DNA of 64,000 nucleotides, taken from the NCBI GenBank assembly GCA_035448805.1, contig DAOTJR010000009.1, positions 4,090 through 68,089 on the forward strand, in the 5' to 3' direction. The translations under genes were made by a program, and so were the position numbers. The DNA is from Syntrophales bacterium. Lineage in GTDB: Bacteria > Desulfobacterota > Syntrophia > Syntrophales > UBA8958. Below are positions 1-64,000 of this stretch, in pieces; the stretch's first letter is position 1, and every line of letters begins with the position of its first letter. Below the pieces are notes generated by a model. That model did no database searches, was not told where the DNA came from, and was given only the letters and a program-made list of their open reading frames with translations.

Positions 1-1005
<1,005 letters not shown>

Positions 1006-1033
1006 TCACCGGCCAATAAACGCAGACAGATTC

Positions 1034-1081
1034 GGGGCGGGGATATTGACGGGCGATAACCGCCTGTTCATATCCCGCCCC
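1034..1081. terminator. GC-rich inverted repeat between convergent eno and plsB
   Basis: GGGGCGGGGATAT (1034-1046) pairs with ATATCCCGCCCC (1070-1081), leaving one bulge and a 23-nt loop. It sits between two convergent stop codons. There is no clean U-tract on either strand. Confidence 0.45.
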
Positions 1082-1106
1082 GCACTTTGCGGCCTTTTCC
1101 CTTCCG

Positions 1107-3743
1107 TCACAGGAATCTGAAGAGACGCCGGCGTAAAGACTCATGAGCCCGCCGGTCGTCGGTAAGGGAGAAGATCTTCCTTTCCTTGCGGTCTTTCTTT
1201 TCCAAGTTTTCCGTGACCGTGACAATGCCCTCTGTCTGCAGGGCGATCATGGCATTTTGATAGTTCGCTTCAGAGAGGGCTTCCGCCCGGCGGATCTCCC
1301 CCTTCCGGAACATAAGCGCCCCCAGTTTGTGAATGCTTTTCAGCCACTCCCGTTCGGAACGTGGCCCCTTTCTCAGATACGCACAGGCCCGCACCACGAT
1401 CCAATAGGATTGAATGTAATTTTCGATAAGACCGGCAAAGGGTTTCAGATTGGTGCGCCCCCGCCCCTTGACCTCGAATGATGCCCCTCCCTCTCCCTGC
1501 CGTCGGATCTCGATCATGCCCCGGCTGTGTAAATAGGCCAGAGCGTCGTTCACCTCTTCCCCTTCCTCCCGTTCGGTATCAAAGATGAACTCGTTCCAGA
1601 ACAGACGCTTAAGAAAATGATAGTCGTCGATCACCAGGCTCAGGGGGATATGATCCTCTGTATGGGCCAGCATGGAGGAGGCCACAAAGGAGAGGGGCAG
1701 GAAGAAATGCAGGATGTTGTTCTTGTAATATTCAAGATTCAGGCGTTTGTCGTCGTCCAGGCAGTAGACGATTTCCTCCAGTTCCGGCGTCTCACCCTCC
1801 TCATCTCCCAGACAGGAAATCAGGCCGGACTGATCGAAAAGGAGGAGGGCGTCTTTGATGGCCTTGTCCCGGCGGACGAAGGTCGCCGCCAGGCTGACCT
1901 TGCTGTGAATCAGGTATTCGTAGAACTCTTTCAGGATCGCCATCAGTTCGTCATGGCTGATGCCGCGCCGGTCGTGGGCCAGGAGACCGGCGGAGATCAG
2001 GGCGAAGGGGGTGACGACGGACACCTTGTTGATGGCCAGGGCGATTTCATAGCCAATCTTCCGGTAGAGACTCTGACGTTCCTCAACGCTCATCTCCGCA
2101 AAGGTCTTGTCCTGCGCCGCGAGAAAGGCCCGCAGGTATATGGGTTCGCCGATATTCACATAAACGCTTCCGTAGCGCTTGCGCAGGATCTTCGAGCTCT
2201 TGATCACATCCGTCGTCTTTTCCCGTTCTTTCGGCGCCCCTCCCAACTCCTTAAGATACGATTTCTCTTCGATTACGCGGTCATAACCGATATAAACGGG
2301 GATGGCGGCCAGATCTTCCGCAGCGTGGTGCTGGAAGGCCTGGATGATCATGGCCAGCAGCCCGTATTTCGGCATCACCATCTTGCCGGTGCGGCTTCTC
2401 CCGCCTTCGATGAAAAATTCGATGGGCAGTCCCTCCCTGATCAACACCTCGAGATATTTGGCGAAGACCTCCCCGTACAGGGCGTTGCCGCGAAAACTGC
2501 GGCGCAGAAAGAAGGCTCCGGACTTTCTGAAGAGATAACCGAAGGGCCCGAAGGCCATATTGGTGCCGGCGGCGATGAAAGGCAACTGAATCCGGTGCTG
2601 ATAAAAAACGTAAGATAAAAGCAGATAATCGATATGACTACGATGGCAGGGGATGATGACAAAGGGCATCTTCTTGGAAACATTTCTGATCTTGGCCATT
2701 CCTTCGAGATCCACCACCACACCGTCGTAGATGTTGTTCCATAGCCAGGAGAGGAGCCGATCCCACACCTCGATATAGGTCTCGTTGTAATCGGCGGCAA
2801 TCTCATGGAGGTAGTTTCTTGCCTCATTGACCAGCGCGGCATAATCCTTCTTGCCGGCGGCAGCGGCATTTTGCATGAACGCAACGAGTTCCGGTTCTTT
2901 CAGGACCATACTGATATGCTCCTGCCGGGACTTCAGGAAGGGGCCGATGAGGGCCGCCTTCTCTTCGTCGATGCGGCCGAGGAGGTCACTGCGCAGGTTG
3001 TAAATCGTCTCCGGCAGCGGACGTCCGATATGTTCGTTGCGAAAGCGTGATACTTCCACGGCCTCCGCGGGCATGACGTAGATCTTGCTGGCAAAGCGCA
3101 GGAAGGAAACCAATCGTTGGAGAAACATGGTGTTATCCGTCTGGCCGAAAAGGATGTTGAGAAGACTCTCCTTTTCCTTTTCCCGCCGCCTTCCATAGGT
3201 CACCAGCATCGGCACGATGTACAACGGTCGGTCGAGGGCTTCCTGCGCCTCCAGGAGTTCGTTCAGAACGGCATCGACCTTCTTGTTTTCGAAAAATTCC
3301 GATCCCCCCAGATGAATGATCAGGGAACGGCCGGCGGCGAGATGATTTCTCACGCTCATCATACCGTCTCCGTCAGCGTCGCGGCGGCGGCAGAAAAAGC
3401 GCCGGACCGACGTCGTCATGACATGCAGGGCCGCCGATAAGGGCTGCCAAAGTGTCATGTCGACATCATAACTGTGAACCGGCATGGGGATCCCCTTACG
3501 CCGGGCAAGATCCCAAAGGATGAGACTGTTGAGTCGGCTGCGGTCCTTCAGGGCATAGACCACAAGACCTTCATTGTTGAGCTTTTTCAGCTCCCCGGCA
3601 GCCTCGGTATCGAAGTTGATCTTCGACAGGACCTTGCCGACCAGCCGGCGCAGAAGAAAATTGGTCTCCGGATAAAGACTTTCCCGACGGTAAAGGCGGT
3701 TGTCCCGGAACCAGTCGATTATCTTGTTCATCATCGTCGTCAT
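1107..3743 (-). CDS. plsB: Glycerol-3-phosphate acyltransferase, PlsB type
   Basis: 878 aa. It has the HX4D acyltransferase box (IIPCHRSHIDYLLLSYVF) and the FIEGGRSRTGK block. The long N- and C-terminal flanks match PlsB length and layout. Confidence 0.85.
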   Translation of the reverse strand: MTTMMNKIIDWFRDNRLYRRESLYPETNFLLRRLVGKVLSKINFDTEAAGELKKLNNEGLVVYALKDRSRLNSLILWDLARRKGIPMPVHSYDVDMTLWQPLSAALHVMTTSVRRFFCRRRDADGDGMMSVRNHLAAGRSLIIHLGGSEFFENKKVDAVLNELLEAQEALDRPLYIVPMLVTYGRRREKEKESLLNILFGQTDNTMFLQRLVSFLRFASKIYVMPAEAVEVSRFRNEHIGRPLPETIYNLRSDLLGRIDEEKAALIGPFLKSRQEHISMVLKEPELVAFMQNAAAAGKKDYAALVNEARNYLHEIAADYNETYIEVWDRLLSWLWNNIYDGVVVDLEGMAKIRNVSKKMPFVIIPCHRSHIDYLLLSYVFYQHRIQLPFIAAGTNMAFGPFGYLFRKSGAFFLRRSFRGNALYGEVFAKYLEVLIREGLPIEFFIEGGRSRTGKMVMPKYGLLAMIIQAFQHHAAEDLAAIPVYIGYDRVIEEKSYLKELGGAPKEREKTTDVIKSSKILRKRYGSVYVNIGEPIYLRAFLAAQDKTFAEMSVEERQSLYRKIGYEIALAINKVSVVTPFALISAGLLAHDRRGISHDELMAILKEFYEYLIHSKVSLAATFVRRDKAIKDALLLFDQSGLISCLGDEEGETPELEEIVYCLDDDKRLNLEYYKNNILHFFLPLSFVASSMLAHTEDHIPLSLVIDDYHFLKRLFWNEFIFDTEREEGEEVNDALAYLHSRGMIEIRRQGEGGASFEVKGRGRTNLKPFAGLIENYIQSYWIVVRACAYLRKGPRSEREWLKSIHKLGALMFRKGEIRRAEALSEANYQNAMIALQTEGIVTVTENLEKKDRKERKIFSLTDDRRAHESLRRRLFRFL

Positions 3744-3755
3744 AAGGGAGCGCTC

Positions 3756-5537
3756 CTAAGAGCCGTTGCCGGCCAGGAGGTTGGAAAACTTCTCCCTCAT
3801 GGTCTGCTCCACGACTTCTCTTATTTCGGAAGCGGAAGACATCGTCATGACCTTTTTCATGAGTTGTCGTGATTCTTTGAGGGTCGTGGCCCGAATGATC
3901 TCCTTTACCTTCGGAATGGCGAGGGGGTTCATGCTCAGTTCATCGATTTCCATAGCCAGCAGGATCATCGTATAGGCGGGATCTCCGGCCATTTCCCCGC
4001 ACATGGCCACCGGGATGCCGGCGCGGTGACCGATTTCAACCACCTTTCTGATCATCCTCAGGACGGCGGGATGGAGGGGTTCGTAAAGATAGTTGACCCG
4101 GTCATTGATTCGGTCGATGGCCAGTACGTACTGAATCAAGTCGTTGGTGCCGATACTGAAGAAATCGACCTCCCGGGCCAGTTCTTCGGCAATGATCACC
4201 GCCGACGGGACTTCGATCATGGCCCCTGTTTCGACATCCTTACCTACGGCGATGCCTTGCCGCTCCAAATCCTCCCTTACCTCTCCGAGAATTTTCTTCG
4301 CAGCCCTAATCTCCTCGACACCCGAGATCATGGGAAAGAGGATCCTTGTCTTTCCGAAGGCGCTTGCCCGGAGAATCGCCCGGAGCTGAACTTTGAACAG
4401 CTCGGTCTCCTTCAGGCAGAAACGTATCGCCCGCAGCCCCATCTGGGGATTCATCTCCTTGGCCAGTTTCGGGTCCGAGAAGAACTTGTCCCCTCCCAGA
4501 TCGAAGGTGCGAATAGTGGCCCACTCCAGTCCTTCCACACCCACGACGCGACGGTAATTGCTGAAGTGGTCTTCTTCGGTGGGCAAATCTTCCCGGTTGA
4601 TGTAGATGAACTCGGTGCGATACAGACCTATCCCTTCGGCCCCATGGGTGACAGCGGAAGGGATTTCTTCTATGAACTCGATGTTGCCGCCGATTTGAAC
4701 CCGGTATGCATCCCTGGTGATGGCGGGATGCCTGGCATATTTCAGCGCTTCTTCCCTAATGGTGTGGTAATGGTGTTTCTTCTCTTCGTAGCGGTGTAAC
4801 AGCTCCGGTTCCGGGTTGACAATGACCAACCCGGCGGCGCCGTCGATAATGATGAGATCGTTCGTCCGCACCTGACGGGTCACCTTTTCCAGCCCCACCA
4901 CCGCCGGGATGGCGATGGAGCGGGCCACTATGGCCGTGTGGGATGTCCTGCTGCCCACATCGGTGGCAAAACCCAGCACTTTTTCGATCATCATCTGGGC
5001 GGTATCGGCAGGGGATAAATCCGAGGCGATTACAATCACCCCCTCTCCCAGCGGAGCGATCTTCTCCTGACGTCGCCCGGCGAGATTTCTGAGAATCATC
5101 TGCCCCACATAGCGGATGTCATTGAAACGATCCCGCAGGTATTCGTCCTCCATTTTCTCGAATATGTCCCGATACTTGTCGATGGTCAACCGTACGGCCC
5201 ACTCCGCATTCACCGACATTTCCCGAATCCGCTGCACTACATTGGCAACGAAGGACCGGTCTTTGAGAATCATGATATGAACATCCATGATGTATATCGG
5301 TTCCAGTCCCGCCGCCTCCGTCAGTCTGCTTTTGATTTCCTTGAGCTGCCGCTCGGAAGCCCGCAAGGCTTCCCGGAACCGCCTTATTTCCTTCGTTATC
5401 AGGCTCGCTTTCTCCAGTTTGTAAAAGGAGATCTGGGCATCGAGGCGATCGAAGAGATAGGCCCTTCCTGTGACCACCCCGGGGGAAACGCCTATCCCTT
5501 TGAGCACAATGGTTTTCTTGTTCATTTCTGCCGGCAT
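3756..5537 (-). CDS. ptsI: Phosphoenolpyruvate-protein phosphotransferase (PTS enzyme I)
   Basis: 593 aa. Phospho-His region GSRTSHTAIVARSIAIPAVVG, PEP-utilizer C-terminal blocks FFSIGTNDLIQY and CGEMAGDP. Confidence 0.95.
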   Translation of the reverse strand: MPAEMNKKTIVLKGIGVSPGVVTGRAYLFDRLDAQISFYKLEKASLITKEIRRFREALRASERQLKEIKSRLTEAAGLEPIYIMDVHIMILKDRSFVANVVQRIREMSVNAEWAVRLTIDKYRDIFEKMEDEYLRDRFNDIRYVGQMILRNLAGRRQEKIAPLGEGVIVIASDLSPADTAQMMIEKVLGFATDVGSRTSHTAIVARSIAIPAVVGLEKVTRQVRTNDLIIIDGAAGLVIVNPEPELLHRYEEKKHHYHTIREEALKYARHPAITRDAYRVQIGGNIEFIEEIPSAVTHGAEGIGLYRTEFIYINREDLPTEEDHFSNYRRVVGVEGLEWATIRTFDLGGDKFFSDPKLAKEMNPQMGLRAIRFCLKETELFKVQLRAILRASAFGKTRILFPMISGVEEIRAAKKILGEVREDLERQGIAVGKDVETGAMIEVPSAVIIAEELAREVDFFSIGTNDLIQYVLAIDRINDRVNYLYEPLHPAVLRMIRKVVEIGHRAGIPVAMCGEMAGDPAYTMILLAMEIDELSMNPLAIPKVKEIIRATTLKESRQLMKKVMTMSSASEIREVVEQTMREKFSNLLAGNGS

Positions 5538-5556
5538 AAGCTTAAGTTATCTTTTT

Positions 5557-5826
5557 CTACTCCTCTCCAAACTTTTCGGCAAACAAACGTTCCAAAGCCG
5601 CCAACGCCTTGACGGCATCACCACCCTCCGCCTTGACCTTCAACCGCCCGCCCGATCCGCAGGCCAGGGTAAGGATTCCGAGCAGGCTCTTGCCGTTCAC
5701 TTCCTGCCCTTCATATTCAAAATAGATGCGCGATTTGTACCTCCGGGCCTCCTCCACCAGCTTTGCCGCTACCCGGGCATGGATCCCCAGCTTATTTTTC
5801 ACCTCGAAGATCCTTATCTCCTGCAT
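5557..5826 (-). CDS. ptsH: Phosphocarrier protein HPr
   Basis: 89 aa. Active-site His context KNKLGIHARVAAKLV and HPr-typical GKSLLGILTLA. Confidence 0.9.
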   Translation of the reverse strand: MQEIRIFEVKNKLGIHARVAAKLVEEARRYKSRIYFEYEGQEVNGKSLLGILTLACGSGGRLKVKAEGGDAVKALAALERLFAEKFGEE

Positions 5827-5827
5827 A

Positions 5828-6628
5828 TCAACTCGTCATTACCATGCAGACAGCCGTCATTCCGTAAAGGATCAACAGCGGCGACAGTCCCCGGCTTACG
5901 GCATAATAGGATATCAGCACCGCCGCCGGAACGACGATCGTAGCCCCTTCCCGGAGCCAGAGGGTATCCAATGACAATGTCTGGATCTCTTCGGCAAGCA
6001 GCACTGTGGCCAAACCGAGGATAACAAGGGAGCCCCGGCGAAGGTAGCGGGCCCTGCGCGGCAGATCCCAGGACTGGATATAGACGATCCCCTGCCAACC
6101 CTGACGGTAACCTTCCAGGAATCCCTTCCAGCGGATCCACAGATGCAGAGGATTGAAAAGCAGCAGAAAGGCAAACGGGGCCCAGATACAGCCTTCATAG
6201 GCCAAAATCGCCGCCGTCACACCGGCCAGGGGCCGGAGGCTGCCCCAGAAAAAGCTGTCGCCAAGGGCGGCGTACGGCCCCATGAGGGATTTTTTCAATT
6301 TCGCCACCGCTGCTTCACGTGCGGCTGCTGCCGTGTCTTCTTCCTCCAATCTGATCGTGGAGCCGAGGACGGCACCGGACAGATAGGGATGGGTGTTGAA
6401 ATATTCCAGGTGTCTCAAAAGAAAGGCGACGCAGTTTTCCCTGCTTTCCTTACGAAGGCCGGAAAGGGGCGAAATGGCATAAGTGAATCCCAGGTTCTGC
6501 ATCCTCCGGAAATTAAGGGAGGCCATTATGAAGAGGGACCGCAAAAAAAAACCGGACAGATCCGATGTCTTCATCCTCAATCTTCTCTCCGCGCCCGCGG
6601 CATTTTTTAACGCCGTTTTCTGTAACAC
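5828..6628 (-). CDS. PTS mannose/fructose/sorbose family IID component (membrane)
   Basis: 266 aa. Collinear with ManZ-type IID: FFLRS..NFRRMQNLGF, RHLEYFNTHPY and LMGPYAALGDSFFWGSLRP. Its stop lies 1 nt from the ptsH start. Confidence 0.8.
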   Translation of the reverse strand: MLQKTALKNAAGAERRLRMKTSDLSGFFLRSLFIMASLNFRRMQNLGFTYAISPLSGLRKESRENCVAFLLRHLEYFNTHPYLSGAVLGSTIRLEEEDTAAAAREAAVAKLKKSLMGPYAALGDSFFWGSLRPLAGVTAAILAYEGCIWAPFAFLLLFNPLHLWIRWKGFLEGYRQGWQGIVYIQSWDLPRRARYLRRGSLVILGLATVLLAEEIQTLSLDTLWLREGATIVVPAAVLISYYAVSRGLSPLLILYGMTAVCMVMTS

Positions 6629-6678
6629 GACGGATCGTTTAAGTCAATTCATTACCCTGATCTAATGTGCCTTTATAC

Positions 6679-6707
6679 TTGACAGAAGCACATTTATTTG
6701 TTAGTTA
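6679..6707 (+). promoter_or_regulatory. Sigma70-like promoter candidate for the PxxKW gene
   Basis: TTGACA (6679-6684), 17-nt spacer, TAGTTA (6702-6707), about 30 nt upstream of the ATG at 6736. Confidence 0.35.
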
Positions 6708-6735
6708 TGCCGACTTTTTGTTCGAGGTGGAGATA

Positions 6736-7029
6736 ATGATTTGTCAGACGATCAGAACGGGCACCGATTGCGTGTTCATGAAAGATAAAGGTTGCGTTTT
6801 CAAAGACGGGGCCTGCAAAACAGTTGTGGAAAAATGCGAGGGCTGCGGCAAGATCATCGAGTTGGCTACGGGCCGTTACTGCGGAGTGTACATGGATCCG
6901 GCCAGCAGGTGGCTTATGGGAAATTGTCCGCGGGCCACACATATCAAGCTGGTAATCAAGGAAACCACCCAGAAGATCAATCCTCTGAAGGCCTCGAAGC
7001 GGGCCAGCCGCGCGAAGAAGAAGAAATAA
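6736..7029 (+). CDS. PxxKW-family small cysteine-rich protein
   Basis: The track ORF starts at 6667. GAGGTGGAG sits 5 nt before the ATG at 6736, which gives MICQTIRTGTDCVFMKDKGCVFKDGACKTVVEKCEGCGKI...PASRW..GNCP plus a Lys-rich tail. The Cys spacing and the P-x-x-(K/R)-W motif fit this family as I recall it. Confidence 0.7.
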   Translation: MICQTIRTGTDCVFMKDKGCVFKDGACKTVVEKCEGCGKIIELATGRYCGVYMDPASRWLMGNCPRATHIKLVIKETTQKINPLKASKRASRAKKKK

Positions 7030-7258
7030 GCAGCGTTTTCAAGCCTTCTTCCCCGATCGTCTGTGTCCAGCCGTTTTGAGCAAAGGTACCGACCGGGTTA
7101 TAAAGAATGGTGAATCAAGGCCCGCAAAGAGGTAAAAACATCCGTAAACCACCAGGAAGGGCGTGTGAGTGGGCGTGGCCTCACCGGGGAAGGCGCTTAT
7201 CCGCGTCTCGCTACCTGACCATCCATAGAGGTTTCCATCTCCCGGGCGGGAGGAGTTT

Positions 7259-7606
7259 TCAAGCGAGAATATCCCTGATTGCCTTCAGCCCGTTTTTAAC
7301 CTCTTTGAGCAGGCGGCGATCCGCATCCGTCAAGGCTTCCGGTATTTTATCCTGATTATTTTTTCTGGAAAGCTGTTTTTTTGCCCCCCGAATCGTAAAA
7401 TTATCCCGATACAGGAGGTTTTTGATCATCAGTAGTTGTTCGAGATCCTTGCGGCGGTACAGCCGTTGATCGGAACCGGTGCGAACCGGCCGTACCGATT
7501 TGAATTCCGATTCCCAGTAGCGAACGACGTAGGGTTCGACGCCGAGGATGGTACTCACCTCACCGATACGAAAATACGTCTTGTCAGGAATCGATTCCTC
7601 CATCAT
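7259..7606 (-). CDS. MerR-family transcriptional regulator
   Basis: 115 aa. N-terminal winged HTH YFRIGEVSTILGVEPYVVRYWESEF...RTGSDQRLYRRKDL. It directly follows ihfA. Confidence 0.85.
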   Translation of the reverse strand: MMEESIPDKTYFRIGEVSTILGVEPYVVRYWESEFKSVRPVRTGSDQRLYRRKDLEQLLMIKNLLYRDNFTIRGAKKQLSRKNNQDKIPEALTDADRRLLKEVKNGLKAIRDILA

Positions 7607-7641
7607 CGGACTCCCGTGCTCTGGGGTTGCGATGTCTTTGA

Positions 7642-7917
7642 TCAGCTGTTGAGCGCCTTACGCAAGACTTGACTTGATTTGAAGGTCAGAACGCGGCGTG
7701 CGGAAATCTCGATTTCCTTGCCTGTCTGAGGATTTCTTCCCCGGCGTGATTTCTTTTCCTTCACGACAAAGTTGCCGAACCCCGAGATCTTGATTTTTTC
7801 GCCCCGTCCCAAACAGTCCTTCATAATCTCAAAAACCGACTCGACAATGCGCGCGGAATCCTTCTTCGAAAAGCCGAGCTTTTCGTAAACATCCTGAATA
7901 ATATCAATCTTCGTCAT
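7642..7917 (-). CDS. ihfA: Integration host factor subunit alpha (HU/IHF family)
   Basis: GFGNFVVKEKKSRRGRNPQTGKEIEISARRVLTFK arm. AGGAGG precedes the second in-frame ATG at 7917 (MTKIDII...). The track start at 7935 has no RBS. Confidence 0.9.
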   Translation of the reverse strand: MTKIDIIQDVYEKLGFSKKDSARIVESVFEIMKDCLGRGEKIKISGFGNFVVKEKKSRRGRNPQTGKEIEISARRVLTFKSSQVLRKALNS

Positions 7918-7945
7918 GGTGTGTCCTCCTGTCATCTCGCCGTTG

Positions 7946-10357
7946 TTATTCCCCCCGGATCGTTGCCCCTGTTTCGCTGATCATGGCCTTGACGACCCGG
8001 CTATGGGCGCTGTTGATTTCTTCCTCCCGCAAGGTCCTCTCGCCGGAACGATAGGAAAAACGGAGTCCCACGCTCTTCATACCCTCCGGCAGATTTTTGC
8101 CTGCATATACATCAAAAATCGAAACACTTTCAAGTAATACTTCATGCTGCTCATAAGCGGTCCGGCACAGTTTCTCCCCTTCCATAGCCGCAGGGACAAG
8201 AAATGCCACATCCCGGGAACTGGCGGGAAACTTCGATATCTCCCGGAAGGTTCTCACCCCCGCCGGCGGCGGTGTCAGGGTATCGAGTTCCAGTTCAAAG
8301 ACTACGGCGCGGTTGCGCAGGTCACGCCGTTCCCGCACCCGGGGGTGGATCTCCCCCAGGAATCCCGCCGTTTTCTCCCCGATCACAACCCGACAGGATC
8401 TTCCGGGATGCAGAAAGGGCCAGTGCGTTGTCGCGACAAATTTGGCGTCCGGTATCTTCAGGAGGTCAAAAAGGGATTCCAGTACCCCTTTGAGGTCATA
8501 AAAATCCGCTGTAACCCCTTGATGGTGCCAGGAAGAGTCATAGCGGCTCCCCGTAATCAGACCGCCCACACAGGCCTTCTCCTCGGGCAGTTCGCCTTCC
8601 CCCCGGGCAAAGAAAACCCTGCCGATCTCAAATATCTTCAAATCAGGGCATGCGGTCCGGGCGTTGCGGTTCATGACGTCCAGGAGGCCATAAACGAGGT
8701 TAGTCCTCATAACGGCCTGTTCTTCCGTCAGGGGATTGCTGATCTTCACAAATGACCGCAGGGGGTCGCCGGCCGGCAGGGCAAATTCTTCGGCCATTTC
8801 CGGATTGATGAAACTGTAATTGATTACTTCCGTATAGCCCATACCGGTCATGGCCGCACGAATACTTTCCTCGCGCCGGCGGCCGGAATTTTCGCTTCCC
8901 GGCATCGCCCCGGTGGCAGGCATGGTAACGGGGATACGGTCAAAACCGTAAATACGCGCAATCTCTTCGATCAGATCTATTTCCCGGGCAATATCCACCC
9001 GGCAGGTGGGAGGCGTCACCAGGCAGTTATCGCCCGCCGCCGCCACGGTCATCTCCAATCTCTCCAGGATACCGGCCATTTCCGCGGCGGGGATGGCCGT
9101 CCCCAGGGTCTCGTTCACCCGTTTCACCCGGAGGGGAATGTCTTTTACCGTGGCAATCTGTCGCGGATACTGATCAATGTACCCCCGGCAGATCTCGCCT
9201 CCCCCGAGTTCCGCCATGAGCTGCGCCGCGCGGTTCAAGGCCCGTACCACCCCTTCGGGATCTATACCCCTCTCGAAGCGGAAGGCGGCATCCGTGGCCA
9301 TTCCCAACCAGCGGGAAGAGCGGCGGATGGAAGCCGGATGGAAATAAGCACTCTCCAGGAGGATCGTTCCGGTATCGTCCTTGACTTCCGAATTCAGGCC
9401 GCCCATGATTCCGGCAATGGCGACGGGTTTTCTCCCGTCGCATATCATGAGGGTATCGGCCCGTAGTAAACGGTCCTTTTCGTCGAGGGAAATAAAATGT
9501 TCTCCCTCCCGGGAGCGGCGCACGACGATGCGCCCCTCTTCGAGAAACCGGAAATCGAAGGCATGGAGGGGCTGACCCATCTCCATCATGACAAAATTGG
9601 TGATATCGACAATATTGTTGATCGCCCGCAGCCCGACGGCTTCCAGACGTTCCCGCATCCACGCCGGCGACGGTTTGATGGTTACGTTCTTGATGATCCG
9701 GGCGGTGTAGCGGGGACAAAGATCAGGATCATCGATGATTACCGAGGTAATGGATTTGATGTCCTCGTCGTTCTCCCGGATGACGATCTCCGGGCGGCGG
9801 AGGGGCTTTCCCGTAATCGCCGCCACCTCCCGGGCAATGCCGATGATGGACAGACAATCGGACCGGTTGGGGGTGATCCCGATGTCGAAAACCGTATCCA
9901 GCAGACCCAGAGCCGCCTTCAGGTCCATCCCCAGGGGCGCTTCCGGCGGCAGGATCATGATCCCGGTATTGTCTTCACCGATCCCCAGCTCCTCTTCAGA
10001 GCAGAGCATCCCCTCGGAAGGTTCGCCGCGAAGGCGTGAACTCTTGATAATATAGCCGCCGGGGATGGTGGCACCGACTTTGGCCAGGGCCACTTTGTCG
10101 CCCTCCCGGGTATTGGGAGCGCCGCAGACGACGGGCAGTGTTTCTGTACCGGTGGTGACTTCGCAGAGGTGGAGTTTTTCGGACTGGGGATGGGGCCGTA
10201 CCTTGAGTATCTCGGCCACCACCACCCCGTCGAAACCGGGGCCCGCCTGCTCCACCGCCTCGACCTCCAACCCCGCCATGGTCAGGCAATGGGCCAGGGC
10301 CGACGGTTCCAGTTCTACATCCACATAGTCCCGGAGCCACTTGAGACTTACTTTCAT
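7946..10357 (-). CDS. pheT: Phenylalanine-tRNA ligase beta subunit
   Basis: 803 aa. N-terminal tRNA-binding domain (MKVSLKWLRDYVD), B3/4 and B5 regions, C-terminal FDX-ACB-like domain. It lies immediately downstream of pheS. Confidence 0.96.
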   Translation of the reverse strand: MKVSLKWLRDYVDVELEPSALAHCLTMAGLEVEAVEQAGPGFDGVVVAEILKVRPHPQSEKLHLCEVTTGTETLPVVCGAPNTREGDKVALAKVGATIPGGYIIKSSRLRGEPSEGMLCSEEELGIGEDNTGIMILPPEAPLGMDLKAALGLLDTVFDIGITPNRSDCLSIIGIAREVAAITGKPLRRPEIVIRENDEDIKSITSVIIDDPDLCPRYTARIIKNVTIKPSPAWMRERLEAVGLRAINNIVDITNFVMMEMGQPLHAFDFRFLEEGRIVVRRSREGEHFISLDEKDRLLRADTLMICDGRKPVAIAGIMGGLNSEVKDDTGTILLESAYFHPASIRRSSRWLGMATDAAFRFERGIDPEGVVRALNRAAQLMAELGGGEICRGYIDQYPRQIATVKDIPLRVKRVNETLGTAIPAAEMAGILERLEMTVAAAGDNCLVTPPTCRVDIAREIDLIEEIARIYGFDRIPVTMPATGAMPGSENSGRRREESIRAAMTGMGYTEVINYSFINPEMAEEFALPAGDPLRSFVKISNPLTEEQAVMRTNLVYGLLDVMNRNARTACPDLKIFEIGRVFFARGEGELPEEKACVGGLITGSRYDSSWHHQGVTADFYDLKGVLESLFDLLKIPDAKFVATTHWPFLHPGRSCRVVIGEKTAGFLGEIHPRVRERRDLRNRAVVFELELDTLTPPPAGVRTFREISKFPASSRDVAFLVPAAMEGEKLCRTAYEQHEVLLESVSIFDVYAGKNLPEGMKSVGLRFSYRSGERTLREEEINSAHSRVVKAMISETGATIRGE

Positions 10358-10360
10358 AAC

Positions 10361-11377
10361 TTAAAATTGCTCCAAAAAGCGCCAGTCATTCTCGAAGAAA
10401 AGGCGGATATCGGAAATCCCGTACTTCAGCATGGCGATCCGCTCCACCCCCAGGCCGAAGGCAAATCCGGTAAATTCCTCGGGATCGTAGCCCACATTTC
10501 CAAACACCGCCGGATCGACCATCCCGGAACCAAGGATTTCCAGCCAGCCGCTCTGTCCGCATACCCGGCAGCCCGCACCCCGGCACATTACGCAACGGAT
10601 ATCCACCTCGGCACTGGGCTCCGTGAAGGGGAAGAAACTGGGTCTAAACCTCAGCTGAATATCGGCACCGAAAACCTGCTGTAAAAAAAAGGTGAGGGTC
10701 CCCTTGAGATCGCCGAAGGTTACGTTCCGATCCACAAGGAGCCCTTCGATTTGGTGAAACATGGGGGTATGGGAAACATCGGAATCGGGACGATAGACCC
10801 GGCCGGGGGACAGGATCCGCACCGGCGGACGCATCTTTTCCATGGTCCGGATCTGGACGGGCGAAGTATGGGTTCTCAGAACGATATTTTCCTCAATATA
10901 GAAGGTGTCCTGCATATCCCGGGCGGGATGATCCTTGGGGATGTTCAGCGCCTCGAAGTTATAGTAATCCGTTTCCACCTCCGGCCCTTCCTCGACGGTG
11001 AAGCCCAACCGGGCAAAGATGCCGCAGATTTCATCCATGACCTGGGTTACGGGATGCCGGTGTCCCAGGCGGACGGCACGTCCGGGCAGCGTGACATCTA
11101 TGGCTTCTTTACGCAGGTCATCATCCCGGCGGGAGGCCCTGATCCTTTCCAGGGCCGTATCCAGGGCGGCGCTGATCTTTTCCTTGATTTCGTTGCTTTT
11201 TTTTCCGAACAGGGGACGATCTTCCGGAGACACGCTCCCTACCTGACGGAGGATCTGGGTAAGCAATCCCTTGCGCCCGAGATATTTCGTCCGCAGTTCG
11301 TTGAGGGCCGCTTCGGTATGCGCCCCCGACAACTCCACTCCTACCCGTTCGGCAAGCTCCTCGAGATCCCTGATCAT
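10361..11377 (-). CDS. pheS: Phenylalanine-tRNA ligase alpha subunit
   Basis: 338 aa. Class II aaRS core with [27 protein letters not shown] and [18 protein letters not shown]. Confidence 0.96.
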
Positions 11378-11733
11378 GAAGCGAGCTGTCCTTTGGCCAT
11401 GTTCACGATCTCTTTGAAGGCCTGGGGATCATGGACGGCCAGATCGGCGAGGATCTTGCGATCGATGGCTACCTCCGCCTTTTTCATCCCGTCGATTAAA
11501 CGGCTGTAGCTGATTTCGTTTAACCGGGCGGCGGCGCTGATTCTGGCTATCCAGAGTTGACGGAAGTCGCGCTTCCTCACCCGGCGGTCCCGGAAGGCGT
11601 ATTTCATCGCCCTGTTGACCGCTTCCGTAGCGGTCCGCAGGAGGCGGCGACGGGCGCCGAAAAAACCTTTTGCCAGCTTCAATATCTTTCTACGCTTCTT
11701 TTTGGCCGTTACGGCTCTTTTAACCCTTGGCAT
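11374..11733 (-). CDS. rplT: 50S ribosomal protein L20
   Basis: 119 aa, [29 protein letters not shown]. It overlaps the pheS start by 4 nt. Confidence 0.97.
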
Positions 11734-11794
11734 CTATTCTCGTCTCCTTCATTGATTTGGGAAAGGTAAATCCGAATCGCAACTCGATTTCGGT

Positions 11795-11992
11795 TCAAAG
11801 GTAGGGCAGCAACCTTTTGAGGGCGGCTTCATTGGTCTTGTCCGCCACCGCCGATTTTCTGAGATTTCTCTTTCTCTTCGGTGATTTTGTCGACAAAATA
11901 TGGTTGGCAAACGCCTTGGCCCTCTTTACCCTGCCCGTCCCGGTAAGGGAAAAGCGCTTGGCGGCGCCCCGATGAGTCTTAAGTTTTGGCAT
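11795..11992 (-). CDS. rpmI: 50S ribosomal protein L35
   Basis: 65 aa, [14 protein letters not shown]. Confidence 0.95.
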
Positions 11993-12022
11993 GGCTGCTT
12001 ATCTCCTCGTTTTCAATGATTT

Positions 12023-12529
12023 TTATTTTTTTGGTACCACGACCATGATCATGTTTCTGCCTTCCAGCTTCGGCTGCATCTCCACCACCCCTACTTCCGC
12101 CAGGGCGTCGCGCACCGATTCCATCAATTTCCTGCCGAGGTCGGTGTAGGCAATCTCCCGGCCCCGAAACATCATCGACACCTTCACCTTGTCGTTTTGC
12201 TGCAGAAACTTCTTGATGTGCCTGATTTTCACCTCCAAATCATGCTCTTCCGTCTTCGGTCGCAGGCGTATCTCCTTGATCTGTATCGTGGTCTGGCTTT
12301 TTCTCGCATCCTGGAGTTTCTTGCTCTGCTGGTATCGATACTTGCCGTAATCCATGACCCGGCAGACCGGGGGATCGGCGCTCGGCGCAATCTCCACCAG
12401 ATCAAGCCCGGCTTTGGCAGCGATCGCCAGGGCTTCTTTGAGAGGCATTATCCCCAATTGTTTGCCCTCTTCAATGACCCTGACCTGCACCGCTTTTATT
12501 TCTCCGTTGATATTCAACTCCTTAGCGAT
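12023..12529 (-). CDS. infC: Translation initiation factor IF-3
   Basis: INGEIKAVQVRVIEEGKQLGI...PPVCRVMDYGKYRYQQSKK. The track calls TTG at 12517. The in-frame ATC at 12529-12527 sits 6 nt after GGAGG (12540-12536) and is my preferred start. infC is known to use non-canonical AUU-class starts. Confidence 0.9.
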   Translation of the reverse strand: MAKELNINGEIKAVQVRVIEEGKQLGIMPLKEALAIAAKAGLDLVEIAPSADPPVCRVMDYGKYRYQQSKKLQDARKSQTTIQIKEIRLRPKTEEHDLEVKIRHIKKFLQQNDKVKVSMMFRGREIAYTDLGRKLMESVRDALAEVGVVEMQPKLEGRNMIMVVVPKK

Positions 12530-12638
12530 ACGTCACCTCCGAATGTTTCCCTCGTCTTGCAATCACTGTTTATCATTTCTTTTTCTTTCCGAGCTTTACC
12601 GGCAAAGATCAACGCACGCCACAGATAGATAATCCGGC

Positions 12639-14555
12639 TTATCGATAATTACGGGTCTCCTCCCGCAAATGCCCTATAAATTCCAAAGCGGTCATCGTTC
12701 CCATGTTGCTGCCGTCGCGCTTCCGGGGCGATATGGTCTGTTCCGCCACTTCCCGATCGCCGATGACCAACATGTAAGGCGTCTTTTGCATCTGGGCTTC
12801 CCGGATCTTGTAGCCGAGTTTTTCGTTGGAAAAACTTTTTTCCACTCGGACCCCGGCATCCACGAGCGTTTGATAGACCTGCTCCCCATAGGGAATATGC
12901 TTTTCCGTCACCGTCAGGATCGAGGCCTGCACCGGTGACAGCCAGACCGGGAAGGCGCCGGCGTAATGTTCGATCAGCACCCCCATGAAGCGCTCGATGG
13001 CCCCGAGGATGACCCGATGGAGCATGACCGGCCGGTGTTTTTCCCCGTCGGACCCCACATAGGACAGATCGAAACGCTCCGGCAGGGTGAAATCACACTG
13101 AATGGTCGCGCATTGCCATTTCCTCTTCAGAGCGTCCTTCAGTTTGAAATCGATCTTCGGACCGTAAAAAGCCCCATCGCCGGCGTTGATTTCATAATTC
13201 ATCCGGCTGTCTTTCAGCGCCCCTTCCAGGGCGGATGTCGCCAGCTCCCAGTCGGCGTCGGAACCGATGGATTTTTCCGGTCGGGTGCTCAATTCCACTT
13301 CGTATTCGAACCCGAAAATCTTCATCGCGTAGGCGACAAAATCGGCGATCGCCCGGATCTCTTCATTGAGCTGTTCCGGGGTGCACAGGATGTGGGCGTC
13401 ATCCTGGGTAAACTGCCGGGCCCGCATGAGCCCGTGGAGGACACCCGTTTTTTCATGCCGGTGCACCGTCCCCAGTTCGAAGTAGCGCAACGGCAGATCA
13501 CGATAGCTGCGGATCTTGGATTTGTAAATCAACATGTGGGAAAGGCAGTTCATGGGCTTGATGCCGTATCCCTGCCCCTCCACTTCGGTAAAGTACATAT
13601 TTTCCCGGTAATGGTCGAAATGTCCGGAGCGTTTCCAGAGGTCGTCCTTGAGAATCTGGGGCCCCATGACCATGTCGTAACCGCGTTTCAGGTGCTCCTG
13701 ACGTTCCCATTCTTCAATGAGGTAACGCAGCATCATACCTTTGGGATGGAAGATGATCAGACCCGGCCCTGCTTCGTCGTTCATCTGGAAGAGATCCAGC
13801 TCCCGTCCCAGACGCCGGTGATCACGCTTTTTGGCCTCCTCGAGCATCCGCAGGTAATCGTCCAGGGCTTCCTGGGTGGCGAAGCAGGTGCCATAGATCC
13901 GCTGCAGCATCTTGTTGCGCTCATCGCCCCGCCAATAGGCGCCGGCCACATTGAGGAGCCGGAAGGCCTTGACCATGATCGTTGAAGGCAGATGCGGTCC
14001 CCGGCAGAGATCTTCGTACCCGGCCTGGGTATAGACACTCACCGTCTCCACATCGGGGGGGAGATCGTTGATCAGTTCGACTTTGTAAGATTCCCCCTTC
14101 TCCCGAAACAGCGCCACCGCCTCCGCGCGGGATAGTTCACGGCGTGAGAAAGGGGCGTCGGCCGCCACTATTTCCTTCATCCGCTGCTCGATCTTCTGCA
14201 GATCCTCAGGCGTGAAGGTCGTCTCATATTCGAAATCGTAGTAGAACCCTTCCTCGATGGAAGGTCCGATACTGACTTTGGCGCCGGGGAAGGTATCCTG
14301 GACCGCCTGAGCCATGATATGGGAGGTGCTGTGGCGCAGTATTCCCAGGCCTTCCCTGGAAGATATGTCAATGGGTTCCACGCAGGCGTCTTCCGACACC
14401 GGGGATGCCAGATCGACCGCCTTTCCATTGACCTTCGCCGCCACCGTCGTCGCCAGCAATTCCGGTCGCCAGGCCGCAATGGCATCCTTGACGGCGATGC
14501 CACCGGGGAAAGCGAGCCGCTTCTGATCGGGCCAGGTAATGTTTATCTCCCTCAT
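12639..14555 (-). CDS. thrS: Threonine-tRNA ligase
   Basis: 638 aa. TGS N-terminus, editing-domain [11 protein letters not shown], class II core and anticodon-binding C-terminus. Confidence 0.96.
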
Positions 14556-14578
14556 TTTCTCACCTTACACGAATTAAA

Positions 14579-14616
14579 GAGAGGGCATCACGTTCAGATT
14601 TCGCTGATGCCCTCTC
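14579..14616 (-). terminator. 12-bp perfect hairpin between tRNA-Val and thrS (terminator or attenuator-like)
   Basis: GAGAGGGCATCA (14579-14590) pairs with TGATGCCCTCTC (14605-14616), with a 14-nt loop. On the minus strand the stem is followed by TTTAATT, then AAGGTGAG and the thrS ATG. Confidence 0.55.
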
Positions 14617-14625
14617 TCGTTGTCA

Positions 14626-14700
14626 TGGTAGGCACGCAGGGATTTGAACCCTGGACATCCACCGCGTCAGGATGGCGCTCTCCCCCTGAGCTACGTGCCT
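14626..14700 (-). tRNA. tRNA-Val (anticodon GAC), CCA encoded
   Basis: The reverse complement AGGCACGTAGCTCAGGGGGAGAGCGCCATCCTGACGCGGTGGATGTCCAGGGTTCAAATCCCTGCGTGCCTACCA folds as a cloverleaf by hand. Acceptor AGGCACG/CGTGCCT, D stem GCTC/GAGC, anticodon stem CCATC/GGTGG with loop CTGACGC, T arm CAGGG-TTCAAAT-CCCTG. Confidence 0.9.
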
Positions 14701-14773
14701 AAATATATTTATCTGTGAACGGCGCATACGCTTAACAGGAAAAACCTTCTATGTCAAGGCAAATCTATACATT

Positions 14774-15331
14774 TCAGGTTGTGGAATTGATAAAATGTAT
14801 CCCCTTGAAGATATAGTTCAAACCCGAAGCAATGGTCAAGACAGATGTAAGGATGTATAATCCCATCAATAATCCTTTATATTCCTCAGCCATCGCCAGG
14901 GTATGCACAAGCAGCACGCTGAAAATCGTCAATAATTGAAATACCGTGGTCAATTTACTGATCATCGTGGGGCGGATCTGAAACGAAATGGACATGATGG
15001 CCAGCATCGCAATCCCGATAAGGATGATGCAGTCCCTGCTCACCACGATAACACTCAACCAGCCGGGAATGACATGCTTGATGGAAAGGGTTACGAAGCA
15101 GCTCACCATGAGGGCCTTGTCGGCGATCGGGTCCAGATAGGCCCCGAGTTCGGTCTGCTGATCGAGGACCCGGGCCAGAAAACCGTCCAGGCCGTCGGTT
15201 ATCCCGGACAGAGCGAAAAGAACCAGGGCTTTGAGGAAATCACCCTGCATGAGGAGGATGACGATCACCGGCACCATGATTATCCGCAAAACCGTCAGGG
15301 TGTTGGGAATGTTGACCCTTCCTGCTTCCAT
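14774..15331 (-). CDS. pgsA: CDP-diacylglycerol-glycerol-3-phosphate 3-phosphatidyltransferase (CDP-alcohol phosphatidyltransferase family)
   Basis: DGFLARVLDQQTELGAYLDPIADK matches the DG-x2-AR-x8-G-x3-D-x3-D motif. The ATG at 15331-15329 overlaps the TGA of the upstream FecR-domain gene (ATGA). The track start at 15370 is probably too long. Confidence 0.85.
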   Translation of the reverse strand: MEAGRVNIPNTLTVLRIIMVPVIVILLMQGDFLKALVLFALSGITDGLDGFLARVLDQQTELGAYLDPIADKALMVSCFVTLSIKHVIPGWLSVIVVSRDCIILIGIAMLAIMSISFQIRPTMISKLTTVFQLLTIFSVLLVHTLAMAEEYKGLLMGLYILTSVLTIASGLNYIFKGIHFINSTT

Positions 15332-16092
15332 CAAAACGCCCTGTCCCTGTCCTTGTTCCAGTCCACCCAATCATCGCGGTCTTCCGCTTCGGAAAACTCC
15401 CGGGGCCGGTCGGCGGAGCCGTCCGCGCGAATGGCGATCTGCTGCATGGAGCGGATAATAACGGTCCATTCTTCCCGGGTGACCTTGCGGGGGCCGGCGA
15501 TCTTCTGCGGACCGGCGACTTTGGTGGGGGGTCCGAGCGCCGTCGCGGCCGCCCGTGATGCAGGCACTCCCGTAACGGCGACTTCACCTTCATATACCCG
15601 TACCAGCGCCGAGGCGTCGGGATTGACGTTCATCCGGTAAACGGTCCCCCGCACTCCCGTGACGGCGTTGTTGCTGGCGATTTCGAATTTTCTGCCCATG
15701 CCCGCCATCTTGCTCACCTTTGCCCAAGCCCTGCCCACGGCGAGATGTATCTTGACGTCCGCATCCCCACCGGCCCCCCCGGCGGCAACGAGGTGCAAAC
15801 GGGTATCTTCGGCAAAACGGAGTCGGGAACGGTCCGCAAGGGTGATCTCCAGACGCGACTTGCGCCCCACGTAAATGTCGTCGCCGGCCTTGAGGGCCGC
15901 CTGCTCTTTGAGAACCCACCAGGTCTGTTTACCACCGGGAAGAACCTGCGCCTCGCCCTCGAGATAAGTGACTACCGCCTCCCCCTTGCCTACCTGAACG
16001 TTGTAGAGACGCTTCGCCAGGACACCCTCCGGAGTGATCCAGACGGCCAGAATGATGGAGAACAGTAAAAAGGTCGGTATTCGCTTCATCAA
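15331..16092 (-). CDS. FecR-domain protein, secreted
   Basis: 253 aa. Signal peptide MMKRIPTFLLFSIILAVWITPEGVLA. FecR-like beta core GEAQVLPGG...AALKAGDDIYVGRKSRLEITLADRSRLRFAEDTRLHL. Confidence 0.7.
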   Translation of the reverse strand: MMKRIPTFLLFSIILAVWITPEGVLAKRLYNVQVGKGEAVVTYLEGEAQVLPGGKQTWWVLKEQAALKAGDDIYVGRKSRLEITLADRSRLRFAEDTRLHLVAAGGAGGDADVKIHLAVGRAWAKVSKMAGMGRKFEIASNNAVTGVRGTVYRMNVNPDASALVRVYEGEVAVTGVPASRAAATALGPPTKVAGPQKIAGPRKVTREEWTVIIRSMQQIAIRADGSADRPREFSEAEDRDDWVDWNKDRDRAF

Positions 16093-16105
16093 TCACCTCC
16101 GCCCG

Positions 16106-16741
16106 TCATCCGTCCGGTCCCAGGGGAAGGGTCTCCATGGCCTTGGCCAGGATCTCCTCCATGGCCGGCTCGAAGACTTGGCAACTCTTCATGCGCAGAC
16201 GTTCCCTGGTGATATCTAAATTCCTTTCTCGAATGGAATACTTGGTTTTCCATAAGCTCTCGTTGGTTTTGGCGCTCCGCAAATCGAAGGTCGCCGTCAC
16301 CGAGGTGGTGGCATAGAGCATGACAAAGTTGGTTTCGCACTCCTGGAGGGTCACGTAAAGGACCGCATCCACACCCAAAAGTTCACCGACACGCCGGGGC
16401 GGTACATTGTCCGGTGCCGGTTGCCGATAACCGTCGAAGCTGGAGGAGATTCTTTCGTCAATGACGTTCAGTGGTATTTTGGGATAGCCGCGGAAATAGA
16501 TCGCTTCCAGCACCTTGCCCCGAAACAGCGCCGACGCTTCCGCATTTTTTGATTGATTCGCCACGGGCAAAACGGCAATCAGCCTTACCGCGCGCTTTTC
16601 ATACTCCGGTGCCAGGAAATGGGGGATTTTTTTCGCGCAGCCCGCCAGCATACAGACCAAAACGATCATGATGAACAGGCGGTAGCGAACATCTTCTCTG
16701 TGTCCCGTATTTACCATGTCCCGCCTTCCCCGGCCCGACAT
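16106..16741 (-). CDS. DUF799-like lipoprotein
   Basis: Lipobox MLAGC. The pattern RLIAVLPVANQS...FRGYPKIPLNVIDE...GVDAVLYVTLQ...LRSAKTNESLW matches the DUF799 family layout as I remember it. The start could be the internal Met at 16717. Confidence 0.6.
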   Translation of the reverse strand: MSGRGRRDMVNTGHREDVRYRLFIMIVLVCMLAGCAKKIPHFLAPEYEKRAVRLIAVLPVANQSKNAEASALFRGKVLEAIYFRGYPKIPLNVIDERISSSFDGYRQPAPDNVPPRRVGELLGVDAVLYVTLQECETNFVMLYATTSVTATFDLRSAKTNESLWKTKYSIRERNLDITRERLRMKSCQVFEPAMEEILAKAMETLPLGPDG

Positions 16742-16853
16742 ATGAAAAATATCGGCAAGTAGATGATTATTTTCATGTTTCGCTCTAAACGACCGCAGGC
16801 ATAGGGGTTCGTAGTACCCGCATACAGGCCTCGGGGTTCTCTGGCGGCAAACC
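16742..16853. repeat. Dispersed intergenic repeat, copy A (full length)
   Basis: ATGAAAAATATCGGCAAGTAGATGATTATTTTCATGTTTCGCTCTAAAC...GGGGTT...GGGGTTCTCTGGCGGCAAACC. It shares ordered blocks with 51608-51686, and its left half matches 48452-48492. Confidence 0.7.
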
Positions 16854-16894
16854 TTCAGAAGGGAATCCTTTTTTGATGGGGATAAGGAGGACCG

Positions 16895-17173
16895 TCATTG
16901 TTTGAGCTTCTCGATCTCCTCCCGGATGATACGTTCCGCAAGGGACGGAAACATCTCCCGGACCAGCCTTTCCGTCGTTTCCTCGACCTTCCTGATCATC
17001 TCTTCCTGAATATTGGGATTTACCAGCGCAATTTTAGGTTTCCGCTCCGGCAGGTCGCTGAAATCCGGCATCCCTTCTTCAACGACATCGACCAGATCGA
17101 AGATCTTTTCTCCCGGCCCCATGACCCGTTCACCCATCTTGCCGCCTCCCGTGCTTTTGGTCTCTGCTACCAT
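16895..17173 (-). CDS. Small acidic hypothetical protein
   Basis: 92-aa ORF between rsmI and the DUF799 gene. The better RBS (GGGAGG) precedes the internal ATG at 17137 (MGERVMGPGEKIFDLVDVVEEG...). I recognise no family. Confidence 0.45.
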   Translation of the reverse strand: MVAETKSTGGGKMGERVMGPGEKIFDLVDVVEEGMPDFSDLPERKPKIALVNPNIQEEMIRKVEETTERLVREMFPSLAERIIREEIEKLKQ

Positions 17174-17188
17174 ACCCGCCGCAACAGT

Positions 17189-18058
17189 TCAAGAAAATTT
17201 CCCTGTCAAAGCAATTTGGTAGATCTTTTTTCGGGGGCAACCCGTCATTTCCGCAATCTGTCTTACCCGATCCCGCAAGCTGAGGGAAGGATCGGGGCTC
17301 CATTCCCGGATCATATCCATCAGTTCTTCATCACTGTATTCCCGTTTCTTCTCGGCGTCGCCGGCGATAATCAGCGTGATCTCCCCTTTGATCCTTTTGC
17401 CGGCGAGCGCCCTGATTATCTCCTCACTACTGCCCCGGAGGAACTCCTCATACAACTTCGTCACCTCCCGGGCGACGACGAGGCGCCGCGCCCCCAGGAT
17501 CGCCCGGATATCTTCCAGACACGCCCGGAGACGCAACGGCGATTCATAAAAAACGACGGTTCGTGTCTCATGGCGGCAGGCAGCGATCATCTCCCGGCGT
17601 TGCGAGGTCTTCGCCGGCAGGAAGCCCTGGAAAACGAAAGTGTGCATGGGCAGGCCCGAGGCACTGAGGGCGGCAACGACCGCCGAGACACCGGGAACGG
17701 GAACAACCCTTATCCCCGCCCGGATTGCCTCGCTGATCAGGCGGTAACCAGGGTCCGATATCCCCGGTGTACCCGCATCGGAAACATAGGCGATGTCTTC
17801 GCCGGCGCAGAGCCTGTCGATGAGGGCCCGGGCCCTTCTCGCTTCCACGGCGTCATAGAGACTGGAAACAGGGGTGGTGATATCATAAGCCTGAAGCAGC
17901 TTTCTGGTCCGGCGGGTATCCTCCGCGGCGATCCCGTCCACCTCCCGCAGGATGCGGATCGCCCGCAGGGTTATATCCTCGAGATTGCCGATCGGGGTCG
18001 CGGCCACATAAAGGGTGCCAAACCCTTTCTGCTGCTTATCTTCACTCATTAGACCCAC
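17189..18058 (-). CDS. rsmI: 16S rRNA (cytidine1402-2'-O)-methyltransferase
   Basis: 289 aa. GTLYVAATPIGNLEDITLRAIRILREVDGIAAEDTRRTRKLL, tetrapyrrole-methylase fold typical of RsmI. Confidence 0.9.
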   Translation of the reverse strand: MGLMSEDKQQKGFGTLYVAATPIGNLEDITLRAIRILREVDGIAAEDTRRTRKLLQAYDITTPVSSLYDAVEARRARALIDRLCAGEDIAYVSDAGTPGISDPGYRLISEAIRAGIRVVPVPGVSAVVAALSASGLPMHTFVFQGFLPAKTSQRREMIAACRHETRTVVFYESPLRLRACLEDIRAILGARRLVVAREVTKLYEEFLRGSSEEIIRALAGKRIKGEITLIIAGDAEKKREYSDEELMDMIREWSPDPSLSLRDRVRQIAEMTGCPRKKIYQIALTGKFS

Positions 18059-18175
18059 TTCAGGAAAGCGTTTGAGATCGCTGCGGCACCGGGAGTATCC
18101 GCCCCGGACCGCGGCGACAAGTTCTCCGGAAGGGCATCCTGCCGCAACCCTGCGGTCCGGGACGCCCGAATTGTC

Positions 18176-18204
18176 TTGACAGTAAAAATACGAGGCTTTA
18201 TATA
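18176..18204 (+). promoter_or_regulatory. Sigma70-like promoter candidate for the UXS operon
   Basis: TTGACA (18176-18181), 17 nt, TATATA (18199-18204), about 140 nt upstream of the ATG at 18344. Confidence 0.45.
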
Positions 18205-18343
18205 AACGAAAATTTTACGGATTGCTATCAGGAAAGAGCCTCTCGATGAGATCGGACACGGACACATTGTTTTATCGAACCGCCGCAACCTCCGCAACCC
18301 CCCGGAAATACAGCCGGCAAATATTCATTGAGGTCGTCTCCCC

Positions 18344-19291
18344 ATGAAATTGAAACGTATCCTCATCACCGGCGGTGCGGGGTTCCTCGGCTCTCATCTC
18401 TGCGACCGGCTCCTGGCCGAGGGTCATGACGTCCTCTGCCTGGACAATCTCTTTACCGGCAACAAGAACAATATCCGGCACCTGCTCGGCCATCCGAATT
18501 TCGAATTCATCCGCCACGACATCACCCAGCCCATCTTTCTGGAAGTGGACGAGATCTACAATCTCGCCTGCCCCGCTTCGCCGGTCCATTACCAGTACAA
18601 CCCCATCAAGACCATCAAGACCAGCGTCATGGGGGCGATCAATACCCTCGGACTGGCCAAAAGGGTGAAGGCCCGGATCCTCCAGGCGTCCACCTCGGAA
18701 GTCTACGGCGATCCGGAGATCCATCCCCAGCGGGAGGATTATTGGGGCCGGGTCAATCCCATCGGTATCCGCAGTTGCTATGACGAGGGGAAGCGGGCCG
18801 CCGAATGTCTCATGATGGACTACCACCGCCAGAACGGGGTACGGATAAAGATAGTCAGGATATTCAATACTTACGGACCACGTATGGCCATCGACGACGG
18901 ACGGGTGGTAAGCAACTTCATCGTCCAGGCCCTGCGGGGCGAGGACATCACCGTCTATGGCGACGGCGCTCAGACCCGTTCCTTCTGCTATTGCGACGAC
19001 CTCATCGAAGGCATCATCAGAATGATGGCCACACCGGACGAAACCATCGGACCGGTGAATTTGGGCAACCCCTCCGAATTTACCATCCTGGAATTGGCCG
19101 AAAACATCATCCGCCTTACCGGTTCGTCTTCCCGTATCGTCTTTAGGCCCTTGCCCCAGGACGACCCCACCCAGCGACGGCCCGATATATCCGTCGCCGG
19201 CTCCCTGCTGTCCTGGCAACCCCGGGTGCCCCTGGCGGAAGGGCTTGCCAAAACCATCGCCTATTTCCGGAAAGTGTTGAACCGCGAATGA
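18344..19291 (+). CDS. UDP-glucuronate decarboxylase (UDP-xylose synthase-like SDR)
   Basis: 315 aa. [43 protein letters not shown] and YDEGKR catalytic region. Very close to UXS-type enzymes. Confidence 0.9.
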
Positions 19292-20481
19292 ATGTTGCTG
19301 CAGACCTGACGTTCGATGTAGTGATTATCGGCGGGGGTGTGGTGGGCCTCGCCCTGGCCCGGCAACTGGCCCGCCGGGACAGAAAGCTGGCGGTGCTGGA
19401 AAAGAACGACCGCTGCGGCCAGGAGACAAGCTCCCGGAACAGCGAGGTAATCCATGCCGGCATCTACTACCCCCGGGATTTTCTGAAGAGCCGCTTATGC
19501 GTGGAAGGAAACCGGCGCCTTTACGAATGGTGCCGCGACCGGAACATACCGCATGCCCGGATCGGCAAGCTCATCGTCGCGTCCGACACCGAGGAAGAGG
19601 CGGCGCTGCCGGCCATCAAGAACGGAGCGGAGCAAAACAACGTAACGGATCTGGAAATCATCGCCCCGGCGCGGCTCCGCAACCTGGAGCCGGCAGTAAC
19701 GGCCCGGGCCGCTGTTTTTTCCCCCTCGACGGGCATCGTGGACAGCCACCGCCTCATGCTGTCGCTGCGCGCCGACGCGGAAGCCCGGGGGGCAATCGTT
19801 TCCTGTCGCGCCTGCGTCACGGCCATTCACCACGCCAGCCCCGGATACGACCTGGAGATAAACAACGGCGCTTACCGCCTCCACACGAAAGCCCTGATCA
19901 ACAGCGCCGGACTTCATGCCGACACCGTTGCCGGGCTGGCCGGCATCGACATCGACGCGGCGGGATACCGTCTGCGGCCCTGCAAGGGCAACTATTTCTC
20001 CGCTTCTCCCTCCCCGGCGCTGCGCCATCTGGTTTATCCCGTGCCGATGAAAAACAACGTCGGGCTGGGTATTCACGCCACCCTGGATCTGGCAGGCCGG
20101 GTCCGTTTCGGGCCGGACAGCCGTTACCTGGAGGCGGAGGAGACGAGAATTCTCAAAAGATGGGGGTACAGGACGGACGATCCGGAAACGTCTCCGGGCA
20201 GGCTCTACGCCGTTGACGAAGGCCGGCGGGAGGCCTTTGCCGCCGCCGTCGCCAGATACCTGCCGGGAATGGCCGCGGCTTCTTTCGTCCCGGAGATGAG
20301 CGGTATCCGCCCCAAACTTCAGGGACCAGGCGAACCGGCAGCGGATTTCATCATCCGGGAGGAGGGCGACCGGGGCATGCCCGGCTTCATCAACCTCATC
20401 GGCATCGAGTCTCCGGGACTGACGGCCTGTCTGGCCATCGCCGTTTATGTGGCAAAAAAATATTTCCATGAGGGAGAGTAA
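19288..20481 (+). CDS. FAD-dependent oxidoreductase (L-2-hydroxyglutarate oxidase/DAO-like)
   Basis: 397 aa. Dinucleotide fold [19 protein letters not shown]...[22 protein letters not shown] overlap with the UXS stop. Confidence 0.75.
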
Positions 20482-20484
20482 CTG

Positions 20485-21861
20485 ATGAAAAAGGCGATTC
20501 TCTGTATCGGCGCCGGTTACGTCGGCGGGCCGACCATGTCCATGATCGCCGCCAAGTGCCCCGACTACCGGGTAACGGTGGTGGACATCAATCCCCGGCG
20601 GATCGAAGCCTGGAACTCCGATCATCTGCCCATCTACGAGCCGGGACTGGAGGAACTCGTCCGGGCCTCCCGGGGAAGAAATCTGTTCTTCAGTACCGAC
20701 ATCGAAGGGGGGATTCGTGATAACGACATCATCTTCGTCAGCGTCAACACACCGACGAAAACCTTCGGCGCCGGCGCCGGCATGGCCGCCGACCTCCAGT
20801 ATTGGGAAAAGACGGCCCGTCAGATCCTGGAGAACTCGTCTTCGGACAAGATCGTCATCGAGAAGAGCACCTTACCCGTCAGAACCGCCCTGGCCATGGA
20901 GCGGATCCTGAACAGTCAGCGCAACGGCGTATCCTTCGATGTCCTGTCCAACCCGGAATTTCTCGCCGAAGGATCGGCGGTCCGGGATCTGGAAAACCCC
21001 GATCGCATCCTGATCGGTTCCCGGGAAACGGAACGGGGACGGTTGGCGCGCGACACCGTCGTGGACATCTACGCCCGCTGGATCCCCCGGGAGCGGATCA
21101 TCACCACCAACATCTGGAGCAGTGAACTGTCCAAGCTCGTGGCCAACGCCTTTCTGGCCCAGCGGATCTCTTCCATCAATGCCGTCTCCGCCCTGTGCGA
21201 GAAGACCGAGGCCGACGTGGCGGAAGTGGCCCGGGCGGTGGGTATGGACAGCCGGATCGGCGCCAAGTTTCTCAACGCCAGCGTCGGGTTCGGCGGTTCC
21301 TGCTTCAAGAAGGATATCCTCAATCTCGTCTATCTCTGCCGGTTTTACGGCCTGGAAGAAGTGGCCGATTACTGGGAACGGGTGGTTGGCATCAACACCC
21401 ATCAACAGGAGCGCTTCATCATGAACATGATGACGGCCATGTTCAACACCCTGGCGTCAAAAAGGATCTGCCTCCTCGGCTTTGCCTTCAAGGCCAACAC
21501 GGGCGATACCAGGGAAAGCCCGGCCATCTTCATTGCCAAGCGCCTCCTGGAAGAACAGGCCGAAGTAGTGATCTCGGACCCAAAGGCCCTGATGAACGCC
21601 CGCAGCGACCTGGCCGGTACGGAAGGCGTCGTACATTACATCGAAGACCCCTATGAGGCGGCGGCAGGATGTCACGCCCTCGCCGTCATGACGGAGTGGG
21701 ACCTCTACCGCACCCTCGATTACGAGCGGATTTACCGGGAAATGGCAAAGCCGGCATTCATCTTCGATGGAAGGAACATCCTCGATCACCAGAAATGCTA
21801 CCGGATCGGCTTCAATGTCTATCCGATCGGCAAGCCGCCGTTGACCCATTTCGAGGCCTGA
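20485..21861 (+). CDS. UDP-glucose 6-dehydrogenase
   Basis: 458 aa. ILCIGAGYVGGPT, GFGGSCFKKD catalytic Cys region, FAFKANTGDTRESPA. Confidence 0.93.
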   Translation: MKKAILCIGAGYVGGPTMSMIAAKCPDYRVTVVDINPRRIEAWNSDHLPIYEPGLEELVRASRGRNLFFSTDIEGGIRDNDIIFVSVNTPTKTFGAGAGMAADLQYWEKTARQILENSSSDKIVIEKSTLPVRTALAMERILNSQRNGVSFDVLSNPEFLAEGSAVRDLENPDRILIGSRETERGRLARDTVVDIYARWIPRERIITTNIWSSELSKLVANAFLAQRISSINAVSALCEKTEADVAEVARAVGMDSRIGAKFLNASVGFGGSCFKKDILNLVYLCRFYGLEEVADYWERVVGINTHQQERFIMNMMTAMFNTLASKRICLLGFAFKANTGDTRESPAIFIAKRLLEEQAEVVISDPKALMNARSDLAGTEGVVHYIEDPYEAAAGCHALAVMTEWDLYRTLDYERIYREMAKPAFIFDGRNILDHQKCYRIGFNVYPIGKPPLTHFEA

Positions 21862-21888
21862 AAGCTGCGGGAGGACTGAAAGCTGCGG
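21858..21888. repeat. 13-nt direct repeat overlapping the UGDH stop
   Basis: CTGAAAGCTGCGG occurs at 21858-21870 and again at 21876-21888, separated by GAGGA. Confidence 0.8.
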
Positions 21889-22094
21889 AAGCCCGAGTGT
21901 CGGGTACCGGGCAGGCCGCCGGTCGTAAGGCAGGTGTCTGACGTTCCGCCCTTTTCAACATGCTGTCTTGGGGGCGAGCCTGCCGGTGACGGCGTGTCTT
22001 CACCATCGGGAGACCGGGGATGACGGCAGCGGAACGGAGCGTCCCCCGGCAGCGCGACGTGATTGACGGCAAAGATCCGAACATACGGGCAGCA

Positions 22095-22583
22095 TCAGGG
22101 CTGATAGCCTTCGTCGGCGGGAAGATTTGTCCCTTCCGCCGCCTGCCTGGACAGCATATCACAGCGTTCGTTCTCCGGATCGCCCGCGTGCCCGCGGACC
22201 CAGACGAACGTAACGTCATGCCGGCGGCATAAATCCAGGAGTTTTTCCCAGAGGTCCGCATTCAGGGCCTTTTCCTTTCTGTTCCGCATCCAGCCGTCTT
22301 GTCGCCACCGTCGCGCCCAGCCTTTGGTCATGGCGTTCACCAGATACTGGGAATCCGTGAACAACTGCACGCGGCAGGGAACATTCAGGGATTTAAGACC
22401 CACGATCGCCGCGGTGAGTTCCATGCGGTTGTTCGTGGTGAGACGGTAGCCTCCCGACAATTCTTTTCTTTTTTGCCCGTAAAGCAATACCACCCCGTAC
22501 CCTCCCGGTCCCGGATTACCCAGACAGGCCCCATCGGTATAAATCTTCACCTCCTTGCGGCGTCCCTTAGCCTCTCCGGCCAT
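22095..22583 (-). CDS. rnhA: Ribonuclease HI
   Basis: 162 aa. [43 protein letters not shown]. Confidence 0.93.
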
Positions 22584-22640
22584 ATCTCCCCCTGATCTCT
22601 ATAGCAAAAATCGATTGAACCACTGCCGAATTATGCCTTT

Positions 22641-23861
22641 CTATTTCCTTTTTCCGTCCGGCACGAGGAGGCAGATGGTCTCGATATGCGCCGTCTGGGG
22701 GAACATGTCGAGCGGCTGGAGTCGCTGGAGCACATAACCGCACCCGGCAAGGAAACGGCAGTCCCGGGCCAGCGTCGCCGGATCGCAGGAAACATATACG
22801 ATCCGGGGCGGCCGGAGCGCCGCCGTCGCTTCCAGCACCCCTTTTTCACAGCCCGTCCGGGGCGGATCGAGGAGGACCACATCAACGGTGCGCCCGGTTC
22901 GAACAAACATCTCCTGGAGGACCGTCCCGACGTCCCCCGTAACGAAATCCGCGTTGGTGATCCCTTCCCTGTCCAGGTTGAGGCGGGCGCATCTTGCCGC
23001 CCCCGCTTGTCCCTCGATCCCGGTCACCTCCCCGGCCAGAGGCGCCAAAAAGAGGGAGAAGAGCCCCGAACCACCATAGGCATCGATCACAGTCTCCGTA
23101 CCCGCCAGGTCGCACATCTCTTTCACGGCCGCTATTAGGTAAGGGATAAGATAGAGGTTGGCCTGGAAAAAACCGTTTCGGGGTACCAGGAGGATCTTTC
23201 CCAAGACCTGTCTGGTGACGAACTCTCCCGGAGATATGCCCGTCTGCGACCAGATCGTGACTTTACGCACCTCCCGGCGCCCTGTCCCCGGACTTTCGGA
23301 ACCACGGAGGAGCGCCAGGGAATCGTTGATGGATTCATGAACTATTTCACATCGTTCTATTTCAACAAGCTCATGGCTCCCCCGCCGGAGAAAACCTGCC
23401 GCCGGCGGCCCCTCCCGTCGGCGCCGTATAAAGAACTCCCCTTTCCCCCGGTAATGAAAGGCCTGGGGAGAGGGAATGATCGCCGTCACGGGCGGATCGG
23501 AAAAGTTCCCGATCCTCCGGAAGACGGCGCGGAGCTGCTCCGTTTTTATCTCCAGTTGCAGCGGATAGGGAAGATGCTGATAGGCACAGCCTCCGCAGCG
23601 GGTGAAATAAGGACACCGGGGCACAAGGCGGAGCGGCGACGCGGCGACGATATCCCTGATGACACCCCGGGCATAGCGCTTCTTGACCTCCGTGACGGTG
23701 ACGGTAATTTCGTCATCCGGCGCCGTGAAGGGGACAAAGATCGCCTGCTTTTCGTGCCGTCCCACCCCGGCGCCGCCGAAGGCAACGCTTTCGACCCGCA
23801 GGGGAATGTCCATCCCGGGCCGCAGAGGCCTGGATTCACCAACGCGCGCCGACCCCGTCAT
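22641..23861 (-). CDS. 23S rRNA (uracil-5)-methyltransferase, RumA/RlmD family (TRAM + Fe-S + SAM MTase)
   Basis: 406 aa. TRAM N-terminus, Cys cluster CPYFTRCGGCAYQH, SAM fold VIDAYGGSGLFSL, C-terminal VYVSCDPATLARD. Confidence 0.85.
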   Translation of the reverse strand: MTGSARVGESRPLRPGMDIPLRVESVAFGGAGVGRHEKQAIFVPFTAPDDEITVTVTEVKKRYARGVIRDIVAASPLRLVPRCPYFTRCGGCAYQHLPYPLQLEIKTEQLRAVFRRIGNFSDPPVTAIIPSPQAFHYRGKGEFFIRRRREGPPAAGFLRRGSHELVEIERCEIVHESINDSLALLRGSESPGTGRREVRKVTIWSQTGISPGEFVTRQVLGKILLVPRNGFFQANLYLIPYLIAAVKEMCDLAGTETVIDAYGGSGLFSLFLAPLAGEVTGIEGQAGAARCARLNLDREGITNADFVTGDVGTVLQEMFVRTGRTVDVVLLDPPRTGCEKGVLEATAALRPPRIVYVSCDPATLARDCRFLAGCGYVLQRLQPLDMFPQTAHIETICLLVPDGKRK

Positions 23862-23900
23862 AACCAGCTATAATTATTCAAATTAAGACCTTCATGGTCC

Positions 23901-24100
23901 TTAACGCCGGAGCGACAACGGCAAAAAAAGACGATCTTCGTTGTAACCACGGTCATCCCCCGCGATCGTGCCCGGAGCGAGTTTCAATTTATGGGCGGCT
24001 TTCGTCACAGCACAATCCATCTGTGCCAACAGCACACGAGGGAAGATAGCCGTCGTGGTCAAAAACGAGATGTAACTTGACGGCCCCCTTGGTAGGGCTG
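23901..24100 (-). mobile_element. Truncated, frameshifted IS4-type DDE transposase remnant
   Basis: The minus strand reads ..PTKGAVKLHLVFDHDGYLPSCAV.TDG. After a +1 shift it reads ..VTKAAHKLKLAPGTIAGDDRGYNEDRLF, then TAA at 23903-23901. This resembles the central KLH..D..G.LP / DRGY.D..LF blocks of IS4-family transposases. There is an upstream in-frame stop, the N- and C-terminal regions are missing, and I saw no terminal repeats. Confidence 0.55.
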
Positions 24101-24182
24101 CTAATTCAGTCAGGGCTAAAGTCCTGCGCTATGACAGGACATGGTTACCGCCCTGAGAAGCTGACCTCCATTTGCCGTATCC

Positions 24183-25165
24183 CTACCTCGCCCCGCTCAA
24201 GACCTGGAGGATGAAGACGACGTCGTCCAGTCCCAGATGCCCGTCGCCGTTGGCGTCACCCCGGACCCCGGCCGGCGCTCCGGACATGGTCATCGCCGGG
24301 AGGGAGACCTGGAGGCTCGCCCCGGTCAGCGAAACGCTCTTCGTCGCGGTCTCCATGCCCGGGGCCGCAATGACCAAGGTATAGTCGCCGTAGGGGATGT
24401 TCGCAAGGGTAAAGTTGCCGTCCGCATCCGTCGCGGCCCCGTAGCCCGTCCCCAGGAGCGTCACCGTCGCGTTGCGGACGGCGAGGTCGCTGTACCCGGC
24501 GACGCTCACGGACACACGGCCGGAGATGGACCCGCTGATCAAGCTGAACTCGGCGTTGCGTAGTAGTTATTGCCGGCGTTGGCAGTAGACGACCAGTAGT
24601 GGGACGACACCGTGTTGGGAAACCAGGACCCATCGACCGCCGGCTGGGCTCTGCTGCGGTCCACGATGGTCGATAGTTCCAGCCGCGTCGGCAGCCGCCA
24701 GTCGGGAAAACCGCCGAACCGGGCGCTGTTCAGGGCCTGGAGAAAGGCCTGTGTGTCCGTGGCCGCAGCGCCCGTTCCCGTCCCGCAGGTCCCGGCGTTG
24801 CCGCCGTTCGTCGCCGGATTCCGGTCGCACCAGGTGAAGGTCTTGGATCCATCATGGATACTCCCGTCGTTGGTCTTGTTCTCCCAGATCAGGCCCGTCA
24901 CGTTGTCCCGTACCATCGCCCAGGATGCGGTGTCATCGGGGAGGGCGTTTCCCGCGGCGTCCAGCTTCGTGTAGGAAGGCGGGTTGATGGTGTAATTACC
25001 ATCCTGGCCGAATAAGGCCTCCCCCGGCGACGGACAGGGGATCTCTCCGGAGGCATTGTAGCACTTTGTCTGGCCCGTGTCCGGCAGGGGCCCGGCAGCG
25101 GCGCCCCCGGCAAACGCCGCGATCAGCAACAAACCCGACATGAGAGCGATGATTTTGGTTTACAT
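24183..25165 (-). pseudogene. Disrupted secreted DUF1566 (Lcl C-terminal-like) / carboxypeptidase-regulatory-like / dockerin-like protein
   Basis: GGAGAGGA lies 5 nt before the ATG at 25165-25163, and TAA follows immediately at 25162-25160. Translation could resume at the ATG at 25141 (track ORF 24539-25141: PDTGQTKCYN..., LIWENKTNDG, DWRLPTRLEL, HYWSST). That frame ends in the middle of the DUF1566 domain. The next frame (24183-24542) continues with ISGSISGRVSV...NATVTLLGTG...ADGNFTLANIPYGDYTL and a C-terminal DANGDGHLGLDDVVFILQVLSG. Confidence 0.6.
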
Positions 25166-25210
25166 GGCATATCCTCTCCCCGACCAATTTTTAATGGAGT
25201 ATGACATGGG

Positions 25211-25240
25211 ATTAAGAGCAAAAATGAAGCCCCTTGTCAA
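25211..25240 (-). promoter_or_regulatory. Sigma70-like promoter candidate at the edge of an AT-rich tract, reading into the DUF1566 gene
   Basis: Minus strand: TTGACA (25240-25235), 18 nt, CTTAAT (25216-25211). A strongly AT-rich tract lies immediately upstream (25241-25330). Confidence 0.35.
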
Positions 25241-25544
25241 CCCCCCAAAATAAAAAAAGTGAGCTAAATGCAAATAAAAGATAGATTATATTGGCATTAT
25301 ACAGTTTAATTACCATAAATATTTGTGATGGAACAACATTTTGAAAAGAGACGAGCGCTAGAGGGTGAGCGGGTTCCCCAACATCCGGCATCATATTCAG
25401 CACTAACTTTTTACATGAAGGGAAGAGGCCTTGAATCCGCTGACGGAGAGGCAAAAGGACGGCGGGGATGGATTCGGGAAAAAGAACCGGAGATCGGCGC
25501 GCCATGGCCGTCCCCGGTTCAGTGATCGCTGTTTGCAGAAATGT

Positions 25545-25832
25545 TCATTCAGAGGATTTCGTTTCGCCGGTGGCTTCGCTTTTTCCTGTTTCGGCTGCCG
25601 CCGTCCCGGTGGTGTTTGTTTCCTCGTGCTTTGCCTCGCTCCGCGGTGCCTTCACTCCTCCGTAATCGGTCACATACCAACCGCTTCCCTTGAGGTGAAA
25701 AGAGGATAGAGACATGAGTTTGGTCACCGGCCCCTTGCAGAACCGGCAAGTCTTGACGGCGGGATCGGTGATTTTCTGAAACAATTCAAAGTCCTTTCCA
25801 CATTTCCGGCATTTGTATTCATAAATTGGCAT
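25545..25832 (-). CDS. FmdB-family zinc-ribbon protein
   Basis: [39 protein letters not shown] is the canonical CxxC...CxxC FmdB N-terminus. The C-terminal tail is low-complexity and acidic/Thr-rich. Confidence 0.85.
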
Positions 25833-25854
25833 AACAACCCTCCCAATTTTGATT

Positions 25855-26382
25855 TTACGTACACAGGTCGTTTAGCTGATACCGGTTGCTGAAACAGTCC
25901 AGCACGAGTTGCAACTCCGGCCGCAGGCACGATTGGAGCAGGTCACGGGTAATCGCGTGAACCTTGTCCTCCTCCCGGCGTTGTTCCTGCCGGGACAGAT
26001 CGAAGGCAACCTCCCCGTTTTCGAATCTGAGGACATGGACCAGTTCATGGACAGCGATATACAGCAGCAACGGGCTCAACTTGATAAAAGAATGGGCCCG
26101 GTCCACGGCATCGAGGATCCGGTCGTCCTGGAGACAGATCCGGTAAAAATGAAAACCCCGCTCCTGCCCCGCTTCCTCTTTCCGGTAATGATACTTGCAG
26201 AGGTGGGCGAAGGCCTCTTTTCTAACCTCATGATCATCGAGAAAGGCCAGGGTCTTGACGTCGTAGGGGTGCGCCCGGACCTTTTCCGGGGATAGACGGA
26301 AATGCCGGCTCATCAACCCCTCGGCCTGTTGAAAGGAGGAATGTGCCAGCGATATCTGTTCGGGATTGAAATACCGGCCCAT
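25855..26382 (-). CDS. Hypothetical protein with HExxH motif
   Basis: 175 aa. [20 protein letters not shown] is a possible Zn-metallopeptidase-type motif. I recognise no other family signature. Confidence 0.55.
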
Positions 26383-26525
26383 CGATCCTTACCGCCTCGC
26401 ATTCGTTACCGCCGGCAGAACGATCGACTCGCTGCGGTCCCGCCCGGGGGACCGTTTCGCCACATCTATCGTTAAATTCAATGCCTGCCGGCATGATCAA
26501 CACCGCCATCCTGCCCGACGGACGC

Positions 26526-26553
26526 AATTTACTCATTTTTCTCGGGTTGTCAA
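26526..26553 (-). promoter_or_regulatory. Sigma70-like promoter candidate for the HExxH/FmdB pair
   Basis: Minus strand: TTGACA (26553-26548), 16 nt, TAAATT (26531-26526). It leaves a leader of about 140 nt that contains the GGTCCC/GGGACC hairpin. Confidence 0.4.
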
Positions 26554-26576
26554 GGGCTATCGACAAACCTTTGTCT

Positions 26577-28061
26577 CTATTTTGTCGGCACCGGCACGGA
26601 AGTGAGGAGATACTTCAGGTCCTCGTCCTCGAAGCGCAGGGATATGCCCACATAAGGGGAACTGTTTCCCTGGTTGCTGATAAAATCATCCCAGCCGGCA
26701 TTGAGGTAGATGTTCTTCAGGAGGCGAAGTTCACCCCCCGCCTTGAGATGGGCCTTCCGGTCCGTAGAAAAATCGAAGGCCTCGAAGGTGAGACGCAGCC
26801 GGTCCTGAAAGGAGAGAAAATCCGCCCCCACCCCGCCGGTGGATTCGAAGATCCCGCCCCGGACGACGAAATCCTTAAAGCGCTTACCCAGTTGCGCATT
26901 GAAGAGGAGACCGCTCCGGTCCCATTCCGTAATGGTGGTCGTCGTTCCCCCCTGGGTGATGTCTTTGACCGTCCGGCGTCCCCGGGGATCCGCCGCCAGG
27001 CCGAGGAGATAGAAGTAATCCTGACGGGGCTGGATACGCAAGTCGAGATAACTTTTCGCGTCGCTCTTGTCGATCAGATACTCCCCCCGGTAGCCTATAA
27101 ATGTTCTGAACTGCTCGCTTTTATTTACGAATTTATTTATTCCCCCCAGGGTTTGATTGAGGTTTTTCACCGTCTCGTCGTCGTTGACAAGTTTGCCGAT
27201 CGTCCCCTGGCCTTTGTTTATCTTGTCGGATACCTCCTGGAGGCTGGCCATGGTCTTATTCAGGCGCGCCGCCATCTCCCGGTCTCGGACGAGTTGTCCC
27301 ACCGTCCCCTCGCCCCGCTGGATGCCGGCGGTAATGTCGCTCAGGGAGGCAAAGGTCTTCTCCATCTGGCTTGTCGCCGCCCGCAGGCTTTCGATGACCT
27401 GGGCGATCTTTTCGTCGTTCCGGACGACCACCCGGTTCAGATTGCCCGTCAACTGCCGGGTGTTTTCCAACATGGCCCGGAGGGTGGCCTCGTTGTTCAC
27501 GACAACGGCGTTCAGATTCCTGGTCAAAAGGCGGGTATTCTCCAGGATGGCCCCCATGGATTCTTCTCCGGCCTTTCCTCCCATGACCTTGCTCAACGCG
27601 CCCGTAACCCCCTTGACGTCTTCGGCGATGGCGGCCAGTTGATTGAGGAGTTTATCCACATCGGCCTGGCGTTCCACCCGGGTGATACTCTCCCCCGCCT
27701 GGAGGAGCGCCGTCCCCTGGGTACCCGGCAGCAATTCGATATATTTGTCGCCGAGAATCCCGTGGGTCTTGATCGCGGCCGTGACGTCCTTTTCGAGCTT
27801 CACCTCCCCGGGGAGGCGGATACTCACCACGGCCCGGCCGTTCTTGAGGCGGATCGTTTCCACCCGTCCCACCTCCACGCCGGCGATCTGCACGGAGGCG
27901 CCGTTGGTCAGTCCCGCGGCGTTGTCGAACTCAACCTCCACCAGATAGCCCCGTTTGAAGGTAAAACCCCGCTGGCCGACCTGAAAGGACATATACCCGA
28001 GGACGATCAGACCGATGAGGACGAAAAGGCCGACCTTGGCCTCGGAGCTGATTTTGTTCAT
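26577..28061 (-). CDS. mlaD: MlaD/MCE-family protein with long helical and C-terminal beta-rich extension
   Basis: AAGGAGG lies 9 nt before the ATG at 28061. TM helix VGLFVLIGLIVLGYMSF and MCE core VEFDNAAGLTNGASVQIAGVEVGRVETI. This is followed by repeated LN..VV.N helical segments and a C-terminal region of about 185 aa with an alternating pattern. Confidence 0.85.
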   Translation of the reverse strand: MNKISSEAKVGLFVLIGLIVLGYMSFQVGQRGFTFKRGYLVEVEFDNAAGLTNGASVQIAGVEVGRVETIRLKNGRAVVSIRLPGEVKLEKDVTAAIKTHGILGDKYIELLPGTQGTALLQAGESITRVERQADVDKLLNQLAAIAEDVKGVTGALSKVMGGKAGEESMGAILENTRLLTRNLNAVVVNNEATLRAMLENTRQLTGNLNRVVVRNDEKIAQVIESLRAATSQMEKTFASLSDITAGIQRGEGTVGQLVRDREMAARLNKTMASLQEVSDKINKGQGTIGKLVNDDETVKNLNQTLGGINKFVNKSEQFRTFIGYRGEYLIDKSDAKSYLDLRIQPRQDYFYLLGLAADPRGRRTVKDITQGGTTTTITEWDRSGLLFNAQLGKRFKDFVVRGGIFESTGGVGADFLSFQDRLRLTFEAFDFSTDRKAHLKAGGELRLLKNIYLNAGWDDFISNQGNSSPYVGISLRFEDEDLKYLLTSVPVPTK

Positions 28062-28078
28062 GAAATGGAACCTCCTTA

Positions 28079-28825
28079 TCACATAACCCGGATCGGGCCC
28101 TCGATACTCCCGGCGAGAAACTGGCGGATCACGGGGTCCCGGGATGCCTGGATCTCCTCCGGCGTGCCGTGGGCGATAATAACGCCTTCATAAAGCATGG
28201 CGATCTTGTGGCCGATCCGGAAGATGGACTGAAGATCGTGACTGATGACCACACAGGTCAACTGGAAATTCTTCTGGGTCGCCACGATCAACTGGTTGAC
28301 GGCCTCCGTCATGACGGGATCGAGACCCGTCGTCGGCTCGTCGAAGAGGACGATCCGGGGATGGAGGGCGATGGCCCGGGCCAGACCGACCCTTTTTCTC
28401 ATCCCTCCGCTCAACTCGGCCGGCATCTTTTCCTCCACCCCCGGCAGGCCGACCGCCCGCAAGCGGTCCGTCACGATCCCGCGGATCTCCGTCTCTTTAA
28501 GTCGGGCGTGTTCCCGGAGGGGGAAGGCCACGTTTTCCCCGACCGTCATGGAATCGAAAAGGGCGGCCTCTTGAAACAGCATTCCGAACTTCTTTCTGAT
28601 TTCGTTGAGTTCCCGGTCGTTGAGGCGGGTTATATCCACACCGTCCACCAGGACCCGGCCCCGGTCGGGCTTCATGAGCCCGATGATGTGTTTGAGCAGG
28701 ACGCTTTTCCCGCCGCCGCTGCGCCCGATGATCACCGTGGTCATGCCGTCCTCGATGGTGAGGTTCAAACCGGCCAGGACCTGATTTTTCCCGAAGGATT
28801 TGTGAAGGTCTATCAGTTCGATCAT
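28079..28825 (-). CDS. mlaF: ABC transporter ATP-binding protein, MlaF type
   Basis: Starts at MIELIDLHKSFG (28825). Walker A GRSGGGKS, signature LSGGMRKRVGLARA, Walker B IVLFDEPTTGLDP. The arginine-rich extension of the track ORF up to 28966 overlaps mlaE and is rejected. Confidence 0.9.
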   Translation of the reverse strand: MIELIDLHKSFGKNQVLAGLNLTIEDGMTTVIIGRSGGGKSVLLKHIIGLMKPDRGRVLVDGVDITRLNDRELNEIRKKFGMLFQEAALFDSMTVGENVAFPLREHARLKETEIRGIVTDRLRAVGLPGVEEKMPAELSGGMRKRVGLARAIALHPRIVLFDEPTTGLDPVMTEAVNQLIVATQKNFQLTCVVISHDLQSIFRIGHKIAMLYEGVIIAHGTPEEIQASRDPVIRQFLAGSIEGPIRVM

Positions 28826-28839
28826 CGTCCCGGGATGCC

Positions 28840-29619
28840 TCAAAACATGAGCGCCGTCAAAAAATAATCGCTGATCAGGATGGTGATGGAGGCCAGCACC
28901 ACCGCCTCCGTCGTGGCCCGTCCCACGCCTTCCGCGCCGCCGGTGGTGTTGAACCCTTTGTAGCAACCAACCAGGGAGAGGATCAGGCCGAAGCAGGCCG
29001 CCTTGATCAATCCGTTAAATATATCGCTTAGTTCGACTAATTTGGTGATATTCTTCATGAAGACCCCGGCGTTGATGTTCAGGAGTTCCACACCGACGAA
29101 ATAGCCCCCCAGGATCCCGACAAAGTCGCTGACAATGGTCAGAAAGGGGACCATGACGACGCCGGCGATGATCCGGGGCACAATGAGGTACTGCACGGGA
29201 TTGGCGGCCATGACATAGAGGGCGTCCACCTGCTCCGTAACCTTCATGGTGCCGATCTCCGCCGCCATGGCCGAGCCGGCCCGGGCCGTCACCATGAGGG
29301 AGGTGAGGACGGGGCCCAGCTCTCTGGTCATTCCCAGGGCCACCGTGGCCCCCACCATGCTCTCGGCGCTGAACATCCGGAAGCCGTGATACCCCTGGAG
29401 GGCCATGACCATGCCGGTGAACATCCCCGTGAGCACCACCACGAAGATGGAACGGACGCCGACGAACTCCATCTGCTTGAAGATGTTGCGGAGGCGGAGC
29501 GGCGGCCGGAACATCCATCCCATAACGGAGAAGAACAGGAGGATGATCCTCCCCATTTCCTCGACGGAACGGAGTACGGCGCGCCCCAACGCGTCGATTA
29601 ACGAAGTCAGGCCACCCAT
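28840..29619 (-). CDS. mlaE: ABC transporter permease, MlaE type
   Basis: 259 aa, multi-TM. GATVALGMTRELGPVLTSLMVTARAGSAMAAEIGTMKVTEQVDAL is the conserved MlaE block. Confidence 0.9.
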   Translation of the reverse strand: MGGLTSLIDALGRAVLRSVEEMGRIILLFFSVMGWMFRPPLRLRNIFKQMEFVGVRSIFVVVLTGMFTGMVMALQGYHGFRMFSAESMVGATVALGMTRELGPVLTSLMVTARAGSAMAAEIGTMKVTEQVDALYVMAANPVQYLIVPRIIAGVVMVPFLTIVSDFVGILGGYFVGVELLNINAGVFMKNITKLVELSDIFNGLIKAACFGLILSLVGCYKGFNTTGGAEGVGRATTEAVVLASITILISDYFLTALMF

Positions 29620-30690
29620 TTACAGCGGGCCTCTTTTCGCTCCATGGGCCCGCAGCGCCGCGTCGATGATCCGGCTGATCAGCCCGGTCTGGGTGATCCC
29701 CGCCGCGGCCGCCTGATGAAACAACACCGTGGAGGGGGTCATGCCGGGCAGGGTGTTGGGCTCGAGGACCGCCACCCGTCCGTCAGGGCGGACAAACATG
29801 TCGATCCGGGCATAGCCCTTGAGATCCAGGGCAACAAAGGCCTCCCGGGCCGTCTCCTGGATTCTCGTCAAGATTTCCCCGGGGAGGCGGGCGGGGGTCT
29901 TGTTCTCCCCCTGACCGTACAAAAACTTGTCCTCCAGGGAGAGGATTTCGGCGGTGGGGATCGTCTCCGAGGGGGTTAAGGCGCAGGGGGGATCACCATC
30001 CAGGACACCGCAGGTAACCTCCGTCCCGGTGAGAAACTCCTCCACCAGGGCCACATTGTCCCATTCCAGAGCGGCAGTCACCGCGGCAGCCACCCCCTCC
30101 CGGGACACCACCTTCTTGACGGCGGTGCTGCACCCCTCCCGGGTGGGTTTGACGATACAGGGGAACCCGATCTCGGCCGTCACCCGGTCCAGCAGCTCCG
30201 CTCGTGCCGCGCTCTCCCAGGCCCGCCGGGATACCGGAACGGTAGCGGGAACATCGATCCCGTTCATGGCGAAGATCCGTCGGCAGACATATTTGTCCAT
30301 CCCCAGGGCGGAGGCCAGGACACCCGAGCCCGTGTAAGGGATGCCCAAAAGTTCGAGAAGGCCCTGGATACAACCGTCTTCCCCATATTTACCATGGAGG
30401 CCAAGGCAGACGACATCGGTCTTTTCCTTGAGAGATTCATACGGCAGCCGTTGCGCCTCCCCTTCGAGATCCTCCTCGATATCCCTGGTGCTGTTCCGCA
30501 TGAGGAGCTTCAGGGGAATCTCCCAGAGCCGGGCTTGAGAATCCATGAAAACAGCCAGGGGGATGAATCGTTGCCGATCCATCTTGCTGAAGATGTTACG
30601 GCCGCTTTCCAGAGACACCTCCTTTTCCGAAGACATCCCTCCCATGATCACCGCCACCCTCAGTTTTTCCGTTGCCGTTGTCTCTGCCAT
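29620..30690 (-). CDS. D-alanine-D-alanine ligase family protein, divergent paralogue (Cys/Phe at DdlB Ser150/Tyr216 positions)
   Basis: ATP-grasp Ddl layout: GGMSSEKEVSL, HGKYGEDGCIQGLLELLGIPYTGSG, VKPTREGCSTAV, LEDKFLY, ARIDMF, LEPNTLPGMT. The ATG at 30690 is preferred over the GTG at 30705. The TAA at 29622-29620 is followed directly by the mlaE ATG. Confidence 0.8.
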   Translation of the reverse strand: MAETTATEKLRVAVIMGGMSSEKEVSLESGRNIFSKMDRQRFIPLAVFMDSQARLWEIPLKLLMRNSTRDIEEDLEGEAQRLPYESLKEKTDVVCLGLHGKYGEDGCIQGLLELLGIPYTGSGVLASALGMDKYVCRRIFAMNGIDVPATVPVSRRAWESAARAELLDRVTAEIGFPCIVKPTREGCSTAVKKVVSREGVAAAVTAALEWDNVALVEEFLTGTEVTCGVLDGDPPCALTPSETIPTAEILSLEDKFLYGQGENKTPARLPGEILTRIQETAREAFVALDLKGYARIDMFVRPDGRVAVLEPNTLPGMTPSTVLFHQAAAAGITQTGLISRIIDAALRAHGAKRGPL

Positions 30691-30820
30691 GTAACGTCCC
30701 TTCACTCCTTGTTATATTTCGTCAAAAAAGTACCGGCGGCGGCGCCTCTCCCGTGGCGCTTCCCTGCCCCCGGCTATCCCTCGTATTCATTACCTTCTGT
30801 CCCGCACCGCTTTGTTCCCT

Positions 30821-31876
30821 TCACAGCGGCCCCTTCTTTTCCCGGTGAATGGCCAGGGCATTCTCGATGAGGGTCGTGATGATCATCGACGGCAGCATCC
30901 CGGCACTGGCCGCCTGCTCGAAAAAAAACGAGGAGGGGGCCATCCCGGAGGAGGAATTAGGATCGGTGATCAAGATCCGACCGTCGGGAAGATAAAAACC
31001 ATCGATACGCCCATAGGATCTGAAGCCGAGCACCTCGAAGGCCCGCCGGGCTTCATCCTTGATCCTGGCCGCCGTTTCCGGGGGGATGTTCTTCGGCGGC
31101 GTGAATTTCCGGCACCGGCCGGGCATGTACTTGTCATCGTAGGTGTAGAAGTCGCTCTGGGGATAGATCTCCGTGAGATCGAGGGGCGTGATTTCGCCGT
31201 CCCGCTCCAGAATGATCGCGGAAAACTCGATACCCGCCAGAAACTCCTCCACCAGTGCCAGCCGGTCCCATCGGAAGGCCTCGTCGAGGACCCCCTCGAT
31301 ATCCGTCGCCGCCCGGATCTTGCCCACCCCCACGCTCGATCCCTCCCGTACCGGCTTGACGAAAAAGGGAAGGGCGAAACGACCGAGCAGCTTCTCCACC
31401 ACCAGCTCCGGCGTCCGGCGCCATTCCTCCTCCCGGACGATCATGCTTGCGGGGACGGCGATTCCCGCCGCCGCCAACACCTGCTGCTGGATATGCTTAT
31501 CCATCCCCAAGGCGGAAGCGAGAACCCCGGGCCCCGTATAGGGGATACGGAGGAGTTCGAGGAGCCCCTGGATACATCCGTCGTCGCCGTATTTTCCGTG
31601 GAGGGAGATAAAGGCGAAGTCGATCCTCTCCGGCAGCTCCTCATACGCAATCCGCCGGGCCTCTCCGGAAAGCCTTTCCGAGATGTCTACGGTGGTGTTC
31701 TGGGAAACGAGCTGCCAGGGTATCTCCCAGAGACCGCCCTGCCCGTCCATAAACATGGGTACCCCCTGGAAGTACTCCGGATCGAGATTGTCATAGACGT
31801 TCCGGCCACTGTTTAGGGACACCTCCCGTTCCGACGACATACCCCCGAAAATGATTCCCACCCTCAATTTCTGCAT
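30821..31876 (-). CDS. ddl: D-alanine-D-alanine ligase family protein (Ser/Tyr retained)
   Basis: GGMSSEREVSL, HGKYGDDGCIQGLLELLRIPYTGPG, VKPVREGSSVGV, YDDKYM, GRIDGF, TDPNSSSGMA. GAGGAGG lies upstream of the ATG at 31876. The track start at 31897 is a TTG. Confidence 0.8.
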   Translation of the reverse strand: MQKLRVGIIFGGMSSEREVSLNSGRNVYDNLDPEYFQGVPMFMDGQGGLWEIPWQLVSQNTTVDISERLSGEARRIAYEELPERIDFAFISLHGKYGDDGCIQGLLELLRIPYTGPGVLASALGMDKHIQQQVLAAAGIAVPASMIVREEEWRRTPELVVEKLLGRFALPFFVKPVREGSSVGVGKIRAATDIEGVLDEAFRWDRLALVEEFLAGIEFSAIILERDGEITPLDLTEIYPQSDFYTYDDKYMPGRCRKFTPPKNIPPETAARIKDEARRAFEVLGFRSYGRIDGFYLPDGRILITDPNSSSGMAPSSFFFEQAASAGMLPSMIITTLIENALAIHREKKGPL

Positions 31877-31906
31877 CTGAACACGGATCCTCCTCAAGAA
31901 TTTTCC

Positions 31907-33865
31907 CTATGAATCCCAGATAAAAGTCACGCCGCTGTTCGGAAAGATCCAGGTATGATCCGGAACCCGCAGCCGGATGAATCTGCCCTTTTCTCGTGTC
32001 ACCTCGGGATAAGGCTGCTTGCCGGCGAAAAAACTCACCTCCCGGACATGCCGGAAGCCCGTCTGCTCATAATTGAAGGTAATATCGAGCCCCCGGGTCG
32101 GATAGACGATATACACGGAGAAGATATTGTTCGCCCTCGATTTCTTGGTAAATATTTCTATGGCGATCTCGACCTCCGTATCGAGTTTTCGCCCCAGGCC
32201 GCCGGAGCTGCACCATACTTCATAGCCCCGGGAGGTCATCGCCGTGCGGACGATGGGGACGTCCTCGCCGTCCACCGTCACCCGGGCCACCCGAAAGTCC
32301 CTCTCCATGACCAGATCCTCGCCTCTGGTCATCAACCAGCGGTATTCGCACCGCGGGTCCTCGAAAAACGCCGCCAACTGTTCTTCATCGAAGGCGCAGC
32401 CGATGAGAAAATTGTCATTTTTCAATGTCTTACGATAGGCAACCCGGGTGGTGACATCCAGGCTGCCATCTCGTCTTCCGGCAGGCGTACCGTCTGTCCC
32501 CGCCGCTTCGGCAACGCCGATATCATAACGGAAGTCTTCCCGCAACTCCAACCGGCGGTCTTCCTTCCCAAAGAGGGTTTCGAACATCTCGTAGTAGATG
32601 GCGTTCCCCAGTTCTTCGCTCCGGGCCCGGGCCTGGAAACACTGACGGATGATGCTGTCGATCCGATCTATAGAGCGCTCCTCACCGGGGATATAGATCC
32701 GCCGGAGGCGGGGCAGAACGCTGTCCGCCTTCCCCTTGTGCAGAAACAGCCGCGGCGCCCGTTTCCCCAGGGCGCAGAGGATCTCGTAGCTGATACTTCC
32801 CACCCGCCCGGCGATCTCGTTGGCGGAGATGGACTCCTGTCCCTGACGCCCCATGAGGACCACCTCGTCCCCCACACGGCAGTCGGGAATCGTGCTTACA
32901 TCAACCGTACACATATCCATGGAAACCCGTCCGACAACCGGCACACGCTTTCCCCGGATCAGCACTTCCCCCTGATTGGAGAGGATGACACCATAGCCGT
33001 CGCCGTAACCGACAGGAATAGTGGCGATACGGGTCGGTTTCGTGGTCGTGTAGGTGCGGTTGTAACCGATGCTGTACCCCTTGGGAAAATCCTTCAGCAA
33101 CACGATGCGCGTCTTGAAGGACATCACCGGCAAGAGGTCCGCCTTGTCCTTCGTCGCCGGAGAGGGATAGATGCCGTAAGACATGAGGCCCGGACGGACC
33201 ATGTCCAGATTGAACCCGGGGTAGTTCAGGATGGCCCCGCTGTTCGACATGTGCCGGATGGGAATACGGATGCCTTCGTCGGCGAGTTTCGCCAGGAGGC
33301 GGTGAAAAAGCTCGGCCTGGGACTCGTTGTAATCCGAACGGGTTTCACTGGCGGCCAGATGGGTGAAAATTCCTTCCACGATCAGGTCGGGAAGGGCCAG
33401 GATGTCCCTGATGGTCTGAAAGGCTTCATAATAAAGTGTCCCCCCTCTCCCCATCCCCGTATCCACTTCGATATGCACGGGGAGACGGATACGGGCCTGG
33501 GCACACCTCTCCTGCAGGCTCCGGGCAAAGGGGAGGTCGGAGACGGAGGGGATGAGATTGTATTTGATGATCTCGCCGATTTCCCCTTCCGGCGACGGGC
33601 TCAGGATCACGATGGGGGACGTGAGACCGCTGACCCGGAGCTGCACCCCTTCATCGGCATTGGCGACGCCCAGATAGACGGCGCCGTTCTTCAGGGCCGC
33701 CTCGGCGATCTCGATCGCCCCGTGCCCGTAAGCGTCGGCCTTCACTACCTGGAGGATCTTGACTCCCGGCCGAACCAGACGTTTGAGCTCCTTCCAGTTG
33801 CGGGCAAAATGGTCGAGATCGACCTCAACCCAGCTGCGGTATTTATGAACTTCCTGATCGGACAT
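31907..33865 (-). CDS. Alanine racemase fused to a C-terminal domain of about 277 aa with unknown function
   Basis: Residues 1-375 are a complete PLP alanine racemase (VVKADAYGHGA PLP-Lys, HIEVDTGMGRGG, PVGYGDGY, ISYEILCALGKRAPR). Residues 376-652 (31910-32740) match no family I recognise. Confidence 0.85.
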   Translation of the reverse strand: MSDQEVHKYRSWVEVDLDHFARNWKELKRLVRPGVKILQVVKADAYGHGAIEIAEAALKNGAVYLGVANADEGVQLRVSGLTSPIVILSPSPEGEIGEIIKYNLIPSVSDLPFARSLQERCAQARIRLPVHIEVDTGMGRGGTLYYEAFQTIRDILALPDLIVEGIFTHLAASETRSDYNESQAELFHRLLAKLADEGIRIPIRHMSNSGAILNYPGFNLDMVRPGLMSYGIYPSPATKDKADLLPVMSFKTRIVLLKDFPKGYSIGYNRTYTTTKPTRIATIPVGYGDGYGVILSNQGEVLIRGKRVPVVGRVSMDMCTVDVSTIPDCRVGDEVVLMGRQGQESISANEIAGRVGSISYEILCALGKRAPRLFLHKGKADSVLPRLRRIYIPGEERSIDRIDSIIRQCFQARARSEELGNAIYYEMFETLFGKEDRRLELREDFRYDIGVAEAAGTDGTPAGRRDGSLDVTTRVAYRKTLKNDNFLIGCAFDEEQLAAFFEDPRCEYRWLMTRGEDLVMERDFRVARVTVDGEDVPIVRTAMTSRGYEVWCSSGGLGRKLDTEVEIAIEIFTKKSRANNIFSVYIVYPTRGLDITFNYEQTGFRHVREVSFFAGKQPYPEVTREKGRFIRLRVPDHTWIFPNSGVTFIWDS

Positions 33866-33953
33866 TTACTCAAGACACCTTTTGCCTGTAGAAGATACAC
33901 GACCCTACCCCCGCCTGCCGGGGCGCCGTCGCTGCCGTCGCCACCCTCCGTCT

Positions 33954-36203
33954 CTATTTTCTGGTCATCGTGAACACCCCGTCCCACTCTCCTTCCGGAG
34001 GATGCCCCTTCAGATCCTGACAGCGCTGAATATAAAGTTTCGACGGCGGGTCATCGGGACGGATTTCCAGAACCTGCTGGAACGCCGCAATGGCTTCATC
34101 CCAGCGGGCGGCCTTGTAGTGCGCCAGCCCTTCGTGAAAACGCCGGATGTATTCCTCGTGGGGCGCCGCATCTTTACGCTCGCAGATCAATTCGTAGATC
34201 TTCACCGGCAGTTTTTTGCCTTTCACGCGCACCGCGTCCAGCTCCCGGCAGAACATCTCCTCTTTGACCACTTCATAGGTATATTCGCTGATGACGATGT
34301 GGGTGCCGTACTCCTTGTTGATCCCCTCGAGACGGGAGCTGAGATTCACATTGTCGCCCATGACGGTGTAATCGAAGCGCATGTTCGAACCCATGTTGCC
34401 GACGACCATATCGCCGCTGTTGATGCCGACACCGATATCCACATAGGGCCGCCCCTCCTTTTCCCACTTCTCCTGCAGCACCTTGAGCGTGGTCATCATC
34501 TCCAGAGCCGTCCGGCAGCAGCGCAGGGCGTGATCCGGTTGCTCCACCGGCGCCCCGAACACCGCCATGATAGCGTCGCCGATGTATTTGTCGAGAAGCC
34601 CTTCGTACTTGAAGACGATGTCCGTCATGGCCGTCAGGTACTCGTTGAGGAGATGCACCAGCTCCTCGGGGGTCAACTTCTCCGAGATGGTGGTAAAGCC
34701 GCGGATATCGGAGAACATCACCGTCAGGTCCTTCTTGTCCCCCCCCAATTTGAGTTTGCCGGGGTCCTTGAGAAGTTCGTTGATGACCGAGGCGGTGAGA
34801 TAATACTGGAACGCCCCGCGGATCTTTTTCTTTTCCCGCTCTTCCGTAAAGTATCGATAGACGGTTATGACCAGATAGATGGTCATCATCGTCAAGACGG
34901 GATAGATAAGGTTCAGCCAGGTGTTGTATTTGGCAAAGACGAAAGTGTTTGCCACAATGAAGCCGCCCACGAGTACCAGGGCGAGAAAGATGCCCTGAAC
35001 GGCCTTCACCCGGGGGATCGCGATCCCGAGGACCATGCCGAAGATAACGATGCTGCAGATATCGAGGAAGGTGGTCCAGGCGGACTGCTCGAGAAAATTA
35101 CCCTGGAGGATGTCTTCCACGACGGTTGCGTGCAGCTCCACCCCGGGATAGACGGGGCTGAAGGGCGTTACCCGCAGATCGTAGATGCCCGTGGCGGTGG
35201 CCCCGACCACCACGATCTTGCCTTTGATAAGCTCAGGCGCGATCCGGCCCTGCATAATATCGGAGATGGAATAATGGGGAAAGGTCTTGGCCGGCCCCAG
35301 ATAGTTGATCAGCAGCCGGCCGCTCTCGTCGGTAGGGATCCGGATGTCCCCGAGCATGACACTTTCGACACCGAATTCGGCCAGGTTGAGGACGAGCATC
35401 GGATAATCCAAATATTGCATCAGCAGGGCTATCGGCAGGGAGTGGTAGAAATTTTCCTGGAACCTGATGACCAGGGGCGACCAGCGGATGACCCCGTCGG
35501 AATCGGGGAAGGCGTTGAAATACCCGCTGTTTTCTCCTGCTTCCGCAATCTCCTTGATGCTGGGTACCGGGGCATAGGCGGTGATGATATTATACAGCCC
35601 CACCGGACCTTTGGCCTTGACCATGGGATACATCGATCCGCCGATGAGGGACGCCGCCGTGGTGATGTATTCCTCGCTTATGAATCCTAAATCCTTTTCG
35701 GACGTATGGAAGAAATATCCGAGGCTGACGTTTTTTGCCTTGGCGATGGCCCCGGCAAGGATGGCATCGGCTTGCGCCGCTTGCGCCTTATCCTCGAGAA
35801 TGCCCATGAGACGGGGATCATGAATGCCCATTTCGGCGGCATCCTGATATATCTCCTTGAGGGTGTTCATGCTTTCGTTCTGCTCCGGCTCGGCAAAAAC
35901 GATATCGAACCCCACTGCTTTGGCACCGTATTCCTTGAGGGCTTCCACCAGACGGGCCGTCACCTTCCGCGACCAGGGCCAGCGGCCGACCTCACTCAGG
36001 CTTTTCTCATCCACCGTAGCGATGATCACCTGGCCGCTGGTCGGCAACTGCCCCCGTGACACCATGCGGAGATCGAGGGCCTTCAACTCCATAAAGCGCA
36101 GGAATTTCGGGTCCATGAAGAACATCGCCAGGAAGATGAGCACTACGGCAACGGTGATTTTGAACGGTGATAAGACCAGCAGATTTTTAATCGATATCCT
36201 CAT
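33954..36203 (-). CDS. CHASE2-sensor class III adenylate/guanylate cyclase
   Basis: 749 aa. N-terminal TM, periplasmic CHASE2-like region (VIIATVDEKSLSEVGRWPWSR), TM cluster, then cyclase domain (VMFSDIRGFTTISE...GDAIMAVFGAP...GINSGDMVVGNMGS) and a TPR-like tail. Confidence 0.85.
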   Translation of the reverse strand: MRISIKNLLVLSPFKITVAVVLIFLAMFFMDPKFLRFMELKALDLRMVSRGQLPTSGQVIIATVDEKSLSEVGRWPWSRKVTARLVEALKEYGAKAVGFDIVFAEPEQNESMNTLKEIYQDAAEMGIHDPRLMGILEDKAQAAQADAILAGAIAKAKNVSLGYFFHTSEKDLGFISEEYITTAASLIGGSMYPMVKAKGPVGLYNIITAYAPVPSIKEIAEAGENSGYFNAFPDSDGVIRWSPLVIRFQENFYHSLPIALLMQYLDYPMLVLNLAEFGVESVMLGDIRIPTDESGRLLINYLGPAKTFPHYSISDIMQGRIAPELIKGKIVVVGATATGIYDLRVTPFSPVYPGVELHATVVEDILQGNFLEQSAWTTFLDICSIVIFGMVLGIAIPRVKAVQGIFLALVLVGGFIVANTFVFAKYNTWLNLIYPVLTMMTIYLVITVYRYFTEEREKKKIRGAFQYYLTASVINELLKDPGKLKLGGDKKDLTVMFSDIRGFTTISEKLTPEELVHLLNEYLTAMTDIVFKYEGLLDKYIGDAIMAVFGAPVEQPDHALRCCRTALEMMTTLKVLQEKWEKEGRPYVDIGVGINSGDMVVGNMGSNMRFDYTVMGDNVNLSSRLEGINKEYGTHIVISEYTYEVVKEEMFCRELDAVRVKGKKLPVKIYELICERKDAAPHEEYIRRFHEGLAHYKAARWDEAIAAFQQVLEIRPDDPPSKLYIQRCQDLKGHPPEGEWDGVFTMTRK

Positions 36204-36277
36204 GGCTGTCCCTCCCGGTGACGATTCGAAATTCTAATTAAAGCCCCATGTCTTGTCAAGGTAAATGGCCTTATGTC

Positions 36278-36306
36278 TTGACAAGAAAGGAATGTTCGGA
36301 TATGAG
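36278..36306 (+). promoter_or_regulatory. Sigma70-like promoter candidate for tRNA-Thr
   Basis: TTGACA (36278-36283), 17 nt, TATGAG (36301-36306), 11 nt before the tRNA 5' end. A near-duplicate ATGTCTTGTCAAG / ATGTCTTGACAAG pair lies at 36248-36285. Confidence 0.45.
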
Positions 36307-36317
36307 CTTCCCCATCG

Positions 36318-36393
36318 GCCGATGTAGCTCAGCCGGCAGAGCAGCTGATTCGTAATCAGCAGGTCGGCGGTTCGATCCCGCCCATCGGCTCCA
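36318..36393 (+). tRNA. tRNA-Thr (anticodon CGT), CCA encoded
   Basis: GCCGATGTAGCTCAGCCGGCAGAGCAGCTGATTCGTAATCAGCAGGTCGGCGGTTCGATCCCGCCCATCGGCTCCA. Acceptor GCCGATG/CATCGGC, anticodon stem GCTGA/TCAGC with loop TTCGTAA, T arm GGCGG-TTCGATC-CCGCC. Confidence 0.92.
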
Positions 36394-36402
36394 GAAAATC
36401 AA

Positions 36403-36435
36403 GGGGTTACGGAACATCGCCGTAGCCCCTTTTTG
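36403..36435 (+). terminator. Rho-independent terminator after tRNA-Thr
   Basis: GGGGTTACGG (36403-36412) pairs with CCGTAGCCCC (36420-36429), with a 7-nt loop. TTTTTG follows. Confidence 0.8.
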
Positions 36436-36928
36436 TCGGTGCCGAAATTCTCTCCCCGCGCTCTATTTGCAAATTTTCACCATCTCTTTTTCTCCCGGCA
36501 TCACCGGCCTGCCCGGAGACCGGCGCTACATAACGGCGCTCGCCGCGTCCTCAGGGATGCCGGGGGAGCGGTGGACGGCGCCGGAGAAAGGTTCCGGGAC
36601 CGGATGGAACATTGGGAAGGCGGAGCTGGAGCGGCGGCCCGCGGGTCAGCAGCGCGCCTGCAACAGTTGCTTAAGTCACTGGAAAGCACGATCCGGGTCC
36701 TCGCCTCCCCGGTAGAGAACCGGATCCCTTACCGGCAGGCCGTCAGCTCCGGACAGCGGCCCCGGGATTGGATGCGGCGGCGGCGGAGATTGAAAACAAC
36801 AAAGGGACGGTCGGCGACACGGATATGGAGAATACCTTCCTGAGACTGTTCCGAAAGAAAAGGTCTCACTCCCGAGGGCATGATTCACAGCGGGTTTCAT
36901 CCGGAGACAGCGGCGGGGCGGTATCGTG

Positions 36929-39190
36929 TCATTTGGAGTCCATGATCCATACCCCGTCCCAGCCTTCCTGAGGGGGGTTCTTCTTCAGCAGTTCGCAACG
37001 ATCAATATACATGCGGCATATTTCATCGGCGGGGTTCTTTCCCAGGGCCTTCCGGAAAGAAGTGATCGCCCCCTCCCATTGCTGCCGCCGGTAACTCTGC
37101 AACCCCTCCTGGAAATGGTTTACCGACTCCATGAGATTGGGGAAACTTTCGGCGCTATGGTAATCGAGGACTTCGAAAACCCCCACCGGTTCCGTCTTGC
37201 CCTTGACCACCACGCTGTCCACCTGCCTGATCCGGTAGGTTCCCCGGAGGCGCTTGTAGGTATTTTCGCTGATGAGGATTTGGGCATGGTAGCGCTTGCA
37301 GAGGCTTTCCAGACGTGACGCCAGATTGACACCGTCACCGATCAGGGTGTAGTCCATCCGTTTTGGCGAACCGATGTTACCGGAAACGATCACATCGGTA
37401 TTCAATCCCAAACCCATCTTCACCGGCCGCTTGCCCTGGGAAACCCTTTCCCGGTTCCAGTTCTCCAGGGCGTTGATCATGGCGATGGCCGCCCGGACCG
37501 CCCGGTCCTCGTCGTCGTCGTGGGCCATGGGGATCCCGAAGGCCGCCATGATGGCGTCACCGATGAATTTGTCGAGCATACCCCCTTCCTTCTGGATACA
37601 CTCCACCATGATGGTGAAATACTCGTTCAGGAGGGATACCGTCCCCTGGGCGCCAAGTTCTTCGGTAAGGGTGGTGAACTGGCGGATGTCGGAGAAGAGG
37701 ATCGTCGCCATGGTACTCTTCCCGCCCAGGATATCTTCTCCCCCCTCGAGAAGCTGATCGGCCAATCCCGGATCCATGTATCTGGACATTGTTGATTTCA
37801 CTCGTTTTTCCGAGCTGATGTCGTCGATGATGATCATGACACCCAGTTTTTTCTTCTCGACGCTCGTCAAAGGCATTATAGTGATGTTGGCCGCCACTTT
37901 GTTCGCCTCGAACGCCAGTTCCGCATCCATGGCCAGCTCCGGTTTTCTCGTGTCCACCACCCGGTTGATCTTTTCTACCACCCAGGCGTTATGTCCCGTG
38001 AAAAATTCCGCCACCGGCCGTTCCAGGATGGCCTCCGCCTCGACTTGCATGATCCGGAGACCCGCGGCGTTGCAGGTGACGATCCTACCCTCCTCGTTGA
38101 GGGTGATGACGCCGTTGGACATGCTTTCCAGCATGCTCTCACTGTAATTCTTCATGTTCTGGATGTCGTCGAAGAGCTTGGCGTTTTCCAGGGCGATGGA
38201 CACCTGGGCGGTAAAGGCCCGCAGTCGGGATTCGTCCTCCCTGGTGAACGTCCCTCCCCGTTTGTTGAGCACCTGGGTCACCCCGATAAGCTTGCCGGCC
38301 TTGTTAATCACGGGAACGCAGAGGATCGAGCGTGTAAAGAAACCCGTCTTGCGATCGAAAGCGGGATTGAAGCGGAGATCGGCATAGGCATAAGGAATGT
38401 TTATCGTTTCTCCGGACTGGAAGACGGCGCCGGCAATCCCCAGGTGATTGGGCAGGCGGATCTCCATCGCCCCGAGACCTTCCCACACCTTGGAAAACAA
38501 TTCCTTGTGTTTTTCGTCGTTGAGGAAAAGGGTCGACCGCTCGGCGTTGAGCATCCGCGTCGCCTCCGACATGACCTTCTGGAGCAGGCTGCCCAGGTCG
38601 ATCTCCGCCGTGACATTGGATACGAGATCGAAGAATTCCATCTCTTTGGCGCGGAATTTCTGCATCTTTTCCACAACCCCGATGCTCTGGAGGGTGATGG
38701 CCGCCTGGGTCGTCATCGATTCGAGCAGTTGCATATCCTCCCGACTGAAGCGACCCCGCTTCTTGTTGAGCATCTGGGCGGCACCGATGACCTCCCCCTT
38801 CATCGTCCGGATGGGGACACAGAGGATGCTCTTCGTGACATAACCGGTCTTCTCGTCCACGGAACGGTTGAAGCGGGAATCGGCATAGGCATCGTAAACG
38901 ATCAGGCTTTCCCCGGTTGTAAAGACATGGCCGGCAATACCGGTGTTGTTGATGATTCGTATTTCCCGCTGAAAGTTTCCCTGAGCCACTCGGGAGTAAA
39001 GCTCTCCGGTTTCCGGATCGTTCAGGAAGATGGTTCCCCGGTCCGCCCGGATTTCCCTGGTGGTGATTTCCACCAGGACGCTGAGCATCTCGTCCAGGGT
39101 TTCATAACTCGCCATCGTCCGGGCGACGTTGAGAAGCAGCTCCGCCTGGTGAAGACGGATCTCCTTATTTATTGCCGAATCTTGTTTCAT
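36929..39190 (-). CDS. GAF-GAF-PAS class III adenylate/guanylate cyclase
   Basis: 753 aa. Two GAF domains (RGTIFLNDPETGELYS..., RSTLFLNDEKHKELFS...), a PAS-like segment, a cyclase domain (ILFSDIRQFTTLTE...GDAIMAAFGIP...GLNTDVIVSGNIGS) and the same C-terminal tail type as the CHASE2 cyclase. Confidence 0.85.
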   Translation of the reverse strand: MKQDSAINKEIRLHQAELLLNVARTMASYETLDEMLSVLVEITTREIRADRGTIFLNDPETGELYSRVAQGNFQREIRIINNTGIAGHVFTTGESLIVYDAYADSRFNRSVDEKTGYVTKSILCVPIRTMKGEVIGAAQMLNKKRGRFSREDMQLLESMTTQAAITLQSIGVVEKMQKFRAKEMEFFDLVSNVTAEIDLGSLLQKVMSEATRMLNAERSTLFLNDEKHKELFSKVWEGLGAMEIRLPNHLGIAGAVFQSGETINIPYAYADLRFNPAFDRKTGFFTRSILCVPVINKAGKLIGVTQVLNKRGGTFTREDESRLRAFTAQVSIALENAKLFDDIQNMKNYSESMLESMSNGVITLNEEGRIVTCNAAGLRIMQVEAEAILERPVAEFFTGHNAWVVEKINRVVDTRKPELAMDAELAFEANKVAANITIMPLTSVEKKKLGVMIIIDDISSEKRVKSTMSRYMDPGLADQLLEGGEDILGGKSTMATILFSDIRQFTTLTEELGAQGTVSLLNEYFTIMVECIQKEGGMLDKFIGDAIMAAFGIPMAHDDDEDRAVRAAIAMINALENWNRERVSQGKRPVKMGLGLNTDVIVSGNIGSPKRMDYTLIGDGVNLASRLESLCKRYHAQILISENTYKRLRGTYRIRQVDSVVVKGKTEPVGVFEVLDYHSAESFPNLMESVNHFQEGLQSYRRQQWEGAITSFRKALGKNPADEICRMYIDRCELLKKNPPQEGWDGVWIMDSK

Positions 39191-39629
39191 TTTCCTCCAG
39201 TTTTTGCCGCAAGTTAAAAATCATCTCCCGGAGCTGCTGCTTTTCGTCATGCTCCTCACGGCGGATCCTTGTTGTCTCGTCCTCGTAAGCCATCCTTTGC
39301 TTTTCCAATTCCTGACGCATGACGTCGATCATTTTCCGCAACTGGGATGCCTCTTCATGATGACCGGCAATGAGTTGCTGTTTTTCCCGGTCATGATCGA
39401 TGGCCGTTTTCTCCAGGGTAAGGCGGAGGGAATTTACCGTTTCCCGGAGCTGCTTCATTTCATCATGCGCAGTCGCCACTGCCTTCTGAATATCTTCATC
39501 ACGGCAGATATTCCCCCTTTCCAGTTCTTCCCGGAGGGCGGCAATCGTTTCCTTCAGGAAACGGATTTCCAGTTGGGCCTGATACTGTTCATCTCGGGAC
39601 ATATCCACTCCCTGTTGCTTGTCCCTCAT
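39165..39629 (-). CDS. Coiled-coil hypothetical protein
   Basis: 154 aa, heptad-rich and rich in E/K/R/Q/L (LREELERG, MKQLRETVNSLRLTLEK, MRQELEKQRMAYEDE). ATGA overlap with the galE stop, and a 26-nt overlap with the cyclase start. Confidence 0.55.
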   Translation of the reverse strand: MRDKQQGVDMSRDEQYQAQLEIRFLKETIAALREELERGNICRDEDIQKAVATAHDEMKQLRETVNSLRLTLEKTAIDHDREKQQLIAGHHEEASQLRKMIDVMRQELEKQRMAYEDETTRIRREEHDEKQQLREMIFNLRQKLEENETRFGNK

Positions 39630-40633
39630 GGATACCCCTGGGGATTACGGGACTGCCAGCGCCAGGCGTCGGCGCACATCCGGGCAAGACCCCGGGAAGC
39701 AAACCAGTTCAGCTCCCGTCTTGCCGCTCCCGGATCGGCATAACACACGGCGATATCACCGGGACGACGGCCGACGATCTCGTAGGGAACCGGCCGCATT
39801 GATGCCTCTTCGAAGGCCCGGATCATCTCCAGGACGCTGTAGCCCCGGCCGGTACCGAGATTATAGACGCCCAGCTTCGTCCTCGTGAGGTTTTCCAGCG
39901 CCCGCAGATGCCCCTGGGCCAGATCCACCACATGGATGTAGTCCCGGACCCCCGTGCCGTCGGGCGTCGGGTAATCGTTCCCGAAAACCCGCAGCCGCTC
40001 CAGCTTGCCCACCGCCACCTGACTGATATAGGGCATGAGATTGTTGGGAATGCCGGTAGGGTCTTCGCCGATCAAACCGCTCTCATGGGCCCCGACGGGG
40101 TTGAAATAGCGCAGGAGGATTACCTGCCAGGCGGGATCGGAGGCCTGCAGATCCCGGAGGAGTTGTTCGATCACCAGCTTCGTCCGGCCGTAGGGGTTGG
40201 CGGGGGCCAGGGGGAAGTCCTCCCGGATAGGAACCGTTGCCGGGTCACCGTATACGGTGGCGGAAGAGCTGAATACGATGCGTTTTACCCCCTCGGCCGC
40301 CATGACCTCGCAGAGGGCGATGGTCGAGCCGACATTGTTGTCATAGTAATGAAGGGGACGGTCCACAGACTCGCCAACCGCCTTGAGGCCCGCAAAGTGG
40401 ATCACGGCATCGCAGTGGTGGGCGGCAAAGACCGCTTTCAGGGCCTCGCGGTCCCGGCAATCGCCGGGAAAGAAGACCGGTCTGCGCCCGGTGATGTTCT
40501 CGATCCGGTCCAGGACGCTGATCTTGCTGTTGGAAAGATTGTCCAGGACGACCACTTCATAACCGGCTTGAAGCAGCTCCACGCAGGTATGACTGCCGAT
40601 GTATCCCGCCCCGCCGGTCACCAGTATCTTCAC
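39626..40633 (-). CDS. galE: UDP-glucose 4-epimerase
   Basis: GTG at 40633 with GAGGAGG 5 nt upstream gives VKILVTGGAGYIGSH. Also present are SSSATVYG, the YGRTK catalytic motif and NLGTGRGYSVLE. The track extension to 40714 has no RBS. Confidence 0.92.
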   Translation of the reverse strand: MKILVTGGAGYIGSHTCVELLQAGYEVVVLDNLSNSKISVLDRIENITGRRPVFFPGDCRDREALKAVFAAHHCDAVIHFAGLKAVGESVDRPLHYYDNNVGSTIALCEVMAAEGVKRIVFSSSATVYGDPATVPIREDFPLAPANPYGRTKLVIEQLLRDLQASDPAWQVILLRYFNPVGAHESGLIGEDPTGIPNNLMPYISQVAVGKLERLRVFGNDYPTPDGTGVRDYIHVVDLAQGHLRALENLTRTKLGVYNLGTGRGYSVLEMIRAFEEASMRPVPYEIVGRRPGDIAVCYADPGAARRELNWFASRGLARMCADAWRWQSRNPQGYP

Positions 40634-41009
40634 ACCATCCTCCTCTTTTTTCCCCGTTTTGACGACATAATTTCCAGATGCAGCCGCCCGGTATCCGCCA
40701 CCTGCCGCGGACATCCGGAGATATTTACAGGCGTTGCCTCCGCCCCGGCAGAGAAGTGTTCTCCGCTTCTCGTTATTTCCCTTACGGAGCTACCATAGCA
40801 TATCGGGCGTCGAGTTGCGGCAAGTTTTTTTCTCCCCGGCGCCGCCGTCACATCCCGTCGTGTTTATCACCCCGCCAAGCCGTACCTTCCCCATCCCTTT
40901 TCCCGCCAAAAAGTCGCTGCCTTCCGGAGGAGCTGAAAACAACAAATCGCCGGCCGGAACCGGACGTTTCAATAAGTTCATTTCCCCTGGACGCCTGGCG
41001 ACAGGAAGC

Positions 41010-41037
41010 TTGACATCTCCGGATGATGATATATTAT
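41010..41037 (+). promoter_or_regulatory. Near-consensus sigma70-like promoter for hsp20-lon
   Basis: TTGACA (41010-41015), 16 nt, TATTAT (41032-41037). Confidence 0.5.
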
Positions 41038-41077
41038 CATGACACGGGAGAATCAACGAAACGGACGGAGCGGGAAT

Positions 41078-41539
41078 ATGGGATACATAAAGATAAAGTT
41101 CAGGAACGAACGCGGGAAGTTCGAGCAGGAAATCCACGATGTGCTCGATGACATGTTTCATATCGCCGGGCCGACATTCACCCTTTGTGAACACACCTGG
41201 CGTCCTCATGCCGACATCTATGAAACCGCCGATGCCATCATCGTCATCCTCGATCTGGCCGGCGTCGTCCGGGAGGACATTCATCTCGAGGTCAGCCGCA
41301 AAACCATCAAGATCTCCGGAAAGCGCGACCAGCATTACCTTTCGGGAACGACGCGCTATCATCTCGCCGAAATACCCTACGGCTACTTCGAACGTCATCT
41401 TGCCCTCCATGCCCCGGTGGATTCCGAAACGGTACAGGCAACCTACGCCAACGGGCTGCTGGAAGTCCGTCTGGAAAAGATACCGCCGGACCGGGAACGG
41501 CGGATTACGGTCCTGGGACCGGCAGGCGGGGAATCATGA
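41078..41539 (+). CDS. Hsp20/alpha-crystallin family small heat-shock protein
   Basis: [22 protein letters not shown]...IKISGKR...[11 protein letters not shown]. The track ATG at 41039 lies inside the predicted promoter, so the ATG at 41078 (GGAG 7 nt upstream) is preferred. Confidence 0.85.
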
Positions 41540-43920
41540 CCTCGACACCGAACGAACACAAGGATAAAGTCATGACCGAAGAAAAAGCCAGCCAAGACTT
41601 GAAGGTTATCCATATTCCCGAGATCCTGCCCGTCCTGCCGCTCTTCAACATGATCGTCTTCCCCAAAATGATGCTTCCCATGGAGGTATTCGGGGAACAG
41701 TCCCTGCAACTCGTGGACGAGGCCATGGCCAAGGACCGGATTATCGGTCTTGTCCTGGCGCGAAAATCGCCGCCGGAAACCACCTATGCGCCGGAAGACT
41801 TTCACGCCGTCGGCACCAGCGCGGTTATTCTCAAGATGGCCAAAACGGCGGACAATAAAGCCCAGCTCCTCGTCCAGGGGATCGAGCGTTTCCGCATCCG
41901 GGAATTCATCCCCGGCAAACCCTATCTCCAGGCCCGGATCGAGGCCCTCCCGGAGCAGGAAGTAAAGGATATCGAGATCGAGGCCCTTATGGTGAATCTT
42001 GTCGGTCTCTTCGAGCGGATCGTCAAACTTACGCCTTTTCTGCCCCAGGAATTCGGGGCCATGGCCAAGTCCATCGTCGATCCCGGCGTCCTGGCCGATT
42101 TGATCGCCTCCATCATCAACGTCTCGGCGGAAGAGAAACAGGGGATTTTAGAAACCCTGGCCATCAAAAAGCGCCTCCGGGAAGTCACCCGCCTGGTCAA
42201 CCACCAGGTGGAAATCCTCGAGCTGGGCAACAAAATCCAGTCCCAGGTCAAAGACGACATGGACAAGAGCCAGCGCGAATATTACCTGCGCCAGCAGTTG
42301 AGCGCCATCAAGAAGGAATTGGGGGAAGAGGACGAAGGCAAGGTGGAGGTGACGGAATACCGGGAAAAGCTGGCCAAGAAAGACCTCCCCGAAGAAGCGA
42401 GAAAAGAGGCGGAACGGGAATTGCAGCGTCTGGAGCGGATGCATCCCTCTTCGGCGGAATATACCGTCGTTTCCACCTATCTGGACTGGATCCTCACCCT
42501 GCCGTGGCGGGAGGGGACGGCAGACAATCTGGACATCAAAAAGGCGCGCAGGGTCCTCGACGAGGATCACTACGGCCTCGAAAAACCGAAGAAACGCATC
42601 ATCGAGTATCTGTCCGTAAGAAAACTGAAGCCCGACACCAAGGGCCCGATCCTCTGTTTCGTGGGACCGCCGGGCACAGGGAAGACCTCGCTGGGACAGT
42701 CCATCGCCCGCTCCCTGGGGCGGAAATTCGTCCGCATCGCCCTGGGCGGTGTCCGGGATGAAGCGGAAATACGGGGTCACCGGCGAACCTATATCGGCGC
42801 CCTCCCCGGGCGGATCATCCAGAGTATCCGCCGGGCGGAATCCAACAACCCCGTGTTCATGCTCGATGAAATCGACAAGGTGGGAAGCGACTTCCGCGGT
42901 GATCCCTCCTCAGCCCTCCTGGAAGTACTCGATCCGGCACAGAATTTCTCTTTCATGGACCACTACCTGGACATCCCCTTCGATCTGTCCCACGTCATGT
43001 TCATCACCACGGCCAACATCCTGGATACGATCCCGCCGGCTCTTCGGGACCGTCTGGAGATCATCGAGCTGGTAAGCTACACGGTGGATGAAAAACTGCA
43101 CATCGCGGAGCGTTATCTCCTGCCCCGGCAGATCCGCGAAAACGGGCTGCAGCCCGACCAGATTTCTTTCACCAGAGGGGCCCTCCGGCTCATCATCGGC
43201 GGCTACACCCGCGAGGCGGGGGTGCGGAACCTGGAGCGGGAGATCGCCGCCGTCTGCCGGGGAGTGGCCAGTCAGGTGGCGGCAGGAGAGATAACCGGGG
43301 CCAAAATCAGAAAGCAGGAAATTCACCGTTATTTGGGTCCGGAAAGGATAACCTCGGAAATAACCGCCCGGACCTCGAAACCCGGTGTCGTTATGGGTCT
43401 GGCCTGGACACCGACGGGGGGAGATCTTCTTTTTATCGAGGCGACGGCCATGAAAGGCAAGAAAGGTCTCACCCTTACGGGACAACTAGGCGAAGTGATG
43501 AAGGAATCGGCATCGGCGGCCCTGAGTTTCATCCGCGCCAATGCCGAATCTCTGGGCATCCCCAGGGATTTCTTCGAAGACATCGACATCCACATCCATG
43601 TCCCCTCCGGGGCCATCCCCAAAGACGGCCCCTCCGCAGGGGTGACAATCCTCACCGCCTTGACGTCGCTCCTCACGGAAAAGCGAGTCCGAAAAGACCT
43701 GGCCATGACGGGGGAGATAACCCTCCGGGGGCTGGTGCTCCCGGTAGGGGGCATCAAGGAAAAGGTCCTCGCCGCCCATCGTGCCGGGGTGAAGACCGTG
43801 ATCCTGCCCAAATGGAACAAGAAAGACCTGGGAGATATCCCCGTCAGGATCAGGAAAGACATCACCTTCCACCTCGTGGATGACATGCTGGAAGTTCTTA
43901 AGATCGCACTGGAAAAATAG
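41536..43920 (+). CDS. lon: ATP-dependent protease Lon (endopeptidase La)
   Basis: 794 aa. LON N-domain ([18 protein letters not shown]), Walker [10 protein letters not shown], protease Ser in [13 protein letters not shown] overlap with the hsp20 stop. Confidence 0.96.
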
Positions 43921-43948
43921 TCATATCTCCAGCGAAGACAATTCCTTC

Positions 43949-44006
43949 TTGACAGTCGGGTGCAAAAAATGATACCAACTGTTTAGTTAAACCAAACGGA
44001 TGGTTC
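43949..44006 (+). promoter_or_regulatory. -35 box plus imperfect inverted repeat (candidate TetR operator)
   Basis: TTGACA at 43949-43954. ATACCAACTGTTT (43972-43984) matches the reverse complement of AAACGGATGGTTC (43994-44006) at 9 of 13 positions. The repeat ends 3 nt before the tetR ATG. Confidence 0.4.
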
Positions 44007-44009
44007 AAT

Positions 44010-44660
44010 ATGCCGGAAAAACATCCCCCTACCGTAGGGCGCATTTTGGAAGCCGCCACGGAAATATTCGCCGCCGCAGGGTTCAACGGCGCCCGGATGG
44101 ATGAAATCGCTCACCGGGCCGGCGTGAACAAGGCGATGATCTACTACCACATCGGCGCCAAGGAGGCCTTGTATGCCGCCGTGCTCCACGATGCCATCGG
44201 GCACGTCGCCGATGCGATCGCGGCGGGCATCACGGCAAAAGCGGCGCCGGAGGAAAAGCTCCGGGCATACATCCGTGCCTTTGCCGGTGCCGTGGAGGGA
44301 AACCCCCGGATGGGGCCCATCCTACTCCGGGAGGTGGCCTCGGGGGGGCAGAACCTGCCGGAGCTGGTGGTCCAGGATTTCGGAAGGATCATCGGTATCG
44401 TCGCCGCCATCCTGGAGGAGGGCCGTCGCGATGGTGTTTTCCTTTCGGTGAACCCCTTCGTCGTCCACATGATGGTCGCCGGCGCCCTGGTTCTCTACAA
44501 GGCCAGCGGCCCCATCCGCGCCCGGAAAGAAAACATCCCCGCAGCGGTCAAATCCCTGGATCTGAACATCTCCGCCGGGGTGATTGCGGAGGTGGAAAGA
44601 CTGATCCTGGAAGGCGTAAAAAGGACCACTCCGGATCCCGCAGGAGGCACCCGCTCATGA
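44010..44660 (+). CDS. TetR/AcrR-family transcriptional regulator
   Basis: 216 aa. HTH ILEAATEIFAAAGFNGARMDEIAHRAGVNKAMIYYHIGAKEALY. Confidence 0.9.
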   Translation: MPEKHPPTVGRILEAATEIFAAAGFNGARMDEIAHRAGVNKAMIYYHIGAKEALYAAVLHDAIGHVADAIAAGITAKAAPEEKLRAYIRAFAGAVEGNPRMGPILLREVASGGQNLPELVVQDFGRIIGIVAAILEEGRRDGVFLSVNPFVVHMMVAGALVLYKASGPIRARKENIPAAVKSLDLNISAGVIAEVERLILEGVKRTTPDPAGGTRS

Positions 44661-46285
44661 TGACACCCAAACACCAGTCACTTACAAAACCGCCGTCCCG
44701 CCGGGGGGGAAAAACCGTCCCGGCGTCGGTACCGGAAGCCGGCGCCCTTTTTCCCCGTTTTTTTGCGCCGGGAATCCCGGCCGTCGTCGCCGCGTTCCTT
44801 TTCTTCATGGCGGCCGTTTCCCCTTCCCTGGGTCAAACCAACCGGCCACCATCTTCCCCCGGAAAGATCGACACCGTCACCCCGGTCTCCGCAGGGGCGA
44901 CCGCGCCGGCCGGAAAGGCAGCCCTGCCGGAAACCGGGACCGAAAGGATGGAAAAAGAAAGTCGTATCCCTTCCACCGCGGCGACACCGGCGGCGCCGCC
45001 CGCCGCCGACCGGTTCACCCTGGCGGAGAGCGTCGCTTTGGCTCTCCGGCAAAGCATGGTCGTCCAAGCGGCCCGGGAAGGGGTAAAGGGGGCGGAGGCC
45101 CAAAAACGGGAGGCCTTCACCAATTTCCTCCCCAAGCTAAGCACTTCCTACAGTTATACCCGCCTCAACGACGCCCCGTGGACCTACATGCCGCCCATGG
45201 TCATAAACGCCCCCCTGGTGGGACAATTGAAAACCCCCGGCGGGCCGATCACCATGGGCACCCAGGACAACTACAGCTGGGCCCTTGAGTTCCGTCAGCC
45301 CCTCTTCGCCGGCGGCGCCATCCTCGCCAACTACCAGGCCAACCGGAAGGGCGAGGAGATCGCCCGGGTGGACGAAGCAACCGCTGCTCAGAATATCGTC
45401 GAAGAGGTCAAGGGTGCTTATTTCCGGATTCTCAAGGCGGAGAAGATCCTCGGCGTGGCCCGTCAGGCGCTGGAACAGCTCCGCTCCCACCGTAACGAAG
45501 CCCGGCAATTTTTCGACGTGGGACTGATTCCCAAAAACGATCTCCTCCAGTCGGAGGTCCAGCTCGCCAACGGGGAACACAATCTGGTGAAGGCGGAAAA
45601 CGGTCTGGAGATCGCCAGATCCCGCTTCAACACCCTCCTGCGGCGGCCCATCGACGCCCCCGTGGCCCTGGAGGACATCCTGGTTTACCGGCCCTTCGAC
45701 AAGGGCATGGAGGAATGCCTCCAGACCGCCTATGACCGCCGCCCCGAGCTCCGCGCCGCCGCCCTCAAGGTGGAACAGGCCAAAGAGATCGTCAAGACCG
45801 CCCGGGGAGGCTTTTTCCCCACGTTGAGCGCCGTCGGCCACTACGAACGCTTCGGGGACACAGGGGGACTCCAGGGCAGCACCTACAAAAGCATGGAGAC
45901 ATGGTACCTCATGGCACGGGCGGATTGGGCCTTCTGGGAATGGGGGAAGACCGTCAATCTGGTGGATGCCCACCGCGCCCGGGAAAATCAGGCCGGAAGC
46001 ATGCTGGTCCATGAACGCGACAAGGTGACCTTCGAGGTGAAGGCCGCCTATATCCTGGTCCGGGAATCGGAAAAACAGGTCTTTGTAGCGCAAAAATCCA
46101 TCGACCAGGCGGAGGAGAATTTCCGCATCAACACGGAACGTTATCGCGAACAGGTGGCCACCTCCACCGACGTCCTCGACGCCCAGACGCTCCTTACGAA
46201 GGCCAAATCTGATTATTTCAATGCCCTCGGCGACTATTTCATCAATCTGGCCCGTCTGGAGAGGGCCATGGGGGTAAGCAAATGA
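44657..46285 (+). CDS. TolC-family outer-membrane efflux protein
   Basis: 542 aa. Hydrophobic signal region, a Pro/Ala-rich linker, then two OEP repeats (LTLAESVALALRQS..., LLQSEVQLANGEHNL..., DVLDAQTLLTKAKSDY). ATGA overlap with tetR. Confidence 0.85.
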   Translation: MMTPKHQSLTKPPSRRGGKTVPASVPEAGALFPRFFAPGIPAVVAAFLFFMAAVSPSLGQTNRPPSSPGKIDTVTPVSAGATAPAGKAALPETGTERMEKESRIPSTAATPAAPPAADRFTLAESVALALRQSMVVQAAREGVKGAEAQKREAFTNFLPKLSTSYSYTRLNDAPWTYMPPMVINAPLVGQLKTPGGPITMGTQDNYSWALEFRQPLFAGGAILANYQANRKGEEIARVDEATAAQNIVEEVKGAYFRILKAEKILGVARQALEQLRSHRNEARQFFDVGLIPKNDLLQSEVQLANGEHNLVKAENGLEIARSRFNTLLRRPIDAPVALEDILVYRPFDKGMEECLQTAYDRRPELRAAALKVEQAKEIVKTARGGFFPTLSAVGHYERFGDTGGLQGSTYKSMETWYLMARADWAFWEWGKTVNLVDAHRARENQAGSMLVHERDKVTFEVKAAYILVRESEKQVFVAQKSIDQAEENFRINTERYREQVATSTDVLDAQTLLTKAKSDYFNALGDYFINLARLERAMGVSK

Positions 46286-47292
46286 AGAAGCGCCTCGTCC
46301 TCGCCGTTTTCATCATCCTCCTTTTGGCCGTAGGCGGCTACGTCTATTATGGACAGTGGCGGCATCAAAACCGGGAGATTTACTATTCCGGGGTCATCGA
46401 GGCCAAGGACGCCAAGCTTTCCTTTCAGGCCGGAGGACGGGTGATCGCCGTCCATGCCCGGGAGGGACAACGTGTCGCTCCGGACGAGGTTCTGGCGGAA
46501 CTGGACCCGGCGGAATTCCGGAGCCGTTACGATCAGGCCCGGGCCTCCCTGGCGCGGGCCCTCGAAGGAGAGCGACAGGCCGAAACGACCCATCAAGTCT
46601 ATCAAAGCGTCCTGCCCGCCGACGTCGTCCGGGCCGAGGCGGTCGTGACCAGCGCCCGGAAGGTAATGGAAGAGGCCCGGCGGAACAAGGAGCGCTATGA
46701 TGCCCTCTACGAGCGCCGGGTAGTGGCCGCCAGGGAATGGGATGCCGTCCGCCTCCACTACGACACCGCCGTGTCCCGCCTCGCCGAAGGGGAGGCGGCG
46801 CTGACCCAGGCGAAGAGCAATCTGAAAAAGATCGAGATCGCCCGCCGGGATATAGAAGCGGCGGGGGCTCAGGTGCGGATGGCCAGAGCGGCCTTGGAAC
46901 AGGCGGACATCCAGATGACCTACACGAAACTGCGGGCCCCCTTCGGCGGCGTCATCACCAGCCGCAACGTCGAGCCCGGCGAGGTGGTCTCCCCGAGCCG
47001 GGAGGTCTTCAACCTGGCGGATCTTTCCCGGGTGGATCTGAAGATCTTCGTGGAAGAAACGGCCATCGGCCGGGTCAAACCGGGGCAGGCGGTGGACGTG
47101 AAGATCGATACCTTCCCGAACCGCGTCTTCAAGGGAGAGGTATCCTTCGTGTCCCCCGAGGGGGAATTCACCCCCAAGATCATCCAGACCCAGAAGGAAC
47201 GGGTGAAGCTGGTTTACCTGGTCAAGGTCTCCATCCCCAATCCGGATTTGGCCCTCAAGACCGGCATGCCGGCCGACGCCTGGCTGAAGTAG
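46282..47292 (+). CDS. HlyD-family periplasmic adaptor (YbhG-like)
   Basis: 336 aa. N-terminal TM, coiled-coil hairpin, LRAPFGGVITSRNVEPGEVV barrel and a C-terminal GMPADAWL. Overlaps the tolC-like stop. Confidence 0.88.
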   Translation: MKKRLVLAVFIILLLAVGGYVYYGQWRHQNREIYYSGVIEAKDAKLSFQAGGRVIAVHAREGQRVAPDEVLAELDPAEFRSRYDQARASLARALEGERQAETTHQVYQSVLPADVVRAEAVVTSARKVMEEARRNKERYDALYERRVVAAREWDAVRLHYDTAVSRLAEGEAALTQAKSNLKKIEIARRDIEAAGAQVRMARAALEQADIQMTYTKLRAPFGGVITSRNVEPGEVVSPSREVFNLADLSRVDLKIFVEETAIGRVKPGQAVDVKIDTFPNRVFKGEVSFVSPEGEFTPKIIQTQKERVKLVYLVKVSIPNPDLALKTGMPADAWLK

Positions 47293-47404
47293 GGCGGGGC
47301 GGGCGATCGATGGTACGCGCAACTCCCCCTGCCGCCCGGCTTCCCGTCTTAGGTTTGCGGGGGACCGGGGATCGATGCCTTCGCCCCGCCGGAGGAGTAA
47401 AGAA

Positions 47405-48187
47405 ATGAGCGGACGATCTTCCCACTTTGTGGCTGTCGAGCATGTTTTCATGCATTTCGGCGGGATCGAGGCGGTATGCGATGTCTCCCTGACCGTGGCC
47501 CCGGGACAGATCTTCGGCCTCGTCGGCTCCGACGGGGCCGGTAAGTCCACTCTCTTAAGGATGATCGCCACGATGATCAAACCGGCGGCGGGAAGGATCA
47601 CCGTGGCCGGCCGGGACGTGGTGGCGGACAAGAAGTCGGTGAAGGATCTTATCGGCTACATGCCCCAGCGCTTCGGCCTCTATCCCGACTTGACGGTGGA
47701 TGAGAACCTCCGGTTCTTCATGGACATCTTCGGTATCCCCCGGGAGGAACGACAACGGCGGCGGGAGAAATACCTCGGTTTTTCCAACCTCCTGCCCTTC
47801 GCCGACCGGCCCGCCGGCGCCCTCTCCGGAGGAATGAAGCAGAAACTGGGGCTGGCCTGCGTCCTCGCCCACGAACCCCGCCTCCTCATCCTCGACGAAC
47901 CGACCAACGGCGTGGACCCGGTGTCCCGCCAGGAGTTCTGGGACATCCTCGGGGAGATGCGCCGGGAGGGCATGACGATCCTCGTCTCCACGGCCTATCT
48001 CGACGAGGGCGAAAAATGCGACACCCTGGCGCTCATGCACAAGGCGCAGATCATCGCTGTCGCCACACCCGTGGCGATCCGCACGGCCTTCCCCTCCCTG
48101 GAAGCGGCGATGATCGCCCGCCTCCAGGAGTTCGACCGGGAGATGGCGTCCGGCAGCAGCGGTTTCCGGAGCGCCGGACCGCCGTAA
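47405..48187 (+). CDS. ABC transporter ATP-binding protein (YbhF N-terminal-half-like)
   Basis: GGAGGAG precedes the ATG at 47405. GLVGSDGAGKSTLLRM, YMPQRFGLYPDLTVDENL, LSGGMKQKLGLACVL and LLILDEPTNGVDP closely track my recollection of E. coli YbhF NBD1. Confidence 0.88.
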   Translation: MSGRSSHFVAVEHVFMHFGGIEAVCDVSLTVAPGQIFGLVGSDGAGKSTLLRMIATMIKPAAGRITVAGRDVVADKKSVKDLIGYMPQRFGLYPDLTVDENLRFFMDIFGIPREERQRRREKYLGFSNLLPFADRPAGALSGGMKQKLGLACVLAHEPRLLILDEPTNGVDPVSRQEFWDILGEMRREGMTILVSTAYLDEGEKCDTLALMHKAQIIAVATPVAIRTAFPSLEAAMIARLQEFDREMASGSSGFRSAGPP

Positions 48188-48270
48188 CCCCGGTCAGGCG
48201 TAAAGACAGATGAATCTCCATGTTTGTCCGACACCAGCGAACGAAGAAAACGGTTTAAGGGAGACCGCGC

Positions 48271-48510
48271 CGATGTATTTTCATTCTGCCTTTTGCAAAG
48301 GATTTGGGAGCAGTCGCCCGTGGGCCGGCCGGTGTGTCCAACTGATGACGACATCGTCGTTTCTGTCATGACTTAGTATGAAAATACACCGGGGTGATTT
48401 CCATAAACCATTTTCATCCTTCGCGGGTGCCGCCCCGGCATGAAAATTTATATGAAAATGTCGGCAAGTGCCCGATTATTTTCATGCTTCGTGGTGCTCC
48501 ATGGGGCATG
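48271..48510. repeat. Cluster of three related AT-rich repeat units (copy B of the dispersed family)
   Basis: CGATGTATTTTCATTCTGCC (48271-48290). ATGAAAATACACC...ACCATTTTCATCCTTCGCGG (48378-48427). ATGAAAATGTCGGCAAGTGCCCGATTATTTTCATGCTTCGTGG (48452-48494). Each ATGAAAAT...ATTTTCAT pair is an inverted repeat. Confidence 0.7.
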
Positions 48511-48534
48511 ATGGTTTTTTAGAATTCATCATTT

Positions 48535-49317
48535 ATGGAACATAGAGGCAAACCCGCACCTCCCGGAGGAAACAACGCCAACCCCGCCGCCGCCGTCCGG
48601 GTCCACAACCTGGAGAAGCGCTTCGGCGACTTCGTGGCGGTCAACAGGGTGAGCTTTCAGGTGCGAAAGGGGGAGATCTTCGGATTTCTCGGCGCCAACG
48701 GATCGGGAAAATCCACGACGATCCGGATGCTCTGCGGCATCCTCACCCCCACCGCCGGGGAGGGAACGGTGGCGGGCTTCGACATCTTCCGGGAATCCGA
48801 GGCGATCAAGGGCGCCATCGGCTACATGTCCCAGAAATTCTCCCTCTATGAGGATCTCTCCCCCCTGGAAAACATCAAATTCTACCTGGGCATCTACAAC
48901 GTCACCCCCACTCGCTGGCCGGAACGGATCGACCGGATCATGGAGATGACCCAACTGGGGGACGTCCGGCATCGCCTCACCCGGGAGCTGCCCCCCGGGT
49001 GGCGGCAACGCCTCGCCCTGGGGTGCGCCCTCCTCCACGAACCGGACATCCTCTTTTTGGATGAACCGACCTCCGGCGTCGATCCCCTGACCCGGCAGCG
49101 CTTCTGGGAATTCATCCGCACCCTGGCCGCCCGGGGCATCACCGTCTTCGTCACCACCCACTACATGGACGAGGCCCGGTACTGTGAGCGGATCGTCATG
49201 CTCAACCAGGGAACCATCGTCGCGACAGGCAGCCCGGCGGAGATCGTCGCCCGGGCCTGCCCGGACCGGCGGGAAGCGGATTTGAACGATGCGTTCATCA
49301 CCCTGATGAGGAACTGA
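48535..49317 (+). CDS. ABC transporter ATP-binding protein (YbhF C-terminal-half-like)
   Basis: LEKRFGDFVAVNRVSFQVRKGEIFGFLGANGSGKSTTIRMLCGIL, YMSQKFSLYEDLSPLENI, LPPGWRQRLALGCALLHEPDILFLDEPTSGVDP. Confidence 0.9.
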   Translation: MEHRGKPAPPGGNNANPAAAVRVHNLEKRFGDFVAVNRVSFQVRKGEIFGFLGANGSGKSTTIRMLCGILTPTAGEGTVAGFDIFRESEAIKGAIGYMSQKFSLYEDLSPLENIKFYLGIYNVTPTRWPERIDRIMEMTQLGDVRHRLTRELPPGWRQRLALGCALLHEPDILFLDEPTSGVDPLTRQRFWEFIRTLAARGITVFVTTHYMDEARYCERIVMLNQGTIVATGSPAEIVARACPDRREADLNDAFITLMRN

Positions 49318-49330
49318 AGAGACCCCGGCG

Positions 49331-50464
49331 ATGCAACTGCGGAAGATCGGCGCCATTACCAGGAAGGAGTTCTACCATCTCATCCGGGACTACCGGAGTC
49401 TCTATCTCGCCTTCGCCATCCCCCTGATCCTGATCCTCCTGTTCGGGTACGCCCTCAGCCTCGATGTGGACAACATCCGGACCGTCGTCGTGGATTACGA
49501 TCGCACACCGCAAAGCCGGGAGCTCATCCGCCGCCTGGATGCCTCCCCCTATTTCCACGTCACCGCCCGTCCGGAAACCTCCCGGGAGGCGACAGGCTGG
49601 CTGGATCACGGCCGGGCGATCCTGGCGGTCATCATCCCGCCGGACTGGACAAAGAACATCCAGGCCGACCGGGAGGCGTCGCTCCAGATTCTCCTGGACG
49701 GCAGCGATCCCAATTTCGCCAACATCTCCGCCGGTTACATCACCGCCTTTCTGGAGCGGGAAAACACCGCCGCCCTCCAGCGGTTCCTCGACCGCCAGGG
49801 CCGGGAGCGAATGCAGCCCCCTTTGGAAGGCCGGATCCGCATCTGGTTCAACGAGGATCTGGAGAGCAGAAACTTCATCATCCCCGGAATCATCGCCGTC
49901 ATCATCATGATCGTCGGGGCCATGCTGACCTCTCTGGTCATCGCCCGGGAGTATGAAAACGGGACCATGGAAACCATCAAGTCCCTCCCGGTCAGCGCCG
50001 GGGAATTCATCGTCGGCAAAGCCATCCCCTATTTCTTCATCACCCTGGCCGATGTCCTCCTGGCCGTGCTCATGGGACAGGTCCTCTTCGGCATCGTCAT
50101 GAAGGCTAACTTCTGGCTCATGATCACCGCCTGCTCCCTCTACCTGGCCGTGGCCGTCTCCCTCGGGCTTTTCATCTCCGCCGCCGTGAAATCCCAGCTC
50201 GTGGCCAACCAGATCGCCCCGCTGGTCACTTTTCTCCCTTCCATGCTCCTGTCCGATTTCGTCTTTCCCGTTCTGAACATGCCCCCGGCCATCCAGATGC
50301 TCACCTATATCGTCCCGGCCCGCTACTTCATCGACATCCTGAAGGGCATCTACATGAAAGACCTCGGGCTCACCTACCTGTGGCCGAGTTTCCTCGTCCT
50401 GTTCTGTATGGCCGTGCTGCTGGCCGCCCTCAATATCGTCGTCCTGAAACGGGAGGGGATGTAG
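49331..50464 (+). CDS. ABC-2 type transporter permease (YbhS/YbhR-like)
   Basis: 377 aa. N-terminal TM, large periplasmic loop, then five TMs with the ABC-2 signature region EYENGTMETIKSLPVS. Confidence 0.88.
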   Translation: MQLRKIGAITRKEFYHLIRDYRSLYLAFAIPLILILLFGYALSLDVDNIRTVVVDYDRTPQSRELIRRLDASPYFHVTARPETSREATGWLDHGRAILAVIIPPDWTKNIQADREASLQILLDGSDPNFANISAGYITAFLERENTAALQRFLDRQGRERMQPPLEGRIRIWFNEDLESRNFIIPGIIAVIIMIVGAMLTSLVIAREYENGTMETIKSLPVSAGEFIVGKAIPYFFITLADVLLAVLMGQVLFGIVMKANFWLMITACSLYLAVAVSLGLFISAAVKSQLVANQIAPLVTFLPSMLLSDFVFPVLNMPPAIQMLTYIVPARYFIDILKGIYMKDLGLTYLWPSFLVLFCMAVLLAALNIVVLKREGM

Positions 50465-50465
50465 G

Positions 50466-51587
50466 ATGAGTTGGTTGAGGATCAGGGAACTGGTGCGCAA
50501 GGAATTCATCCAACTGTTCCGGGACCGGCGGAACCGCCCCATTCTCGTCGTGGCGCCGCTGGTCCAGATCCTGATCTTCGGTTATGTCGTGAATTTCGAC
50601 ATCCAAACCATCCGCGTCGCCCTCCTCGATCAATCCCGAACCGTCGAAAGCCGTACGGTCGTGGATGCCTTTCGGGCCAACCGCCTGTTTCAAATTAATA
50701 ATATCGTTAACAATTCCAGAGAGATGGAGGAGCTGCTCCTCCGGGGAAAGGCGGATATCGCCCTCAAGATCGGCCCCGATCTCGCCGAGAAGATCCGCCG
50801 GGGGCGGACGGCGGAGATCCAGATCCTTGCCGACGGCACGGTGAGCAACATGGCGGCGATCCGGGTTTCGTACGTCATGACGGTCATGGAGCGCTTGAAC
50901 CGCCGGTTCCTGAAAGACCTGTACCCGGTGCAGTTAACTTACGGACGCAGCGACGGCCGCCTCCGGACCTGGTATAACCCCAATCTTTACAGCCGTCATT
51001 TCTTCGTCCCGGGCATCGTCGCCTTCATCGTCATGCTCATTTCGCTCCTCTTCACCTCCATGGCGGTTATCAAGGAAAAGGAGGGTGGGACGATGGAACA
51101 GCTCGTCGTGACGCCCATGAAACCCTGGGAGTTCATCATGGGGAAAACCATCCCCTATATCGTCATCTCCCTGATCCAGATGACCTTTGTGCTCGTTTTC
51201 GCCGTTTACTGGTTCGAGCTGCCCATCCGGGGCAGTCTGCCTCTGTTTTTCCTCGCCATCGGCCTGTTTCTCATGAGCACTATGGGGATCGGGTTGTTCA
51301 TCTCCACCATTTCCGCCACCCAGCAGCAGGCCATGATGACCACCTTCTTCTTCATCCAGCCCTCGTTTCTTCTTTCCGGTTTCGTCTTCCCTATCGCCAA
51401 TATGCCCACGGCGGTCCAGTGGTTGACCTATCTGAACCCTTTCCGTTACATCCTCGTCATCATCCGGGGGATCTTTCTCAAGGGGGTGGGCCTGGACGTC
51501 CTATGGCCCCAGTACGCCGCCCTGACTATTCTGGGGCTGGCCGTCTTCACCGCGGCGGTCCTGCGTTTCCACAAACGGCTGGATTGA
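50466..51587 (+). CDS. ABC-2 type transporter permease (YbhS/YbhR-like), second copy
   Basis: 373 aa. Same architecture (EKEGGTMEQLVVTPMK). It begins 1 nt after the preceding stop. Confidence 0.88.
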   Translation: MSWLRIRELVRKEFIQLFRDRRNRPILVVAPLVQILIFGYVVNFDIQTIRVALLDQSRTVESRTVVDAFRANRLFQINNIVNNSREMEELLLRGKADIALKIGPDLAEKIRRGRTAEIQILADGTVSNMAAIRVSYVMTVMERLNRRFLKDLYPVQLTYGRSDGRLRTWYNPNLYSRHFFVPGIVAFIVMLISLLFTSMAVIKEKEGGTMEQLVVTPMKPWEFIMGKTIPYIVISLIQMTFVLVFAVYWFELPIRGSLPLFFLAIGLFLMSTMGIGLFISTISATQQQAMMTTFFFIQPSFLLSGFVFPIANMPTAVQWLTYLNPFRYILVIIRGIFLKGVGLDVLWPQYAALTILGLAVFTAAVLRFHKRLD

Positions 51588-51607
51588 GACCCGTGGAGGA
51601 AACGGCA

Positions 51608-51686
51608 GGAAAAACAGCTGACAAGTGCCCGATATTTTTTGTCTTTGTTTCTAAACCCCGGGGGCTTGAGGGGTTGGCGGCAAACC
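51608..51686. repeat. Dispersed intergenic repeat, copy C (internally shorter)
   Basis: GGAAAAACAGCTGACAAGTGCCCGATATTTTTTGTCTTTGTTTCTAAACCCCGGGGGCTTGAGGGGTTGGCGGCAAACC. It shares CAAGTGCCCGAT with copy B. It shares TTTC.TCTAAAC, GGGGTT and GGCGGCAAACC with copy A. AACCCC/GGGGTT can form a hairpin. Confidence 0.7.
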
Positions 51687-51750
51687 ACCGGTCCAGTAAG
51701 TTGCGCGCATCCGCAGGGTCATAAAGCGCCGCTCCGGGGGCGCGTTTCGC

Positions 51751-54700
51751 TTATTGCCCCGCCTTTTCCTTTTCCAGCACCTCCCTGACCTTCCGGGACA
51801 GGTCCTCCATCCGGAAGGGTTTTTGCAGAAAACCGTCACAGCCCCGGTCCATAATCTGTCGCGCCTGTCCGTCGAGACTGTAGCCGCTGGACAGCAGCAC
51901 CCGGATGTCCGGAGCGGCCTCTCGCAACCGGTCGAAGGTTTCCCCTCCCGACATTCCCGGCATGATCATATCCAGGATCACCAGCGCGATTGCCCGGCCC
52001 TTCTCCCGATAAACGGCGAGCGCCTCCGCCCCGCTGCCGGCCAAATAGACCCGATAGCCCAGGGACTCCAGCATCTCCCTGCCGATATCCAGGATTACTT
52101 GCTCGTCATCCACCAGCAGGATGCCCTCCGTGCCCCTCATCATTCCCGTGGTCTTTGTTGCTTCCTGCTCCGGAGTTTTCTCAGACGCGGGCAGAAAGAT
52201 GGAGAAGGTCGCTCCCTGACCGGGCGCGCTGTCCACATGGATCATGCCTCCATGGCCCTTGACGATGCCGTAAACCATCGCCAGTCCCAAACCCGCGCCG
52301 CGGCCCATCTGGCGGGTCGTGAAAAAAGGATCGAAAATCCGCCGGCGGGTGTTCTCATCCATACCGACGCCCGTATCCGTCACGACAATCCTGACGTAAG
52401 GTCCGGGGGGAAGTTCATGGGGGGTCACAAAGGCGGTATCGAGATGGACGTTTTCCGTCTCCAGAAAGAGGTCCCCGCCGCCGGGCATGGCCTGCCAGGC
52501 GTTGACGAAAAGATTGAGGAGGACCTGATCCATTTGCCCCCGGTCCACCTCCACGGGACGGAGACCCGGGGCGTACTTTTCGTGGATATGGATCTCCTTC
52601 TTGGTCCGTCCGAACATGGCGGCGGCATTCGCGATAATCTCGTTCATATCCGCAGGTTTCACCTCATAACGACCGCCCCGGGCGACCCCCAGCAACTGCC
52701 TGGTCAGATCGGCGCCGCTGGCCACCTGTTTCTCGATGGCCCGGAGCTTTTCGTAATGGGGATGGCCGGGAGGGAGATCCCGGAGCATCAGGGAGGCGTA
52801 GCCCTGGATCCCCATCAGGAGGTTGTTGAAATCATGGGCGATACCGCCGGCCAAGGTACCGATGGACTCCAGTTTCTGCGCCTGGATGAGCCGCTCCTCC
52901 AGTTGCTTTCTCGTCGCCTCGGCCTCCTTCCGGGCCGTGATGTCCCGGGTGCTGCCCTGGAGCCCCACAATCTCGCCCTCCTCGTCGTAGAGCCAGGACA
53001 CGGAAACCTCCACGTCCAGGAGCGAACCGTCTTTCTTGTTCTGTCTCAGTTCCAGGGTCCGACGTTCGGAGCGTTCTCCCCTGGGCTTCTGCAATTCCTC
53101 GGCGAGCAGCTCCAGCACCCAGGGCAGATCCTCCTTGTAAATATAACTCTCGATGGTCATGGTCATCGCCTCTTCCTGGGTATATCCGGCCTGCATCGTG
53201 ACGGAGGGGCTGACATAGGTGAAGCGGCCGTCCAAGGACATGGTCCAGATGACATCCGTGGAATTTTCCGCCAGGAGGCGGAACTTCTCTTCGCTCATAT
53301 GCAGGGACCGTTCCGCCCGTTTACGGTCGGTGATGTCCACCATGACCCCCACCAAGCCCGCCGGGGAACCGTCGGCGCCGTTATAGGTCGCCTTGTTCAC
53401 GACCACGTCGTGGGTGTTTCCGTCGGCATAAACGATGGGATGTTCATAGATCTGCCGCCCCGGGTTGCGGAACAATATCTGATCCATCTCCTGGTATTTG
53501 TGGGCTATTTCCGGGGGGAACAGTTCCTGGGCGCGCCGGCCGATGATCTCCTCTTTTTTCAAACCCGTATAGGCCTCGAATTCCCGATTGCAATCCAGGT
53601 AACGCCCATGGATATCCTTACAAAAAATCGGACTGGGAATCGTGTCGATCAGGGTCTGGAGAAAGTTCAGCATCTCCTTCGTTTGTCCCTCCGCCTGCTT
53701 GCGCTCGGTGATGTCGATGACGATGCCCCGGGTGCCGATGATCTTTCCCTCTCCCAGAACAGGAACGCTCTGCAGAAGGATGGGAAAGGTGGAACCATCC
53801 TTTCTGCGGCCCCGGTATTCCTGCAAACCGATGTCTTCGCCTTGGAGGCGGCGGCGGAAATTTTCCATCACCCGTTGGTGGTCTTCCTCGGCGATAATCA
53901 TCCAGCCGTCGATTCCCGCCTCCAGATCATCCCGAGAATAGCCGAAGAGATCCCTTGCCCGGTGGTTGGCATAGGTGAGGCGGAATCCTCCGTCCGTCTC
54001 AAAGATCACCACCGGCGAAAGGTCGGCGATATCCCGAAAGCGTGCCTCGCTCTCCCGCAGGGCTTCCTCCATCTCCTTGTGTTGGGAGATTTTGATCATG
54101 AGTTGGCTGTTGACCGCCTCCAGCTCCTCCGTACGTTCTGTGATCAGTTCTTCCAGGTGGCGGCGATATATGTTCAGTTCCCTCTCGGCATTGATCCGTT
54201 CCGTAACATCCCGGGCGATACCCCGGAAACCCGCCGGTTTTCCCCCCGGATCAGTGACGAGAGCTACGGAGACCTCGAGATGTCTCACGGCGCCGCCCTT
54301 TTGAACGATCCGGCATTCCAGGGTCTGCCGGGGAACGCCCGTCAAATATACCTCGCGGAAAGCCCGAAAGACATTTTGGGCGTTTTCCGGGTCCATGAAG
54401 CGCCGGTTGTTCATGCCGGCCAGCTCCTCCCGGGGGTAACCGATGATGGAACAAAGCGCCGGGTTGAAAAAGGTCAAATTGCCGGCGAGATCAACCTCGA
54501 AATAGCCTTCCTGGATGGACTCCAGGATGTTCCGATACTTCTCCTCGCTTTTTTGCAGGGTATTGATGATTTTATCCTGGTCGGTAATGTCGATCAGCGT
54601 GCCCACGGCATCAACCAAAGTGCCCTTTTCCATCCTCGGCCGGGTCCGGGTCCGTACCCATCGGAAGGTCCCCGCCTTGTTTTTCATGCGGTAGATCATG

Positions 54701-55050
54701 GGGTATTCCACCCCTGTGCCCAACTCCAGAAACCGCAACGCCAGGATATGCCGATCCCCGGGATGCACGAAGTCGAGGAAGTTTTTCCCGACAAGTTCCT
54801 CTTCACCGTAACCCCAAATATCTTTCACTCCGGGGCTTACATACGTCAGCACCCCCCGATGATCCACCATGAAGACCACATCGCTGATATTTTCCAGGAT
54901 ATGAACTAATTTCCCTTGCTTCTCCATTATGGCCGCTCTGTCTGCCAGGGCGGCTGCAAGTTCACGTTCCAACAACTCGATTCTTTCCTTCAGCACTGCC
55001 GGTTCTCCAGAAGCCGACGGGGAAGAATATGCCTCCTCTTTCATGATCAT
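51751..55050 (-). CDS. Multi-PAS hybrid sensor histidine kinase with C-terminal receiver
   Basis: 1099 aa. N-terminal coiled coil and at least five PAS/PAC-like repeats. HisKA H-box GGIAHDFNNLLMGIQGY. HATPase blocks (LLNLFVNAWQAM, DTGVGMD, GAGLGLAMV). REC domain (ILLVDDEQ..., VILDMIMPGMSG). Confidence 0.9.
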   Translation of the reverse strand: MIMKEEAYSSPSASGEPAVLKERIELLERELAAALADRAAIMEKQGKLVHILENISDVVFMVDHRGVLTYVSPGVKDIWGYGEEELVGKNFLDFVHPGDRHILALRFLELGTGVEYPMIYRMKNKAGTFRWVRTRTRPRMEKGTLVDAVGTLIDITDQDKIINTLQKSEEKYRNILESIQEGYFEVDLAGNLTFFNPALCSIIGYPREELAGMNNRRFMDPENAQNVFRAFREVYLTGVPRQTLECRIVQKGGAVRHLEVSVALVTDPGGKPAGFRGIARDVTERINAERELNIYRRHLEELITERTEELEAVNSQLMIKISQHKEMEEALRESEARFRDIADLSPVVIFETDGGFRLTYANHRARDLFGYSRDDLEAGIDGWMIIAEEDHQRVMENFRRRLQGEDIGLQEYRGRRKDGSTFPILLQSVPVLGEGKIIGTRGIVIDITERKQAEGQTKEMLNFLQTLIDTIPSPIFCKDIHGRYLDCNREFEAYTGLKKEEIIGRRAQELFPPEIAHKYQEMDQILFRNPGRQIYEHPIVYADGNTHDVVVNKATYNGADGSPAGLVGVMVDITDRKRAERSLHMSEEKFRLLAENSTDVIWTMSLDGRFTYVSPSVTMQAGYTQEEAMTMTIESYIYKEDLPWVLELLAEELQKPRGERSERRTLELRQNKKDGSLLDVEVSVSWLYDEEGEIVGLQGSTRDITARKEAEATRKQLEERLIQAQKLESIGTLAGGIAHDFNNLLMGIQGYASLMLRDLPPGHPHYEKLRAIEKQVASGADLTRQLLGVARGGRYEVKPADMNEIIANAAAMFGRTKKEIHIHEKYAPGLRPVEVDRGQMDQVLLNLFVNAWQAMPGGGDLFLETENVHLDTAFVTPHELPPGPYVRIVVTDTGVGMDENTRRRIFDPFFTTRQMGRGAGLGLAMVYGIVKGHGGMIHVDSAPGQGATFSIFLPASEKTPEQEATKTTGMMRGTEGILLVDDEQVILDIGREMLESLGYRVYLAGSGAEALAVYREKGRAIALVILDMIMPGMSGGETFDRLREAAPDIRVLLSSGYSLDGQARQIMDRGCDGFLQKPFRMEDLSRKVREVLEKEKAGQ

Positions 55051-55236
55051 ACCCCCAGCTCAATCTTGACGGGACAAAGGGAACCTTCCATATGTTGACT
55101 TATCAGCTGCTTGTTAATTTAGGTGAAGGAAAATATCAAGCATCTATCGGTCTTCAAGATTTCACTGGACGAAAAAAACGTTCTCGGGCAGGATAGGTGT
55201 CATAATTTCCGACGGGAACGAAGAGGAGGTCAGACC

Positions 55237-55800
55237 ATGAAACCTATTGGACCCTTGATGTGGGAACACCGCCTGATCGAAAAGATGCTGGAGGTGGTGA
55301 CCAGGGAAGCATCCCGAATGGAGGCCGCCGGGGAGGCGAATCCGGCCTTCATCGACACCGCCGTGGATTTCATCCGCACATATGCCGACCGAACCCATCA
55401 CGGCAAGGAAGAGGACATCCTCTTCCGGGAGCTGAAGAAAAAGAAACTCACCCCCGAACACGCCCGGATCATGGACGAGCTCATCCAGGAGCACGTCTAT
55501 TCCCGCCGGACGGTGGGAAAACTCGTGGCGGCAAAGGAACGCTATGTGGACGGTGACCGGGGGGCTGTCGGAGAGATCGTGGCCCTGCTCAAGGAACTGG
55601 CGTCGTTCTACCCCCGTCACATCGCCAAGGAGGACAAGCCCTTTTTCCATGAATGCCAGCGCTACTTCACCGACGCCGAGCTGGATGAAATGCTTGGGGA
55701 GTTCCGGGAGTTCGACCGGAAGATGATCCACGAGAAATACGAAAGGCTGCTGGAGTCCTTCACCGGGGAAAAGGCCTTCAAAGCGGGGCGGGCGTTGTGA
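55237..55800 (+). CDS. Hemerythrin-domain protein
   Basis: GAGGAGG precedes the ATG at 55237. MWEHRLIEKML, THHGKEEDILF, QEHV and HIAKEDKPFF fit the H/HxxxE/HxxxH/HxxxxD hemerythrin cation-binding pattern. Confidence 0.75.
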   Translation: MKPIGPLMWEHRLIEKMLEVVTREASRMEAAGEANPAFIDTAVDFIRTYADRTHHGKEEDILFRELKKKKLTPEHARIMDELIQEHVYSRRTVGKLVAAKERYVDGDRGAVGEIVALLKELASFYPRHIAKEDKPFFHECQRYFTDAELDEMLGEFREFDRKMIHEKYERLLESFTGEKAFKAGRAL

Positions 55801-55951
55801 TGCCGTCCGGGGAGCGTTTTACCCCTCCCCCGCCCTTTCGTCTCTCCGGCGGAAGGGAAAAAAGGAGGCGCATCCAGAAAACATTACGCGGCACGGATAC
55901 CGCGAGGGAGGGACAACGTGGCGAACAGGTCCATGGCGGGGCGGGAAAGCG

Positions 55952-56632
55952 ATGAATGATTACCGAATGCCCGAGGAGGTAAAGAGCGGTCACTGGTTTT
56001 ACGCGCTGTTGACCGGGCTGGCACCGAAACCGGAGGACGTGGTGGTCACCGGCACCCCCGAGGAAATGATCGCGGAAGCGGCAAAAAAGGCCTTCTGGGT
56101 CAGCACGTCCCTGGGTGCGGTCCCCGGCCCCCTGGGCCTGGCGACGATTCTTCCGGAAATCAGCGCCGTCACCAAGATCCAGATCGGCCTTGTCCATAAG
56201 ATCGCCAAGTACCACCACAAGCTGGAGACCCTGAATCACTCCATCTTGTTGCTCGTTTTCGCCAACGCCCTGGGACTGGCCGTGGGCAACCAGCTCGTAC
56301 GCCGGGTCGGGGTAAGATTGGTGGTCAGGGCCCTGAGCGCCCCGATCATCGAAAGGATCGCCCGGGCCATCGGTTTACAGATTGCCGCCAAGATCACCCA
56401 GCGGATCGCCGGCCGGTGGGTGGTGCTCATCGCCGCCCCGCTCTTCGGGTTGTTCTCCCGGAAGATGACCCAAAAGATCGGCCGGGAAGCCCAGGACCTC
56501 TTTGCCGGGGTGATCGAGATCGAGCTTACCCCTCCGGACATCCGGGGCCGGGAAATGCCTCCGGCTCCAGCTTTCAACCCCGAGAGCGGAAAGAAAGGGC
56601 CCGACGGCGACGGGCGGATTTACGACCTGTAG
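55952..56632 (+). CDS. Hypothetical protein, EcsC-like
   Basis: 226 aa. The segment LGAVPGPLGLATILPEISAVTKIQIGLVHKIAKYH resembles the conserved EcsC-family core as I recall it. The assignment is tentative. Confidence 0.5.
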   Translation: MNDYRMPEEVKSGHWFYALLTGLAPKPEDVVVTGTPEEMIAEAAKKAFWVSTSLGAVPGPLGLATILPEISAVTKIQIGLVHKIAKYHHKLETLNHSILLLVFANALGLAVGNQLVRRVGVRLVVRALSAPIIERIARAIGLQIAAKITQRIAGRWVVLIAAPLFGLFSRKMTQKIGREAQDLFAGVIEIELTPPDIRGREMPPAPAFNPESGKKGPDGDGRIYDL

Positions 56633-58188
56633 GCCCGCTTCACCGCCTCCCGGTCGACGGTTCCCGCCGGTGTCTTCGGGAGATCCGCCAAGAAAACGAC
56701 CTGCCGGGGGCGCTTGTAACGGGCAATCCGGGAGGCCACGAACTCGCTCAACTCTCCGGCGCTTACCGTGCAGCCCTCCTTGAGGACACAGAAGGCCTGG
56801 ACGGCCTCACCCCATTCCGGATCGGGGATACCGATGACGCAGGTTTCGGCAATCGCCGCGTGGTCCAGGATGGCCTGTTCCACCTCCGCGGGATAGACGT
56901 TCTCCCCGCCGGATTTGATAAGTTCTTTTTCCGGTTTCCGACCCACGTACCAGAGGTAGCCTTCGTCATCCAGGCGGCCCAGATCGCCGGTGTGATGCCA
57001 GCCGTTCCGGGATGCCGCCGCCGTTTCCGCCGTCAGGTTCCAGTAGCCCCGGAAGACCGCCGGGGAGCGGACGCAGATCTCCCCCGGGGTTCCCCGCGGC
57101 ACTTCCCGATCCAAATCATCGCTCAGCATCACCCGGCTCAAGAGGGCCGGGCGGCCGATACTCCCCGGCCGCTCCCGGTAATCGCCCCCGGCAACGGGCA
57201 TGGCCTCCGTCTGGCCGTAAAGGCTGAAAAAGGCGGCCCGGGGATACATCCCCAGGAACCGCTCGATCGTCGCCGGGGCGTCCACCCCACAGGCAAAGCG
57301 CAGAGATGACGGTTTGCATCCCCCCTGCTCCCCGGCATCCAACAGGGCGCCCAGCATGGGAGGAAAAGTAACCAAAAAGGTACCTCCCTCGTCGGCAATG
57401 AGGCGCAGGACGACCGAAGGATCGAAACGCGGCACAAGGACGTTCCTGCCTCCGGCCAGCAGCGCCGCCAGGGTCATGGTCAGGCCGCCGATATGAAAGA
57501 GGGGGAGGATGCCCATATGGACATCCCGGCTGTCGAGGTGAAGAAGGTGGCCGATCTGTAGCGCCGCCGCGATTATGTTGTCCTGGCTGAGCAGGCAGCC
57601 CCGTGGCCGGCCGCCCACGGCCGCCGTATGAATGATCAGAAAGGGATCGGTGCCGCACCCCCCCGGCGCGGCGCCGGCATCTCCTCTTTCCTTCCCTCCC
57701 TCTCCTACAGTAAAGGCATGTAATTCAGAATGTTGTTCCTTTCCTTCCCCCTGACCGTCCGGTATGTTCCCGGCCTTTTCCTCCCCGGCAAAGATAAAGA
57801 CTTTCTCGAGGAACGAGGCCCCGACCGCCACCTGACAGGCCCGCTCCCGAAAATCCCGGCTGCAGAAGAGAAAGCGGGGTCTCGTATCGGTGAGGATGAA
57901 GGCGATCTCTTCGGCGCCCAGGCGCCAGTTTATCGGCACAACAACGACCCCTAAACCAGCCGCGGCCCCGCAGAGCAGGAGGAACTCCACCTCGTTCCCC
58001 GCCAGGACGGCAATCCGATCGCCGGCGGCAATCCCCTCCCGGCGCAATCCGTCCGCAAAGGCCCCGCAGTTTCGGTAGCAGTCCGCGAAGCTCAGGCGCC
58101 GGCCCCCCGCGACGACCGCCTCCCGGTCGTCGTACAGCGCCGCCTGACGGGCGATAAGGTCATAAATCGTGAAATCGGCAGTCTTCAT
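56620..58188 (-). CDS. Class I adenylate-forming enzyme (acyl-CoA ligase-like), divergent
   Basis: 522 aa. A3-like IIHTAAVGGRPRG, A5 FHIGG, A7/A8 WHHTGDLGRLDDEGYLWYVGRKPE..IKSGGENVYPAEVE. The A10 region reads LPKTPAGTVDRE, with Thr where the invariant Lys is expected. A Gly/Glu-rich insertion of about 50 aa precedes A3. Confidence 0.8.
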   Translation of the reverse strand: MKTADFTIYDLIARQAALYDDREAVVAGGRRLSFADCYRNCGAFADGLRREGIAAGDRIAVLAGNEVEFLLLCGAAAGLGVVVVPINWRLGAEEIAFILTDTRPRFLFCSRDFRERACQVAVGASFLEKVFIFAGEEKAGNIPDGQGEGKEQHSELHAFTVGEGGKERGDAGAAPGGCGTDPFLIIHTAAVGGRPRGCLLSQDNIIAAALQIGHLLHLDSRDVHMGILPLFHIGGLTMTLAALLAGGRNVLVPRFDPSVVLRLIADEGGTFLVTFPPMLGALLDAGEQGGCKPSSLRFACGVDAPATIERFLGMYPRAAFFSLYGQTEAMPVAGGDYRERPGSIGRPALLSRVMLSDDLDREVPRGTPGEICVRSPAVFRGYWNLTAETAAASRNGWHHTGDLGRLDDEGYLWYVGRKPEKELIKSGGENVYPAEVEQAILDHAAIAETCVIGIPDPEWGEAVQAFCVLKEGCTVSAGELSEFVASRIARYKRPRQVVFLADLPKTPAGTVDREAVKRAYRS

Positions 58189-58246
58189 GTCCCCTCCCTG
58201 TATTCAGACCGGCAGCCCTCCCCCCCGCACCGCCGGCAAAAACGCC

Positions 58247-58951
58247 TTACCCTCCGGCCAAGATTTCCGGTAAAGCCTTCCCCGCCCCTTCCCGGATCAC
58301 CTCGTCGTAAAGGGGCGACATCTCGTTCGGTTCGGGGTTGATCTCGATGCACCGCGCACCGTTCTCTTTGGCAAAGCGCGGGAAACCCGCCGCCGGATAG
58401 ACGACCCCGGAGGTCCCGATACTCACGAACAGATCACAGGTCCGAATCGCCGCCACGGCGGCCGCGATCACCCCCTGGTCGAGCATGTCCCCGAACCAGA
58501 CAATGTCCGGCCGGAGCCAATTCCCACACCGTGGACATCGGTAATGACGATACTTCGGGCCGATGTCCTCCCGAATGCCGTCTTCCCGGCACCGGAGACG
58601 CCAGAGGCTCCCGTGCAGTTCGATAACCCGCACACTCCCCGCCCGCTGGTGCATCCCGTCGATGTTCTGAGTCACCACCGTCACGCGGGGATGATTCCTT
58701 TCCAGGTCCGCAATGGCGATGTGTCCGTCATGGGGTGTACAGGCCAGCACGGCGGCGCGTCTCAATTCATGGAATTTCAACACCTTTTCCGGGTCGCCGT
58801 CAAAGGCCTCCTGACAGGCGAATTCCTCCCAGCGGTACTGACTCCAGACACCGCCGCGTCCCCGATAGGTGGGAACGCCGCTCTCCGCCGACATCCCGGC
58901 ACCGGTAAAAAAGACGATATTTTCATACTGCCGGGGATCAATTTTCTTCAT
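58247..58951 (-). CDS. cobB: NAD-dependent protein deacylase, Sir2/CobB type
   Basis: GGGAGG precedes the ATG at 58951. FFTGAGMSAESGVPTYRG, TQNIDGMH, HGSL, a Cys-rich zinc module (C...CPRCG), RPDIVWFGD and GTSGVVYPAA. Confidence 0.88.
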   Translation of the reverse strand: MKKIDPRQYENIVFFTGAGMSAESGVPTYRGRGGVWSQYRWEEFACQEAFDGDPEKVLKFHELRRAAVLACTPHDGHIAIADLERNHPRVTVVTQNIDGMHQRAGSVRVIELHGSLWRLRCREDGIREDIGPKYRHYRCPRCGNWLRPDIVWFGDMLDQGVIAAAVAAIRTCDLFVSIGTSGVVYPAAGFPRFAKENGARCIEINPEPNEMSPLYDEVIREGAGKALPEILAGG

Positions 58952-59120
58952 CTCCCTACCTCCCATGGGCATCCTTGTTTATCACGGCCTCTCCCTTCCT
59001 GCAACCACAACACAGCCCTTTTCCGGGCTTTTCCCATCCCTTTCTCCTTTTCAGATCGCTAAAGGTTCGATGAATACAGACGGTGTCTTCCTCAGAGTGT
59101 TTACTGCAAATTCATCAGCC

Positions 59121-59149
59121 TTGACATGTCCGGAAAACCCGGGTATTTT
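59121..59149 (+). promoter_or_regulatory. Sigma70-like promoter candidate for the 329-aa orphan gene
   Basis: TTGACA (59121-59126), 17 nt, TATTTT (59144-59149). The leader of about 135 nt contains the ATGCCGG-CGC-CCGGCAT palindrome. Confidence 0.45.
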
Positions 59150-59287
59150 CCCGCCACTGACCGACGGCGCCATGCCGGCGCCCGGCATCGTACCAATACG
59201 ACGAGTTGTCCGGAAGGGTGGCAAACGACCCTTCTTAGCGAGGCACGCGCCGAACCGTCGCCTCTTCCGTAAGGATTTTTTATCGCC

Positions 59288-60277
59288 ATGCTCAAGGTTA
59301 TTGCCGACCCCCAGACCGTCAGGCGCTGCCAGCAACTCCTCGTCCGGCGGATCAGGGCGGCGGGCGGGGAAAAGATACCCGTGGTCATGGGTCATCAGGG
59401 GGCCAGCATCAGGGGGCGGGTCTGGTGGTCAGACCGGCTCGGTTTGTGGTTCTTCCCGGGCGGCGGGGAGGAGAACCGCTACTGGAACGCCTTCGGGACG
59501 GCACGTCCCAAGCCCGACGCCTCCTTATCCATCACCTGCGAGATCAACTTCCCCAAAGAGGGCATCGACCGGCGCATCGGCGGGGCCTTTGCGGTGGACG
59601 GCCGGGGACGGATCTTCGTCGTCCACCGGGGCAAGCTGGGAGGCGGCCGGAAGGGCATCGGCAAGGCCCTTTTTGAAAGGCAGTACCGGGGTGTCTGGGT
59701 GGAAATGGACGATGACGGGGAGGAGGTCTTCGTCGCCGTCGTCGGCCACCTCTCCTCACCACGGTTCGCACGCCAGGTGGCCCAGTTCGTGGGAAAAATC
59801 GAGCGGATCAAGGATAGGGCCGCATCTTCCGCCCAGACGGAGATGGGGTTCGACGATCTCCGTCTCCGGGAGGAACTGCTGGGGATGCGGCAGTGCGAGC
59901 TGCTCCGGGAGACGGCCGGTGAGTGCGATCACGGCCTGATCGTCAAGGACCTGGCGGCGGCGGTGAGAAATCTGCACTTTCGATCCGGCAATGACGGCCT
60001 GCGGGATCTCATGGTCATGGACAGGCAGGGCCAGACGGCTATTTTCCAGGTCAAGACGGACAATCGCTACCGCAGCGTCCAGGAGGGGGCCACCCAGCTC
60101 CTCGTCAACAGCCTCCTCTTGCCCCGGCCCCCGCGGCTGATCCTCGTCCTCCCCGAACCACCCGAAAACGCCACGGTAAAAAAGCTCCAACGGCTCAATA
60201 TCCATGTCCTCATCTACCGCTGGGAGGGTGAAACGGCCGTTTTCCCGGAGCTGAGATCCCTCCTGAACGGTTTCTGA
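59288..60277 (+). CDS. Hypothetical protein with unknown N-terminal domain and PD-(D/E)xK-like C-terminus
   Basis: 329 aa. The C-terminus has GLRDLMVMDRQGQTAIFQVKTD...QEGATQLLVNS, a D-x13-QxK plus QxxL pattern. The N-terminus (RYWNAFG..., VVHRGKLGGGRKGIGKALF) is unassigned. Confidence 0.6.
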   Translation: MLKVIADPQTVRRCQQLLVRRIRAAGGEKIPVVMGHQGASIRGRVWWSDRLGLWFFPGGGEENRYWNAFGTARPKPDASLSITCEINFPKEGIDRRIGGAFAVDGRGRIFVVHRGKLGGGRKGIGKALFERQYRGVWVEMDDDGEEVFVAVVGHLSSPRFARQVAQFVGKIERIKDRAASSAQTEMGFDDLRLREELLGMRQCELLRETAGECDHGLIVKDLAAAVRNLHFRSGNDGLRDLMVMDRQGQTAIFQVKTDNRYRSVQEGATQLLVNSLLLPRPPRLILVLPEPPENATVKKLQRLNIHVLIYRWEGETAVFPELRSLLNGF

Positions 60278-60334
60278 CTTTCAATTCCTCAAGCGGGTAC
60301 AGCGAGAGTGGTCCTGCCGGAGTTTCCATGGCCG

Positions 60335-62065
60335 TCAAGGGATCAAGAGCAGGCGGTTGTCCGGAGACCGTGACTCCCCCAGACTGGTAACGACAATGGC
60401 CGGTCGCCCCAGGACCGGACATTTGTTTTCACAGACCCCGCATCCCACACAGACAGAAAGATCCACATGGGGTTGTTTCAGCACCACCTCCCGGCCCCGG
60501 CGGTCTCGCAGCCGGACCTCCTCGAACCAGACGGCCTTGGGAGAGGTGGGACATACCTCCTCACAAACGATGCACGAGGTATGGTGGGCAAAGGGCAGAC
60601 ACCGCCCCTTGTCGATCATGGCCGAACCGATCTTCACCACCGCCTTGTCCGCGGCGGTGAGTTTCCCGATGGCCCCGGTGGGGCAAACCTGACCACAGAG
60701 GGTGCAGCGGTACTCGCAACCGCCGATGCGGGGGACAAGGACGGGGGACCAGATACCCTCCGGACCGGCTTCCCATAGGGTGGGCTGAAGGCCGCCGGTG
60801 ATGCACACCTTCATGCATTCGCCGCAGCGGAGGCAGCGTTTCAAAAACAACGTTTCCGGCAGGGCGCCCGGAGGTCGAATCAGCTCCGGTTCGGCGGCCC
60901 CGGCTTTCGCCAGGGGGGTGATCCGGAGCAGCGGTGCCGCCAGCGACGCCGCCAAGGCGGCGCCGAGGACGCGCCGCTTGCCGAGATCGAGGGCATGGGG
61001 GACCGGCCGGGACGAAAAACCGAAAGATACGGCATTCTGCGGGCAGGGATCGTCGCAGTCGAAACAATACATACATTCGGCAGCAGCCCAATTACGACCT
61101 TTCCCGCCGATCGCTCCGCCCTGACAGTCCCGCCGGCAACGGCCGCAGTCATTGCAACCCTCACTTACCGAACGTTTGAGGAGGGCGAAACGGGACAAAA
61201 GCCCCAGGAGGGCCCCCAGGGGGCAAAGGTGCCGGCACCAGAAGCGCCTCTCCCTCAGGTTCAGGGCCAGGAGGAAAAAAAAGAGCACGCCGATTGCCGC
61301 TCCCTGGAAAAAGAACGGCTGGGAGAAGGGGAGGACCGTCTTTCTCAGACTATCGTAAACGATCTCGGCGCCATTGCTCAGAATGGGAACATGCCCATGA
61401 TACAGGGTGTCGAAGACGGCGCGGAGGGCGTAGCTGAAAAGGGGATAGACACTCAGGGAAAGGGAGCGGACAAGGAGGGAGAGGGGGTCGAAGATCCCCG
61501 CCGCCTGGACCCCCAGGACAGAAAGGACCAGGATGAATACCAGGAGGAGATATTTGCTCCGGTATGGGCCCCAGTTTTTGCCGTCTTGCCGGCCTGAGTC
61601 CCGGTCGGTGCGGATCTCCGGATGTTTGTCGCCGCTTTCCTCCCCCCGGGCGGGACTCCGCCCCGGAGCGACGGCAGGTCCTGCACGCGGTCGCCCCCCC
61701 AGGAACCGGCGGAGACGCTCCCGGAGTTCAACGGCGATGTTTCGCCGGCGTCGGCCCGTAACGGTCTTGATCCGGCGCAACCCTCCCACCATCTGATGGA
61801 GCGTGCCGAAGGGGCAGATCCAGCCGCAGAACACCCGTCCCAGGAAGATGGTGACGACAATGACGGCCCCCGCCAGGGCAAAGGCGCCATAAAAAGACCT
61901 TGAGGCAAGAACGGTGGTGATCCAGAGGAGAGGATCGGCGTCCAGAAAGATCTTCACCGGATAACCCAGCTCATTGTCCCCCCGGGATTCCGTCTGGAGG
62001 AACAGCCAGAGAAAGAGAAGAAGAAAAAGGGTCTGGCTGAAACGGCGCAGGTTTTTAAGCGTCAT
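60335..62065 (-). CDS. Membrane polyferredoxin (NapH/NosR-like TM region plus multiple 4Fe-4S motifs)
   Basis: 576 aa. CGWICPFGTLHQ and CRHLCPLGALLGL membrane motifs. Six CxxCxxCxxxCP-type clusters (for example CVGCGVCENKCP, CIVCEEVCP, CLRCGECMKVC). An Arg-rich loop of about 75 aa follows the first motif. Confidence 0.8.
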   Translation of the reverse strand: MTLKNLRRFSQTLFLLLFLWLFLQTESRGDNELGYPVKIFLDADPLLWITTVLASRSFYGAFALAGAVIVVTIFLGRVFCGWICPFGTLHQMVGGLRRIKTVTGRRRRNIAVELRERLRRFLGGRPRAGPAVAPGRSPARGEESGDKHPEIRTDRDSGRQDGKNWGPYRSKYLLLVFILVLSVLGVQAAGIFDPLSLLVRSLSLSVYPLFSYALRAVFDTLYHGHVPILSNGAEIVYDSLRKTVLPFSQPFFFQGAAIGVLFFFLLALNLRERRFWCRHLCPLGALLGLLSRFALLKRSVSEGCNDCGRCRRDCQGGAIGGKGRNWAAAECMYCFDCDDPCPQNAVSFGFSSRPVPHALDLGKRRVLGAALAASLAAPLLRITPLAKAGAAEPELIRPPGALPETLFLKRCLRCGECMKVCITGGLQPTLWEAGPEGIWSPVLVPRIGGCEYRCTLCGQVCPTGAIGKLTAADKAVVKIGSAMIDKGRCLPFAHHTSCIVCEEVCPTSPKAVWFEEVRLRDRRGREVVLKQPHVDLSVCVGCGVCENKCPVLGRPAIVVTSLGESRSPDNRLLLIP

Positions 62066-62075
62066 TCCGGGCCTC

Positions 62076-62984
62076 TTATACGGTGAGGCGCCGGACCCGG
62101 AGCCGGGAGAGATTCATGTTGCCCAGCCCGCTGCCATGGCCGATCCGGACGCAACCCAACGCGTCGTGTTTAAGACCGAAGAGGGTAGACCCAAAGGCGT
62201 CCACCGCCACCTGATCCGTCCCGGCCACCACCGTATCGAGACGCCGGACATCGGCAAGGCTGCCCCCCTGGGGCCCATTGGCAACCAGAATCCGCACGGC
62301 ATCCAGGACGATCAGCGACGGCCGGACGACCCGGGCAATATCCACGAGACTCTCATCGAGGCGCTGGTGGATCCGTCCCCGCCAGCCCCCCATGACCCCC
62401 ATCCAGTTTTTCATCCCCAGCGTCAGGGTGGCGATCCCATGCACCTTGGCAATGGGGACATTGATCACCTTGTCCGCCTCGAGAATCTCCGTGTAGAGAG
62501 GCCAGGATTTGAGAAGCTCACCCCGGACGGCGGTATCCCTGAATTTACGTTCGTCGATGAAGGAAACACGGGCCCCCGCCGCAGTTGCCGCAGCGGCGAT
62601 GCCGCTCTGCCGGTAGGTCCGCCGGGGATCGTTGACGGGATAATCGAAAACCTTGACTGTTTTGGCGCCGGCTTCATAAGCGAGGCGGACCAGTTCCGCC
62701 ACGACGCCGGGGTTGGTATTGGCGGCGTACTCCGGGGTCCGGTCCCAGCCGATGTTCGGCTTGACGACCACGATATCGCCCCGGGAAACGAATCTGCCCA
62801 TCCCCCCCAGTTCCCCCACGGCCGCCCGGGTGATCCTTTCCGGCAGCGGTCCCCGCACCACGGCCAGATCGGGCCGTTCCGCCCCTTCCACCAGGGCAAG
62901 CAGGGGGTCGATCCCCCCTGCCAGACTCAGGGTCGCCCCGGTCAGGATGGCTTTCCTTAGGAAATCACGCCGCTTCATACGCAT
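62076..62984 (-). CDS. DUF362-domain protein with twin-arginine signal
   Basis: MRMKRRDFLRKAILTGATLSLAGG is a Tat motif. The DUF362 core is GDIVVVKPNIGWDRTPE...NTNPGVV...GAKTVKVFD. Confidence 0.8.
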   Translation of the reverse strand: MRMKRRDFLRKAILTGATLSLAGGIDPLLALVEGAERPDLAVVRGPLPERITRAAVGELGGMGRFVSRGDIVVVKPNIGWDRTPEYAANTNPGVVAELVRLAYEAGAKTVKVFDYPVNDPRRTYRQSGIAAAATAAGARVSFIDERKFRDTAVRGELLKSWPLYTEILEADKVINVPIAKVHGIATLTLGMKNWMGVMGGWRGRIHQRLDESLVDIARVVRPSLIVLDAVRILVANGPQGGSLADVRRLDTVVAGTDQVAVDAFGSTLFGLKHDALGCVRIGHGSGLGNMNLSRLRVRRLTV

Positions 62985-63293
62985 TCCTTTACGGGAGGCA
63001 AGCCGACAGCCGGCGATGGTTCACGCCTGCCGGCAAGAACCGGGAGGGCAATAACGTTTCTTCCGGCACCGCAGTCCCTGTCTCTGAGCGACTGCCCCAG
63101 TTTATGCAATTTTGCAACAACCGCCGAGACGACTCCGTCAGTCGGCACCGCCTTTCTCGGTATCCCCCGTTGCCTTCTCTTTCACGGCAGACATTTCGGG
63201 ACAACACTTTTTACAGGTATTTAAAGATTCTTTCAAGTCCTCTTGTCCATCCCTCGGACCAGCGGCGACGCTCCAATAAATATTTATTTAAAT

Positions 63294-63347
63294 ACGGCAA
63301 GTTACGGTGAGGGCAGACAAAAATGTAATCTGGCACGATTATTTCAT
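63294..63347. repeat. Related copy D of the dispersed repeat (with internal insertion)
   Basis: ACGGCAAGT (63294-63302), about 35 nt of intervening sequence, then GATTATTTCAT (63337-63347). The same two blocks are adjacent in copies A and B. Confidence 0.4.
63331..63346 (+). promoter_or_regulatory. Sigma54-like -24/-12 element
   Basis: TGGCACGATTATTTCA versus consensus TGGCACG-N4-TTGCW, with one mismatch (G to T at -13). It lies 45 nt upstream of the ATG at 63391, which has a GGGAGG RBS. Confidence 0.4.
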
Positions 63348-63390
63348 ATAGAAAAGTAAAAAGAAAACTTACCAAGGGAGGAAAAAGACC

Positions 63391-63666
63391 ATGAAAAAGA
63401 CCATATCCACTATCATCGTTGGGGCTGTCTTCGTATTGCTCACCGCCACATTCAGTTTTGCCGAGTTCGCCGCGACGGGAGGAGAAAACTTCCCCTATTT
63501 TCACCTGGGACTCGTCATCATCGGCGGCCTGATCATCTTCTCGCTCAAGCAGAGATTTGACAAGATGTACGCCGGAGAAGCGGTGGGAGCCTTTGCCCTT
63601 TACACCTTCTACGTGGCACTGTTCACCGCCCCGGTCATGGAAGCGATCAAGGCACTGGTCAGTTGA
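63391..63666 (+). CDS. Small membrane/secreted hypothetical protein
   Basis: 91 aa. Signal or TM segment MKKTISTIIVGAVFVLLTATFSFA followed by two further hydrophobic helices. Good RBS. Confidence 0.6.
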   Translation: MKKTISTIIVGAVFVLLTATFSFAEFAATGGENFPYFHLGLVIIGGLIIFSLKQRFDKMYAGEAVGAFALYTFYVALFTAPVMEAIKALVS

Positions 63667-63829
63667 CCCCTTTCTAAGTCCCCGTCCTCCCGATGAGACA
63701 GACCCGCCGTTCTCCCGGCGCCGCCCCGGCGGCATCGGGGAACGGCAGGTTTATCATTACCCCACCGGCACCTGGAGTTTCTCCCCCGCGCATTGTTAAT
63801 CTTCCGGATATGTGCTATGCCTCGCCCCT

Positions 63830-64000
63830 ATGAAACAGCTTGTCGTCGGTATCGTCATCAGCATCGTCCTGGTCTATTTCTCCCTGCGCGGCATAGATTA
63901 CCAGGATTTATACAAGGCCCTGCAGGGCATCTCCTATGGATACGCGGCGGCGGCCCTGGCCATAATGATCCTGATGCAGGTCATCCGTTCCGTACGCTGG
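63830..64000 (+). CDS. Lysylphosphatidylglycerol-synthase-TM-region-like (UPF0104 flippase-like) protein, 3'-partial
   Basis: Not in the ORF track because it runs off the window. The ATG at 63830 gives MKQLVVGIVISIVLVYFSLRGIDYQDLYKALQGISYGYAAAALAIMILMQVIRSVRW, a typical N-terminus for this family. Confidence 0.5.
   Translation, partial: MKQLVVGIVISIVLVYFSLRGIDYQDLYKALQGISYGYAAAALAIMILMQVIRSVRW

Follow-up and report, generated by a model that had tools for sequence, protein, structure and literature searches.

D-Ala-D-Ala ligases (Ddl) are dimers in which each active site lies inside one subunit. E. coli carries two of them, DdlA and DdlB, which belong to two old subfamilies and are encoded at separate loci, at least one outside the dcw cluster. 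Van ligases, which form D-Ala-D-Lac (VanA/VanB) or D-Ala-D-Ser (VanC/E/G/L/N), are likewise ATP-grasp Ddl homologues, and in the D-Ser-type systems a racemase gene, vanT, is linked. The residues that contact D-Ala-D-Ala are the equivalents of Y210, Y216, R255, G276, S281 and L282 (DdlB numbering, used for all ligase sites here), and the E270 equivalent binds Mg and phosphate (PMC6899670). Identity at the Tyr216 and Tyr210 equivalents reaches only 40-50% over 588 Ddl representatives, in which other aromatics occur at these sites (PMC6899670). In lactic acid bacteria, Phe versus Tyr at the 216 equivalent sets depsipeptide versus dipeptide synthesis, and an enzyme that forms dipeptides becomes a D-Ala-D-Lac ligase when this Tyr is changed to Phe (PMC5996685). 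For the racemases, specificity is linked to Tyr354 in Alr and to Asn in VanT (PMC4542195).

The alr-ddl-ddl locus and its long racemase

In a Syntrophales MAG, a 64-kb window (the whole stretch of DNA analysed) holds three consecutive minus-strand genes for a long alanine racemase, AlrL, and two Ddl paralogues, Ddl1 and Ddl2 (Table 1). The original prediction of a racemase with two Ddl homologues held, the ORFs lying exactly at 29620-33865, as did the flanks it named, a CHASE2 cyclase upstream and mlaEFD downstream (Pfam). The absence of mur/fts neighbours was also borne out, as tblastn and Pfam searches found no MurC or FtsQ homologue across the whole 64-kb window. Gene order is the same across four independent assemblies. 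The window is core chromosome with pheST, thrS and lon, its GC is flat, and no compositional island signal was found in it. The neighbours of the trio are envelope and core genes (mlaEFD, pheST and, in some species, an OMP-like gene); no vanH, vanX, vanT, vanXY, vanRS, NRPS, tailoring, export, immunity or other biosynthetic genes lie near it.

Table 1. Features of the locus, in window coordinates.
Feature	Coordinates	Strand	Basis
CHASE2-adenylate/guanylate cyclase-TPR sensor protein, 749 aa	33954..36203	-	Pfam CHASE2 9e-67, Guanylate_cyc 1.8e-30
AlrL, 652 aa	31907-33865	-	Ala_racemase_N + Ala_racemase_C, TIGR00492
AlrL residues 1-376, alanine racemase catalytic domains	32738..33865	-	K42, Y287, Y360 assigned
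AlrC, 276-residue C-terminal extension of AlrL, beta-rich, uncharacterised domain	31910..32737	-	AF2 model; sequence searches
Ddl1, 351 aa, D-Ala-D-Ala ligase paralogue	30821..31876	-	Pfam, NCBIfam; start ATG at 31876
Ddl1-Ddl2 spacer, 130 nt	30691..30820	-	weak GC hairpin, then T6, then GAAGGGA ribosome-binding site
Ddl2, 356 aa, D-Ala-D-Ala ligase paralogue, remodelled substrate pocket	29620..30690	-	Pfam, NCBIfam; start ATG at 30690
mlaE, permease	28840..29619	-	Pfam MlaE 1.5e-84; translationally abuts Ddl2
mlaF, ABC ATPase, 248 aa as called	28079..28825	-	Pfam ABC_tran 2.4e-33; gene call
mlaD-like MCE protein, 494 aa as called	26577..28061	-	Pfam MlaD 2e-20; gene call
c0, conserved hypothetical, 175 aa, HELVH motif	25855..26382	-	near ddl in both Syntrophales clades

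The AlrL stop is 30 nt from the Ddl1 start, and 0 nt separate the TAA stop of Ddl2 from the ATG of mlaE. The genes of the locus may be co-transcribed. The spacer between Ddl1 and Ddl2 gave neither an Rfam match nor a consensus terminator or promoter call. A gene for a ~260-aa predicted outer-membrane beta-barrel protein occupies this position in about 15 other species. The CHASE2 cyclase gene is a conserved neighbour, found immediately before AlrL in 50 of 55 informative species loci, and is probably outside the D-Ala pathway. The c0 protein matched nothing in Pfam, NCBIfam or PDB and keeps its HExxH motif in 25/25 orthologues.

Residues 15-373 of AlrL match Ala_racemase_N (E 1.5e-65) and Ala_racemase_C (E 2.8e-48), and the protein scores 357 bits against TIGR00492 (cut-off 168) while falling under the cut-off of the VanT models. 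Its top PDB match (E 4e-92) is the alanine racemase 4Y2W. K42 is assigned as the PLP lysine and Y287 as the second catalytic base; Y360, the specificity tyrosine, corresponds to Tyr354 in BsAlr (Bacillus stearothermophilus Alr), and the AlrL 'ISYE' aligns to the 'INYE' of 4LUY. As the Tyr354 equivalent is kept, the racemase domain is, judged by its sequence, canonical and of the Alr type rather than the VanT type with Asn.

AlrC had no sequence match in Pfam, NCBIfam, PADLOC or PDB. In the AF2 model, 10-residue block means of pLDDT are mostly 76-97 over residues 65-276, except for the loop 81-89, and Foldseek gave only weak matches, to the M1 aminopeptidase N-terminal beta domain (TM at most 0.39). 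It is 59-85% identical among Syntrophales with a dN/dS of ~0.09, and it is also present in Alr fusions from unrelated metagenome lineages as well as in two-transmembrane-helix (2TM) proteins. AlrC is a widespread, uncharacterised domain. The racemase bearing it was found in at least 276 species-level genomes, the best 80 all Syntrophales, and AlrL is the order-wide racemase of the Syntrophales.

Divergence and distribution of the two ligases

Ddl1 and Ddl2 each have a Dala_Dala_lig_N and a Dala_Dala_lig_C domain (E 1e-26 to 1e-46), and the two proteins score 253 and 261 bits with TIGR01205 (cut-off 245.65) and 267 and 280 bits with NF002528 (cut-off 262). The longest ORFs, 30821-31897 for Ddl1 (358 aa) and 29620-30705 for Ddl2 (361 aa), are slightly longer than the called proteins of 351 and 356 aa. 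The common ancestry first proposed from shared motifs and ...GPL ends, all present in the translations, is matched by 45% identity over 353 residues (E 2e-110). In a neighbour-joining tree Ddl1 and Ddl2 form sister clades, apart from DdlA, DdlB and VanA/B/N, and their identity to the reference Ddl and Van ligases is 28-35% throughout. An ancestral ddl appears to have been duplicated in this lineage. Both copies are under strong purifying selection, with dN/dS values of 0.08-0.11 (~0.10 each).

Both proteins retain K97, K144, E180, E187, K215, R255, D257, N272 and G276. Ddl1 also keeps E15, S150, Y210, Y216 and S281, its changes being E270D (its own D305) and L282F (F317), invariant in 60/60 orthologues. 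Ddl2 retains its full set of ATP, Mg and catalytic residues, and its changes are S150C (C187), Y210L (L250), Y216F (F256), S281T (T321) and L282V (V322), a pattern invariant in 162/162 sequences (42/42 locus orthologues and 120/120 database homologues). Ser occupies position 150 in every aligned reference (EcDdlA, EcDdlB, 120 Smithella DdlA and VanA/B/N), and at positions 210, 216 and 282 the reference Van ligases differ from canonical Ddls. The claim that the two related ligases diverge at different catalytic motifs was upheld, the differences being fixed across orthologues.

Conservation of the arrangement, which had been proposed as a check, was scored pair by pair: Ddl1 is the next gene after AlrL in 55 of 70 informative species loci, Ddl2 comes after Ddl1 in 39 of 46 species, and in 17 of 38 species loci no more than 400 nt separate mlaE from Ddl2. 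A link between ddl and mlaEFD turns up with either ligase type, ddlA-mlaEFD included. By AlrL similarity the loci split cleanly into clades, the Smithella-like loci being without Ddl1/Ddl2 after AlrL. Five Smithella-like loci hold a canonical DdlA (four within ~7 kb of AlrL, four beside c0) with S150, Y210, Y216, E270, S281 and M282, as in 120/120 database homologues (119/120 for M282). Gene orders in this clade include c0(-) DdlA(+) AlrL(-), c0 and DdlA as divergent neighbours (loci L067, L090 and L091), and ddlA-mlaEFD. In the window and its relatives the order is Ddl2-(mlaEFD)-c0, and in Syntrophaceae c0 stays near Ddl2, directly or past mlaEFD, even where Ddl2 is 177 kb from AlrL. One 4.57-Mb chromosome has Ddl2-c0 with Ddl2 only, away from AlrL, and a 4.07-Mb genome has Ddl1 only near AlrL. 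No canonical ddl was found within 10 kb in any of 60 Ddl1-bearing loci.

Possible roles of Ddl1 and Ddl2

The reading we prefer, held with about as much doubt as confidence, is that the locus is the Syntrophaceae/Syntrophus-type housekeeping D-Ala branch of peptidoglycan precursor synthesis, not an accessory system, and that Ddl2 probably has altered substrate use. We call it housekeeping because of the logic of the locus, in which Ddl1 and Ddl2 would be the only ddl genes of the genome. D-Ala would be made by AlrL through its canonical racemase domain, and the ddl ancestral to the locus would have duplicated within the lineage, the copies being kept with different fixed active-site states. 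Ddl1, encoded 30 nt past alr and with a complete D-Ala1/D-Ala2 recognition set (E15, S150, Y210, K215, Y216, R255, S281), would be the regular D-Ala-D-Ala ligase, its Mg site modified by E270D and position 282 made bulkier by Phe. Ddl2 has lost the Glu-Ser-Tyr hydrogen-bond triad (Cys150, Phe216) and is altered at three second-substrate-site residues (Leu210, Thr281, Val282), from which we infer that it joins D-Ala to a second substrate different from or broader than D-Ala. By analogy with the Phe-type Ddl of lactic acid bacteria, the leading guess for this substrate is a D-2-hydroxy acid such as D-lactate; alternatively, Ddl2 may have clearly different kinetics. Either way, Ddl2 would supply the envelope alongside the genes for Mla lipid transport.

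Some observations count against this reading. Neither a D-lactate dehydrogenase gene (vanH-like) nor one for a D,D-dipeptidase (vanX-like) is linked, and the extra gene between Ddl1 and Ddl2 in some species is OMP-like, not vanH. Given the variation at the 216 and 210 equivalents among Ddl representatives (PMC6899670), Phe216 by itself argues only weakly for depsipeptide synthesis. Some lineages, moreover, show just one of the two paralogues at the known loci. To our knowledge, diderms have no obvious need for glycopeptide-insensitive precursors.

Ddl1 and Ddl2 could instead be plain D-Ala-D-Ala ligase isozymes like E. coli DdlA/DdlB, with substitutions that are compensated or reflect neutral drift in a lineage-specific subfamily, the copies differing only in expression (alr- or mla-linked), kinetics, or inhibitor and product sensitivity. 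We regard this as possible but somewhat doubtful. Both copies exceed the general Ddl HMM cut-offs and keep the nine shared residues listed above, the two E. coli Ddl are themselves 36% identical, and no D-Lac or D-Ser supply gene is linked. The occurrence of one paralogue only at the known loci of some genomes hints at redundancy; if the missing paralogue is truly absent from those lineages, Ddl1 and Ddl2 would be interchangeable isozymes. Position 216 also tolerates other aromatics in many Ddl (PMC6899670). However, five pocket sites changed together in Ddl2 and are invariant throughout its 162 sequences, including the non-aromatic Leu210 and Cys150, the latter at a site where all aligned references have Ser; positions 210, 216 and 282 distinguish Van from canonical Ddl references, and experiments on lactic acid bacteria have shown Phe/Tyr at 216 to act as a specificity switch (PMC5996685). 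That 39/46 species have kept both copies over the long term, with dN/dS of ~0.1, also argues for non-identical roles.

The original prediction went further, taking the trio as a dedicated D-amino-acid dipeptide or depsipeptide module beyond the normal peptidoglycan stem, with a housekeeping ddl (and perhaps alr) elsewhere, such as in dcw. The diverged paralogues stand, Ddl2 having the Tyr216-to-Phe change and four more pocket changes; the dedicated module is not supported, and we consider it improbable. A clade of their own at 28-35% identity to reference ligases, scores barely over the general Ddl cut-offs, and the depsipeptide-type Phe of Ddl2 would fit such a module. On the other hand, the locus is on the core chromosome among envelope or core genes with no island sign and no NRPS, tailoring, export, immunity or van genes, AlrL is order-wide and present without linked Ddl1/Ddl2 in Smithella-like genomes, canonical DdlA lies near AlrL and/or beside c0 in that sister clade, and no canonical ddl was found within 10 kb in the 60 Ddl1-bearing loci. 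Nor is isolation from mur/fts diagnostic of a special module, since E. coli ddlA too has unrelated neighbours. It is far less likely still that Ddl1 and Ddl2 form an obligate heterodimer in which each gives an intact half-function (Ddl1 being impaired in its Mg site and Ddl2 in its D-Ala1 triad), one perhaps a regulatory pseudo-enzyme. While Ddl enzymes are dimeric (PMC6899670), and these are sister paralogues with complementary 'defects' from genes adjacent in most genomes, established structures place the active site within a single subunit, so cross-subunit complementation is not expected. Moreover, all ATP-binding and catalytic residues are in both copies, E270D is conservative, the OMP gene splits the pair in ~15 species, and Ddl2 is alone at its locus on at least one chromosome as Ddl1 is at the AlrL locus of another.

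Comparison with known ligases and racemases

The duplicated and diverged housekeeping branch that we favour is closest in architecture to the DdlA type (E. coli/Salmonella and Xanthomonas; PDB 3R5F, 3I12), which has the same two domains in ~350-365 aa, all the ATP-grasp catalytic residues common to Ddl1 and Ddl2, and the best PDB sequence matches to the ligases (3R5F and 3I12; E 1.5e-54, 2.2e-51). E. coli ddlA, like the Ddl1 and Ddl2 genes, is outside the dcw cluster. However, identity to DdlA is only 28-35%, Ddl1 and Ddl2 are missing part of the DdlA N-domain insertion in the alignment, and relative to DdlA Ddl1 invariantly has E270D and L/M282F and Ddl2 S150C, Y210L, Y216F, S281T and L/M282V. 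At all these sites the Smithellaceae, the sister clade, have a true DdlA with the canonical residues.

Lactic acid bacteria have intrinsic D-Ala-D-Lac ligases (with F261 in Leuconostoc mesenteroides Ddl and F258 in L. reuteri; also L. plantarum; PMC5996685). Ddl2 shares with them the Phe at the Tyr216-equivalent omega-loop site, right after the catalytic Lys, and like them is chromosomal without a vanH-vanX operon. The Ddl2 host is a diderm of the Syntrophales rather than Gram-positive; Ddl2 further adds C150, L210, T281 and V282, and a Tyr-type Ddl1 adjoins it. With van systems of the D-Ser type the locus shares a linked racemase gene, but Ddl1 and Ddl2 score far under the cut-offs of all Van NCBIfam models (e.g., 167-178 bits versus 550 for D_ala_D_lac), VanA/B/N form a separate clade with Ser150 and an Arg at 282 found in neither paralogue, and vanH, vanX, vanXY and vanRS are lacking.

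An extra domain on the racemase recalls the fused, bifunctional MurF-Alr (PRK11930) and the membrane-bound VanT, whose models score strongly over the Alr part only. The AlrL partner is C-terminal, matches no known family, is neither MurF nor a VanT membrane domain, and recurs in unrelated lineages and 2TM proteins. Finally, E. coli likewise has two divergent Ddl in one genome; unlike that pair, Ddl1 and Ddl2 are sisters that arose by duplication within their own lineage, usually encoded in tandem behind alr and marked by reciprocal fixed active-site changes.

Gene order and chromosomal setting of the alr-ddl block

The original prediction described three consecutive minus-strand genes at 29620-33865, a long alanine racemase (AlrL) and two D-Ala-D-Ala-ligase homologues (Ddl1 and Ddl2), and the open reading frames found there confirm that observation in every respect. 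The flanks also proved to be as predicted, with Pfam identifying a CHASE2-cyclase-TPR protein on the 5' side and mlaE, mlaF and mlaD on the 3' side. The lack of mur or fts neighbours likewise held, as a search of the window and of related loci L001 and L005-L084 found no MurC or FtsQ homologue. Neither ligase gene has the dcw-cluster placement of ddlB, which in the E. coli reference lies between murC/murB and ftsQ.

Coordinates of the racemase-ligase block and of neighboring features in the window
Feature	Position	Strand	Description
AlrL	31907-33865	-	652 aa; both alanine-racemase Pfam domains, residues 15-373
AlrC	31910-32737	-	276-residue C-terminal domain of AlrL
Ddl1	start ATG 31876	-	351 aa; public gene calls, four independent assemblies
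Ddl2	start ATG 30690	-	356 aa; public gene calls, four independent assemblies
CHASE2-cyclase-TPR sensor protein	33954-36203	-	upstream of AlrL
GAF-GAF-PAS-cyclase sensor protein	36929-39190	-	tandem with CHASE2 cyclase, upstream of alr
c0 hypothetical protein	25855-26382	-	175 aa; HELVH motif
Zn_ribbon_8 gene	25545-25832	-	comes after c0
tRNA gene	36318-36390	+	Rfam 69 bits
DAO-family FAD-dependent oxidoreductase	19288-20481	+	Pfam DAO (D-amino-acid oxidase-like)

AlrL and Ddl1 are separated by 30 nt and Ddl1 and Ddl2 by 130 nt, while the TAA stop of Ddl2 directly abuts the ATG of mlaE. From this spacing we infer that the AlrL-Ddl1-Ddl2 block may be co-transcribed. No Rfam element matched the spacers and consensus scans of them for promoters and terminators were at chance level, giving no sign of a riboswitch, other RNA element, clear promoter or clear terminator there. 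The Mla genes are encoded together as a MlaFEDB-type set (PF02405 1.5e-84, PF00005 2.4e-33, PF02470 2e-20).

The window is core chromosome and not an island. Its GC content is flat (0.52-0.64), and it also encodes pheS, pheT, thrS, lon, a plsB-like acyltransferase, ptsI, sugar-nucleotide enzymes, sensor kinases and an efflux system. The racemase protein recurs unchanged, in the same gene order, on Syntrophales MAG contigs (GCA_035424505.1) and in metagenome assemblies from ENA and JGI. A plasmid-borne or otherwise mobile origin was rejected given that the best plasmid match was 38% identical and no Ddl2-like gene was found on plasmids. No vanH, vanX, vanT, murF, NRPS or tailoring genes were found in the window. 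The two sensors upstream of alr are large tandem class III nucleotidyl cyclases with the tRNA gene on the opposite strand between them, and the CHASE2-AlrL linkage has no obvious rationale. The DAO-family oxidoreductase lies in a sugar-nucleotide gene cluster, ~10 kb from alr and the ligase genes, and probably has nothing to do with D-Ala metabolism.

Distribution and synteny of the locus

The long racemase is represented by at least 120 database clusters at 65% identity or more, all about 650 aa and, where named among the matches listed, all from Syntrophales, Syntrophus or Syntrophaceae. Relatives of its C-terminal extension were found in at least 276 genomes (AlrC alignment scan, one genome per GTDB species), the best 80 of the 276 being from Syntrophales, Syntrophus, Smithella, Syntrophaceae or unclassified deltaproteobacterial or proteobacterial MAGs.

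Conservation of the order alr-ddl-ddl-mlaEFD had been proposed as a check on the original prediction. Within 10 kb of each locus and counting informative loci only, the racemase-ligase part of that order is widely kept, with Ddl1 directly 3' of AlrL in 55 of 70 loci and Ddl2 downstream of Ddl1 in 39 of 46; mlaE lies less than 400 nt from Ddl2 in 17 of 38. The CHASE2 cyclase is directly 5' of AlrL in 50 of 55. The general frame can be written CHASE2-AlrL-[Ddl1-(omp)-Ddl2]-[mlaEFD]-c0, where omp is an inserted gene and c0 encodes a hypothetical protein.

Clustering of the loci by AlrL similarity gave a clean clade split. Neither Ddl1 nor Ddl2 ever follows AlrL at Smithella-like loci, and they do in the other clades, with two exceptions: a group that lacks the pair altogether (L019, L044) and a Ddl1-only clade (L037, L057, L059, L069, L071). 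Five Smithella-clade loci encode a canonical DdlA of 367-383 aa. Its gene is contiguous with c0 and AlrL at one of them (L091, c0(-) DdlA(+) AlrL(-)), divergent from c0 at another (L090), and at a third forms ddlA-mlaE-mlaF-mlaD with c0 adjoining ddlA (L067). Given these arrangements, the AlrL/c0 neighborhood holds the ddl of the order, whether DdlA, as in the Smithella clade, or Ddl1/Ddl2, as in the other. The mlaEFD linkage recurs with both DdlA and Ddl2.

Looser arrangements also occur. One Syntrophales chromosome, of 4.57 Mb, has AlrL on its own; 177 kb from it are a Ddl2 orthologue and, following this, c0 and the Zn-ribbon gene. In a Syntrophales genome of 4.07 Mb (L087) the genes after AlrL-Ddl1 are DUF2600 and OppB/OppC-like (Opp) permease genes, with Ddl2 absent within 10 kb. 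Just 5' of the CHASE2 cyclase-AlrL-Ddl1 block of the latter genome is a Cas12b/C2c1-type gene (3520-6813, minus strand, 1097 aa). The L090 locus, on a 1.3-Mb Smithellaceae contig, carries tandem ATP-grasp genes (15067-17096, minus strand; 327 and 334 aa) that match only Dala_Dala_lig_C. They are beside a GNAT acetyltransferase ~6 kb from the canonical DdlA, and are a separate candidate ligase pair.

Judging by the size of the Ddl1-Ddl2 gap, ~15 species carry a gene of ~255-265 aa with a signal peptide between the two ligase genes; it was inspected in 12 loci (L016, L017, L021, L022, L023, L031, L038, L040, L045, L068, L080, L084) and is absent from the window. With this signal peptide and a C-terminus of ...LTVGF/W, the protein is OMP-like and looks like an outer-membrane beta-barrel. 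On these two features and its length of ~260 aa, vanH was rejected; the protein is not a dehydrogenase. The HELVH (HExxH) motif of c0 is invariant in 25 of 25 orthologues, and c0 and the Zn_ribbon_8 gene lie near ddl in both Syntrophales clades, that gene being DdlA in Smithellaceae and Ddl2 in the rest. Searches with c0 by sequence and profile in Pfam, NCBIfam, PADLOC and PDB gave no match, and its single-sequence AF2 model had a pLDDT of 48. A role as a small metallopeptidase connected with the D-Ala-D-Ala branch is possible.

The long racemase and its C-terminal domain

The catalytic domain of AlrL is ordinary. It is an alanine racemase of the fold-type III PLP class by TIGR00492 (357 bits, cut-off 168), aligns to the solved alanine racemases 4Y2W and 4LUY, and has K42 as PLP lysine, Y287 as second base and, in the motif ISYE, a tyrosine (Y360) as the Tyr354-equivalent specificity residue. 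VanT enzymes have Asn at the position of BsAlr Tyr354 (PMC4542195). A VanT-like serine racemase was rejected given this Tyr, the lack of an N-terminal membrane domain and a vanT-G-Cterm score of 341.6 against a cut-off of 460.

AlrC had no Pfam, NCBIfam, PADLOC or PDB sequence or profile match. AF2 models its residues 65-276 with confidence as a beta-rich fold, for which the Foldseek matches were all weak and fell on the N-terminal beta domain of M1 aminopeptidases (TM 0.39 or lower); likeness to that domain was rejected as a guide to function, since a TM below 0.4 is too low for this. By exhaustive HMMER searching, AlrC was also located in Alr fusions of greater divergence (29-40% identity), which occur in many unrelated metagenome lineages, and at the C-terminus of ~350-420-aa proteins with two N-terminal transmembrane helices. 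Other carriers of the domain include L096-L175 and P0138, P0140, P0145, P0153 and P0160. In 80 metagenome loci with distant Alr-AlrC fusions (GC 31-60%), no ddl was found within 6 kb. Hence the fusion predates the ddl duplication, is more widespread and does not depend on it, and a mechanistic tie between the two was rejected. A speculative role for AlrC would be that of a new module that regulates or scaffolds the D-Ala branch.

Divergence of the two ligases and function of the locus

Both ligases belong to the D-alanine--D-alanine ligase family, though only just over the general cut-offs. Ddl1 (PF01820 2.1e-26, PF07478 8.7e-42) scored 253.3 and Ddl2 (PF01820 6.9e-26, PF07478 7.1e-46) 261.5 with TIGR01205 (cut-off 245.65), and they scored 266.6 and 279.6, respectively, with NF002528 (cut-off 262). 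Neither reached the cut-off of an equivalog-level Ddl model. Against the Van NCBIfam models the best scores were 192-200 bits with VanG (cut-off 495), and the D_ala_D_lac model gave 167-178 bits (cut-off 550). None of the Van operon partners vanH/vanX, vanT/vanXY or vanRS was found in the window.

The claim that the two ligases share ancestry was upheld: they are about 45-46% identical (pairwise E 2e-110), the motifs quoted for them are common to both, and their orthologue sets are reciprocally monophyletic sisters in a neighbor-joining tree. In this tree, which holds few references and no lactic-acid-bacterial sequences, they stand apart from DdlA (E. coli and Smithella), DdlB and VanA/B/N, to which they are 28-35% identical. 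Against six relatives, dN/dS (Nei-Gojobori) was 0.08-0.11 for Ddl1, Ddl2 and AlrC and 0.05-0.07 for the racemase domain. To judge from these ratios, purifying selection acts on Ddl1, Ddl2 and the racemase extension, and all three are functional.

Residues were compared in EcDdlB numbering by aligning 60 Ddl1 and 42 Ddl2 locus orthologues with E. coli DdlA and DdlB, and by adding 120 further Ddl2 homologues and 120 Smithella DdlA sequences, these being the matches listed, down to about 70-74% identity (the L031 Ddl2, at 69%, falls outside). The original prediction that the two ligases differ at different catalytic motifs is borne out by patterns fixed in each.

Residues of the ligase groups in EcDdlB numbering
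Group	Sequences	Kept	Changed
Ddl1	60/60	E15, S150, K215, Y216, R255, D257, N272, S281; 210 = Y or F	D270, F282
Ddl2	162/162	E15, K215, R255, D257, E270, N272	C150, L210, F216, T281, V282
Smithella DdlA	120/120 (M282 119/120)	S150, Y210, Y216, E270, S281, M282; canonical	none
VanA, VanB, VanN		S150	R282

For the ATP, Mg2+ and catalytic residues (K97, K144, E180, E187, K215, R255, D257, E270, N272, G276), Ddl2 keeps the full set in 42 of 42 locus orthologues and 120 of 120 listed homologues. Ddl1 keeps all except E270, whose equivalent is a ligand of Mg and phosphate (PMC6899670); every Ddl1 orthologue has Asp there, a conservative replacement. The equivalents of Tyr210, Tyr216, Arg255, Gly276, Ser281 and Leu282 touch D-Ala-D-Ala (PMC6899670). 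The canonical substrate set (the E15-S150-Y216 triad, Y210, S281 and L/M282) is largely present in Ddl1, with F282 and Y/F at 210 as the exceptions, while Ddl2 has E-C-F for the triad together with L210, T281 and V282. The Phe after the catalytic Lys in the omega-loop is found throughout Ddl2 (K255-F256), where Ddl1 has K-Y. In lactic acid bacteria, Phe versus Tyr at position 216 sets depsipeptide versus dipeptide synthesis, as with F261Y in Leuconostoc and F258Y in L. reuteri (PMC5996685). Since the two tyrosines (210, 216) are just 40-50% identical over 588 Ddl representatives, with other aromatics occurring there (PMC6899670), Phe216 alone is weak evidence for depsipeptide synthesis. The unusual states are the non-aromatic Leu210, Cys150 and Asp270.

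The weight of evidence favors the locus being a lineage-specific rearrangement of the housekeeping D-Ala branch. The original prediction instead saw a dedicated module beside another, housekeeping ddl, drawing on the missing mur/fts neighbors; with the ddl of the order found in this same neighborhood in both clades, such an accessory role is quite improbable. Under the rearranged housekeeping branch, Ddl1, with its full recognition set and tight linkage to alr, would be the D-Ala-D-Ala ligase. For Ddl2, the loss of the Glu-Ser-Tyr network, three further pocket changes and the Phe switch suggest altered second-substrate use or kinetics, and on its residues D-lactate is the leading but unproven candidate for the second substrate.

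That both ligases are instead ordinary isozymes is a possible and serious alternative. No vanH- or vanT-like gene for substrate supply is linked, and some genomes may have a single paralogue only; on the other side stand the fixed pocket changes of Ddl2. It is rather unlikely that Ddl2 is a natural D-Ala-D-lactate or other D-Ala-D-X ligase, long fixed across a diderm syntrophic clade beside a canonical Ddl1. If it were, part of the peptidoglycan precursors of Syntrophaceae, or another envelope polymer, would have a terminus other than D-Ala-D-Ala with no van-type operon. Such alternative stem-peptide termini would be constitutive and chromosomally fixed in a lineage of Gram-negative anaerobes, born of a housekeeping ligase duplication and not a van operon, with a bearing on the environmental origins of glycopeptide-resistance chemistry and the evolution of Ddl specificity. 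If both are ordinary isozymes, the locus is the Syntrophales housekeeping arrangement and its value is mainly for annotation. The five co-varying pocket residues of Ddl2 provide a natural mutagenesis set, and Alr joined to a widespread beta-rich domain of no known family is an unannotated architecture in an antibiotic-target enzyme.

No literature on Syntrophus ddl or long racemases was found, and the paired, reciprocally diverged Ddl subfamilies, the HExxH neighbor and the racemase C-terminal domain seem not to have been described before; all are variants inside enzyme families that are well known. Among known systems, VanA, VanB and VanN have Arg at 282 where Ddl1 has Phe and Ddl2 Val, and Ddl1 and Ddl2 form their own sister pair in the tree. 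With the depsipeptide Ddl enzymes of lactic acid bacteria, Ddl2, unlike Ddl1, shares the Phe after the catalytic Lys.

What the first reader, a model, noticed from the sequence alone, without database searches (positions are those of the whole stretch)
29620..30690. Downstream Ddl paralogue has lost two of the three Glu15-Ser150-Tyr216 triad residues
I aligned by hand to E. coli DdlB, and my recalled sequence numbers consistently for E15, S150, K215/Y216, R255, D257, E270, N272, S281 and L282. This paralogue reads VKPTREGCSTAV, so the Ser150 equivalent is Cys. It reads LEDKFLY, so the Tyr216 equivalent is Phe. The upstream paralogue keeps EGSSVG and DDKYM. In DdlB and Leuconostoc ligases, the Tyr/Phe state of this omega-loop position is the known switch between dipeptide and D-Ala-D-lactate depsipeptide formation. 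The upstream paralogue deviates elsewhere: TDPNSSSG instead of E-x-N-T-x-P-G.
Basis: partly seen in the sequence, partly recalled or inferred. Interest (0 to 1): 0.65.

Follow-up and report, generated by a model that had tools for sequence, protein, structure and literature searches.

The report
Split two-module D-Ala-D-Ala ligase, second module
The Cys/Phe changes are real, but they mark the second half of an ancient, widespread two-part D-alanine ligase, encoded here as two genes and fused into one protein in other bacteria; they are not a clear sign of a vancomycin-type D-lactate enzyme, and nobody has tested what this second half does.

Summary
Aligned to E. coli DdlB, the downstream ligase (29620-30690, minus strand) has Cys for Ser150, Phe for Tyr216, Thr-Val for Ser281-Leu282 and an aliphatic omega loop. 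Every catalytic and ATP/Mg residue is kept. The upstream ligase keeps Ser/Tyr but has Asp for Glu270, Gly258 and Ser275.

These states are fixed. All 120 closest Syntrophales orthologues of each gene carry them. In about 100 fused two-module Ddl proteins (Dependentiae, Bacteroidota-like and others), the N half carries the upstream signature and the C half the downstream one. A tree places the two types as sister clades, apart from canonical Ddls. Only five alignment columns separate the clades, and all five lie in the active site.

The two genes are therefore the split form of a differentiated double Ddl, next to an Alr-type alanine racemase. The locus is present in sludge metatranscriptome assemblies. 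A fused relative models confidently as one unit (pTM 0.87).

The D-Ala-D-lactate reading is only partly supported. The Phe/Tyr rule is real, but there is no vanH or vanX, the gene fails every Van family cut-off, and moss, whose DDL is a double ligase, makes D-Ala-D-Ala. The job of the C-type module is untested.

The parts
29620..30690 (-). ddl_dn, the C-type Ddl module. It is 356 aa from the ATG at 30690; the ORF is open back to a GTG at 30705.
   Evidence: Pfam Dala_Dala_lig_N and _C match. It passes the NCBIfam Ddl subfamily cut-offs. AAGGAG lies upstream of the ATG. Homologues are 355-357 aa. Metatranscriptome contigs cover it at about 100% identity.
30130..30132 (-). Cys codon at the DdlB Ser150 position
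   Evidence: Alignment A1 and codon coordinates. Invariant in 120/120 orthologues and in all 106 signature-selected C-type sequences of the tree set; about 90% of unselected C halves have it.
29923..29925 (-). Phe codon at the DdlB Tyr216 position, preceded by the conserved Lys215
29725..29730 (-). Thr-Val codons at the DdlB Ser281-Leu282 positions, in the D-Ala2 carboxylate and side-chain pocket
   Evidence: Thr is present in 98% of C-type modules; position 282 is Val, Cys or Ala.
30691..30820 (-). 130-nt spacer between the two ligase genes, with a G+C-rich imperfect hairpin, a T-run and the ribosome-binding site of ddl_dn
   Evidence: Sequence read. An RNA-run contig (X27, record 19, 30465-30945) spans it. 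In about half of the related loci an outer-membrane-protein gene of about 266 aa sits here instead.
30821..31876 (-). ddl_up, the N-type Ddl module. It is 351 aa from the ATG at 31876; the ORF is open back to a TTG at 31897.
   Evidence: Pfam and NCBIfam matches. It is 45% identical to ddl_dn. Orthologues are 351 aa.
30947..31000 (-). N-type signature codons in ddl_up: Gly at DdlB 258, Asp at Glu270 and Ser at Pro275
   Evidence: Invariant in 120/120 orthologues. Asp270 is in all 112 signature-selected N-type sequences and about 97% of unselected N halves.
32732..33865 (-). Alanine racemase domain of the 652-aa Alr protein
   Evidence: Pfam Ala_racemase_N and _C. TIGR00492 alr scores 357 bits against a cut-off of 168, while vanT-G scores 342 against 460. 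The Tyr354-equivalent is Tyr, in SISYE aligned to TINYE. That is the Alr state, not the VanT Asn state (PMC4542195).
31907..32731 (-). Unassigned C-terminal domain of 274 aa fused to Alr
   Evidence: No Pfam or PDB sequence match. Conserved in 44 of 45 related loci that carry ddl_up. The AlphaFold2 model has pLDDT 77. It shows a weak likeness to the N-terminal beta domain of M1 aminopeptidases.
26577..29619 (-). mlaE (28840-29619), mlaF (about 28079-28828) and mlaD (26577-28082) directly downstream. This neighbourhood is variable.
   Evidence: Pfam matches. Present within 600 nt of ddl_dn in 36 of 68 related loci and absent in the others.
25855..26382 (-). HExxH protein of 175 aa, a downstream neighbour of ddl_dn in many related loci
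   Evidence: Found downstream of ddl_dn, directly or after mlaEFD, in most of the 80 related loci listed; directly (within 1.2 kb) in 19 of 68. No Pfam family.

Best explanation
ddl_dn is the C-type module of a split two-module D-alanine-D-alanine ligase. An ancient duplication of Ddl produced two sister paralogues that have been kept as a pair ever since.

The N-type (here ddl_up) has the canonical Glu15-Ser150-Tyr216 triad but a remodelled metal site (Gly258, Asp270, Ser275, Phe282). The C-type (here ddl_dn) has the canonical metal site but a remodelled second-substrate pocket and lid (Cys150, Leu210, Leu212, Phe216, Thr281, Val/Cys282).

In Syntrophales the two are separate genes, usually in the order alr, ddl_up, ddl_dn. 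In Dependentiae, Bacteroidota-like bacteria and other lineages they are fused N-type to C-type in one chain. I infer that the two products associate as a heterodimer.

The Alr-type racemase supplies D-Ala. Both modules keep every ATP-grasp catalytic residue, so both are probably active ligases.

Because the C-type pocket lacks both hydroxyl donors of the triad, I infer that it binds the second D-Ala differently: weaker binding of the protonated amine and relaxed choice of nucleophile.

Its main product in the cell is most likely still D-Ala-D-Ala for peptidoglycan, with the two sites differing in kinetics or regulation.

Shown here: the residue states, their fixation, the sister-clade relation and the correspondence between split and fused forms. 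RNA-run contigs cover the locus, which suggests expression. Inferred: heterodimer formation, activity of both sites and the identity of the product.
For: Residue states come from the alignment to DdlB. They are fixed in 120/120 orthologues of each gene.

A search of 1.84 billion cluster representatives found many fused two-module Ddl proteins. About 100 were split into halves. The N halves score higher against ddl_up and the C halves against ddl_dn. The commonest N-half signature is S-Y-D-S-F (86 of about 102). About 90 of 102 C halves read C-F-E-T-(V/C/A).

In a FastTree of 262 sequences, the N-type and C-type together form one clade (support 0.96). That clade and its two nearest canonical Ddls are set apart from the remaining canonical Ddls (support 1.0). 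It splits into a C-type group of 116 (fusion C halves plus Syntrophales ddl_dn core, support 0.996) and an N-type clade of 125 (support 0.85).

At a threshold of 85% or more, only five columns separate the clades: S150C, Y216F and S281T are derived in the C-type, and E270D and P275S are derived in the N-type.

Synteny: 45 of 52 Syntrophales loci with enough upstream sequence have ddl_up upstream, and 44 of those also have the long alr. On a complete 4.57-Mb chromosome the two orthologues lie about 250 kb apart and are both kept.

The 740-aa fusion is found in Candidatus Dependentiae; some copies lie on contigs of 1.1-1.6 Mb. An AlphaFold2 model of that fusion has pLDDT 89.5 and pTM 0.87 over 754 residues. 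Each module matches solved Ddl structures with TM-scores up to 0.92.

Metatranscriptome contigs cover both genes, and one contig spans the spacer between them.

From the literature: plant DDL is a fusion of two DDL genes (PMC9954125). The closest relatives of moss Ddl are in the FCB group, and the moss precursor ends in D-Ala-D-Ala (PMC9434261).
Against: No biochemical data exist for any C-type module. I could not search the window's own genome for a third, canonical Ddl, because the genome search tools were shut. So it is unproven that the pair is the housekeeping ligase here.

The heterodimer is inferred from gene fusion and a confident single-chain model. I had no coordinates to check whether the modelled interface matches the Ddl homodimer.

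I could not obtain a plant DDL sequence, so the claim that plant DDL carries the same asymmetric signatures is untested here.

Seven of 52 loci lack ddl_up nearby. One C-type gene from another lineage stands alone among ribosomal protein genes. The C-type might therefore also work alone.

Mutations at Tyr216 and Ser150 are exactly those that give DdlB depsipeptide activity (PMC7691350). A different product is therefore a live alternative.
Confidence: 0.6

Rival explanations
1. ddl_dn is a ligase with its own product. It would join D-Ala to D-lactate, another hydroxy acid or another D-amino acid, so the pair would make two different termini.
For: Phe at the Tyr216 position marks depsipeptide ligases in lactic acid bacteria (PMC5996685). 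DdlB Y216F and S150A gain D-Ala-D-Lac activity, and LmDdl2 has Phe plus Ala at these positions (PMC7691350). All C-type-specific changes line the second-substrate pocket or its lid, while the catalytic residues stay intact. One fused relative sits on a mobile element beside a MurF and a VanX/DdpX-like M15 peptidase.
Against: The operon has no D-lactate dehydrogenase (vanH) and no vanX. The gene scores 178 bits against the 550-bit cut-off of the D-Ala-D-Lac equivalog, and lower against every named Van ligase. The module is kept in Dependentiae, where some copies lie on contigs of only 1.1-1.6 Mb. Literature says plants have a double DDL and that the moss precursor detected was D-Ala-D-Ala (PMC9434261). 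The organism has an Mla system and so probably an outer membrane, which argues against glycopeptide selection.
Confidence: 0.2
2. ddl_dn is a D-Ala-D-Ser ligase working with a VanT-like serine racemase, as in the VanC/VanG systems.
For: The best named 'exception' family for both ligases is VanG (200 and 192 bits). The racemase scores almost as well against the VanT-G catalytic model (342 bits) as against alr (357 bits). From my own knowledge, VanC and VanG also carry Phe at the Tyr216 position.
Against: All Van scores are far below their cut-offs: 495 for VanG and 460 for vanT-G. The racemase has Tyr at the BsAlr Tyr354 / VanT Asn696 position. That is the alanine-specific state (PMC4542195). 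The DdlB Leu282 position is Val; from my own knowledge, VanC2 and VanG have an Arg there as a D-Ser determinant, which I could not confirm in the library.
Confidence: 0.04
3. ddl_dn is a non-catalytic or regulatory partner. It would bind nucleotide or D-Ala-D-Ala and tune the N-type site, as degenerate sites do in other heterodimeric enzymes.
For: Each module has exactly one canonical feature set altered. This resembles heterodimers with one consensus site and one degenerate site. Ddl is known to be product-inhibited (my own knowledge).
Against: Glu15, His63, Lys97, Lys144, Lys215, Arg255, Asp257, Glu270 and Asn272 are invariant or nearly so in the C-type clade. Both genes diverge at the same rate across Syntrophales, at about 66-88% identity. 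The substitutions are conservative and are known to be compatible with catalysis in DdlB.
Confidence: 0.1
4. The two genes are ordinary redundant isozymes like E. coli DdlA and DdlB, and the Cys/Phe changes are neutral lineage-specific drift.
For: Many bacteria carry two Ddl isozymes. Both genes pass the generic Ddl subfamily models.
Against: The signatures are invariant in 120/120 orthologues of each gene. They recur in the same N-to-C order in about 100 fused proteins from distant phyla. The two types are ancient sister clades. Neutral drift would not fix the same five active-site columns.
Confidence: 0.04

Closest known systems
Fused 'double' D-Ala-D-Ala ligase (plant DDL of Arabidopsis and Physcomitrium, and the unnamed fused bacterial proteins of Dependentiae and Bacteroidota-like bacteria)
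   Same: Both consist of two different Ddl modules in a fixed order. In every bacterial fusion examined, the first module carries the ddl_up signature (Ser150, Tyr216, Asp270, Phe282). The second carries the ddl_dn signature (Cys150, Phe216, Thr281, Val/Cys282). The literature describes plant DDL as a fusion of two DDL genes needed for D-Ala-D-Ala supply in moss (PMC9954125, PMC9434261).
   Different: Here the two modules are separate genes with a 130-nt spacer; in about half of Syntrophales an outer-membrane-protein gene lies between them. They sit in an operon with a long alanine racemase. I could not fetch a plant sequence, so the plant signatures were not checked here.
E. coli DdlB / DdlA (canonical D-Ala-D-Ala ligase, EC 6.3.2.4; PDB 2DLN, 1IOW, 3I12)
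   Same: Same ATP-grasp fold and domain order. It is 32-33% identical (tblastn). All catalytic, ATP and Mg residues are kept. The fused relative superposes on DdlB Y216F (1IOW) with a TM-score of 0.92 per module.
   Different: Two of the three triad residues are replaced (Ser150->Cys, Tyr216->Phe). Ser281-Leu282 become Thr-Val. The aromatic residues of the omega loop are replaced by aliphatic ones. It comes as an obligate-looking pair with a sister paralogue rather than as a homodimer.
LmDdl2-type D-Ala-D-lactate ligases of Leuconostoc and Lactobacillus (PDB 1EHI)
   Same: Phe at the Tyr216 position, next to a retained Lys215. The hydroxyl at the Ser150 position is lost: Ala in LmDdl2, Cys here (PMC7691350, PMC5996685).
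   Different: It is only a distant sequence relative: phmmer E-value 2e-30, against 1e-54 for DdlA-type structures. It belongs to a separate clade with its own paired partner. There is no evidence of D-lactate supply. Its activity is untested.
VanA/VanB (D-Ala-D-Lac) and VanC/VanG (D-Ala-D-Ser) resistance ligases
   Same: Same fold, and likewise an altered second-substrate pocket. VanG is the best structural hit by E-value for the fused relative.
   Different: It scores far below all NCBIfam Van cut-offs. It keeps the Ddl-type Lys215 lid, unlike VanA, which aligns E-V at those positions. It has Val, not Arg, at the Leu282 position. The operon has no vanH, vanX or vanT-type genes, and the racemase is Alr-type.

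Membership tests
D-alanine-D-alanine ligase family (ATP-grasp Ddl, Pfam PF01820 + PF07478) | N-terminal and C-terminal Ddl domains above the curated cut-offs | tested here: met
   PF07478 scores 156.7 bits (cut-off 24) and PF01820 scores 91.6 bits (cut-off 34.6). NF002528 scores 279.6 (cut-off 262) and TIGR01205 scores 261.5 (cut-off 245.65).
D-alanine-D-alanine ligase family (ATP-grasp Ddl, Pfam PF01820 + PF07478) | Catalytic and ATP/Mg residues: Glu15, His63, Lys97, Lys144, Lys215, Arg255, Asp257, Glu270 and Asn272 | tested here: met
   All are present in ddl_dn and invariant in 120 orthologues.
D-alanine-D-alanine ligase family (ATP-grasp Ddl, Pfam PF01820 + PF07478) | The Glu15-Ser150-Tyr216 hydrogen-bond triad of strict dipeptide ligases | tested here: not met
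   Only Glu15 is kept. Ser150 is Cys and Tyr216 is Phe.
D-alanine-D-alanine ligase family (ATP-grasp Ddl, Pfam PF01820 + PF07478) | Makes D-Ala-D-Ala in vitro or complements a ddl mutant | not testable with these tools
   Needs an enzyme assay or complementation of E. coli ddlA ddlB.
Two-module (double) Ddl, C-type module | Cys150, Phe216 and Thr281, a small residue at 282 and an xLSLEEKF-type omega loop | tested here: met
   ddl_dn reads C, F, T, V and EILSLEDKFL. The C-type consensus is given.
Two-module (double) Ddl, C-type module | Groups with the C halves of fused proteins in a tree, as sister to the N-type clade | tested here: met
   The joint N-type plus C-type clade has support 0.96. 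The core of fusion C halves plus Syntrophales ddl_dn has support 0.996. Including the two outlying single genes lowers the node support to 0.55 and 0.17.
Two-module (double) Ddl, C-type module | Paired with an N-type module (Ser150, Tyr216, Asp270, Ser275, Phe282) placed before it | tested here: met
   ddl_up lies directly upstream and carries that signature. The same order holds in 45 of 52 loci.
Two-module (double) Ddl, C-type module | Both modules in one polypeptide | tested here: not met
   These are separate genes in different reading frames, with a stop codon and a 130-nt spacer between them. This is the split form.
Two-module (double) Ddl, C-type module | Physical association of the two modules | not testable with these tools
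   Support is indirect only: the gene fusions, and pTM 0.87 for a fused relative.
VanA/VanB-type D-Ala-D-lactate ligase | NCBIfam equivalog or exception model above its cut-off | tested here: not met
   D_ala_D_lac scores 177.8 (cut-off 550), VanA 149.3 (cut-off 775) and VanB 144.2 (cut-off 750).
VanA/VanB-type D-Ala-D-lactate ligase | Companion vanH (D-lactate dehydrogenase) and vanX (dipeptidase) genes | tested here: not met
   The operon is cyclase, alr, ddl_up, ddl_dn, mlaEFD, then the HExxH gene. No such genes are present.
LmDdl2-type D-Ala-D-lactate ligase | Phe at the Tyr216 position and no hydroxyl at the Ser150 position | tested here: met
   Phe and Cys are present. LmDdl2 has Phe and Ala (PMC7691350). 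Whether a Cys thiol behaves like Ala is unknown.
LmDdl2-type D-Ala-D-lactate ligase | D-Ala-D-lactate synthesis | not testable with these tools
   Needs an assay.
VanC/VanG-type D-Ala-D-serine ligase | NCBIfam model above its cut-off, and a serine racemase partner with Asn at the VanT Asn696 position | tested here: not met
   VanG scores 200.2 (cut-off 495) and D_ala_D_ser scores 163.4 (cut-off 520). The racemase has Tyr at that position (PMC4542195).

The most novel reading that the evidence does not exclude
The C-type module (Cys150/Phe216/Thr281) could be an unrecognised, ancient enzyme class distinct from Ddl proper. It would be kept beside a true Ddl from Syntrophales, Dependentiae and Bacteroidota-like bacteria to plant plastids. 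In this reading it makes a second product, a D-Ala-D-X dipeptide or depsipeptide, or it acts as an obligatory heteromeric partner that sets flux into peptidoglycan.
Probability: 0.2. Interest if true: 0.85.

Novelty: new variant of a known kind. Interest (0 to 1): 0.55.

Why it matters
Ddl is a classic antibiotic target and a textbook homodimer. This work shows that a large and old branch of the family is built from two differentiated modules. Their only consistent differences lie in the active sites: one module has a changed metal site, and the other has lost the triad that enforces dipeptide specificity.

The split Syntrophales operon is a natural experiment, because each module can be expressed, mutated and assayed separately. 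That is harder with the fused proteins of Dependentiae, Bacteroidota-like bacteria and plants.

If the C-type site has its own product or a regulatory role, several things would change. Automatic "D-alanine--D-alanine ligase" annotations would need revisiting. The Phe/Tyr rule would no longer be a safe predictor of vancomycin-type termini in metagenomes. The Arabidopsis ddl lines that still express only the second half (PMC9954125) would need reinterpreting.

I found no paper in the searchable library that describes this asymmetry.

Tried and rejected
I could not ask whether this genome, or the complete relatives, hold a third canonical Ddl or where the cell-division cluster lies. As a substitute I matched contig lengths in homologue tables. 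That showed both orthologues on one 4.57-Mb chromosome.
- I tried to obtain a plant DDL sequence from paper supplements and from cluster names. I got none, so the plant link rests on the literature only.
- Cluster look-ups gave few organism names: Cytophagales, a Verrucomicrobia MAG and Dependentiae.
- Literature searches for a description of two-domain Ddl asymmetry found nothing relevant. The VanG determinant residues could not be confirmed in the library.
- Promoter and terminator consensus scans were at chance level.
- Searching solved structures with the fused model matches only single modules, so it says nothing about the interface between modules.
- Rejected: pseudogene or decay, because the frame is intact, the residues are fixed and RNA-run contigs cover the gene.
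- Rejected: simple DdlA/DdlB-like redundancy.
- Rejected: membership of the VanA, VanB, VanC or VanG families.
- Rejected: a conserved functional link to mlaEFD, which follows ddl_dn in only 36 of 68 loci.
Full report
**What is at the locus.** On the minus strand the window carries the following genes in order:
- a CHASE2 adenylate/guanylate cyclase (33954-36203);
- a 652-aa alanine racemase (31907-33865);
- a first Ddl gene, called ddl_up here (30821-31876/31897);
- a 130-nt spacer;
- a second Ddl gene, called ddl_dn here, which is the finding (29620-30690/30705);
- mlaE, mlaF and mlaD (26577-29619);
- a 175-aa HExxH protein and a zinc-ribbon protein.

Both ligases match the two Pfam Ddl domains and pass the generic NCBIfam Ddl subfamily cut-offs. 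They are 45% identical to each other and 32-33% identical to E. coli DdlA and DdlB by tblastn. There is no other Ddl gene in the window. The same DNA occurs in activated-sludge and anaerobic-digester metagenomes.

**Checking the observation.** I took E. coli ddlB and ddlA and enterococcal vanA from annotated records and aligned them with both window proteins.
- ddl_dn has Cys at Ser150, Phe at Tyr216, Thr-Val at Ser281-Leu282 and ILSL in place of the omega-loop FYDY.
- It keeps Glu15, His63, Lys97, Lys144, Lys215, Arg255, Asp257, Glu270 and Asn272.
- ddl_up keeps Ser150, Tyr216 and Ser281, but has Asp at Glu270, Gly at position 258, Ser at Thr273 and Pro275, and Phe at Leu282.
- HMMER alignments to solved DdlA structures give the same register.

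**The states are fixed.** The 120 best database homologues of ddl_dn are 69-100% identical, and those that carry a source name are labelled Syntrophales, Syntrophus or Delta-/Pseudomonadota MAGs. All 120 have Cys150, Phe216, Thr281 and Val282. The 120 best homologues of ddl_up all have Ser150, Tyr216, Gly258, Asp270, Ser273, Ser275 and Phe282. Across the same genomes the two genes diverge to the same degree. Both are therefore under similar purifying selection.

**Gene neighbourhood in relatives.** I examined 80 loci from species-representative genomes. All records with an informative title are Syntrophales or relatives; the rest are labelled Deltaproteobacteria or unclassified MAGs.
- Of the 52 loci with enough upstream sequence, 45 have ddl_up upstream of ddl_dn. 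Of those, 44 also have the long racemase.
- In about half of them, a gap of 830-1090 nt between the two ligase genes holds a 266-aa outer-membrane-protein gene. In this window only a spacer is present.
- mlaEFD follows ddl_dn in 36 of 68 loci, so that link is not conserved.
- Seven loci lack ddl_up nearby. One of these is a complete 4.57-Mb chromosome. Its ddl_up orthologue lies about 250 kb away, with no racemase next to it. The pair is therefore kept even when unlinked.

**The wider family.** A HMMER search of 1.84 billion cluster representatives with ddl_dn returned one 50%-identity representative for the Syntrophales orthologues. It also returned many proteins of 650-1285 aa that contain two Ddl units each. 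I split about 100 of these proteins at the start of the second unit and aligned all halves to DdlB.
- N halves score higher against ddl_up, and C halves score higher against ddl_dn.
- N halves read Ser150-Tyr216-Asp270-Ser281-Phe282 in 86 of about 102 cases. Almost all the others are close variants.
- C halves read Cys150-Phe216-Glu270-Thr281-(Val/Cys/Ala)282 in about 90 of 102 cases.
- Single-unit Ddls among the same hits mostly read the canonical Ser-Tyr-Glu-Ser-Leu.

The roughly 740-aa fusions belong to Candidatus Dependentiae/Babeliales; some lie on contigs of 1.1-1.6 Mb. The roughly 840-930-aa fusions look like Bacteroidota. One is named Cytophagales, and another is followed by a PASTA-domain gene and a Por-secretion-tail gene.

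**Phylogeny.** I built a FastTree (LG+gamma) from 262 sequences and 326 trimmed columns.
- N-type and C-type sequences together form one clade (support 0.96). That clade and its two nearest canonical Ddls are set apart from the remaining canonical Ddls, DdlA, DdlB and VanA (support 1.0).
- Inside it, the fusion C halves and Syntrophales ddl_dn form one clade (support 0.996 for the core).
- The fusion N halves, Syntrophales ddl_up and some single N-type genes form the sister clade (support 0.85).

The simplest reading is one ancient duplication, followed by retention of both copies and by fusion in several lineages. The fused order, N-type then C-type, is the same as the gene order here.

**Where the two types differ.** I required 85% or more conservation within each clade and a different residue between clades. 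Only five DdlB positions pass: 150, 216 and 281, where the C-type is derived, and 270 and 275, where the N-type is derived. At looser thresholds more positions appear:
- The C-type adds Leu210, Leu212, Gly221 and Val/Cys282.
- The N-type adds Gly258, Phe188 and Phe282.

The C-type changes all lie in the second D-Ala pocket and its lid. The N-type changes lie around the Mg2+ ligands; the roles of these residues come from the DdlB structural literature and my own knowledge. Each module thus has one canonical feature set intact and the other altered.

**Structure.** I modelled a Dependentiae fusion (P0121, 754 aa) with an 84-sequence alignment. The model has mean pLDDT 89.5 and pTM 0.87, and only the two omega loops and the tail have lower confidence. 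A pTM that high for a two-module chain suggests the relative placement of the modules is predicted with confidence. This fits a fixed pseudo-dimer. I had no coordinates, so I could not compare it with the Ddl homodimer interface. Each module matches solved Ddl structures, with TM-scores up to 0.92 to DdlB Y216F (1IOW).

**Expression.** Four activated-sludge metatranscriptome assemblies hold contigs that match the cyclase, alr, ddl_up, ddl_dn and mla genes at about 100% identity. One contig (30465-30945) spans the end of ddl_up, the spacer and the start of ddl_dn. This fits co-transcription. Contamination of RNA libraries with DNA cannot be excluded, and contig depth is not a measure of expression.

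**Testing the depsipeptide and D-serine readings.**

Points in favour of the depsipeptide reading:
- Phe versus Tyr at this position predicts depsipeptide versus dipeptide ligases in lactic acid bacteria (PMC5996685).
- DdlB Y216F and S150A gain weak D-Ala-D-Lac activity, and LmDdl2 has Phe plus Ala at these positions (PMC7691350).

Points against it:
- ddl_dn scores 178 bits against the 550-bit D-Ala-D-Lac cut-off, 200 against 495 for VanG, and lower for all other Van ligases.
- It keeps the Ddl-type Lys215 lid rather than the VanA loop.
- The operon has no vanH or vanX.
- The racemase passes the alr model and fails the vanT model. It also has Tyr at the position where VanT racemases need Asn for serine (PMC4542195).
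- The module is kept in Dependentiae, where some copies lie on contigs of only 1.1-1.6 Mb.
- Plant DDL is described as a fusion of two DDL genes (PMC9954125). Its closest relatives are in the FCB group, and the moss precursor pool contains the ordinary D-Ala-D-Ala pentapeptide (PMC9434261).

These points make a dedicated D-lactate or D-serine role unlikely. They do not exclude relaxed specificity or a minor second product.

**Interpretation.** ddl_dn is the C-type module of a split two-module Ddl. I commit to the following model.
- Alr supplies D-Ala.
- ddl_up and ddl_dn associate.
- Both sites are catalytic.
- The C-type site lacks the hydroxyl donors of the triad. It therefore handles the second substrate differently, while the complex mainly supplies D-Ala-D-Ala for peptidoglycan.

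The split/fused correspondence is well supported; I put it at about 0.85. The mechanistic part is inference, and I put the whole statement at 0.6. A distinct product for the C-type site is the main rival, at about 0.2.

**Earlier notes of this scan.** After reaching this reading, I looked up earlier notes. Several follow-ups on other genomes describe the same two-module family and the same Cys/Phe/Thr signature. One describes another Syntrophales split operon. They also say that the roughly 800-aa fusions are Patescibacteria and that a plant record carries the same architecture. I did not test those two points. These are unchecked AI notes and do not count as independent evidence.

**Limits.** I could not search the whole genome, I had no plant sequence, and few organism names were available for the fused proteins. 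There are no model coordinates and no biochemistry for any C-type module.

Noticed in passing
window 31907-32731 (-): The alanine racemase carries a conserved 274-aa C-terminal domain with no Pfam or PDB sequence match. An AlphaFold2 model (pLDDT 77, pTM 0.75) is a two-helix lead-in plus a beta sandwich. It weakly resembles the N-terminal beta domain of M1 aminopeptidases and LTA4 hydrolase (Foldseek E 8e-6, but TM only 0.34-0.39). The domain is fused to Alr in 44 of 45 related loci that carry ddl_up.
   Followed up: partly
window 25855-26382 (-): A 175-aa protein with a single HELVH motif and no Pfam family lies downstream of ddl_dn, directly or after mlaEFD, in most related Syntrophales loci. 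This holds even where alr and ddl_up are absent. Together with the M1-N-like domain on Alr, it raises the untested idea of a split gluzincin-like peptidase.
   Followed up: partly
L088:4383-11239: A fused double Ddl (P0239, 833 aa, C half Cys-Phe-Glu-Thr-Ile) sits between a VanX/DdpX-like M15 peptidase (weak match), a methyltransferase, an unknown 449-aa gene and a MurF that passes TIGR01143. A MobQ relaxase lies nearby. This looks like a mobile cassette for peptidoglycan-terminus enzymes. It is a single instance.
   Followed up: partly
L016:7167-7967 and about 22 other related loci: In about half of the Syntrophales loci, a 266-aa signal-peptide, beta-barrel-like outer-membrane-protein gene lies between ddl_up and ddl_dn. 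In this window only a 130-nt spacer remains.
   Followed up: partly
window 30720-30790 (-): The spacer between the two ligase genes holds a G+C-rich imperfect hairpin (CCGGGGGC...GCCGCCGG) followed by TACTTTTTTG, just before the AAGGAG ribosome-binding site of ddl_dn. It could be a partial terminator or an attenuator. An RNA-run contig nevertheless spans it.
   Followed up: no
L089:8001-9047: A single C-type Ddl gene (P0157, Cys-Phe-Glu-Thr-Cys) stands alone between the rpsT gene and a ribosomal protein cluster on a 23-kb metagenome contig. No N-type gene lies within 8 kb. The C-type may therefore exist without an adjacent partner in some lineages.
   Followed up: no
proteins P0134, P0135, P0144: Some double Ddl proteins are 1244-1285 aa long, with about 350 extra C-terminal residues after the second module. 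I did not annotate the extension.
   Followed up: no
window 29617-29622: The mlaE start codon abuts the ddl_dn stop codon here, but mlaEFD follows ddl_dn in only 36 of 68 related loci. The juxtaposition is not a conserved functional link.
   Followed up: yes
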